The notes under the pieces: model-generated
Database searches by the model: none
The model's input: the letters and a program-made list of their open reading frames with translations, nothing else
What the model was told of the DNA's origin: nothing
Assembly (NCBI GenBank): GCA_905235755.1
Contig: CAJONA010000005.1
Span: 1-30,508, forward strand
Direction of reading: 5' to 3'
DNA length: 30,508 nt
Origin: an uncultured Clostridia bacterium
Lineage (GTDB): Bacteria; Bacillota; Clostridia; Oscillospirales; CAG-272
Program-made: the position numbers and the translations under genes
Shown here: positions 1 to 30,508 of the stretch, piece after piece
How positions within the stretch are numbered: position 1 is the stretch's first letter
Layout: every line of letters begins with the position of its first letter

Positions 1-577
1 GCGCGGTCTTGATGTCGAACACAAGATCTTTTATTTCTTCGTTCATCACGCAAATGCGTATGCCGCCGTAGCTGCGGCAAAACGACGCGTTGGGAGTCGT
101 ATCGGCTTCGTATTTATCATACGGCTGCGTCCCGAGGCATCCGTGCCCCGCATAGCACTCAAAAGCGACGCTTATTTTTTCACCCGCCGCGGCGTTTTTC
201 GATATTATCGCCGCCGTGTGCGCGCCGGTCAACGCCGCGCCTTTTGATGACAGCATACCCACAGGTCTGTCACCGACAAAACAAAGCGTTTCGACGGCGC
301 CGGTCTCGGGAATCGCGTACAGGATCTTTCCGTCGGCTTCCTCGGGAACCGTAACGTCGGCGCAAAGCCATATATTTTTGTATTCGCCGCCCCACTGCTC
401 GCCTGCATTTATCGGCGTCATACGATCTCTTTGCGGCGGAACGCGCAAATGCTCTTTTGTAACGAAAGCCAGGACGTTTTCCGCCTCACCTACGGTGCGG
501 AAGATACGCTTCGCATAAAAGGGAAGCGCGTCCTCGAATTTTTTATATGTTCGGTTTACGTATTTTTCAAAATTCAT
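1..577 (-). CDS. Alpha-mannosidase (GH38-like), N-terminal part; runs off the left edge
   Basis: Translated by hand from ATG at 577 (GGAG upstream): MNFEKYVNRTYKKFEDALPFYAKRIFRTVGE...QWGGEYKNIWLCADVTVPEEADGK...FECYAGH...ICVMNEEIKDLVFDIKTA. Resembles the N-terminus of clostridial GH38 mannosidases as I recall them. Absent from the ORF track because its stop is outside the window. Confidence 0.65.
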   Translation of the reverse strand, partial: MNFEKYVNRTYKKFEDALPFYAKRIFRTVGEAENVLAFVTKEHLRVPPQRDRMTPINAGEQWGGEYKNIWLCADVTVPEEADGKILYAIPETGAVETLCFVGDRPVGMLSSKGAALTGAHTAAIISKNAAAGEKISVAFECYAGHGCLGTQPYDKYEADTTPNASFCRSYGGIRICVMNEEIKDLVFDIKTA

Positions 578-792
578 ATTTTTCTCCGATCAGGCGGTCT
601 GCATAAAATATCGCGTAACAGCGATCTTTTTTCAATGTAAGTATAGCATGGATTTTTTGATTTTTCAAGACTTTGATGGCCATTTTAAAATAAAATATAT
701 CCGCGTTTCGTTTGTTTTAAATTTTATGAGCGAAAAATCAGTTTTTTCTTGTATGATCCGCTCATAATATATGCTGTTTGCATTGCTATAAC

Positions 793-824
793 AAAAGCAC
801 CACCCCTGCCGGAGTGATGCTTTT
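793..824. terminator. Probable intrinsic terminator after the HdeD-like gene
   Basis: AAAAGCACCACCCC-TGCC-GGAGTGATGCTTTT imperfect hairpin whose arms end in A and T tracts. Confidence 0.55.
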
Positions 825-853
825 AAGACGTGTATATCTTTCGAATTGATTTT

Positions 854-1408
854 TTATTCTTCAGTCGTTGTAGCCAGCGTGATTATATTCGCACCTGCGC
901 TGATGATACCGAGTCCGACGAATACGCCGATGACCGATGCCATGAGAAGCGGGTTGAACAGGCACAAAACGCCGAATACGCACAGCAGAATTCCGCTGCA
1001 AAGGGGAAGATACCAATGTGTTCCGAGTATTTTCGTGTCCCACTCTTTATGCAGGCGGCGAATTTTAAATGCGCGGACAATAGTAAAGATGCCGTGCAGC
1101 AGGATCCAAATAGCCGCATAATAAACAATAAACGTGTCTATGCCGAGCTGAAGCGCAACGCTGTTGAGAATAAAGAAGCCGAATACTGCGGAGATGATCG
1201 ATCCTGCGAGCATCCAACCGTCAGCAACACCGTCTTTCTTCTCCTGCAGCCAGCTTACAAAGCGACCTACGGCGTCAAATATCATGGACAGACCCACAAC
1301 GTAACCGAGTACCGCAGTTGTAGATACCGGTGAGAACATGCAGGAGATACCTCCGGCAATTATCAGGATACCTAAAATAACGGCTAAAACTTTTGCAACT
1401 TTTTTCAT
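854..1408 (-). CDS. HdeD/DUF308-family membrane protein
   Basis: 184 aa, about 6 hydrophobic helices in a repeated G-rich pattern. Confidence 0.8.
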   Translation of the reverse strand: MKKVAKVLAVILGILIIAGGISCMFSPVSTTAVLGYVVGLSMIFDAVGRFVSWLQEKKDGVADGWMLAGSIISAVFGFFILNSVALQLGIDTFIVYYAAIWILLHGIFTIVRAFKIRRLHKEWDTKILGTHWYLPLCSGILLCVFGVLCLFNPLLMASVIGVFVGLGIISAGANIITLATTTEE

Positions 1409-1448
1409 GTTTTCCTCCGATTGTAAATATATTTATTATTTTTTTAGT

Positions 1449-2030
1449 TTATTTGAAATCGCCGAATTTCGGATCCCACTGGATCACTTGATAGCTTGCG
1501 CCCAGTTCTTTGACATACGGATCTTCCTTCACGATCGCTTCCGCCTCAGCGGCATCGGAGACAGACAGTATGGACAATCCCGCTGACGGGTTGTTCTCAT
1601 AAGTTCCCGAAGCGCGAAGCTTTTTCTCGTCAAGCAGCTTCTTCAAGTATGTATCCCGAGCATCCTTGTATGCGGAGGCGTCGGTATTTTCCGGAAGCTC
1701 AAATGTCGCGCGGAAATATTTGGTGCCCTCTGCGTCGGGATCAGCCGGCTTTTCCATGCTTCCGCACTCGACATTCCACAAATTGACTGTTGAGGATGCA
1801 ACGAGCCCGTGAATGGAATAAGGATCGCCCGCTACAAGCTTATCCAGCTCTTCGCGATCTGTCACCTTGAAAACAAGCTGTGCGCTGCGCACCGGTGTTC
1901 CGACGCCAGGTCCGGATATCTGTAACTTGTCTTCTTTCAAGAGCTTTTTCAGATACTTGACGTGTGCGTGCAGATAAATCGCCCATCCGACGATTTTCGT
2001 GTGTGTGAACGTAACCACATAGTACTTCAT
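1449..2030 (-). CDS. Tandem YciI-like domain protein
   Basis: Two ~95 aa repeats (HVKYLKKLLKEDKLQISGP...DPY and DTYLKKLLDEKKLRASGT...DPY); the YciI His is present only in the first. Confidence 0.75.
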   Translation of the reverse strand: MKYYVVTFTHTKIVGWAIYLHAHVKYLKKLLKEDKLQISGPGVGTPVRSAQLVFKVTDREELDKLVAGDPYSIHGLVASSTVNLWNVECGSMEKPADPDAEGTKYFRATFELPENTDASAYKDARDTYLKKLLDEKKLRASGTYENNPSAGLSILSVSDAAEAEAIVKEDPYVKELGASYQVIQWDPKFGDFK

Positions 2031-2047
2031 GTGAATACCTCCTTAAT

Positions 2048-2530
2048 TTATAATATTTTTTTTAATTCGTTCATTCGTGCCTCGAAATCGACCGTACCGT
2101 ACTGATAATGCTCCTTGCTGGCGAGTTCCGATAACTTCAACTTGCGAAGTTCGTCGCAGAAAGACGCGTTAGCCCGCTCGAACGCAGACACGACCTTTTC
2201 TTCGCCCAGCGCAAATTCTTTGCCGTATACAAAAATTCTGCTTCCGATGCCTGACATTTTCAGATCACACTTCTCGCCTTCCAGCGCGGAGTAAATATCA
2301 TAAACGCTGATCTCCTCGATAGAGCGTGCGACCTGGAATCCGCCGTCTTTTCCCGGATTGGAAACGATAATATCGGCGAGAACGAGCTTTCGCAGGATCT
2401 TTTTGAGATATGAATCGGAAACGTATAGTATGGAGCTCAAAGTCGTACTTCGCAGCGGTCGGTGGTCTTTTTCGAGAGAGAGGATCAACACAACATAAAT
2501 TCCTTGTTCTACGCAATGATTGATGATCAT
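2048..2530 (-). CDS. Rrf2-family transcriptional regulator (no Fe-S Cys triad)
   Basis: wHTH signature SDSYLKKILRKLVLADIIVSNPGKDGGFQVARSIEEISVYDIYSALEG. Confidence 0.9.
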   Translation of the reverse strand: MIINHCVEQGIYVVLILSLEKDHRPLRSTTLSSILYVSDSYLKKILRKLVLADIIVSNPGKDGGFQVARSIEEISVYDIYSALEGEKCDLKMSGIGSRIFVYGKEFALGEEKVVSAFERANASFCDELRKLKLSELASKEHYQYGTVDFEARMNELKKIL

Positions 2531-2561
2531 AGCCGATTTTCATCTCCTTCCTTTCGTGGAT

Positions 2562-2590
2562 ATTATACATCTATGGATAAAAAATGTCAA
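2562..2590 (-). promoter_or_regulatory. SigmaA promoter of the Rrf2-YciI-HdeD operon with a possible operator
   Basis: Minus strand TTGACA-17 bp-TATAAT; overlapped by imperfect palindrome TATACAT-CT-ATGGATA and two TGGATA repeats. Confidence 0.75.
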
Positions 2591-2740
2591 TATATTTTTT
2601 AAAATTTTTTCATTTTTTACAAAAAATATTCGATGAACGAGCAGTATGCCTTAAAGTCGGGGCGGAGAAGAACGGCGCGCCGCTGCCGGATATATTAAAA
2701 TATATTCACAAAAAACGATTTATTATCCATCAAAAAAACA

Positions 2741-2777
2741 AAACAGCCTTGAAAACCTTGTGTTCTCAAAGCTGTTT
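2741..2777 (-). terminator. Intrinsic terminator after the amidohydrolase gene
   Basis: AAACAGCCTTGAAAAC / GTTCTCAAAGCTGTTT stem followed by a T tract on the minus strand. Confidence 0.7.
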
Positions 2778-2817
2778 CGCTGACAAGCGCAATGCGATCC
2801 GCATTGGCGGTCCTTTT

Positions 2818-3828
2818 TTAATTCAAATGCAAGAGTTTTTCGGCGTTTATATGCGCAATAAGCTCCTTTTCTCCTTCCGTCAAATCGGAATTCAAAAGGA
2901 AGTCTGCGCTGCACGTTTCGAACGGAATATACGGATAATCCAAAGCCCATATGATATGCTCCGCGCCGAACACCTTGACCATATATTCAAGTTGATCTTT
3001 TGACAGAATACCGCTCGGCGTGTACCAGATATTTTCGTGAAAATAGTCGGAGATCTTCTTTTTCAGTCCCGTCGTCTGCGGGCGCATGATCTGATCCATG
3101 CGGTCGAGCATTGCGGGAATCGTTTCTCCCCAGTGCCCGGCGATGAATTTCAGATTCGGCAACTTATCGAATATACCGGAAAGAACCATTCTTGTTATGT
3201 GCAGGCCGACATCGAGATGCCATCCGAAACCCGCCGTGGCAAACTGCATTCCCACGGCAAGAGAATAATTATCCGAAAAATAATAATGCGTTTGGATCTT
3301 CGCGTTCGGAAATTCGGGATGCCATGAGATCGGAACGTCCAGCTCCGCCGCTTTTTCAAAGATCGGGAAAAACATCGGATCGTCATAGAACTTGCCCTGC
3401 CATTGCCCGGTGATCAACGCGCCGACAAAATGCAGATCCTTTACACACCGTTCAAGCTCCTTTGCCGCTTCTGCGGGGGCTGCCATCGGGAGCGTCGCAA
3501 ACGCCGCAAAGCGGTCGGGATGCTTCCGCACGATGTCGGCAAGGATGTCGTTTGCCTCTTTGCAGATGCGTACAGCCTCTTGCGGCGGGACCGTATCGGG
3601 TACGGGGGCGGTGTAACTCAACACCTGTATATCGACGTTCTGTTTCCGCATAAAATCGAATCGCACGGTATCGACATCGGTCAAATTGTCGCCGGTAAAA
3701 CGCATGGAATTGTATGCGTCGCGCATTTTTTCGGGCAGCTCCGCCATATTGGACGAACCTCCGTATTTTGCGGATTCATCGACGATTCGCTTATCGGCGT
3801 AGTGTTCTTCTATCGTTATGATCTTCAT
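2818..3828 (-). CDS. Amidohydrolase_2 family protein (aromatic-acid decarboxylase-like)
   Basis: IITIEEHY, HPEF, GHWGE and ALDYPY motifs; start placed at ATG 3828 (AGGA upstream) rather than 3849. Confidence 0.85.
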   Translation of the reverse strand: MKIITIEEHYADKRIVDESAKYGGSSNMAELPEKMRDAYNSMRFTGDNLTDVDTVRFDFMRKQNVDIQVLSYTAPVPDTVPPQEAVRICKEANDILADIVRKHPDRFAAFATLPMAAPAEAAKELERCVKDLHFVGALITGQWQGKFYDDPMFFPIFEKAAELDVPISWHPEFPNAKIQTHYYFSDNYSLAVGMQFATAGFGWHLDVGLHITRMVLSGIFDKLPNLKFIAGHWGETIPAMLDRMDQIMRPQTTGLKKKISDYFHENIWYTPSGILSKDQLEYMVKVFGAEHIIWALDYPYIPFETCSADFLLNSDLTEGEKELIAHINAEKLLHLN

Positions 3829-3829
3829 A

Positions 3830-4696
3830 TCAATTTTCCTCGATCCCACAGAATTCGAGACTTTTTGCCCACAATTCTTCTTGGTTTTCTTTGTTGTAGG
3901 AAAGCTCCGATGAGCGTTTCGTGTTTATGCTTCTGTCGAAATACGCGCCCGAAACTTCGGCAAATCTGTCGTCGGCTGCGATTTGCGCCAACGCGTCGGA
4001 TGAGCTTTCAAGCTCGCCGTAACGATCGGGCATTGTGGTCTTAACGACAAGAGACCTCGCCTTATCGGCGTGACCGCCGGAAAAATTGGTTGCCGCCATG
4101 AATCCGGGGTTAAATGAATTTACGGTAACGGCCATCTCTTGACTTTTAAGAATTTCATCCAATTTGTGTGTAAAATAAATTAAGCAGAGTTTGGAATATG
4201 CATATCTTTGCCGATCGTTCAACGCCTCGTGAGCCAAATATTCCGCTCCGTTCCACTTGATTCCTCCGGGCGGATTATGCATATCGCTGGTGACGTTGAT
4301 GATCCTTCCGCCGTGAGAAAAGCGGGACAAAAGAAGCTGCGTCAGCAGAAAATGTCCCAGATAGTTCGTTGCAAAAACCACCTCAAAGCCTTCCGCCGTT
4401 GTCCCGCTTTCACGCATGGGCGAGATCCCGGCGTTATTGATCAGCACATCGACCGTGCCGTATTCCTTTATATAGTTGTCCGCAAATGCTCTCACGGAAG
4501 ACAAAAGGGAAGTGTCGAGCTTCATTGTAACTATGTTGTCGTTTCCCGTGGCGTCTATAATGTTCGCCTTTGCCTGCGCGGCTTTCACATCATTTCTGCA
4601 AGCAAGAATCAGTCTGTAATCTTTATTTTTTGCAATCTTTTTTGCCGTTTCAAATCCAAGGCCGGAATTTGCTCCGGTGATAATCACATTTTTCAT
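3830..4696 (-). CDS. Short-chain dehydrogenase/reductase
   Basis: TGANSGLG, NNAG and YAYSK motifs. Confidence 0.92.
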   Translation of the reverse strand: MKNVIITGANSGLGFETAKKIAKNKDYRLILACRNDVKAAQAKANIIDATGNDNIVTMKLDTSLLSSVRAFADNYIKEYGTVDVLINNAGISPMRESGTTAEGFEVVFATNYLGHFLLTQLLLSRFSHGGRIINVTSDMHNPPGGIKWNGAEYLAHEALNDRQRYAYSKLCLIYFTHKLDEILKSQEMAVTVNSFNPGFMAATNFSGGHADKARSLVVKTTMPDRYGELESSSDALAQIAADDRFAEVSGAYFDRSINTKRSSELSYNKENQEELWAKSLEFCGIEEN

Positions 4697-4710
4697 ATAT
4701 GTCGCCTCCT

Positions 4711-5103
4711 TTATAAAAGTTGTTTGCAGTTTCCCGCCATATCCAAAAGGACTGCGTGCGAGTCCTCCAAATGGAATATTGCCATTTTATATCCGGTTTT
4801 TTCATTGTAAACGTTTTTTAAATGCGGCAGCATTTCAAGAACTCTTTCCGCGTATTTCGGTTCGTCGTCAAATACCGCTTTCCCTGTGTATCTGATCCAT
4901 TGTCTGTTTTTGTAGGCAACGATCTCGACCAACGGGTTATCCGTTATTTGTTTATAGACATCCTTGTGATCGCCTATGGTAAAAAAGATTTTCCCGTCCT
5001 CTTCCAGATGAGCGCCGAGCGGCCTTACTTTCGGCTGCTTTCCGTCTTCTGTCGCAAGGAAAAACACACCTGCTTCCGTAAGAAAATCATTCAGTTCACT
5101 CAT
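4711..5103 (-). CDS. Pyridoxamine 5'-phosphate oxidase-like (NimC/NimA-type) flavin-binding protein
   Basis: FFLATEDGKQPKVRPL...KDVYKQITDNPLVEI...WIRYTGKAVF pattern. Confidence 0.85.
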   Translation of the reverse strand: MSELNDFLTEAGVFFLATEDGKQPKVRPLGAHLEEDGKIFFTIGDHKDVYKQITDNPLVEIVAYKNRQWIRYTGKAVFDDEPKYAERVLEMLPHLKNVYNEKTGYKMAIFHLEDSHAVLLDMAGNCKQLL

Positions 5104-5122
5104 TACTTTTTCTCCTTTGAAT

Positions 5123-6145
5123 TTATTTCACATAAAGCGCAACTCTGAAAGTTACGTTCGGATGATGATTGTTGCCCGGAAGAGGATCTCTGATCGCCGC
5201 CGGATATCTGCTGCCGGGGCAGGGGCCGCCCATGAGGTTGTAGCCGCCGCTTCGCATTACGTAATTGTCCGAGCCGTAGCGTTCCTGCGTCCATTCCCAG
5301 TTGTTGCCGGCAAGATCATAGATGTTGTTCGACTTCGCTTCTTCCCATTGCCCGGTGGTGTTTCCGCGCGCGTTCGGCGAGAACGCGTCGTTTGAATAAT
5401 TGCCCCAGCTCGTGCTGTCGCTTTTCACTTCGTTTTCCGTCTTGTCGCCCGAATCTATCAGCCATTGAAGCGTCGTGTCATAATTTATTCCCCAAGGGAA
5501 AAAGCCTTGAACGGTATCGTTGTCGGCGTATAGATTTTCGCACGCGCCGACAGTATCCTGCGGTGAGAACTGCACCCAGATCTTGCCCTGAGACGCGTCC
5601 GTTATCCTTTTGCTCGCGGGCAAGCCGTTTGCACCCTTGCTCGCTTCATACCGTCCCATATAGAACCCGCCGTATTTTTCGACGCTTTCCGTCATAGCAC
5701 GATATGCGTCAAGGCTCGTATCGTCCCGATAGCCCGATAGCGAGCCGCCCGAAAAATAGCTTCCGAAATCGTGCCTTTTGAACGCCGTTTCGGTCGTCGG
5801 TACCCATACGAACTCGCTTCCGTCCGGACCTATGACGACAAGCCCCGCGTCGACAGTGTGCTCGTCCTCTTTTTCGGACACTTTGAAATTTGCCGGAATG
5901 ACGGCTATATCGCCGTTTGCGTCGATATATTTGCTTTTAACGGCGGCGACGTTACCTGCAAGAACGACAGGCAGTTCCGAAATTTGCAATTCGTCATTGT
6001 TCGATATGATCTCGGTTGTACTGCCCGATGTGATCTCGCCCGTTTCCTTATCGATTGTTGATTGAGTTGTAATCGGTTCCGCGGCGCATGCGGTAAGCAT
6101 GACTGCCAATGTAAGCGCCATTATCGTAATACAAATCTTTTTCAC
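5123..6145 (-). CDS. Lipoprotein with FGE-sulfatase/C-type-lectin-fold C-terminal domain
   Basis: Lipobox LTAC after a signal peptide; GGFYMGRYEAS, NNIYDLAGNNWEWTQE and TFRVALYVK motifs. Confidence 0.8.
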   Translation of the reverse strand: MKKICITIMALTLAVMLTACAAEPITTQSTIDKETGEITSGSTTEIISNNDELQISELPVVLAGNVAAVKSKYIDANGDIAVIPANFKVSEKEDEHTVDAGLVVIGPDGSEFVWVPTTETAFKRHDFGSYFSGGSLSGYRDDTSLDAYRAMTESVEKYGGFYMGRYEASKGANGLPASKRITDASQGKIWVQFSPQDTVGACENLYADNDTVQGFFPWGINYDTTLQWLIDSGDKTENEVKSDSTSWGNYSNDAFSPNARGNTTGQWEEAKSNNIYDLAGNNWEWTQERYGSDNYVMRSGGYNLMGGPCPGSRYPAAIRDPLPGNNHHPNVTFRVALYVK

Positions 6146-6165
6146 AGCGTTTTCCTCCCTTTACG

Positions 6166-6981
6166 TTAACGTATTCTTTTTATCTTTTTGCACTTTTTAA
6201 CGCCTCTCGCGTATTCGTATTTCGGATAGCCGAAACCGATCACGGTCAACAGCCTGTGACTGTCGGGAATACCGAGAAACTCTTTTGCGCGTTTGCTCTT
6301 TGACAGCATTTCCGCGGAATAGGTGGAAATGACCGTTCCCAATCCGTAGGCGTTTGCCAACAGTTCAAAGTATGCCGAGGCAAGCCCGATCTCCGTCAAG
6401 CCGCCGTCTTGAAATCGTTCGCCGACAGCCTTGTGCGCGATGAACAAATGCGGCGCGTCATAAAGGCGCAATGCACTGAGGTCGTCATCGTCTTCTTCAA
6501 AAATGCTCATCTGTACGGCGTCTCCGAATACGGCGCGATAGAGCCCTTTCATTTTTTCTCTCGACTCCACGACGCAAAATTCCAAACTTTGATTGTTTCC
6601 GCCTGTCGGCACGGCGCTTACCGCTTTCAGAATTTCGTCGATAACGTTTTTCTCAACATCAGCTTTTCGAAAGGCCCGGCACGAACGGCGGAATTGCATG
6701 AGCTTTGACAGCTCTTTCCGAACGGAAGGATCGGGTTTTGCGGCAACTTCTTCCGGAGATATGCCGAAAACGGAAATCGCGCCCGTAGGACATACTGCGA
6801 AACAATGCTGACACTTCCAGCACCCTTTCCATCCGAAGTTCGTCTGATCGACCATCACGGGATGATCGTTTTCAAACCTTAACACATCGCCGCCCACCAT
6901 GTTTCTGGGACAAACGGCAAGACACTTTCCGCAGCCGATACATTTCTCGGCGTTTATTTTAAATTTTGCGCTTTCATTCAT
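6166..6981 (-). CDS. Nitroreductase with N-terminal 2x[4Fe-4S] domain
   Basis: CIGCGKCLAVCP and CWKCQHCFAVCP; RRSCRAF, PTGGNNQ and GFGYP nitroreductase motifs. Confidence 0.9.
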   Translation of the reverse strand: MNESAKFKINAEKCIGCGKCLAVCPRNMVGGDVLRFENDHPVMVDQTNFGWKGCWKCQHCFAVCPTGAISVFGISPEEVAAKPDPSVRKELSKLMQFRRSCRAFRKADVEKNVIDEILKAVSAVPTGGNNQSLEFCVVESREKMKGLYRAVFGDAVQMSIFEEDDDDLSALRLYDAPHLFIAHKAVGERFQDGGLTEIGLASAYFELLANAYGLGTVISTYSAEMLSKSKRAKEFLGIPDSHRLLTVIGFGYPKYEYARGVKKCKKIKRIR

Positions 6982-7057
6982 GATAAACCTCGCTTAAATA
7001 AATTTGTAAGCAGCTAAATGGGAGAACTGCTTTTTTTGCGCCGCTCACCGTTATTTT

Positions 7058-7102
7058 CGTAGTTTCCTACATAATTATATCGTAGTTTCCTACGTTTGTC
7101 AA
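7058..7102 (-). promoter_or_regulatory. SigmaA promoter of the nitroreductase operon with two operator-like sites
   Basis: Minus strand TTGACA(7097-7102)-17 bp-TATAAT(7074-7079); CGTAGTTTCCTAC occurs at 7058-7070 and 7081-7093. Confidence 0.8.
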
Positions 7103-7242
7103 TACTATTTGAATATTTGTCCCGAAAAAATAATTTTTTCGGTGCACGCTATGCTCTATGCCGATCGGACAAACGGTTGATTCGGATCAAAAAAGTTACC
7201 CACCGGATCACATCCGGTGGGTATTCGTTTTCGGGCATAGCC

Positions 7243-8400
7243 CTATTTTTCAAAATCATCCTTATAAGTATCCAAAAAATTATGTTCCACGCCGTTCTTT
7301 TTATATGAAATGAGCGTGTCGAGGCAGACGTTGCTCGTGCTGTTGAAGATGTTGATATCGACATTCGGATTTGTTTCTTTCAATCTGCGTATGAGCATCT
7401 TTGTTTCCATCCGTTTCGAGATCGGCGCACCGTCATCACGACAGGAGCTGCATGTATCCGTAAAGTGACAGGCGCATTGGATAAAATGAAGTCCGTGATA
7501 GTCGCGCCACTCTTTGATATCGTCCTCATGCACTAAATACATCGGACGGATGAGTTCCATTCCGGGGAAGTTCGTGCTGTGCAGTTTCGGCATCATGCCT
7601 TGCATTTGTCCGCCCCACATCATCCCCATCAACGTCGTTTCGATCACGTCGTCAAAATGATGCCCGAGCGCGATCTTGTTGCAGCCGAGCTCCCGCGCCT
7701 TGTTGTAAAGATATCCCCGCCGCATTCGCGCGCAAAGGTAGCACGGTGACTTTTCGATTTTATATACCGCGTCGAAGATCGACGTTTCAAAGATCTGTAT
7801 GGGAATGCCGAGCATTTCCGCGTTGTTCTCGATGATCAGGCGGTTCAGCTCGTTGTACCCCGGATCCATCACCAAAAACACAAGCTCGAAATCAAATTTG
7901 CGGTGCCGTTTCAATTCCTGAAAGAGCTTTGCCATGAGCATTGAATCCTTGCCGCCCGAAATGCACACGGCGATCCTGTCGCCCTGCTCGACAAGCTCGT
8001 ACTTCACAACAGCTTTGACAAACGGATTAAACAGCTTCTCCTTGAATTTTCTGCGGCTGCGGAGGGATTCCTCTATCTCGGCGGAGCGGTCGGTCTTGAC
8101 AAGTTGTTTTCTCAGCCACTCGGAATATCCTCCGCTCAGGCTGAATGCGTCAAAACCGAGGCGGCGCAGCCGCTCGCACAAAAGCACACTTTGCGTCCCG
8201 TGCATACAAAACAGGATGATTTTTTTATCATTCGGCAGTATGCCGTTTTCGGCTTGACCTATGATATCCGACGGGTTTTCCGCGCCCGGGATCGTACCGT
8301 AAGAAAAGGATATTTCGTCGCGGATATCGTAAAGAACGTACGTGCTTTCGGGCAGATCGGCAAGCTGTTCTATTGTTATGCTGTATTCATCCGTTTTCAA
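7243..8400 (-). CDS. ttcA: Rhodanese domain fused to TtcA-family tRNA 2-thiocytidine synthetase
   Basis: N-terminal ~100 aa rhodanese (YDIRD, IPGA, FCMHGTQS, LSGGY); PP-loop SGGKDS, CYLC, GHHFDD, LIRPM and C-terminal Cys cluster; TTG start. Confidence 0.82.
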   Translation of the reverse strand: MKTDEYSITIEQLADLPESTYVLYDIRDEISFSYGTIPGAENPSDIIGQAENGILPNDKKIILFCMHGTQSVLLCERLRRLGFDAFSLSGGYSEWLRKQLVKTDRSAEIEESLRSRRKFKEKLFNPFVKAVVKYELVEQGDRIAVCISGGKDSMLMAKLFQELKRHRKFDFELVFLVMDPGYNELNRLIIENNAEMLGIPIQIFETSIFDAVYKIEKSPCYLCARMRRGYLYNKARELGCNKIALGHHFDDVIETTLMGMMWGGQMQGMMPKLHSTNFPGMELIRPMYLVHEDDIKEWRDYHGLHFIQCACHFTDTCSSCRDDGAPISKRMETKMLIRRLKETNPNVDINIFNSTSNVCLDTLISYKKNGVEHNFLDTYKDDFEK

Positions 8401-8494
8401 TCACGCAGCCCCCATTTCCGTAACGTAAGCCGATGCCGATACACAATATCGGCTCGTTTTCAAGCGCATAAAGCACATGTGTTTAATGTGTTAC

Positions 8495-8523
8495 ATTATA
8501 ATTGTAAAGAAGCCGGTTGTCAA
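8495..8523 (-). promoter_or_regulatory. SigmaA promoter for the ttcA fusion gene
   Basis: Minus strand TTGACA-17 bp-TATAAT. Confidence 0.75.
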
Positions 8524-8607
8524 TAGAGATGGGATCATTTTTGCATAAATTTCGCCTGCCAAAAAAACCGATGGGAATATACTTTGTCACATTCTTTTTT
8601 CTTTATC

Positions 8608-10191
8608 TCATTTTCCGCTGTCTCCGTAGTTGGAAAGAACGCGTGCCGACGGATCGTTGACGTCACACCCTTTCCACGATTTGTTGGGCATCCAAAAATC
8701 CGTAACCATTTCGGACTGTCCCGGATAATACTTCTCAAAAATTTCACGATATAGCAAAGATTCTTTTGTGAACGGCCTTGCGTGATCATATTTTACACGC
8801 CGCGCTTCAAATTCCGCATCGGTATATAAGCTTTCGGCGTATTCTTTCAGATCATCCACCATCGAGTGACCGACAGCGTCGGAAAACGCCGCTTTTTCAC
8901 GCCATAGAATGTCATCCGGCAAATAGCCGAGTCCATCGAACGCGTGGCGAAGCAGATATTTGCCCTTGCCATAGCGGTTCATTTTCATTTCGGGATCAAG
9001 GCTCATCACGTATTTCACAAAATCAAGATCCCCGAATGGCACGCGCGCTTCCAGCGAGTTTGACGAAATACATCTGTCGGCGCGCAGTACATCGTACATA
9101 TGCAGTTCGCGGAGACGTTTTTCGGCTTCCTTTTGAAATTCATCGGCGTTCGGGGCGAAATCGGTATATTTATAACCGAACAGCTCATCAGAGATCTCGC
9201 CGGTGAGCAGCACACGGATATCCGTGCGTTCGTGTATCGCTTTGCAAACAAGATACATACCCATACTTGCGCGGATCGTTGTGATATCGTACGTTCCGAG
9301 CAATCGGATAACGCTTTCGAGAGAGGAGATGACCTCCTGCGGCGTCATATACACCTCGGTGTGATCAGCCCCTATAAAGTCCGCGACCTGCCTCGCATAT
9401 TTGAGGTCGATCGCATCTTCGCTCATACCGATAGCAAAAGTTTTGATCGGCTTGCTGCTTTTTCCGGCGGCGATCGCGCATACAAGAGACGAATCAAGCC
9501 CGCCCGAGAGCAGAAAGCCGACATCGGCGTCTGCCACCAGGCGCTTTTCAACGCCCGCGATCAATTTTTCGCGTATTTTGCGGCAAGCCGTTTCAAGATC
9601 GTCGCGGCAAACGGAGTTCACGCGTGAAACGTCGCAATACGATATGAATTTTTCGCTTTTGTAATAATGTCCGGGAGGGAAGGGCGTGATCCTTCGGCAT
9701 AGTCCTGTAAGGTTTTTGGCTTCGCTGGCAAACAGGATCGTTCCATTTTTGTCGTATCCGTAATAAAGCGGACGGATACCTATAGGATCTCGAGCGGCAA
9801 TGTATTCGTCGGTTCTGCCGTCGTATATCACGCAGGCAAATTCCGCGTCAAGCATGGAAAACATTTCCGTTCCGTATTCAAAATACATCGGGAGTATGAT
9901 CTCACAGTCGCTGTCGCTTTTGAAGGAATACCCTTTGTTTTTCAGCCGCTCCCGCTCTTTTTCAAAACCGTATAATTCTCCGTTGCATACGGCATAGCAG
10001 TCGTTCAAAATGAACGGCTGCATGCCCGAGGGCGCCGGTCCCATTATCGAAAGCCTGTGAAAGCCGAGCACACCTTTGCCGGTGCCGACGATACGGCTGT
10101 CGTCGGGGCCGCGCGATTTCGTTTCTGCGAATCCTTTTTCAAAAGCGGACATGTCGGGTACGACGCCGCAATAACCAAAGACAGAACACAT
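8608..10191 (-). CDS. asnB: Asparagine synthase B (glutamine-hydrolysing)
   Basis: N-terminal Cys (MCSVFG), HRLSIM, NGELY, RDPIGIRPLY, LSGGLDSS, GEISDELFGY, LEARVPF. Confidence 0.95.
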   Translation of the reverse strand: MCSVFGYCGVVPDMSAFEKGFAETKSRGPDDSRIVGTGKGVLGFHRLSIMGPAPSGMQPFILNDCYAVCNGELYGFEKERERLKNKGYSFKSDSDCEIILPMYFEYGTEMFSMLDAEFACVIYDGRTDEYIAARDPIGIRPLYYGYDKNGTILFASEAKNLTGLCRRITPFPPGHYYKSEKFISYCDVSRVNSVCRDDLETACRKIREKLIAGVEKRLVADADVGFLLSGGLDSSLVCAIAAGKSSKPIKTFAIGMSEDAIDLKYARQVADFIGADHTEVYMTPQEVISSLESVIRLLGTYDITTIRASMGMYLVCKAIHERTDIRVLLTGEISDELFGYKYTDFAPNADEFQKEAEKRLRELHMYDVLRADRCISSNSLEARVPFGDLDFVKYVMSLDPEMKMNRYGKGKYLLRHAFDGLGYLPDDILWREKAAFSDAVGHSMVDDLKEYAESLYTDAEFEARRVKYDHARPFTKESLLYREIFEKYYPGQSEMVTDFWMPNKSWKGCDVNDPSARVLSNYGDSGK

Positions 10192-10214
10192 AATTATGTA
10201 TGATTACCTCTATA

Positions 10215-12311
<2,097 letters not shown>

Positions 12312-12340
12312 TGCAAATTCTCCTTTTTGTTCTTATAACA

Positions 12341-12389
12341 AAGAAAAAGCGCCTCTCATGTAAAATGACATGAAAGACGCCTTTGCCTT
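12341..12389 (-). promoter_or_regulatory. ANTAR-type attenuator 2 in the GS III leader
   Basis: Minus strand hairpin AAGGC-AAAGGC-GTCTT overlaps the 5' arm of a 13-bp terminator stem (GCGTCTTTCATGT/ACATGAGAGGCGC) followed by TTTTTCTTT. Confidence 0.75.
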
Positions 12390-12416
12390 CATTGTATTGA
12401 ATTTATGTCTGTAAAG

Positions 12417-12460
12417 TAAAACAGCGTCTTTGAGCCGAAAACTCAAAGACGCCATTGCCT
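12417..12460 (-). promoter_or_regulatory. ANTAR-type attenuator 1 in the GS III leader
   Basis: Minus strand hairpin AGGC-AATGGC-GTCT overlaps a perfect 11-bp terminator stem (GCGTCTTTGAG/CTCAAAGACGC) followed by TGTTTT. Confidence 0.75.
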
Positions 12461-12472
12461 TCAACGTGGGGC

Positions 12473-12501
12473 ATTATACACCTTTGCTTTCGCTTTGTCA
12501 A
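12473..12501 (-). promoter_or_regulatory. SigmaA promoter of the GS III-asnB operon
   Basis: Minus strand TTGACA-17 bp-TATAAT. Confidence 0.85.
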
Positions 12502-12564
12502 GCACTTTTTGTGATTTTTCTCGAAAAATCACGGAAAAATCGGTCGGATGTTCGCGTTTTTCTC

Positions 12565-12593
12565 TTGACAAAACGCGAAACGAGATGTATAAT
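12565..12593 (+). promoter_or_regulatory. SigmaA promoter of the split gltB/GS-like/ANTAR operon
   Basis: TTGACA(12565)-17 bp-TATAAT(12588). Confidence 0.85.
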
Positions 12594-12600
12594 GTCTGCA

Positions 12601-12660
12601 ATGAGCAAAGGCGTTCATTTACGTACAGATCTTATTCTGCGCGCAGATGGGCGCTTTTTT
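12601..12660 (+). promoter_or_regulatory. ANTAR-type attenuator in the gltB operon leader
   Basis: Hairpin ATGAGC-AAAGGC-GTTCAT overlaps a 19-bp imperfect terminator stem (12611-12654) followed by a T tract. Confidence 0.78.
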
Positions 12661-12703
12661 ATTTTTTATTTTTTATTTTTTGTATAAGGAAAGGCGAACC
12701 GAT

Positions 12704-13798
12704 ATGGTTAAAGAAGGAAATATCAGAATACCGTCGGGATGCGCGATCGCCGCTATCATATCAAGAGACGGGAACCGAATGACCGGTGAAAAAATCGTTG
12801 AGGCAATGAAGCCGATGCACGATCGCTCAAACGGACTCGGCGGCGGCTTCGCCGGCTACGGTATATATCCCGAATACAAAGATTTTTACGCGCTGCATCT
12901 TTTTTGCGACTGTCGGGATACCAGAAAAGCGTGCGAAGCGTTTTTGAGGGAGCATTTCGAGATCGTAAAAGGGGAGATCATTCCCACACGCAAAATGCCC
13001 GAGATCACCGATGAGCCGATCATATGGCGCTACTTCGTTGCGCCGCTCAAATCGGTCCTTGCCGACTTGCAGCTGGACGAGAAGGAATTTGTCGCCCGTA
13101 CTGTAATGAAGATCAATACGGAAATGGAAGGCGCCTATGTTTTTTCAAGCGGAAAGAATATGGGAACGTTCAAAGCGGTGGGATTTCCGGAGGACGTCGG
13201 TCTGTTTTACAGGCTGGACGAGTATGAAGGATACAGCTGGACGGCGCATGGGCGTTATCCGACGAATACACCGGGATGGTGGGGCGGAGCTCATCCGTTC
13301 ACACTGCTCGATTATTCCGTTGTCCATAACGGAGAGATCTCTTCCTATGACGCCAACCGCCGATTTATCGAGATGTTCGGCTATAAGTGCACATTGCAGA
13401 CCGATACCGAGGTCATCACCTACATTCTCGATTATCTGATCCGCGTGCGGAAGCTGACTATGAAAGAAGCCGCAAATGTTATCGCCGCGCCGTTTTGGAG
13501 CACGATCGAGAAACAAACGGATGAATATGAAAGAAATAAGCTGAAATATTTGAGGACCGTTTTTTCGAGCTTACTTATTACAGGTCCGTTTTCTATCGTT
13601 CTCGGATTTAACGGAGGCCTTATGGCGCTGAATGACCGATTGAAGCTTCGTTCCATGGTCGTGGGCGAAAAAGACGATCTCGTATTTATCGCCAGTGAAG
13701 AGGCGGCGATCCGCGCGATGGAACCTGATGCCGGAAACATTCGGGCGCCTGCAGGCGGAGAGCCGGTGATCGTTACCGTAAAGGAGGGAAAGTTCTGA
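12704..13798 (+). CDS. gltB: Class II glutamine amidotransferase subunit of a split (archaeal-type) glutamate synthase
   Basis: MVKEGNIRIPSG-CAI propeptide and Cys; AHGRYPTNT, GAHPF, HNGEISSY, TDTE, DRLKLRS; start at ATG 12704 after AAGGAAAGG. Confidence 0.88.
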   Translation: MVKEGNIRIPSGCAIAAIISRDGNRMTGEKIVEAMKPMHDRSNGLGGGFAGYGIYPEYKDFYALHLFCDCRDTRKACEAFLREHFEIVKGEIIPTRKMPEITDEPIIWRYFVAPLKSVLADLQLDEKEFVARTVMKINTEMEGAYVFSSGKNMGTFKAVGFPEDVGLFYRLDEYEGYSWTAHGRYPTNTPGWWGGAHPFTLLDYSVVHNGEISSYDANRRFIEMFGYKCTLQTDTEVITYILDYLIRVRKLTMKEAANVIAAPFWSTIEKQTDEYERNKLKYLRTVFSSLLITGPFSIVLGFNGGLMALNDRLKLRSMVVGEKDDLVFIASEEAAIRAMEPDAGNIRAPAGGEPVIVTVKEGKF

Positions 13799-15306
13799 TG
13801 GACGGCGCAGCATTTATTTACCCGGAATTTGAAGTGATCCGTAATTCGGACCGTTGTATCGCGTGCCGCGTATGCGAGCGACAGTGCGCAAACGAAGTAC
13901 ATTCGTTCAACAGTGAACGGGGCAAGATGCAGAGCGACGAAGCAAAATGCGTCAACTGTCAGCGGTGTGTGTCGCTCTGCCCGACCGGAGCGCTCAAAAT
14001 CATCAAAAGCGACTGTTCATTATGTGAAAACGCAAACTGGCAGAACGACACGATCAAAGAGATATATAAGCAGGCAAACAGCGCGGGGGTGCTCCTTTCT
14101 TCTATGGGAAATCCGAAGCCGTTGCCGGTCTATTGGGACAAGATACTGATCAACGCCTCGCAGGTCACAAATCCGCCGATCGATCCTCTGCGTGAGCCGA
14201 TGGAAACAAAGGTCTTTCTCGGCAAAAAGCCCGCGGAGATCCGTCGGGACGAAGACGGCAAACTGATCTGCGAAATGCCTCCTCAGATCGAGCTTTCCAT
14301 GCCGATCATGTTTTCCGCGATGAGCTACGGCTCAATCAGCTACAACGCTCACGCCTCTCTTGCCCGTGCCGCGACAGAACTCGGGATTCTTTATAACACG
14401 GGCGAAGGCGGACTCCACGAGGATTTTTATCAGTACGGCAAAAACACGATCGTTCAAGTCGCATCCGGCCGCTTCGGCGTTTATGAGGATTACCTCAAAG
14501 CAGGCGCCGCGATAGAGATAAAAATGGGACAAGGCGCAAAGCCGGGTATCGGAGGGCACCTTCCGGGCGCAAAGATCGTCGGCGACGTTTCCCGCACCCG
14601 CATGATCCCCGAAGGATCGGACGCCATATCTCCCGCGCCTCACCACGATATCTATTCCATCGAGGATCTGCGCCAACTCGTGTTTTCACTGAAAGAGGCG
14701 ACTGAATACACAAAGCCCGTCATCGTTAAAGTTGCCGCCGTTCACAACATTGCGGCCATTGCGAGCGGCATTGCCAGAAGCGGCGCGGATATCATTGCGA
14801 TCGACGGATTTCGCGGCGGCACAGGCGCCGCGCCGACGAGAATACGGGACAATGTGGGCATTCCGATCGAGCTTGCTCTCGCCGCCGTCGATCAAAGATT
14901 GCGCGACGAAGGAATACGCGGCAACGTTTCGCTTGTTGTGGGAGGCTCTGTCAGAAGTGCGGCGGACGTCGTCAAGGCGATCGCTCTCGGAGCGGACGCC
15001 TGTTATATCGCCACGGCGGCGCTGCTTGCGCTCGGCTGTCACCTCTGCCGCACTTGCCAAAGCGGAAAATGCAACTGGGGGATCGCAACACAACGGCCTG
15101 ACCTTGTAGAGCGCCTCGATCCCGATATCGGCAGCAAAAGGCTGATCAACCTTATGACCGCGTGGCGCCATGAGATCATGGAGATCATGGGCGGTATGGG
15201 GATCAACTCAATAGAAGCGCTCCGCGGCAACCGCTCTATGCTCCGCGGCGTCGGACTAAACGAAAAAGAACTTGAGATCCTCGGTATCTCTCACGCGGGG
15301 GAGTAG
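13798..15306 (+). CDS. gltB: Glutamate synthase FMN-binding subunit with N-terminal 2x[4Fe-4S]
   Basis: CIACRVCERQC, CVNCQRCVSLCP; AMSYGS, NTGEGG, EIKMGQGAKPGIGGHLPG, SPAPHHDIYSIEDL, CHLCRTCQSGKC. Confidence 0.93.
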   Translation: MDGAAFIYPEFEVIRNSDRCIACRVCERQCANEVHSFNSERGKMQSDEAKCVNCQRCVSLCPTGALKIIKSDCSLCENANWQNDTIKEIYKQANSAGVLLSSMGNPKPLPVYWDKILINASQVTNPPIDPLREPMETKVFLGKKPAEIRRDEDGKLICEMPPQIELSMPIMFSAMSYGSISYNAHASLARAATELGILYNTGEGGLHEDFYQYGKNTIVQVASGRFGVYEDYLKAGAAIEIKMGQGAKPGIGGHLPGAKIVGDVSRTRMIPEGSDAISPAPHHDIYSIEDLRQLVFSLKEATEYTKPVIVKVAAVHNIAAIASGIARSGADIIAIDGFRGGTGAAPTRIRDNVGIPIELALAAVDQRLRDEGIRGNVSLVVGGSVRSAADVVKAIALGADACYIATAALLALGCHLCRTCQSGKCNWGIATQRPDLVERLDPDIGSKRLINLMTAWRHEIMEIMGGMGINSIEALRGNRSMLRGVGLNEKELEILGISHAGE

Positions 15307-15307
15307 T

Positions 15308-15436
15308 ATCAAACGTGCTTATGCAAACGGATAACGGCGCGTCGGCTGTCACATTTGCGAATACGAATGCGCATTTGCCGATTCGGGCTTGACGCTATCA
15401 ATGATGCACTTGATAAAAAAGTTGCGTCAAATTTGA
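15308..15436 (+). pseudogene. Remnant of a 4Fe-4S dicluster protein gene
   Basis: Frame from 15308 reads I(ATC)KRAYANG*RRVGCHICEYECAFADSG, colinear with the N-terminus I recall for the ferredoxin-like subunit of such clusters (MKRVYVNEEWCLGCHLCEYNCAFANSG). Start codon and first Cys lost, in-frame stop, rest of gene absent. Confidence 0.7.
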
Positions 15437-15481
15437 TTTTTCACAAAAAATACGTAGAAAAAAGTTTGGAGGCGTTGTATA

Positions 15482-16201
15482 ATGGTCATACAGGCCGCAA
15501 GCCTTGATCATAAGGCTATAAATGATGCGCTGCGCGGACAGGAAACGGACTGCACCGTTGTCGGATGTCTCGGCCAGCGGTTTATCGGCGCCGGAATGTC
15601 GGACAAAACCGTCGTGATCGACGGCGTGCCGGGAAATGCGCTCGGCGCATATCTGAACGGCGCGCAGATAACTGTCAACGGCAATGCGCAGGACGCCGTC
15701 GGAGACACGATGAACGACGGAAAAATCATCATTCACGGCAACGTCGGGGACGCCGCGGGATACGCTATGCGCGGCGGCACGATCTATGTGAAAGGCAACG
15801 CGGGTTACCGCGCCGGTATTCACATGAAAGCCTATCACGACAAAATCCCCGTTATCGTCATCGGCGGACGCGCCGGAAGCTTTCTCGGGGAATATCAAGC
15901 GGGCGGAATCATAGTCGTGCTGGGAGTAGGCGGAGATGAAAAACGTATCGTGGGCAATTTTCCGTGTACGGGAATGCACGGCGGAAAGATGATCCTTCGC
16001 TCCGATTGCGCCGACATTGATTTTCCCGGACAGGTGAGCGCACGACCTGCGTCACCCGATGAGATGAAAGAAATAAAAAAATATGTAACGGAATACTGTC
16101 GGCTGTTCGGGTATGACGAAAGCGATATCATGAACTCGATTTTCACCGTCGTTACGCCGGACACCGAAAATCCGTACAAACAACTATATGTTGCAAACTG
16201 A
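15482..16201 (+). CDS. gltB: Glutamate synthase GXGXG beta-helix subunit
   Basis: Repeated GNAQDAVGDTMNDG / GNVGDAAGYAMRGG / GNAGYRAGIHM / GSFLGEYQAGG turns. Confidence 0.9.
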   Translation: MVIQAASLDHKAINDALRGQETDCTVVGCLGQRFIGAGMSDKTVVIDGVPGNALGAYLNGAQITVNGNAQDAVGDTMNDGKIIIHGNVGDAAGYAMRGGTIYVKGNAGYRAGIHMKAYHDKIPVIVIGGRAGSFLGEYQAGGIIVVLGVGGDEKRIVGNFPCTGMHGGKMILRSDCADIDFPGQVSARPASPDEMKEIKKYVTEYCRLFGYDESDIMNSIFTVVTPDTENPYKQLYVAN

Positions 16202-16220
16202 AAAAATGCGGGAGGATAAC

Positions 16221-17429
16221 ATGAAATATTCAAAAGAAGAGGTCATGCAGTACGTTTCGGAGGAGGACGTCAAATTCATACGCCTTGCTTTTTGCGACGT
16301 GTTCGGAAAGCAGAAGAACATTTCGATCATGACGGACGAACTGCCGCGCGCTTTTGAATACGGCATAGCTTTTGACGCTTCGGCGATCGCCGGATTCGGC
16401 GGCGAAACACATTCCGATCTTTTTCTCCATCCGGACCCCGAAACGCTGACGTGGCTTCCGTGGCGGCCGGAACACGGCAAGGTCGTGCGAATGTTCTGCT
16501 CTATCACATATCCTGACGGCAAGCCGTTTGAATGTGATACAAGAAGCCTGCTTAAAAAAGCGATCCTTGACGCAAAAATCGCCGGCTGCACCTTCTATTT
16601 CGGCTCTGAGCAGGAGTTCTATCTTTTTGAACTCGATGATAAAAATATGCCTACAAAGATCCCTTACGACCGCGCCGGTTACATGGACATCGCGCCGGAG
16701 GACAAGGGGGAAAACGTGCGGCGCGAGATCTGCCTTACATTAGAGCAAATGGGGATCCACCCGGAGAGTTCTCATCACGAGGAAGGTCCGGGGCAAAACG
16801 AAATAGATTTCAGGTACACGGAAGCTCTTACCGCCGCCGACGATGTGATGACATTCCAAACGGTTGTTAAAACGGTTGCGCGCCGTAACGGACTGTATGC
16901 CGATTTTTCGGCGAAGCCGCTCGATGACGCTCCCGGAAACGGCTTTCATATCAACGCGTCGGTAAAACCCGACGATTCATCCGAAAATCTTCACCGCATG
17001 ATCGCCGGCGTTTTGGACAAGGCTGTTCCGATGACGGCTTTTCTGAACCCGACGGACGATTCATATCGGCGGCTGGGGCAGATGAAAGCGCCGCGTTATA
17101 TTTCATGGTCTGCCGAAAACCGCTCTCAGCTTGTGCGCATCCCCGCCGCCGCAAACGAATATCGCCGCGCGGAGCTGCGCTCTCCCGATCCTTATGCCAA
17201 TCCGTATATTGCGTTCGCGCTGATGATTTGGGCGGGGCTGCACGGGATCGAGGACAAAGTCGATTTGCCGAAATCAGTCGATATCAATCTGTATAAAGCA
17301 GAAGAAAAAATACTCTCGACGCTGACAAAGCTTCCTTCAACTCTTGAAGAAGCGAAAAAGGCGGCGGCGTCTGACGAATTCATCAAAGCGCATATTCCGG
17401 TCGAGATACTGGAATTTTACTGCAAATAA
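16221..17429 (+). CDS. Glutamine synthetase type I-like protein, C-terminally short with altered Glu flap
   Basis: GSEQEFYLF, HHEEGPGQNEID, GNGFHIN, NRSQLVRIP, ELRSPD retained; flap loop reads RLGQMKAP; 402 aa from ATG 16221 (GGAGG RBS). Confidence 0.88.
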   Translation: MKYSKEEVMQYVSEEDVKFIRLAFCDVFGKQKNISIMTDELPRAFEYGIAFDASAIAGFGGETHSDLFLHPDPETLTWLPWRPEHGKVVRMFCSITYPDGKPFECDTRSLLKKAILDAKIAGCTFYFGSEQEFYLFELDDKNMPTKIPYDRAGYMDIAPEDKGENVRREICLTLEQMGIHPESSHHEEGPGQNEIDFRYTEALTAADDVMTFQTVVKTVARRNGLYADFSAKPLDDAPGNGFHINASVKPDDSSENLHRMIAGVLDKAVPMTAFLNPTDDSYRRLGQMKAPRYISWSAENRSQLVRIPAAANEYRRAELRSPDPYANPYIAFALMIWAGLHGIEDKVDLPKSVDINLYKAEEKILSTLTKLPSTLEEAKKAAASDEFIKAHIPVEILEFYCK

Positions 17430-17466
17430 TGACGCTTTGAAAAAATGGTGAAAGGAGGGACGGGTT

Positions 17467-18054
17467 TTGAGCCTGAAAGAACAAGTGTACAGCGTTCTGG
17501 TAGCTTCGGCATCGGAAAAATTCAACCGGGTACTGCCTGAAATATTTCCCGTTTCCGCTTTTTCGCCTGTCAAGGTCGTTCTCGATATCAGCGCTGCTAA
17601 ACGCGCGCTGTCGGAACGGGATTTTGATTTTGTGATCGTGAATTCACCGCTTCCCGACGATGCGGGTATCCGCTTTGCCATCGATACGAGCGATTCCTAT
17701 AATACGGTCGTTTTGTTTCTGGCAAAAACGGAACAATATAATGACGCATATGACAAGCTGGCGCAGCACGGCATTTTCCTGCTTCAAAAGCCGCTGTCGA
17801 TGACAGTGCTTCAAACCGCATGCGGGTGGCTTATCAGCGCACGCGAGCGGATCAGAAAAACGGAAAAAAAGACGCTTTCGATAGAAGAAAAAATGAACGA
17901 GATACGGCTTGTCAACCGCGCCAAATGGCTGCTTATAAGCGAGCTCAAAATGACCGAGCCGGACGCGCACAGATATATTGAAAAGCAGGCGATGGACCGC
18001 TGCGAGTCAAAACGTCAAATCGCCGAGGAGATCATTAAAATTTACGGTAATTGA
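17467..18054 (+). CDS. ANTAR-domain RNA antiterminator with pseudo-receiver domain (AmiR/NasT/NitR-like)
   Basis: C-terminal RLVNRAKWLLISELKMTEPDAHRYIEKQAMDRCESKRQIAEEII; receiver lacks the acidic pair and has Asn at the phospho-acceptor position (FVIVNSPLPD); TTG start after AAGGAGG. Confidence 0.9.
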   Translation: MSLKEQVYSVLVASASEKFNRVLPEIFPVSAFSPVKVVLDISAAKRALSERDFDFVIVNSPLPDDAGIRFAIDTSDSYNTVVLFLAKTEQYNDAYDKLAQHGIFLLQKPLSMTVLQTACGWLISARERIRKTEKKTLSIEEKMNEIRLVNRAKWLLISELKMTEPDAHRYIEKQAMDRCESKRQIAEEIIKIYGN

Positions 18055-18095
18055 AGAAAGGGAAGTCGATCGGCATTACGGTCGAATAAACAAAA

Positions 18096-18153
18096 AAGGC
18101 CTTCTGAACTCCGCTGCAAAACACAGCGAAAGCTCGAAAGCCTTATTTTTTTT
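18096..18153 (+). terminator. Probable terminator of the gltB-ANTAR operon
   Basis: AAGGC...CGCTG-CAAAACA-CAGCG...GCCTT interrupted hairpin followed by a T tract. Confidence 0.5.
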
Positions 18154-18323
18154 ATGTTTTTCATCATTCACTGAGCGGTTTGCCGTAAATATTGAGCCCA
18201 TAATATTTATTTACGACTTCAAGCAGCTCCACTTCGTTAACAGGCCCAAAAGTAACGCTGCGCGGGTTCATAATCGTTATTTTTATTTCACCGTTTTACA
18301 ATAATGATCGCGGAGATTTTTTC

Positions 18324-18363
18324 GAAAAAAATCTCCCCTAAGACCTAAACCTTCGGGGAGATT
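18324..18363 (-). terminator. Original terminator downstream of the tRNA-Leu gene
   Basis: AATCTCCCC/GGGGAGATT stem directly after the CCA end, followed by T7 on the minus strand. Confidence 0.7.
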
Positions 18364-18416
18364 GGTGCGGGTGAAGGGACTTGAACCCACACATCACTGC
18401 TGATACAAGAACCTGA
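18363..18416 (-). tRNA. Displaced 3' half of tRNA-Leu(CAG); att junction, not an intact gene
   Basis: Minus strand TCAGGTTCTTGTATCAGCAGTGATGTGTGGGTTCAAGTCCCTTCACCCGCACCA: U33, anticodon CAG, long variable arm, TTCAAGT loop, CCA. The 5' half is absent from the window. Confidence 0.88.
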
Positions 18417-18534
18417 CGGTAGCGTCCCCTCGGTGAAAAATAAAAAATTGCTGCACGCGTTTTTTGATGCAGGTATAACATGAAACTATTGTTTTTTCAA
18501 GTTTATGTCAATCGAAAAAATTTACTTTTTCCCC

Positions 18535-18563
18535 TTGACTTTTCCGAAAGTGTGTGGTATTGT
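18535..18563 (+). promoter_or_regulatory. SigmaA-like promoter for peptide-XRE-DUF2442-like operon
   Basis: TTGACT-17 bp-TATTGT. Confidence 0.55.
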
Positions 18564-18589
18564 GAGTTGCTAACGGGAGGTAAAGTGTA

Positions 18590-18673
18590 ATGAAACAACA
18601 ACGAAAAATCATCAAAAACAAAGACAGCGGCTATGTTTCCGAGTTCGGAAGCGTGGTCGCTGTTCTGTTATGA
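18590..18673 (+). CDS. Putative 27-aa peptide MKQQRKIIKNKDSGYVSEFGSVVAVLL
   Basis: GGGAGGT RBS upstream of ATG 18590; TGA abuts the AAAGGA RBS of the next gene. Confidence 0.45.
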   Translation: MKQQRKIIKNKDSGYVSEFGSVVAVLL

Positions 18674-18686
18674 AAGGAAAACGAAC

Positions 18687-19040
18687 ATGACGGAAAAGCA
18701 ACTTAAAGCAATCGGCGAGCGTATTAAAGAAAAGCGAGATTCGCTCGGTATCAGTCAAACAGATCTCGCGGAAGGTTTGGGTATTACAGTTCCCTACCTC
18801 GAACGCGTTGAGAAAGGAACAAAATCTATGTCCATCGAAACACTTATGGCGATAAGCGAAAAGCTCGGCACGACAACGGACTACATACTTCGCGGAAGAG
18901 ACGTAAATCAGTCGGAGCAAACGCTCGATGAGGTAAAAGACATATTCAATTCCTTCACCGCCGAGCAAGCAAAAGACGCGCTGTTTATACTTGAACAGGT
19001 GCGTGACTTATGGGAGATGAGAAAAAATGGGAATAAATAA
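18687..19040 (+). CDS. XRE-family HTH regulator
   Basis: IGERIKEKRDSLGISQTDLAEGLGITVPYLERVEKG...ISEKLGTTTDYILRG; start at ATG 18687. Confidence 0.9.
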   Translation: MTEKQLKAIGERIKEKRDSLGISQTDLAEGLGITVPYLERVEKGTKSMSIETLMAISEKLGTTTDYILRGRDVNQSEQTLDEVKDIFNSFTAEQAKDALFILEQVRDLWEMRKNGNK

Positions 19041-19590
19041 AAATATACCGTTCTTCATACCAAAGGCGGAAAAGGTAAAAGTCGAGCCGCCATATACCGT
19101 TGTGGTATGGTATGAGACAGACGAAATATACAGTCTCAATATGGAGAAGTACATCCGAGAACACGATGAGTATACAGCGCTTCTTGACAATCCGGACTTG
19201 TTCAAAACCGTCGAAGTCGGTCTTGACGGATACTCTCTCGAATGGAACATTGACGGCAAAATCATAACATTTCATACCGACAATGTGTTCCTCTATGGAA
19301 AATGCCTTGTGGGATATATGGATCTCATCTTGTACGAAACCGTGAGAATCGTATCCATAATCGCCAAAACAGACAAGTCCCGTTCAAAGGAATGGAGAGA
19401 TAAGCGGAAAGGTCAAAATGGTTGGCTTGAAATAAGGGAGGATGTGCGAAAGCGGCAATGCTTCGCAAAATTTGAAAGATTCAACGGAGAAGGATTTAAG
19501 ACAAGTCAAGGAAAGTACACGGCAGATAAAAAACAAATTGTGTTTGAAACGGAGAACAATATATATACGTTCGATGTTATAAGCAGTTAA
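19027..19590 (+). CDS. Hypothetical protein, N-terminal DUF2442-like domain plus unknown C-terminal domain
   Basis: LLDNPDLFKTVEVGLDGYSLEWN resembles the DUF2442 core; overlaps the XRE gene end. Confidence 0.6.
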   Translation: MGINKNIPFFIPKAEKVKVEPPYTVVVWYETDEIYSLNMEKYIREHDEYTALLDNPDLFKTVEVGLDGYSLEWNIDGKIITFHTDNVFLYGKCLVGYMDLILYETVRIVSIIAKTDKSRSKEWRDKRKGQNGWLEIREDVRKRQCFAKFERFNGEGFKTSQGKYTADKKQIVFETENNIYTFDVISS

Positions 19591-19613
19591 AAAACGGATT
19601 TGTGACACGTAAA

Positions 19614-19650
19614 AAGGCGGGTAGTACGTTTACACTATCCGCCTTATCTT
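19614..19650 (+). terminator. Intrinsic terminator
   Basis: AAGGCGGGTAGT-ACGTTTAC-ACTATCCGCCTT followed by ATCTTT. Confidence 0.7.
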
Positions 19651-19767
19651 TGACGCCGTTAAACCGCGTTATCAAGCCAAAAATGCAGTTTTACGGCCTT
19701 TTTCATATCCGTTTTTTACCTAAAATAGAGATGTCTGAAATGTAATAAAAAATTTTTTGTACGCCTA

Positions 19768-19818
19768 TTGACAACCGAACGTTTGTTTGATATAATGAAT
19801 ATTGAAAACAAATGTTCT
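19768..19818 (+). promoter_or_regulatory. SigmaA promoter with two LexA (SOS)-box-like sites
   Basis: TTGACA(19768)-17 bp-TATAAT(19791); CGAACGTTTGTTTG at 19776-19789 and AAAACAAATGTTCT at 19805-19818 versus Firmicute consensus CGAACRNRYGTTCG. Confidence 0.7.
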
Positions 19819-19895
19819 TATTTGTTCGGCGGTACAAACTGATCTTTGAAAAAGTAAATAAAGATGATGATAAATATTGAAGGATATTTTCAGCA

Positions 19896-19945
19896 AGCCG
19901 CCGACATGAAAATAAAAAACTGATTTTTTGTCGGCGGCTGTTTTT
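19896..19945 (+). terminator. Intrinsic terminator ~140 nt downstream of the SOS-box promoter
   Basis: Perfect 11-bp stem AGCCGCCGACA/TGTCGGCGGCT followed by GTTTTT. Confidence 0.75.
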
Positions 19946-20526
19946 ATGAAAAACTATTTCAAATAAAAAATATCAAAGACATAGGAACATTTTAAGTTTT
20001 CCGTGTTGGTACATATAAGGAGGTGATGCAGATTTTTGACAACTTAATGATCTGCCGATGAGATACACATACATAAGATTCTGCGATGACAGCAAGAGCG
20101 ATCTTGTGCCGAGGAGAAAGGCGAGCAATTGCCCTCAATCGAGGACGGGTAAGCGGATATCCGTATGTAATACATGGTCGATACGAGCGTAGGAACGGCA
20201 TCGGGTAAACAGGCAAAAACAAAACGGATGTGATACGGAGTGTTGAACTTTCTCTCATCATAAAATTTTACATCTGAAAAACGCCCTAAAGGAGGTTGTG
20301 GACTACCCCTTTGTTCACAGTGGACACACAAAGTTAACATATCAAATTAAATATACAATTGAAGAAAGAAAGGTATATAAAGTATATAAAGGTGACATAG
20401 GCGAATCGATTTTTCTTTCCCAATTGTATTCAGGTGATGAACGTGACGTATAAAACACGGCGCAGATATCCTTTCGCTCCTTGCGACCCTCGCGTTCCTG
20501 AATGGCACAAAATCAACCGATTTTAA

Positions 20527-20634
20527 GGGGACCCCGCAAAGTCGAATGACTTTGTGGGGAGAGGAGGAAGAACGGTGGGAGCGTAATTTCGCGCTCGCGC
20601 GGAATGAGCAAGTCACACGTTGCTTCCGACGACG
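20527..20634. repeat. Hairpin-rich element resembling a Clostridiales interspersed repeat
   Basis: CCCCGCAAAGTC-GAAT-GACTTTGTGGGG hairpin followed by AGAGGAGGAAGAACGG...GAGCG...CGACGACG. Matches a repeat pattern I recall from Oscillospiraceae-type genomes; only one copy in this window. Confidence 0.55.
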
Positions 20635-20686
20635 TGGCAAGCATAGCGCGAGGACGTCCTCGCACAAATTGTCGGGCAGAAGCCCG
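20635..20686 (-). other. oriT of the MOBP module
   Basis: Minus strand: perfect 16-bp palindrome GCGAGGACGTCCTCGC (20648-20663) followed by GCTATGCTTGCCA, matching the pC221-type nic core TGCTTG^CCA; second IR CGGGC-AGAA-GCCCG; upstream of mobC. Confidence 0.75.
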
Positions 20687-20771
20687 CACCCACTTACCTT
20701 TCTTTGAAAAGAAAGTGTAAGCCAAAGAAACTTCAAATAAAAAAGTTAAATTAAAAATCAAGGAGAAAAAA

Positions 20772-21086
20772 TTGAGCAGAAAGCAAACAGAAACAATAAC
20801 CATTCGGCTGACAAAAGAAGAAAAACTTGCACTTGAAAAGAAAATGTACGACGCGCTGTCCCCGTCGATGCGTCGGTTCATTCTCGATATGTGTATGACG
20901 GGAAAGGTCATCGTAAACGAAGATTTAAGAGCGGTAAACCGAGAACTCAAATATCAGGGGAATAACTTAAATCAGCTTGTTCACCTTGCACACGAAGGAC
21001 GCGTACGAGTGATAAATCTATCGGAAACGCTTTCCGTTTACCAAAAAACACTTATGGCAATGGAGAAACAAAATGGCGATAGTTGA
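20772..21086 (+). CDS. mobC: Relaxosome accessory protein MobC
   Basis: RHH N-terminus (TITIRLTKEEK) and ELKYQGNNLNQLVH motif; overlaps the relaxase start; TTG start after AAGGAG. Confidence 0.88.
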   Translation: MSRKQTETITIRLTKEEKLALEKKMYDALSPSMRRFILDMCMTGKVIVNEDLRAVNRELKYQGNNLNQLVHLAHEGRVRVINLSETLSVYQKTLMAMEKQNGDS

Positions 21087-22350
21087 AAGCATACCCGAAA
21101 GAAATCAATCTCCGTCGGTGCAAAACTCCGTGATAAACTACTGTTGCCGCGCCAATAAGACTTCACTCGACGAGCACACCGTCTACGTTTCGGGAGTGAA
21201 TTGTGTTCCCGAACTTGCACAGCAGTCTTTCCTTTCCACGCAGAAACTTTACGGGCATAAGTCCGGTACGCCGAGATTTTATCAGTACATACAATCGTTT
21301 CACCCGAACGAAAAAGTGTCGCCCGATATGGTACATAAGATAGGACTCGAACTCGCAAAGGCATTCGGAAACAGAGAAATCGTTGTCGCAACGCATATCG
21401 ACCGCGAGCATCTTCACAATCATTTTGTCGTCAACAGTTACGATATCGAAACAGGAAAGAAACTTCATTCAAACAAATTCTTTCTCGCAGGACTTCGTGA
21501 AAAGAGCGATGAGATATGTATGAAATACGGGCTGTCGGTGCTGGAAAAGTACGATCCGAATAAGAAGTCCACCCGTCCGAACTCAAAGGAATACCGCGCG
21601 GCGCTCGGCGGCAGCAGTTGGAAGATAAAGACGTGTATCGACATAGATGATTGTATGAGATACGCCGTATCGAAAGATATGTTCGTCGAACTCATGTGCG
21701 AGCGTGGATATGAAATAACGTGGACGGATACAAGAAAGAACATTACGTTTATCAAAGATAACCGTCGAGTACGGGACAATAATCTGCACGATGAAAAATA
21801 CTTAAAGGAGAATATAGAAAATGAACTCAAAATCAGAGAGCAATTATTTGGATATGCTCAAAGCGAAGAACAGACCGAAAGCACCGATAAGCGAGGAAGA
21901 TATGGAAAGGTTATCGGATATAATATCACGACTGGAAGATATGACAGAGGAGATGAAAACAGCGGCAGACGCGCAGATACAGGCGGCAAAAACGTCGATA
22001 GAGCTGATAACCGAGAAAAGCATCGAACGGGTTGGGAGAGCGAGCGCGCTCGGCTCATTTCGGGTGAAAATAAGGGATATGCTCGACGATATTCTGTGGA
22101 TACTGCGTCTCATCGCTATGGCGACGCCGACGGTTCTCGTGCTGGCGCTGTGGGCTTATGTCGGCTTGCGGTAAACGCCGCGTCGATGTTCGATAATGGC
22201 GATGAAACCGAGCAAGAGCGAAAGGAGCGCGAGGCTCGAAACGCCGGAGCATTACTCGGCACGGCGATAGGTCTTGTCGCCGGCGCGGTGATAGCCGCGA
22301 ACGAAAACGATGATGTCGGAGAAAACGACTCTCCGATACAGACCATGTAA
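21073..22350 (+). CDS. MOBP-type relaxase/mobilisation nuclease
   Basis: Motif I INY, motif II QYIQSFHPNE, motif III HIDREHLHNHFVVNS. Confidence 0.92.
   Translation: MAIVESIPERNQSPSVQNSVINYCCRANKTSLDEHTVYVSGVNCVPELAQQSFLSTQKLYGHKSGTPRFYQYIQSFHPNEKVSPDMVHKIGLELAKAFGNREIVVATHIDREHLHNHFVVNSYDIETGKKLHSNKFFLAGLREKSDEICMKYGLSVLEKYDPNKKSTRPNSKEYRAALGGSSWKIKTCIDIDDCMRYAVSKDMFVELMCERGYEITWTDTRKNITFIKDNRRVRDNNLHDEKYLKENIENELKIREQLFGYAQSEEQTESTDKRGRYGKVIGYNITTGRYDRGDENSGRRADTGGKNVDRADNREKHRTGWESERARLISGENKGYARRYSVDTASHRYGDADGSRAGAVGLCRLAVNAASMFDNGDETEQERKEREARNAGALLGTAIGLVAGAVIAANENDDVGENDSPIQTM
21821..22174 (+). CDS. Overprinted 117-aa coiled-coil protein with C-terminal membrane segment inside the relaxase gene (+1 frame)
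   Basis: AAAGGAG 10 nt before ATG; helical charged N-terminus; hydrophobic tail ILWILRLIAMATPTVLVLALWAYVGLR. Confidence 0.55.
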   Translation: MNSKSESNYLDMLKAKNRPKAPISEEDMERLSDIISRLEDMTEEMKTAADAQIQAAKTSIELITEKSIERVGRASALGSFRVKIRDMLDDILWILRLIAMATPTVLVLALWAYVGLR

Positions 22351-22470
22351 ATATGTCTGAAATCTTAATTTTTCAGAATATATCTGGACTTTTGACCTGC
22401 CGTATGATATGTTTGCTTTGCACGGACATATCATCGGACAAGGTCATAGGTACATAAGAAAGGAATGCCT

Positions 22471-22698
22471 GTGGCGAAAGAAAACAAACCGAAAATAGAT
22501 TCAGTGTCATACATATATGCGGGGACGAATAAAGAATTTGATTCTTTTCTGAAATCCGTTATCAAGGACTATATATCCGACGATAAGACCGTGCCGGATA
22601 AAAAACAAGAAAAACAGAACGTTGGGAGGAAAACAAAATGCGAGTATGGCTGTATTACCGACTGTCAAGAGATGAGGATAAAGAACTCAATTCAATGA
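22471..22698 (+). CDS. Small protein preceding the serine recombinase (possible directionality factor)
   Basis: AAGAAAGGA RBS, GTG start (MAKENKPKIDSVSYIYAGTNKEFDSFLKSVIKDYIS...); overlaps recombinase start. Confidence 0.6.
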   Translation: MAKENKPKIDSVSYIYAGTNKEFDSFLKSVIKDYISDDKTVPDKKQEKQNVGRKTKCEYGCITDCQEMRIKNSIQ

Positions 22699-24305
22699 CA
22701 AACCAAAAGAAAATCCTTGTCGAGTACGCCGAGAGTCGCGGCTATACGATAATCGGAGAATCGTTCGACGACAACGTGAGCGGTATGCATTTCAACCGCG
22801 AGGGGATAGAAAAAATACAGGACGAGGTAGAAAAGAGGACAATAGACGCCGTCATCGTAAAAGACCTATCGCGTCTCGGCAGACACAAGACGCAGACGGC
22901 AATGTTCATCGACTATCTGCGCGAGAATGACGTCAAGGTATTGTCGGTCACGGAAAACATAGATACAAGCAATGAGGACGACGAATTGCTCGTCGGCTTC
23001 AAAGGGATTTTCAACGATATGTACTGCCGTGATATATCAAAGAAAATACGCGCGGGATATAAACAAAAACAGCGAGAAGGTATCGTTCTTATCCCGCCTA
23101 TGGGGTATTTCAAAGATAAGAACACGGGAGAGGTGGTGATCGTCGAAGAACAAGCGGAAATCGTTCGAAAAATATTCAATCTTTATCTGTCGGGATACGG
23201 TCTCAAAACAATAGCGAGAATGCTCAATGGGGAGGGCATAAAATCGCAAGGGTACTATCAACTCAAAACGCTCGGCAAGAGTATCGGAAACAACAAACCC
23301 GAAATAGCGCACCGATTTTTGTGGGAGAATACCGGTGTCAGGCGAGTGCTTCAAAATGAGTTTTACACGGGAACGCTCGTGTGTCACAAGTCATATACGA
23401 ATAAGATAAATCATGTGAGAAAAGAGCTTCCGCCCGAAGAACATTTTCGTCACGAAAATTATGTGCCTGCAATCATATCAAAGGAGATATGGGAGCAGGC
23501 ACAGCTTTTGCTCAAAGACAAGGTAAAGCGCAGCGTGAGAGCGTCATCGGGAAAGCCGTATCACAGATATACGGGACTGCTCGTGTGCGGGGAGTGCGGA
23601 TCGAGTTTTTCATGCAGGATAAGGAGATGGGGCAGTCTCCCCGACCGTATGGAATATGTATGCAACGGTCATCATAGGTACGGCAAGGAGCATTGTTCAT
23701 CGCACAGAATAGACGAAGCCGACCTTGACCGTCTCATATACGATGAACTCAAACGGCTGCGCGACGAAGCCCATGAAAACTATGAAAGCATCGAAAACGA
23801 AGTAAAGCGGTGGCTCTCGCAGAAAAACACCGTTGATAAAAAGATAAAAGATCTTTCGTCCCGCCTTGCCCAAAGGCGCAGCGACCAACAGATGATACTG
23901 CTTGAACGTATAAGAGACCGAGAACACGCTGATATCTATACCGATATGCTGAACAAGTGTGAAAGTGAGATAAAAATTCTTTCATCACAAATTGAGAGTA
24001 TCAAAAACTTCGATGAAACGATAAAAAATCGAAAAGCAGAAATGAAAAACAGTATCGAAATAATGGACAATATAATATTGGACGGCGCAGTAAGCAACGC
24101 AAATCTTCGACTGCTTATCGATAAAATAGTTATACATGAGCATGAGAGAAAACTTGACGTCAGCATACTCATAAAAGCCGATTTCAGACAGCACATCGAC
24201 TTTTACGACGAAAACGGCGAGATAAGCGAAAAGGTATTCGAGTGCGTGGAGCACCCGAGCGAAATAAGCGAGGAATTTATTGATGCGATGATTGCAGGGG
24301 ATTAA
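22638..24305 (+). CDS. Large serine recombinase (integrase)
   Basis: YYRLSRD catalytic Ser, DDNVSG, VKDLSRLGR, recombinase domain (PPMGY), Zn ribbon CGECG...CNGH...C, coiled coil; GGGAGG RBS. Confidence 0.95.
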   Translation: MRVWLYYRLSRDEDKELNSMTNQKKILVEYAESRGYTIIGESFDDNVSGMHFNREGIEKIQDEVEKRTIDAVIVKDLSRLGRHKTQTAMFIDYLRENDVKVLSVTENIDTSNEDDELLVGFKGIFNDMYCRDISKKIRAGYKQKQREGIVLIPPMGYFKDKNTGEVVIVEEQAEIVRKIFNLYLSGYGLKTIARMLNGEGIKSQGYYQLKTLGKSIGNNKPEIAHRFLWENTGVRRVLQNEFYTGTLVCHKSYTNKINHVRKELPPEEHFRHENYVPAIISKEIWEQAQLLLKDKVKRSVRASSGKPYHRYTGLLVCGECGSSFSCRIRRWGSLPDRMEYVCNGHHRYGKEHCSSHRIDEADLDRLIYDELKRLRDEAHENYESIENEVKRWLSQKNTVDKKIKDLSSRLAQRRSDQQMILLERIRDREHADIYTDMLNKCESEIKILSSQIESIKNFDETIKNRKAEMKNSIEIMDNIILDGAVSNANLRLLIDKIVIHEHERKLDVSILIKADFRQHIDFYDENGEISEKVFECVEHPSEISEEFIDAMIAGD

Positions 24306-24451
24306 ATGTCAAGAAAAAAGTATGTGTATAAATTGTCGATAAGCTTTTCAACACTATTCCATCGAAAATCAAAATAATAATATGCGGTAAAAACAGCAAA
24401 CGCTTCTGCCGCTCTTTTTAATAAAAAGTTATGATATGCTAACGAAAAATA

Positions 24452-24480
24452 TTGACAAGCTAAATAAAAAGGTTTATAAT
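24452..24480 (+). promoter_or_regulatory. SigmaA promoter of the R-M operon
   Basis: TTGACA-17 bp-TATAAT. Confidence 0.8.
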
Positions 24481-24509
24481 GTATATGATGTATATTGTTG
24501 GAGGCTGAT

Positions 24510-24719
24510 ATGACCATATCGGAAGAAATCAAGGTTTTGTGCGTAAGATCAAACATCAGTATGGCAGAACTTGCGAGACGCATCGGGATTTCACCGCAAA
24601 GCCTTAACGGTAAAATGAAAAGAGAGAGTTTTACAATCTCTGAACTTGAAGTGATTGCTGATGCAGTTGGTGCATCTTTTGAAAGAAAATTCATTCTCTA
24701 CAACGGAGAAGAAGTATAA
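24510..24719 (+). CDS. Small XRE-type HTH protein, probable R-M controller
   Basis: MTISEEIKVLCVRSNISMAELARRIGISPQSLNGKMKR; GGAGG RBS; first gene of the R-M operon. Confidence 0.8.
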   Translation: MTISEEIKVLCVRSNISMAELARRIGISPQSLNGKMKRESFTISELEVIADAVGASFERKFILYNGEEV

Positions 24720-24734
24720 TCAAAGGAGCTTTAT

Positions 24735-25802
24735 ATGCCTGTATTTAAATTGGGAGAGTTATTCTGCGGTCCGGGCGGTCTGGCTTGGGGTGCGATGAAT
24801 GCAGACATTGGCAATCCGCAATTTAAAATCGTTCATCAGTGGGCGAACGATTATGACCTGGATACTTGCCATACATACATCCGTAATATCTGTCCTCAAA
24901 ATGCGGATAGTGTCATCTGCGGCGATGTAAGAAAACTGGATTTGCAATCATTGCCGGAAATTGATGCGCTTGCTTTCGGGTTTCCATGCAATGACTTTTC
25001 TGTAGTAGGCGAACAAAAAGGGTTTGATGGAAAATTCGGTCCACTGTATACCTACGGTGTCCAAGTCTTGAAAAGTCACAGACCGCAGTGGTTTCTCGCT
25101 GAAAACGTGGGCGGTCTTCGCAGTGCTAACGAAGGAAACGCTTTCAACAAAATCCTTTCCGACATGAAAGCGGCGGGATACCGCGTATACCCGAATCTTT
25201 ATTGCTTTGAAAGATACGGCGTCCCACAGGCCAGGCATCGAGTCATTATTGTTGGCATTCGCGACGACATTCCTTATGAGTTCAAAGTGCCAAGTTACCG
25301 TCCGTATGAAAATGTTGATGTGACTTGTCGGACGTCCATTGAAAATCCGCCGATTCCTTTCAACGCGCCAAACAATGAAGAAACAAAGCAGTCCGCGACT
25401 GTGGTCGAGCGGCTGAAATATATTAAACCCGGGCAAAACGCTTTTAATGCTGATCTTCCGAAAGAATTACAGCTTCATGTTCGCGGGGCGAAAATCAGCC
25501 AAATTTATAAACGGCTTGACCCGGATAAGCCGGCCTATACGGTGACCGGATCAGGCGGTGGAGGCACTCACATTTATCATTGGAGTGAACCGCGAGCTTT
25601 GACGAATCGTGAGCGCGCCAGATTGCAGACTTTCCCGGACAACTATGTTTTTGAAGGATCAAAAGAATCTGTGCGAAAACAAATCGGGATGGCTGTCCCA
25701 TGCCGTGGAGCAAAAATCATTTTTGAGGCAATATTAAAGACATTTGCCGGGATTGAGTACGAGAACATTGAATCTTCTTTGAAAGATGAGGTCGATATAT
25801 GA
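24735..25802 (+). CDS. DNA cytosine-5 methyltransferase, M.BbvI-like (predicted GCWGC)
   Basis: GELFCGPGG, FGFPCND, ENVGG, TVTGSGGGGTHIYHWSEPRALTNRERARLQTFPD and QIGMAVP closely follow M.BbvI as I recall it. Confidence 0.9.
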   Translation: MPVFKLGELFCGPGGLAWGAMNADIGNPQFKIVHQWANDYDLDTCHTYIRNICPQNADSVICGDVRKLDLQSLPEIDALAFGFPCNDFSVVGEQKGFDGKFGPLYTYGVQVLKSHRPQWFLAENVGGLRSANEGNAFNKILSDMKAAGYRVYPNLYCFERYGVPQARHRVIIVGIRDDIPYEFKVPSYRPYENVDVTCRTSIENPPIPFNAPNNEETKQSATVVERLKYIKPGQNAFNADLPKELQLHVRGAKISQIYKRLDPDKPAYTVTGSGGGGTHIYHWSEPRALTNRERARLQTFPDNYVFEGSKESVRKQIGMAVPCRGAKIIFEAILKTFAGIEYENIESSLKDEVDI

Positions 25803-27358
25803 TTAATACATGGTGGGTAACGCGCCCCAAAAGAAAACTGAATTCAATTCCAGAGGTGTTGGCAACCTTTGCGGAAATCTCTTTGGACCAGGAATGGCAA
25901 GGACAACGAGACACACATCTTTCATTAGAAGACGCTTTGGAAGAAGCCGGTCTAAAGCGCAAAGGTGAACGCCGCGATCAGACCGGCGGCGGAGCCAGGA
26001 CCTATCTGGCGTGGATCGTAAGCCTCGGCTTGATTTTTAGGCAAGAATCAACCGGTCAACTGAAACTGACGCTTGCAGGGGAAGCTATTATGAATGGCGA
26101 TTCTCCTGTATCGGTGTTGAAAAATCAAATACTGAAATACCAGTTTCCGTCTTCTTTCTCCGTAGGACGAGGGGTAGATGTTGCTCCTCGCTTCAAAATT
26201 CGCCCGTTCCGTTTTCTGTTGCGGCTCTTAATGGACCCGGCAGTTGGGCATTTGACTGAAGAAGAGATTGCAAAAGTTATTATCACAAATGCCGAAAACG
26301 AAACTGAAGAATGCTATCGTGCTGTTATCAGCAAGTTGGCGGCTTTTCGTTCCGATGGCGACCGCTCGTTAGATGACGATTTCTTTGAAAAATATGCGCC
26401 GAAGACGGGTGCAGTAAACCCTGACCATCCGTTCAGCCATTTGATGGATAACGCGAATACATTTATTAACTGGATTGAATACACACAGCTTGCCAAACGC
26501 AGCGAAGACGACAGAATGCTTCGCATCATTCCCGAAAAAGGCGAAGAAATACGAGCAATTCTTTCTGCAACGCCGGCATTTATTGATCGCCCCAATCAGC
26601 ATGAATACTATCAGCGCAAATACGGTCTTGATCCCAAGCATCAAAAAGATACGCGAAACCTTACGCAGACGCAGACTATAACCGCAAAAATAATTGCCGA
26701 GCAAAAAATCAAACAGGCATTTGTTGTGGAATCTTTAAGAACGCCGATTACCAAGATCACCCCTGATTTGATAGACCGTATCATAGAACAGACCGGATTG
26801 GAGTCGAAATTTGTTGAGGAATCCCTGTTAAAGTTATACCCTCATGGCGCAATAGGCTCTTTTATGACAGAATACTTTGAAATGGCATTCAAGGGACGCG
26901 ACGAAGCTACAGATTTTGAAAAAGCGACGGTTAAACTGTTCCGCGAAGTGTTCGGTTTTGAAACTCATCATGTCGGTCCGATCGGATTGACACCGGACGT
27001 TTTGCTGTTGTCCGATACGGATGGCTTTGCCGGAATTATTGACAATAAAGCATACAGCAAATATACCATCAGCAACGACCATCATAACCGAATGGTGCAT
27101 AACTATATCGAAGGGTTCCATAATTATTCCGCTTCGGACAAGCCTTTGGCATTTTTCTCTTATATCGCAGGCGGATTTGGAACAAACATTGACGGGCAAC
27201 TAATGCGTATTGTCAGCGAAACCGGCGTAAACGGAAGCGCTGCTACGGTTTCTCATATCATACAAATGGTTGAGAGACAGCAGACAAATCCCTACTCACA
27301 CACGCAGATCAAAAACCTGTTTTCTGTGAACCGTCAGTTGAAAATTACAGATTTGTAA
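25799..27358 (+). CDS. Type IIS restriction endonuclease, AlwI-family N-terminus with FokI-like PD-(D/E)xK cleavage domain
   Basis: TPDVLLLSDTDGFAGIIDNKAYSKYTISNDHHNRMVHNYI parallels FokI KPDG...IVDTKAYS...QADEMQRYV; sits between two m5C MTases. Confidence 0.85.
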   Translation: MINTWWVTRPKRKLNSIPEVLATFAEISLDQEWQGQRDTHLSLEDALEEAGLKRKGERRDQTGGGARTYLAWIVSLGLIFRQESTGQLKLTLAGEAIMNGDSPVSVLKNQILKYQFPSSFSVGRGVDVAPRFKIRPFRFLLRLLMDPAVGHLTEEEIAKVIITNAENETEECYRAVISKLAAFRSDGDRSLDDDFFEKYAPKTGAVNPDHPFSHLMDNANTFINWIEYTQLAKRSEDDRMLRIIPEKGEEIRAILSATPAFIDRPNQHEYYQRKYGLDPKHQKDTRNLTQTQTITAKIIAEQKIKQAFVVESLRTPITKITPDLIDRIIEQTGLESKFVEESLLKLYPHGAIGSFMTEYFEMAFKGRDEATDFEKATVKLFREVFGFETHHVGPIGLTPDVLLLSDTDGFAGIIDNKAYSKYTISNDHHNRMVHNYIEGFHNYSASDKPLAFFSYIAGGFGTNIDGQLMRIVSETGVNGSAATVSHIIQMVERQQTNPYSHTQIKNLFSVNRQLKITDL

Positions 27359-27360
27359 AT

Positions 27361-28305
27361 ATGACCAGACATACAGTTGGCAGTCTTTTTGCCGGCATTG
27401 GCGGCATCTGCCTTGGCTTCAAGCAAGCAGGATTTGATATCGTTTGGGCGAACGAATATGATGCCGCCGCTTGTAAAACGTACAGGCGGAATTTCGGAGA
27501 CTCCTATTTAGTGGAATCCGATATTCGAAAGGTTAAGGTCGAATCAATCCCCGATTTTGATGTATTGACCGCAGGTTTTCCGTGTCAGCCGTTTTCTGTC
27601 GCCGGAAAGCAAAGAGGATTTAACGATAAGCGCGGCAATCTGTTCTTTGAGATCACGCGAATCATTGATGCCAAACGACCCAAAGTCATCTTCCTTGAAA
27701 ATGTTGCCAATTTGATGGAGCATGATGAAGGACGAACGTTTCTTGTCATCTTCAATTCATTGGCCCAATTTGGATATACGGTTTACTATAAGGTCATGGC
27801 GGCAAATGAATATGGGAATCTGCCGCAGATTCGGAAGCGTATTTATATCACCGCTATCCGTGATGATTTGTGCATTAATTATAAGCATCCAGAACCGATT
27901 GAATTGACGCTGAAATCAACAGACATTATTCATCGGACCGAGCGACAAAATGATATTTACTACTATAACGGCACCGAACTGTTTTCATATTTTGATAGCC
28001 GGATGAAAGATAGACTCGCCATATACCGCCCAACCGACACGGAAGTTCGGTGGACAAAAAATCAAATGTGTCCGACGCTTACGGCAAATATGGGAACTTA
28101 CCCAAATCGGGTTCCTGTTGTTTGGGACGATTTCGGCATACGGAAACTCACACTCCGCGAGTGCTTGGATTTTCAAGGATTCCAGAAGGAGTATTATTTT
28201 CCGAATACGGTTTCAATGGACGATGCTTATAAACAAATCGGCAATTCCGTTTGTGTGCCTGTAATCCGGCGGATTGCGGAACAGGTCAGACTTGCCTTAG
28301 GGTGA
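27361..28305 (+). CDS. Second DNA cytosine-5 methyltransferase, M.Bsp6I-like scaffold with altered target-recognition region
   Basis: SLFAGIGG, GFPCQPFS, ENV, CPTLTANMGTYPNRVP, RKLTLREC, YKQIGNSVCVPVI. Confidence 0.9.
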   Translation: MTRHTVGSLFAGIGGICLGFKQAGFDIVWANEYDAAACKTYRRNFGDSYLVESDIRKVKVESIPDFDVLTAGFPCQPFSVAGKQRGFNDKRGNLFFEITRIIDAKRPKVIFLENVANLMEHDEGRTFLVIFNSLAQFGYTVYYKVMAANEYGNLPQIRKRIYITAIRDDLCINYKHPEPIELTLKSTDIIHRTERQNDIYYYNGTELFSYFDSRMKDRLAIYRPTDTEVRWTKNQMCPTLTANMGTYPNRVPVVWDDFGIRKLTLRECLDFQGFQKEYYFPNTVSMDDAYKQIGNSVCVPVIRRIAEQVRLALG

Positions 28306-28310
28306 TTTCT

Positions 28311-28742
28311 ATGGCGGATAATCATTCAAAAGAAATACGCAGTATGAATATGTCCCGTATCCGGAGCAAAAACTCAAAACCAGAAGAAACGGTGCGAAAG
28401 TATTTGTTTTCCAAAGGGTTTCGATATAGAAAGAATGTAAATGACCTACCAGGAAAACCGGATATTGTTCTGCCTAAGTATAAAACGGTGATATTTGTCA
28501 ACGGTTGCTTTTGGCACAAGCACGATTGTCCCCGTTTCGTATGGCCGTCTTCCAACAAGGAGTACTGGGTTCCCAAAATTCAGAGGAATGTTGAACGGGA
28601 CATTGAAAACACTCGCCTCCTTGAAGAACAAGGGTGGCAGGTGTTGACTGTCTGGGAATGTCAGCTGAAGCAGGGGGAGTTCGAGAATGCTTTGCTGAAT
28701 CTTGTTGAACAAATAATTGTGAACATATCCAAGAGCAACTAA
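28311..28742 (+). CDS. vsr: Very short patch repair endonuclease
   Basis: RSMNMSRIRSKNSKPE, GKPDIVL, FVNGCFWHKH, YWVPKIQRNVERD, VWEC; start ATG 28311. Confidence 0.93.
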   Translation: MADNHSKEIRSMNMSRIRSKNSKPEETVRKYLFSKGFRYRKNVNDLPGKPDIVLPKYKTVIFVNGCFWHKHDCPRFVWPSSNKEYWVPKIQRNVERDIENTRLLEEQGWQVLTVWECQLKQGEFENALLNLVEQIIVNISKSN

Positions 28743-28771
28743 ACTGTTTGGTTATGATATTCCTTTATGCC

Positions 28772-28811
28772 ACACGGGATTCCCTCTCAGAGAAGGGGTC
28801 CCGTGTTTTTT
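28772..28811 (+). terminator. Terminator between convergent vsr and S8 remnant
   Basis: ACACGGGAT...GTCCCGTGT stem followed by TTTTT. Confidence 0.65.
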
Positions 28812-28862
28812 CGATTTGACTTTTTCGCCCAAAGTTACAGTACTCGGTCGCGCCAAAATTGA

Positions 28863-29330
28863 TTAATCGGCATTTGGAGTGATTACATCTCTAATATGAA
28901 TTTTGTTTACTATTGATTGATAGACATCAATATTGTATTCTGGAGCCATTTCAAATGTAGCAAACAAGGCATATGGAACGGGTTGATTGTCAACTCTTGA
29001 CGCATCGGCACGACAATTAACTTTTATTGTAAGCGAATCTGTTTCATCCCAAACTTCAGTGCTGTCTGCTTCAAACACTTCGTGTTGAAGTGTTCCTCTC
29101 TGAACAACATTATAATCATACTCCGCTCGACCCCCTGAAATATTGTTTCCATTGTTTATTGTGAACCACACTTGATTTTCTCGGTACTTAATTGTTGATG
29201 AACGGACAGGAGAAAAATATGCTAGAGTTACAGTAAGTTTGCGCTTATATTTTTGAGCATGAAAATTAAAAGGAAGTGGAATTGAGAATTCAAATGCCTG
29301 ATCTTGAACAATGTCTCCGTACCCAATTAC
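28863..29330 (-). pseudogene. C-terminal remnant of an S8 (Y4bN/IetS-like) subtilase
   Basis: The frame stays open upstream of the called GTG: VIGYGDIVQDQAFEFSIPLPF...RKLTVTLAYFSPV...KYRENQVWF...VQRGTLQHEVFE...LTIKVNCRADA...PYALFATFE. No catalytic domain; abuts truncated mobC. Confidence 0.7.
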
Positions 29331-29575
29331 GCGGAGCCTCCGGCGTTGAGCTTCTTTGCGATCTGATTGATATTGCGGCCGATGGAGAACAGAGTCTTGT
29401 TCATCTCCTTTAAGTTCGACAGGTCGGTATAGATGATATATCCGTCAATCGCCATCTTGCGAAGGTACGCGCCGTACCTCTGCGTCGGCAGTAGCTTCAT
29501 CTTCTCGTCAATGAGGCGTTTTTCTTCCTCCGTGACCCAAAATTTCGTCTGTATGTTCCGTTTCCGGTTCGCCAT
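29327..29575 (-). pseudogene. mobC: 3'-truncated mobC of a second mobilisable element
   Basis: MANRKRNIQTKFWVTEEEK...YLRKMAIDGYII...SIGRNINQIAKKLNAGGSA*; GGAGG RBS; ends right after the NINQIA motif; no relaxase follows. Confidence 0.8.
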
Positions 29576-29663
29576 AAAACGCCTCCGTTTTTTATAAGGG
29601 TTTGGGGCATCCCAACAAGCATTTTTCATTTTCGGGCAAGGGACCTGAAAATACGGAAAAATC

Positions 29664-29694
29664 GCAAGTGGGTACTCACTTGCTGTGCTTGCTA
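29664..29694 (+). other. Second oriT-like site
   Basis: IR GCAAGTG-N6-CACTTGC followed by TGTGCTTGCTA, the same layout as the oriT at 20635-20663; upstream of the second mobC. Confidence 0.65.
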
Positions 29695-29784
29695 TCGTAA
29701 CTCTTTCGTTCTCTTTCCTTCTACCTATAAAACAATCTGAAAGGGGTAAAATGGCTGATTTTCGCAAAAAATGAGCAAAAAGAA

Positions 29785-29818
29785 AAACGCGGCAAACTCC
29801 AAAAAGTCTGCTGCGTTT
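29785..29818 (+). other. Stem-loop immediately upstream of the group IIC intron insertion site
   Basis: AAACGCGGCAAAC-TCCAAAAA-GTCTGCTGCGTTT, 5 nt before the intron GTGCG start. Confidence 0.7.
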
Positions 29819-29823
29819 CAACG

Positions 29824-30229
29824 GTGCGCTCGGCATGCGCTATCACTTGGCAGTGAAAGTCCGCTACAGACTTGGCAGTAGATTGTCGTAATTCATAAAG
29901 GAACTGTTAGCCAAGGGCAAGGGTGTCCATCGTGAGGTGGAATCTGAAGGAAGCCTACGACAAAACCTCGGTCTGACGAACAGAAACTGCATACAAGGCA
30001 CACTTGAAACGGACGAGTTTCCAATTCAAAACAAAGTCCAATACTGCCCGAATTTCAAGGTGTAGATGCAGCAGATATATGAGGTGAAGGTGGTAACGCT
30101 TACCCGAGGAGGTCTTGCAGGTGCGTAGGAGTAGACGTATTCGAAACGAAACATAGTAACAACGAACTGCAAGAAGTCAGCAGAAGCCATAGTACCAGGG
30201 GGGGAAAAAACTGGGAAGGGCTGAACAAT
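29824..30229 (+). mobile_element. Group IIC intron 5' fragment (domains I-III); no RT ORF, DV or DVI
   Basis: Starts GTGCGCTCGGCATG; contains GTGAAAGTCC, CAAGGGTGTCC...GGAATCTGAAGGAAGC, CGGTCTGACGAAC, CAAAACAAAGTCC, CTTACCCGAGGAGGTCT, AAGTCAGCAGAAGCCATAGTA and GGAAGGGCTGAACAAT, colinear with Bacillaceae IIC introns as I recall them. Confidence 0.88.
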
Positions 30230-30328
30230 CATAAGATGTTCAAACTACCATAAATCTTTTGTGGTATAATATTGTGTTCTAATGTCTGACTAAGTTAAGA
30301 AATCTATAATTACATAGGGTGATGTACA

Positions 30329-30508
30329 ATGAAACTGTTATACGCAGAAGATGAGATCAGTATGTCCGAGGCTGTCGTGGACATATTGGAATACCACAAA
30401 TACATCGTTGATGCTGTTTACGATGGCAGCACCGCATTGGAATATGCAAGAGCGGAACATTATGACGGTATTATTCTCGATATTATGATGCCGAAGAAAA
30501 GCGGCATT
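30329..30508 (+). CDS. Response regulator receiver domain (probably OmpR family), 5' part; runs off the right edge
   Basis: MKLLYAEDEISMSEAVVDILEYHKYIVDAVYDGSTALEYARAEHYDGIILDIMMPKKSGI with AED and LD(IMMP) motifs. Confidence 0.9.
   Translation, partial: MKLLYAEDEISMSEAVVDILEYHKYIVDAVYDGSTALEYARAEHYDGIILDIMMPKKSGI

Follow-up and report, generated by a model that had tools for sequence, protein, structure and literature searches.

A degenerate type I glutamine synthetase and its ANTAR neighbour as a candidate nitrogen-sensing antitermination pair in Clostridia

Why should a clostridial genome that encodes a complete glutamine synthetase (GS) also keep, directly upstream of a gene for an ANTAR protein, a second GS whose catalytic flap has been altered? 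This question is raised by a locus on contig CAJONA010000005.1 of an uncultured gut Clostridia bacterium, of which a stretch of 30,508 nucleotides (hereafter the window) was analysed. A first-pass annotation, made from the letters of the sequence, had proposed that the GS-I-like protein senses glutamine, glutamate or a nucleotide and thereby sequesters or activates the ANTAR protein, which would act on leader RNAs within the window. In this study, that proposal was followed up by comparison with known proteins, with related loci and with GS-I loci sampled across Clostridia.

The features of the locus are listed in Table 1. The GS-I-like gene shares one operon with the genes of glutamate synthase (GOGAT) in most loci, and the gene for a type III GS (GS III) is divergent. 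As the first-pass annotation had stated, this GS III is complete, with all three GS III domains, and it is 85-95% identical among related loci; also in agreement with that annotation, no histidine kinase was found among the large ORFs of the window. The GS-like gene, the ANTAR gene, GS III and the leader terminators are conserved in 80 related loci, and these features of the locus are therefore not due to chance. A PII gene is present in the genome as well, and its product is another possible sensor of 2-oxoglutarate (2-OG).

Table 1. Positions of the genes and regulatory elements of the locus within the window
Feature	Position	Strand	Remarks
Asparagine synthase (glutamine-hydrolysing)	8608..10191	-	directly 3' of GS III
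Type III glutamine synthetase, 698 aa	10215..12311	-	likely working GS; GSIII_N, Gln-synt_C, Gln-synt_C-ter
Second GS III leader unit	12335..12392	-	hexaloop AAAGGC at 12384-12379; overlaps 17-bp terminator; z = -7.6
First GS III leader unit	12410..12466	-	hexaloop AATGGC at 12456-12451, flanks GAAGGC/GTCTT; overlaps 17-bp terminator; z = -5.35
Sigma-70 promoter, GS III-asnB unit	12473..12501	-	consensus; mirrors plus-strand promoter (31-nt inverted repeat)
Sigma-70 promoter, GOGAT / GS-like / ANTAR operon	12565..12593	+	consensus TTGACA-17-TATAAT; conserved in related loci
Antiterminator hairpin	12601..12618	+	ATGAGC[AAAGGC]GTTCAT; begins within a few bases of predicted transcript start
GOGAT-operon leader terminator	12608..12670	+	5' arm = hairpin loop and its 3' arm; T-run behind; -25.9 kcal/mol, z = -4.85
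Class II glutamine amidotransferase domain, split glutamate synthase	12685..13798	+	start 12685 behind AAGGAAAGG ribosome site; ORF list gives 12647
2x[4Fe-4S] and FMN glutamate synthase domain	13798..15306	+	
GXGXG domain of glutamate synthase	15482..16201	+	
Short GS-I-like protein, 402 aa	16221..17429	+	Lys flap, no R62, shortened loop, no C-terminal thong; metal/ATP/Glu ligands and 2-OG pocket residues kept
NitR-like ANTAR protein, 195 aa, pseudo-receiver	17467..18054	+	Asn59 at acceptor site, no acidic pair; TTG start 7 nt after GAAAGGAGGG
Probable operon-end terminator	18092..18155	+	AAGGCC...GGCCTT-type stem then T8; read by eye, not called by simple terminator scan

The GS-I-like protein and its 2-oxoglutarate pocket

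The ATG at the listed start of the GS-I-like gene is the true start, as the same one is used in about 120 database homologues. Profile searches found both the beta-grasp N-domain (PF03951, 85.7 bits) and the catalytic C-domain (PF00120, 292.9 bits) of the protein. Its score against NCBIfam GlnA (TIGR00653) was 355.4 bits, under the equivalog cut-off of 429.15 bits, and in the profile comparison none of the known amine-ligase families scored better than GlnA. An AF2 model, which is an alignment-based prediction, had a pLDDT of 94, and its top structural match was the GS of Methanosarcina mazei (8s59; TM 0.96).

When the protein was aligned by HMMER to B. subtilis GS (4lnf), the metal, ATP and glutamate ligands were all located (E132, E134, E189, E196, H245, R298, R316, R321, R331, E333 and R335). 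The window's protein retains 13 of 14 catalytic residues, the flap being its main departure from an enzyme. Here, RLVPGYEAP becomes RL-GQMKAP, with one residue deleted and E304 replaced by Lys; in addition, FVRIEESD becomes FGGETHSD (R62 to Gly), S56 is replaced by Ala, and 12 residues are deleted downstream of the GxGxHxN motif. The protein also stops about 25 residues short of the B. subtilis C-terminus, and the helix joining the two hexamer rings is absent. Apart from the change at S56, the alignment bears out what the first-pass annotation had read, namely metal and substrate motifs kept, the altered flap and RIEESD motif (GETHSD), a shortened loop after HxN, and the loss of a ring-linking segment, which it had put at about 27 residues. 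The short C-terminus is common to the clade of short forms (extension of 0-6 residues, versus 25-27 in others). At the flap position, 47 of 56 short forms have Lys and one has Glu; in 41 of the 56, as in the window's protein, the Tyr loop is intact and all but one of the 14 catalytic residues are present.

More than 8000 database homologues of the GS-like protein passed the first search. Identity was 73-84% over 80 species-level genomes, and 88 of 402 columns were conserved to at least 95% even when members down to 43% identity with the window's protein were included. The reading frame was unbroken in all but one of 103 fetched loci, the exception being a single TAG in G017. These comparisons of sequence support the view that the protein is a conserved, degenerate GS-I rather than the product of a decaying gene.

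A 2-OG pocket has been defined in archaeal GS (PMC10799026; PMC11957540), and 2-OG drives the oligomer assembly of M. mazei GS (PMC11957540). The pocket was mapped onto the window's protein by numbering transfer through the B. subtilis alignment, rather than by structural superposition. Positions F18, R20, A34, R88, R174, R175 and S191 (MtGS numbering) read FRSRRRS in the window's GS-like protein, and the pocket residues are kept in 52-56 of the 56 short forms; B. subtilis GS instead has Y20, E36 and T83 at pocket positions. An equivalence between S35 of the window's protein and S38 of M. mazei GS was dropped on account of incompatible numbering offsets, and only that between A34 of MtGS and E36 of B. 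subtilis GS was used. Classical clostridial GS-I shows the same conservation of the pocket residues, which are thus not special to the sensor-like forms. As to the signal, the first-pass annotation had favoured glutamine, glutamate or a nucleotide. Given that the glutamine lock formed by R62 and E304 is gone, and that the archaeal pocket residues are invariant, 2-OG appears at least as likely as glutamine.

Linkage to a pseudo-receiver ANTAR gene across Clostridia

In the protein encoded downstream, which was also aligned to Rv1626 and AmiR, the ANTAR output domain (PF03861) was recognized at 56.5 bits (cut-off 27.3), and the receiver domain scored 23.9 bits against Response_reg, under the cut-off of 30.2. 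The segment DLVIMDvkMP of Rv1626 corresponds to DFVIVNsplP in the ANTAR protein, which places Asn at the phospho-acceptor position. This N59 is invariant in the relatives of the protein (80/80), the acidic pair of the receiver is replaced by V/S (Ala/Val-Ser), and K108-P109 is retained; both substitutions had been noticed in the first pass. Asn also occupies the acceptor site in 51 of the 52 ANTAR partners of sampled short forms. Judged by these residues, the receiver domain is not phosphorylatable, and control of its activity would have to come from a partner protein or from a ligand.

The linkage of the two genes was examined in 100 Clostridia GS-I loci sampled across the class, in which GS-I occurs in classical, intermediate and short forms. 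An ANTAR gene came next in 94 of these 100 loci, those with classical full-length GS-I included. In all 79 close loci with room it lay 13-90 nt downstream, and among the 53 sampled short forms it came next in 52, the single miss having no room on the contig. The two genes almost always stand in this order, GS first, and are separated by a short gap; the ANTAR neighbour persists where GOGAT genes are missing at the locus (L007, L048, L055, L061, L083 and L081). Pseudo-receiver ANTAR genes also lie behind the classical and intermediate GS-I of Clostridia. Since classical GS-I is accompanied by an ANTAR gene too, the glnA-nitR pairing is older than the degeneration. Flap loss was rejected as a predictor of ANTAR adjacency, which is class-wide; the pairing described in the first pass is thus indeed tight, but its supposed dependence on flap loss and truncation does not hold.

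Flap loss and C-terminal truncation do occur together, in one clade; the short Lys-flap forms are a nested, monophyletic group. Decay can be followed stepwise from classical GS-I: the flap is first shortened and R62 lost, a Lys flap then appears (L145), and truncation comes last. Eight members of the short clade lack 4-7 of the 14 catalytic residues (E132R, R316F/Y, R331Y, E333Q, D53N), and in these dead members an ANTAR gene still lies alongside and the 2-OG pocket is complete, with its seven residues (FRSRRRS). In L082, the sole short form without an ANTAR neighbour, the 2-OG pocket is lost.

Of the sampled Clostridia genomes, roughly one in four has a short or intermediate form. In none of 83 sampled genomes was such a form the only GS, as GS III or a second GS-I was always there; the classical form was the only GS in 4 of 17 sampled genomes. 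In nine sampled genomes, a pseudo-receiver ANTAR gene stood directly after the GXGXG gene or adjoined GS III, and GS-I was found nowhere in the genome. The notion that the ANTAR gene never occurs without GS-I was therefore rejected, and in those lineages the ANTAR protein works, or is controlled, without GS-I.

Leader RNAs, a proposed mechanism and its alternatives

Three leader terminators lie between positions 12335 and 12670, and each hides a single hairpin with an AANGGC hexaloop. The loops are AAAGGC or AATGGC on stems of 5-6 bp, the 5' arm of the terminator is common to the hairpin, and A1 and G4 of the hexaloops match the ANTAR consensus (PMC3369931). The first-pass annotation had pointed to three leaders (12341-12660) as ANTAR targets, and the presence in all three of ANTAR-type hexaloop hairpins overlapping terminators is consistent with that prediction. 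When 127 distinct hairpin sites in relatives, chosen by loop and terminator alone, were compared, the stems covaried: pair 3 was GC in 52 and AT in 30, and pair 4 was AT in 48 and GC in 24. Each terminator has one hairpin, not two (P1 and P2); the hairpin starts within a few bases of the predicted transcript start, which leaves no space for P1.

At gathering score, none of the Rfam families matched the leaders, and the only hits were group II intron domains at 29926-30221. A plain search of the genome for GCAA[AT]GGCG as ANTAR targets gave 99 matches, mostly coding, and was uninformative. In a structured scan for loop, stem and terminator in this 89%-complete genome, only the three sites of the window were convincing; eight further matches were obtained, compared with 3-5 in shuffles, and no wider regulon of leader sites was definable in this MAG by the scan.

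The features of the sequence, the gene linkage, the design of hairpin and terminator and the series from enzyme to dead enzyme are matters of observation. We propose that they reflect a sensor-antiterminator pair, formed by the GS-like and ANTAR proteins, which would close an operon regulated by the pair itself. The ANTAR protein, probably dimeric, would bind, in the leader transcripts of three units as they are being made, a small hairpin whose AANGGC hexaloop is closed by the pairs C:G and G.U; the units are GS III-asnB, the GOGAT operon and, in relatives, glutamate dehydrogenase (GDH). While the hairpin is held, its 3' half could not build the terminator stem, and read-through would result. 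The partner of the ANTAR protein would be the GS-I-derived protein encoded just upstream. In this protein, the sites for ATP, Mg and glutamate persist, as does the 2-OG pocket that lies between subunits in archaeal GS-I-alpha; two residues that serve ammonium chemistry and the glutamine feedback lock, the flap Glu and R62, are gone, as is the ring-tying C-terminal helix. With nitrogen in sufficient supply and 2-OG low, the ANTAR protein would be kept inactive by the GS-like oligomer; under nitrogen limitation, with 2-OG up, the oligomer would rearrange and release it. We infer this direction of control, as we do 2-OG binding and contact between the two proteins. Glutamine synthesis proper would be left to GS III.

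That a GS-derived sensor of 2-OG, perhaps of ATP or glutamine, controls the antiterminator, probably by inhibition, is in our judgement an even call. Slightly below even, and held as a tentative position, we place the fuller account in which the GS-derived pseudo-enzyme of many gut and rumen Clostridia would bind 2-OG at the old inter-subunit pocket and capture or release the ANTAR protein by oligomeric change, thereby opening single-hairpin attenuators before GS III, GOGAT, GDH and asnB; the classical glnA-nitR pairs would then represent the ancestral condition, in which a single protein combines the two roles.

One alternative, which we consider unlikely although it deserves attention, is that the short GS-I is still an enzyme, either a Lys-flap GS or a gamma-glutamyl ligase that uses some other amine. 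In that case, the position of the ANTAR gene behind it would reflect only that NitR is encoded in the operon that it regulates, and the ANTAR signal would be a ligand of the pseudo-receiver, PII or GS III. Gamma-glutamyl-amine ligases keep the ATP, glutamate and metal sites and have a changed ammonium site, and residual or altered ligase activity of the window's protein would be compatible with its near-complete set of catalytic residues and Tyr loop, which most short forms share. Moreover, classical and surely active GS-I has the same kind of ANTAR gene behind it, the ANTAR gene survives in the nine genomes without GS-I, a PII gene is at hand, and adjacency alone could be simple autoregulation of a glnA-nitR operon. 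However, members of the same clade have lost metal and ATP ligands, and even in these the fold, the 2-OG pocket and the adjacent ANTAR gene persist; no sampled genome has the divergent form as its sole GS, and no known amine-ligase family matched better than GlnA. In addition, the ammonium step of GS depends on the flap Glu (PMC10799026; also established GS enzymology).

Improbable in our view is that the GS-like protein is a non-catalytic sensor of 2-OG or nucleotide with a target other than the ANTAR protein, such as GS III or the split glutamate synthase of the same operon. The operon shared with GOGAT genes in most loci, divergent from GS III, would fit such a target, as would the pocket and fold conserved in dead members and the occurrence of orphan ANTAR genes. 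Against it, the ANTAR neighbour is kept at the loci that lack GOGAT genes, and the order and spacing of the two genes hardly vary. Finally, the stepwise loss of catalytic features might suggest a decaying, functionless glnA remnant, a reading that is hardly credible and is already contradicted by the intact frames, the identity between species, the conserved columns and the confident model.

If GS-I, or its dead descendants, does serve as the receptor in the proposed sensor-antiterminator pair, the phenotype of a glnA deletion in C. thermocellum would be explained. GS would also have a third route for carrying nitrogen information, after TnrA/GlnR and the cyanobacterial inactivating factors, and the clostridial proteins would form a natural progression from enzyme to pseudo-enzyme sensor, in the course of which an enzyme became the receptor for a nitrogen regulon that acts at the level of RNA. 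Among the Clostridia of rumen and gut the system is very widespread, and it thus bears on nitrogen use in the gut ecosystem and on the engineering of cellulolytic clostridia.

Comparison with known systems

In the glnA-nitR system of C. saccharobutylicum and C. acetobutylicum and in the cluster of C. thermocellum, as in the window, an ANTAR (NitR) gene lies behind a GS-I gene that is linked to genes of glutamate synthase. The GS of C. saccharobutylicum and C. acetobutylicum is an active enzyme. The window's GS-I differs in having a Lys flap, no R62, no C-terminal thong and clearly dead relatives. Deletion of the type I GS of C. thermocellum reportedly "deregulates nitrogen metabolism", in the words of the title of Rydzak's 2017 article, and nitrogen-assimilation genes are said in its abstract to be up despite high glutamine. 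The same operon occurs in C. thermocellum (Clo1313_2030-2036; PMC4676874), and antitermination under nitrogen limitation is proposed for glnA-nitR-type systems in PMC6316151 (citing Stutz 2007) and PMC4676874. In the literature found since glnA-nitR was described, there was no demonstration of the signal of NitR or of GS as its partner.

AmiC-AmiR of Pseudomonas aeruginosa and NasS-NasT of Paracoccus denitrificans combine a pseudo-receiver ANTAR protein with an adjacent gene for a ligand-binding protein; in the window, the conserved neighbour with ligand sites is a candidate for such a partner. AmiC and NasS are periplasmic-binding-protein-like sensors of amide or nitrate. The candidate partner in Clostridia differs in being an oligomeric, enzyme-derived protein of another fold, which is missing from nine genomes. 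In AmiR and NasT, a non-phosphorylated pseudo-receiver ANTAR protein is under the control of a ligand-binding partner encoded next to it (PMC3369936; PMC5424462).

B. subtilis GS-I-alpha, when feedback-inhibited, hands nitrogen status to TnrA and GlnR by direct binding (PMC6316151; PDB 4s0r, 7tf6-7tfe), and the first-pass annotation had drawn on this comparison. It applies only loosely, because regulation in B. subtilis needs glutamine locked by R62 and E304 (PMC10799026), both of which are missing here. Moreover, TnrA and GlnR are DNA-binding targets of the MerR type, whereas the target proposed here is an RNA-binding antiterminator, and B. subtilis GS is still a fully catalytic enzyme.

With the archaeal GS-I-alpha enzymes that are activated by 2-OG (those of Methanothermococcus thermolithotrophicus and GlnA1 of M. 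mazei), the window's protein shares a match at all seven pocket residues. MtGS, like the GS-like protein, has Gly at the position of R62, and the structure of M. mazei GS that best matched the AF2 model is the 2-OG-bound one. The archaeal proteins differ in being active enzymes that possess the flap Glu as well as the C-terminal helices, and in being unlinked to ANTAR. At the level of RNA, the leaders of the window resemble the eut leaders recognized by EutV in hexaloop A1 and G4, in conserved closing pairs and in a hairpin that overlaps the terminator (PMC3369931). The eut system, however, has both a P1 and a P2 hairpin, and its receiver is phosphorylated, whereas each leader described here has one hairpin, at the predicted transcript start.

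Gene organization of the window

The GS-I-like gene and the ANTAR gene close a rightward operon that runs divergently from the type III glutamine synthetase (GS III) gene; this complete GS III agrees with the first-pass annotation. The two perfect sigma-70 promoters form an inverted repeat, with 31-nt arms that are 74% complementary, and therefore both transcription units start from mirror-image sequences. The 176-nt gap between the FMN-domain and GXGXG genes is similarly short in L057, L060, L063, L067, L072, and L075, but measures ∼1.7 kb in most related operons (e.g., L002, L005, and L009); the operon thus lacks an obvious electron-input subunit.

Features of contig CAJONA010000005.1
Feature	Position (nt)	Remarks
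Asparagine synthase	8608-10191	leftward unit, with GS III
GS III	10215-12311	leftward unit
Inverted repeat arms	12472-12502, 12564-12594	
Two divergent sigma-70 promoters	12473-12593	
Glutamate synthase, three separate domains	12685-16201	rightward operon
FMN-domain to GXGXG gap	15306-15482	
GS-I-like gene	16221-17429	rightward operon; 402 aa
ANTAR gene	17467-18054	rightward operon; 37 nt after GS-I-like gene, strong ribosome site before
Mobile element	18633-30221	beyond probable operon terminator
HTH protein and MobA/VirD2 relaxase	21073-22350 (relaxase)	mobile element
Large serine recombinase	22638-24305	mobile element
AlwI/FokI-type endonuclease between two C5 cytosine methylases	24735-28305	mobile element
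Group II intron RNA domains	29926-30221	mobile element

The source MAG (G000; 1.54 Mb, 88.8% complete, 3.2% contamination), of which the window is contig C5, also contains a second GS-like/ANTAR pair with identities of 86% and 89% (contig C58, 3-856; truncated where the contig ends), which may reflect a paralogue or strain mixing. A second GS III (contig C65, 4201-6291; 68% identical) has a leader with a terminator and no clean AANGGC hairpin; relatives often have two GS III copies.

The three leaders of the window are strong terminators (z = -4.9 to -7.6). In each, the terminator 5′ arm begins within a small hairpin closed by C:G and G.U pairs, whose loop is AAAGGC or AATGGC and matches A1 and G4 of the ANTAR consensus loop (PMC3369931). 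Relatives show the same design ahead of GS III, glutamate dehydrogenase, and the GOGAT or GS-like operon. Among 127 distinct sites in the fetched loci, selected by loop and terminator only, the stem pairs in ∼75%, with G:C and A:U exchanged at pairs 3 and 4. Whereas EutV targets comprise two hairpins, here a single hairpin accompanies each terminator and starts at the transcript start.

Degeneration of the GS-I-like protein

All features initially described for the GS-like protein (metal and substrate motifs, flap, RIEESD motif, loop, and C-terminus) held when it was aligned with B. subtilis GS. All metal, ATP, and glutamate ligands are kept; the catalytic Glu flap reads RL-GQMKAP, compared with RLVPGYEAP in B. 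subtilis, with one residue deleted and E304 replaced by Lys. R62 and S56 are replaced by Gly and Ala, 12 residues are deleted after the HxN motif, and the C-terminus is ∼25 residues short. The protein's score does not reach the NCBI GlnA cut-off, and its confident AF2 model (pLDDT 94) is closest to the 2-oxoglutarate (2-OG)-bound M. mazei GS. As also first noted, the ANTAR protein has no acidic pair and carries Asn at the phospho-acceptor site, and no kinase was found in the window. In the alignment to Rv1626 this Asn (Asn59, invariant among 80 relatives) takes the place of the acceptor Asp.

GS-I was present in 197 of 399 sampled Clostridia genomes, and 100 GS-I loci were fetched. Three classes were distinguished: classical (RLVPGYEAP, R62 present, 25-residue C-terminal extension), intermediate (flap minus one residue with Glu kept, R62 lost, 27-residue extension), and short (Lys flap, shortened loop, zero extension). 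An ANTAR gene lies just downstream in 94/100 loci, and in 79/79 with room among 80 species-level genomes whose GS-like protein is 73-84% identical. Loci related to the window occur in Clostridia of the rumen and gut, Acutalibacteraceae, Oscillospiraceae, and Lachnospiraceae among them. The expected association of flap loss and truncation with an ANTAR neighbour was found in short forms (52/53), but classical (12/17) and intermediate (30/30) forms share that neighbour, its acceptor position being mostly Asn in all three classes. Because every class has it, the pairing is the known glnA-nitR arrangement and predates degeneration. At one intermediate locus (L081, P0126), a 439-aa GS-I that retains the flap Glu and its ANTAR gene run divergently to GS III and an AmtB-PII fusion gene, with CTP synthase 3′ of the ANTAR gene. 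In locus L192 (G257:C1:1929000-1937000), ANTAR is preceded by a GS-I gene that is split into two same-strand ORFs ∼1.8 kb apart (residues 1-94 and 90-400), suggesting an insertion (IS or intron).

In a tree rooted on classical forms, a single clade within the intermediates holds the short forms, with L145 (Lys flap, C-terminus kept) as its sister. Eight short-clade members have 4-7 of 14 catalytic residues replaced (E132R, R316F/Y, R331Y, E333Q, D53N) and cannot be enzymes; their frames are intact and their ANTAR neighbours retained. Among the sampled genomes, 83 have a short or intermediate form, and GS III or a second GS-I also occurs in every one of them, whereas the classical form is the sole GS in 4/17 genomes that have one; since the genomes are related, this count is a consistency check rather than a statistical test.

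Candidate signals and control of the ANTAR protein

The 2-OG pocket of Methanothermococcus GS comprises F18, R20, a small residue at 34, R88, R174, R175, and S191, and is blocked in B. subtilis GS by Y20, E36, and T83 (PMC10799026). The window protein reads FRSRRRS at these positions, and all seven residues are kept in the eight catalytically depleted members; the pocket is lost in the one short form that lacks an ANTAR neighbour. As in the Methanothermococcus enzyme, replacing R62 by Gly or Asp abolishes the glutamine feedback lock (PMC10799026), and oligomer assembly of M. mazei GS is driven by 2-OG (PMC11957540). Of the readings considered, we judge most probable, at roughly even odds, that a putative GS-derived sensor of 2-OG or a nucleotide controls the pseudo-receiver ANTAR antiterminator.

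The facts underlying the sensor interpretation were borne out, and the interpretation itself is supported in part. Against it, the pocket is also conserved in classical clostridial GS-I, the genome encodes a PII protein, and ANTAR genes occur without GS-I. The ANTAR protein was present in 139 sampled genomes, 11 of them without GS-I; nine of these 11 have true NitR-like pseudo-receivers, next to GS III or directly after the GXGXG gene. Such orphans imply that the GS-like protein is dispensable for the existence of ANTAR, and they are easier to reconcile with a partner that inhibits ANTAR than with one that activates it. They are also compatible with ANTAR being governed by something other than the GS-like protein.

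In eight loci (L185-L191 and L197; G051, G024, G124, G357, G346, G392, G062, and G195), no GS-I lies between GXGXG or GS III and the adjoining NitR-like pseudo-receiver ANTAR gene, and most of these genomes yielded no GS-I at any other site. The sole PII gene of the source MAG (contig C1, 6170-7000, minus strand) has a consensus promoter and a ∼340-nt leader ending in a terminator; this leader is possibly a riboswitch or resembles a T-box.

Our literature search found no paper proposing a GS-like protein as an ANTAR receptor. Deletion of type I GS in C. thermocellum reportedly deregulates nitrogen metabolism (Rydzak, 2017). That species carries the same operon (Clo1313_2030-2036; PMC4676874). 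The proposed sensor-antiterminator pair would add a variant to two known kinds of system, partner-controlled ANTAR proteins and GS acting as a regulator.

Follow-up and report, generated by a model that had tools for sequence, protein, structure and literature searches.

Overlap between mobB and the relaxase gene mobA is a long-known arrangement of Gram-positive and IncQ plasmids. The mobCAB module is the mobilisation system of pC221 and pSK639 (PMC4993578), and the mobA, mobB and mobC genes of such modules are described as "in part overlapping" (PMC6157413). In RSF1010, mobB also overlaps mobA (PMC5572225). The small genes mbeB and mbeD of ColE1 lie in a second frame inside mbeA, whose product is a relaxase of the same Pfam superfamily as the one studied here. 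As for function, MobB of R1162 was reportedly found by Parker and Meyer in 2007 to be membrane-associated and to aid type IV transport of the relaxase. The locus analysed here repeats the mobA/mobB layout with a new sequence family that is fully nested in the relaxase gene. Neither the family nor its full nesting in mobilisable elements of Clostridia is described in the literature that we searched.

The window, the whole stretch of 30,508 nucleotides that was analysed, is one entire contig of a 1.54-Mb metagenome-assembled genome. It carries an accessory gene, a relaxase gene and a large serine recombinase gene in this order (Table 1), and is thus laid out like an integrative mobilisable element. 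The serine recombinase is likely the integrase of the mobilisable element that bears the mob module. Upstream of the accessory gene lies a stretch of ~1.1 kb with few ORFs (19600-20770). An extended sigma-70 promoter is matched perfectly on its + strand (19768-19796), and among its several hairpins is one with 12-nt arms (20532-20559) that could be part of an oriT. On the other side, the ORF adjoining the recombinase gene (24735-25802) encodes the motifs FPCNDFS and AENV, as is usual for DNA cytosine-5 methyltransferases, and is followed by more long ORFs (25799-28305), possibly a restriction-modification cargo of the element. Matches to group II intron domains are found near the contig end (29926-30221, + strand; Rfam RF02001 at 147.7 bits and RF01998 at 49.6 bits).

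Table 1. Features of the mobilisation module and the nested gene (window coordinates)
Feature	Position	Strand	Basis and remarks
NikA/MobC-type ribbon-helix-helix accessory gene	20772..21086	+	PF21983 5e-14; PF05713 weak; overlaps relaxase start
Relaxase gene, MobA/VirD2-type, 425 codons	21073..22350	+	PF03432 at residues 25-154
Shine-Dalgarno sequence AAAGGAG of nested gene	21805..21811	+	9 nt before ATG
Nested mobB-like gene, 117 codons plus stop, ATG start	21821..22174	+	+1 frame of relaxase gene
N-terminal motif MNSxSxxxYxDxLKxKN of nested protein	21821..21871	+	Family alignments; L13 and N17 nearly invariant
Doubly constrained patch	22027..22047	+	Relaxase TGWESER; in +1 frame (Q/R)(V/A)G(K/R)(A/S)
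Predicted C-terminal transmembrane tail, nested residues 91-116	22091..22168	+	Hydrophobicity, helical model
Conserved C-terminal tail of relaxase, residues 368-425	22175..22350	+	Frame 0 only; invariant E378, E380, E382, E387, G392, G396
Large serine recombinase gene	22638..24305	+	PF00239, PF07508, PF13408

The nested ORF begins 748 nt into the relaxase gene, which places it in the +1 frame, and spans relaxase codons 250-367. Its ATG is formed from the relaxase codons N250-E251 (AAT-GAA), and its Shine-Dalgarno (SD) sequence corresponds to codons K245-E246 within the invariant KYLKEN motif. The initial annotation, which had described an ORF of this length and frame with a ribosome-binding site of its own, is confirmed in this respect. 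The arrangement AGGAG-N6-10-ATG occurs eight times in the window, compared to 2.8 expected, and five of the seven other matches stand at the starts of long ORFs, which shows that this SD signal is meaningful in the host genome. A consensus scan of the + strand found no internal promoter before the nested start, and the relaxase mRNA thus probably serves for the nested gene as well.

The openness of the +1 frame in the window alone is weak evidence, as it is unusual only at P of about 0.02-0.06; the hydrophilic linker encoded in the relaxase frame has few T at codon position 2. Synonymous-codon shuffling of the window relaxase gene gave a mean longest stop-free +1 run of 80 codons, with P(run>=118)=0.06 and P(ORF>=117)=0.02. 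Given the relaxase protein, the openness is also non-significant in most of the homologous loci (P 0.05-0.5; mean longest runs of 80-190 codons). The shuffling tests have little power here and were not counted as support. Such figures are what would be expected if the ORF were a by-product of composition, that is, a purine-rich stretch encoding a hydrophilic linker, with a +1 frame that is open by chance and has no functional product. We give this explanation almost no credence in view of the comparisons described below, which, rather than the openness in the window, are the decisive evidence for the nested gene.

A total of 80 homologous loci were gathered from Clostridia genomes, in addition to 12 from relatives. 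Full-length homologues of the relaxase are numerous, at 44-49% identity. The analysis covered 57 distinct relatives with a complete gene, of 34-50% relaxase identity, which together with the window make 58 unique loci. No interrupting stops were seen: the +1 frame is open in every homologue examined. All 58 loci have a start codon at the same site, which is ATG in 54 of them, including the window, and GTG in the other four. The relaxase residue at this site varies (N/H/Y/R/D), whereas the third base of its codon is always T; elsewhere in these relaxase genes, only 47% of the NAY codons end in T. The SD sequence (AAGGAG, AAGAGG or AAAGGA) is likewise kept at the DNA level in 58/58 loci, and is retained even where the relaxase residues change from KEN to KGV (KE to KG, N to V). 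By comparison, the K-E dicodon elsewhere in the N-terminal domains of the same relaxase genes reads AAGGAG in only 12 of 83 cases (14%). Across the family, the SD sequence and the start are separated by 9-10 nt. The conservation of the ribosome-binding site, a check proposed in the initial annotation, is thus seen at the nucleotide level, and suggests a conserved translation start proper to the nested gene. Both the start codon that is conserved across changing relaxase residues and the SD sequence that is kept in the DNA argue against a by-product of composition.

The same start signal bears on a second alternative, in which the +1 frame would be reached mainly by programmed +1 frameshifting, giving a form of the relaxase that ends in a coiled coil and a membrane anchor, in place of a free small protein. 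An SD-like element within a coding region can stimulate +1 shifts, as in prfB, which is a precedent for SD-stimulated +1 frameshifting. In addition, natural fused forms exist. In two proteins of 425 residues, P0141 and P0298, the relaxase N-terminal domain runs on in frame into the +1 product. P0298 occurs on 38 contigs of up to 38 kb. Such proteins represent either a functional fusion or a frameshift variant that is spreading. However, their joint lies about 20 codons past the nested start, which fits a simple indel, and no conserved slippery site was noticed. The ATG or GTG is conserved at the spacing from the SD sequence that is used for initiation, the conserved N-terminal motif of the nested protein begins exactly at the nested ATG, and the same start in plasmid relatives serves a gene that is recognised as separate. 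We therefore regard frameshifting as the main route to the +1 frame as very improbable.

The +1 products of the homologous loci are 117-191 residues long, can be aligned with one another, and all end in a hydrophobic helix. One of the loci, L080, comes from a cultured carrier, Acutalibacter sp. 1XD8-33, where the +1 ORF has 154 codons. They share the N-terminal motif and the C-terminal helix, in addition to a (Q/R)(V/A)G(K/R) patch in between. To compare the frames, each was aligned separately over the overlap. In three bands of divergence, the identities of the +1 frame, frame 0 and the +2 control were 0.51/0.39/0.37, 0.65/0.53/0.50 and 0.85/0.78/0.74, respectively; the relaxase frame barely exceeds the untranslated control. 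Substitutions in the overlap have their maximum at codon position 3 of the +1 frame, which is relaxase position 1, and their minimum at relaxase position 3. All 25 disjoint nearest pairs show this +1-phased periodicity (sign test p=6e-8), among them equal-length, gap-free pairs where the alignment cannot bias the count. By contrast, the N-terminal domain and the C-terminal tail of the relaxase show frame-0 periodicity, with substitutions peaking at relaxase codon position 3. Summed over the pairs, the substitutions amount to 652/588/1015 in the overlap versus 498/373/1903 in the N-terminal domain. The codon-level constraint, which the initial annotation had listed among its checks, therefore follows the +1 frame. 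An ORF that had arisen from composition alone is hard to reconcile with this periodicity and with a +1 identity above that of frame 0.

A similar pattern is seen at short range in the nearest relative, P0002, which is known as a protein only. Its relaxase has the same length as that of the window and is 89% identical, with 16% of the residues differing in the overlap versus 8.8% in the N-terminal domain. Among the 17 overlap replacements that are explicable by one base change, 15 fall at relaxase codon position 1, as inferred from the protein. Ten of the 17 are silent in the +1 frame, and most of the others are conservative there, such as I/M and D/E.

The relaxase frame was assessed in the reverse direction by synonymous resampling of the +1 protein. 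About 4.2 frame-0 stops would be expected in the overlap, and the median P of an open frame is 0.003; the relaxase frame is nonetheless open in 58/58 loci. As the +1 protein is preserved and frame 0 is kept free of stops, both frames appear to be translated. Judged from these comparisons, the nested ORF is a real gene, and the DNA that it occupies is dual-coding, with its +1 product under purifying selection.

In the relaxase frame, the conserved regions are the N-terminal half, the TGWESER motif and the C-terminal tail. Residues of about 250-367 form the linker that overlaps the nested gene; they are rich in R/G/D/E and, apart from TGWESER, are variable and indel-rich across homologues. The initial annotation had rightly noted low complexity over this span, and the linker seems merely to be kept open. 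TGWESER is the one patch where both proteins are constrained: relaxase T319, G320, W321, E322 and R325 are invariant across homologues, as is G72 in the nested protein, and the Gly codon of the motif is GGT with few exceptions, so that the +1 frame reads Val. The C-terminal tail of the relaxase begins where the nested gene ends, and consists of an acidic E-rich motif, RE(A)RNAG, a hydrophobic stretch of ~20 residues rich in Gly/Ala/Leu, and an acidic end. A membrane segment and a transport signal are both conceivable roles for it.

The nested product is predicted to be tail-anchored, with most of the chain in the cytoplasm. AlphaFold2 prediction with the family alignment gave a short helix (residues 4-16) and a single long helix (residues 25-116) with a mean pLDDT of 80.5; the predicted tail is helical with a pLDDT above 90. 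The maximum Kyte-Doolittle value of the tail over 19 residues is 2.09, compared to 0.65 +/- 0.44 upon synonymous resampling of the relaxase frame (P=0.002), so that its hydrophobicity goes beyond what the relaxase sequence would bring about, a further point against composition. The helical region and hydrophobic tail described in the initial annotation are both borne out, and the tail is found in every family member. All other family members are longer than the window copy, which lacks about 30-40 residues of the helical/coiled-coil body but keeps all conserved features. This shortening could reduce its activity.

The topology also bears on what such a protein would do. A real nested protein might act in entry exclusion or immunity, like MbeD of ColE1, by blocking redundant uptake of the same element. 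It would resemble MbeD in being a small membrane-anchored protein encoded within a relaxase gene, and its sequence evolves fast between clades, as expected of specificity determinants. However, family members have only 0-8 residues past the transmembrane helix, which would leave almost nothing exposed outside a Gram-positive membrane. Moreover, a mobilisable element without a mating channel of its own has little control over entry. Pfam scanning of 27 family members gave no match to MbeB or to MbeD (MbeD_MobD), which are the families that we take to represent these proteins. We consider an exclusion function unlikely.

The closest parallels are found in plasmids. Over its N-terminal half, the window relaxase has matches in 1480 plasmid records, of which seven were looked at. 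Five of the seven have a +1 ORF whose start falls on the corresponding (N/H)-E codons within (Y/F)xK(E/G)xhx(N/H)E(L/F), and four of these five, in two Staphylococcus plasmids, an Enterococcus faecium plasmid and Clostridium botulinum pRSJ2_1, have an SD sequence 9-11 nt before the start. The start in pRSJ2_1 falls on relaxase codon 250, exactly as in the window. The four intact +1 products have 148-230 residues and C-terminal transmembrane helices. In these four plasmids, the relaxase stop lies 209-407 nt into mobB, and mobB continues alone for another 127-424 nt; the same gene thus runs past the end of the relaxase frame, which is a further argument against composition as the source of the ORF. 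The fifth case, C. perfringens p21-D-5b (L095, 2273-2710), shares this ATG, which here lies within a longer ORF that starts with TTG, and shows no evident SD sequence. This ORF has no hydrophobic end, lies just upstream of an IS21 transposase gene and looks truncated.

The plasmid gene at this site is the mobB of mobCAB modules. In a pC221-like plasmid, the full +1 ORF matches PF03904 (DUF334) at 1e-62, and its distal part is annotated in RefSeq as a DUF334 protein. RefSeq places several of the mobB-type starts late, at 2980 for the ORF 2749-3291 of L094, at 2369 for 2201-2647 of L096 and at 2366 for 2129-2821 of L098; the conserved SD sequence and ATG lie 170-240 nt upstream of the RefSeq starts, and the annotation apparently limits overlap with the relaxase gene. 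For the mobB-type ORF 2126-2659 of L093, the gene table lists none.

Compared with staphylococcal mobB (pC221, pSK639 and pKKS49), the nested gene likewise lies in the +1 frame, has its SD sequence and ATG embedded in the same relaxase motif, and encodes a hydrophilic helical body followed by a C-terminal membrane anchor, which in the staphylococcal proteins consists of transmembrane helices. The module also has a MobC/NikA-type gene upstream and a PF03432 relaxase as partner, as in staphylococcal mobCAB. By position, the nested gene can thus be taken as the equivalent of mobB in the mobC-mobA-mobB modules of Gram-positive plasmids. There are differences as well. The nested gene lies wholly inside the relaxase frame, which continues to the conserved tail, whereas the plasmid relatives lack this tail. 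The nested gene resides not on a plasmid but on an integrative mobilisable element that carries a serine recombinase, and the nested family has no detectable sequence similarity to plasmid mobB or DUF334. Alignment of the family profile by hhalign against the staphylococcal, enterococcal and C. botulinum +1 products detected no homology (probability 0.9% for the pC221-like ORF), and PF03904 was matched neither by any of 27 members at E<=0.01 nor by three members at E<=1.

RSF1010/R1162 mobB is similar in being a small accessory gene wholly within the relaxase gene in another frame, its membrane association having a counterpart here that is predicted only; it differs in belonging to a proteobacterial IncQ plasmid with a relaxase fused to a primase. 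ColE1 resembles the locus in the frame usage described above, whereas mbeA holds two nested genes and encodes a HEN-motif relaxase. The comparison with RSF1010 mobB and ColE1 mbeB/mbeD drawn in the initial annotation is apt, as all are overlapping genes in a relaxase gene. Its proposal of a Firmicute analogue holds as regards a real gene, but not as regards novelty of the arrangement, for the +1 gene of pC221-type mobCAB modules, which starts at the same relaxase motif, is a precedent. As no detected sequence similarity links the nested protein to a characterised MobB, MbeB or MbeD, the assignment of its function relies on position and architecture.

These comparisons also bear on the direction of overprinting. 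The initial annotation had viewed the small ORF as overprinted on the relaxase gene; both frames are indeed coding, but the evidence fits better with the relaxase linker as the less constrained and probably younger reading, and the small ORF would then not be a late overprint.

A single-sequence protein search with the 117-residue product gave no match at near lengths, whereas a family-profile search of 1.84 billion representative proteins returned 191 matches at E<=1e-3. The failure of the former is therefore a limit of sensitivity and not an absence of the family. The initial annotation had expected standard annotation to miss the gene. Gene callers do skip or truncate nested genes, but the 191 matches indicate that they at times call this one. 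A single 90% cluster comprises 2291 family members, all of them unnamed. No family in Pfam or NCBIfam matches the nested proteins, and a metagenome scan with the relaxase as query returned no relative. A protein atlas gave only unnamed clusters; Activator-TraM was assigned on 36% of one cluster (score 0.92), a weak match that was not relied on.

We hold it very probable that the locus is dual-coding and that its +1 product is a mobB-like, tail-anchored accessory protein, which most likely tethers the relaxase-oriT complex at the membrane. Ribosomes in the relaxase frame would read the overlap as a poorly constrained hydrophilic linker that connects the N-terminal nuclease half to the conserved C-terminal tail of the relaxase. 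Other ribosomes on the same relaxase mRNA would initiate independently at the internal SD sequence and ATG, yielding the 117-residue +1 protein. Its C-terminal tail would insert into the membrane, and the protein would hold the relaxase-oriT complex there and present it to the coupling protein of a helper conjugative element, working in the manner of RSF1010/R1162 MobB. The nested protein would probably serve the relaxosome as an adaptor or as a tether to the membrane.

A more speculative extension, which we put forward as a rather doubtful possibility, is that the nested protein and the hydrophobic/acidic tail of the relaxase form a two-part membrane-docking device, the tail having been gained by extension of the relaxase frame across a pre-existing mobB. 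If so, one mRNA with an internal start in a relaxase motif would give a fixed stoichiometry of the pair. Such a device would let these integrative mobilisable elements dock to a broad range of unrelated helper coupling proteins, and could account for their very wide spread in gut Clostridia.

Altogether, the analysis adds a real, conserved gene that gene callers skip or shorten because it lies inside another gene. The mobA/mobB overlap with a start embedded in a relaxase motif is common to staphylococcal plasmids and integrative mobilisable elements of uncultured gut Clostridia. The locus is also a clean case of an overlap where constraint is weak on the long "host" frame, which matters for the modelling of relaxase linkers and for the measurement of selection. 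Elements of this kind move cargo among gut bacteria, here a restriction-modification-like module, and the accessory protein is thus a candidate for the factor that decides which helper systems are open to them.
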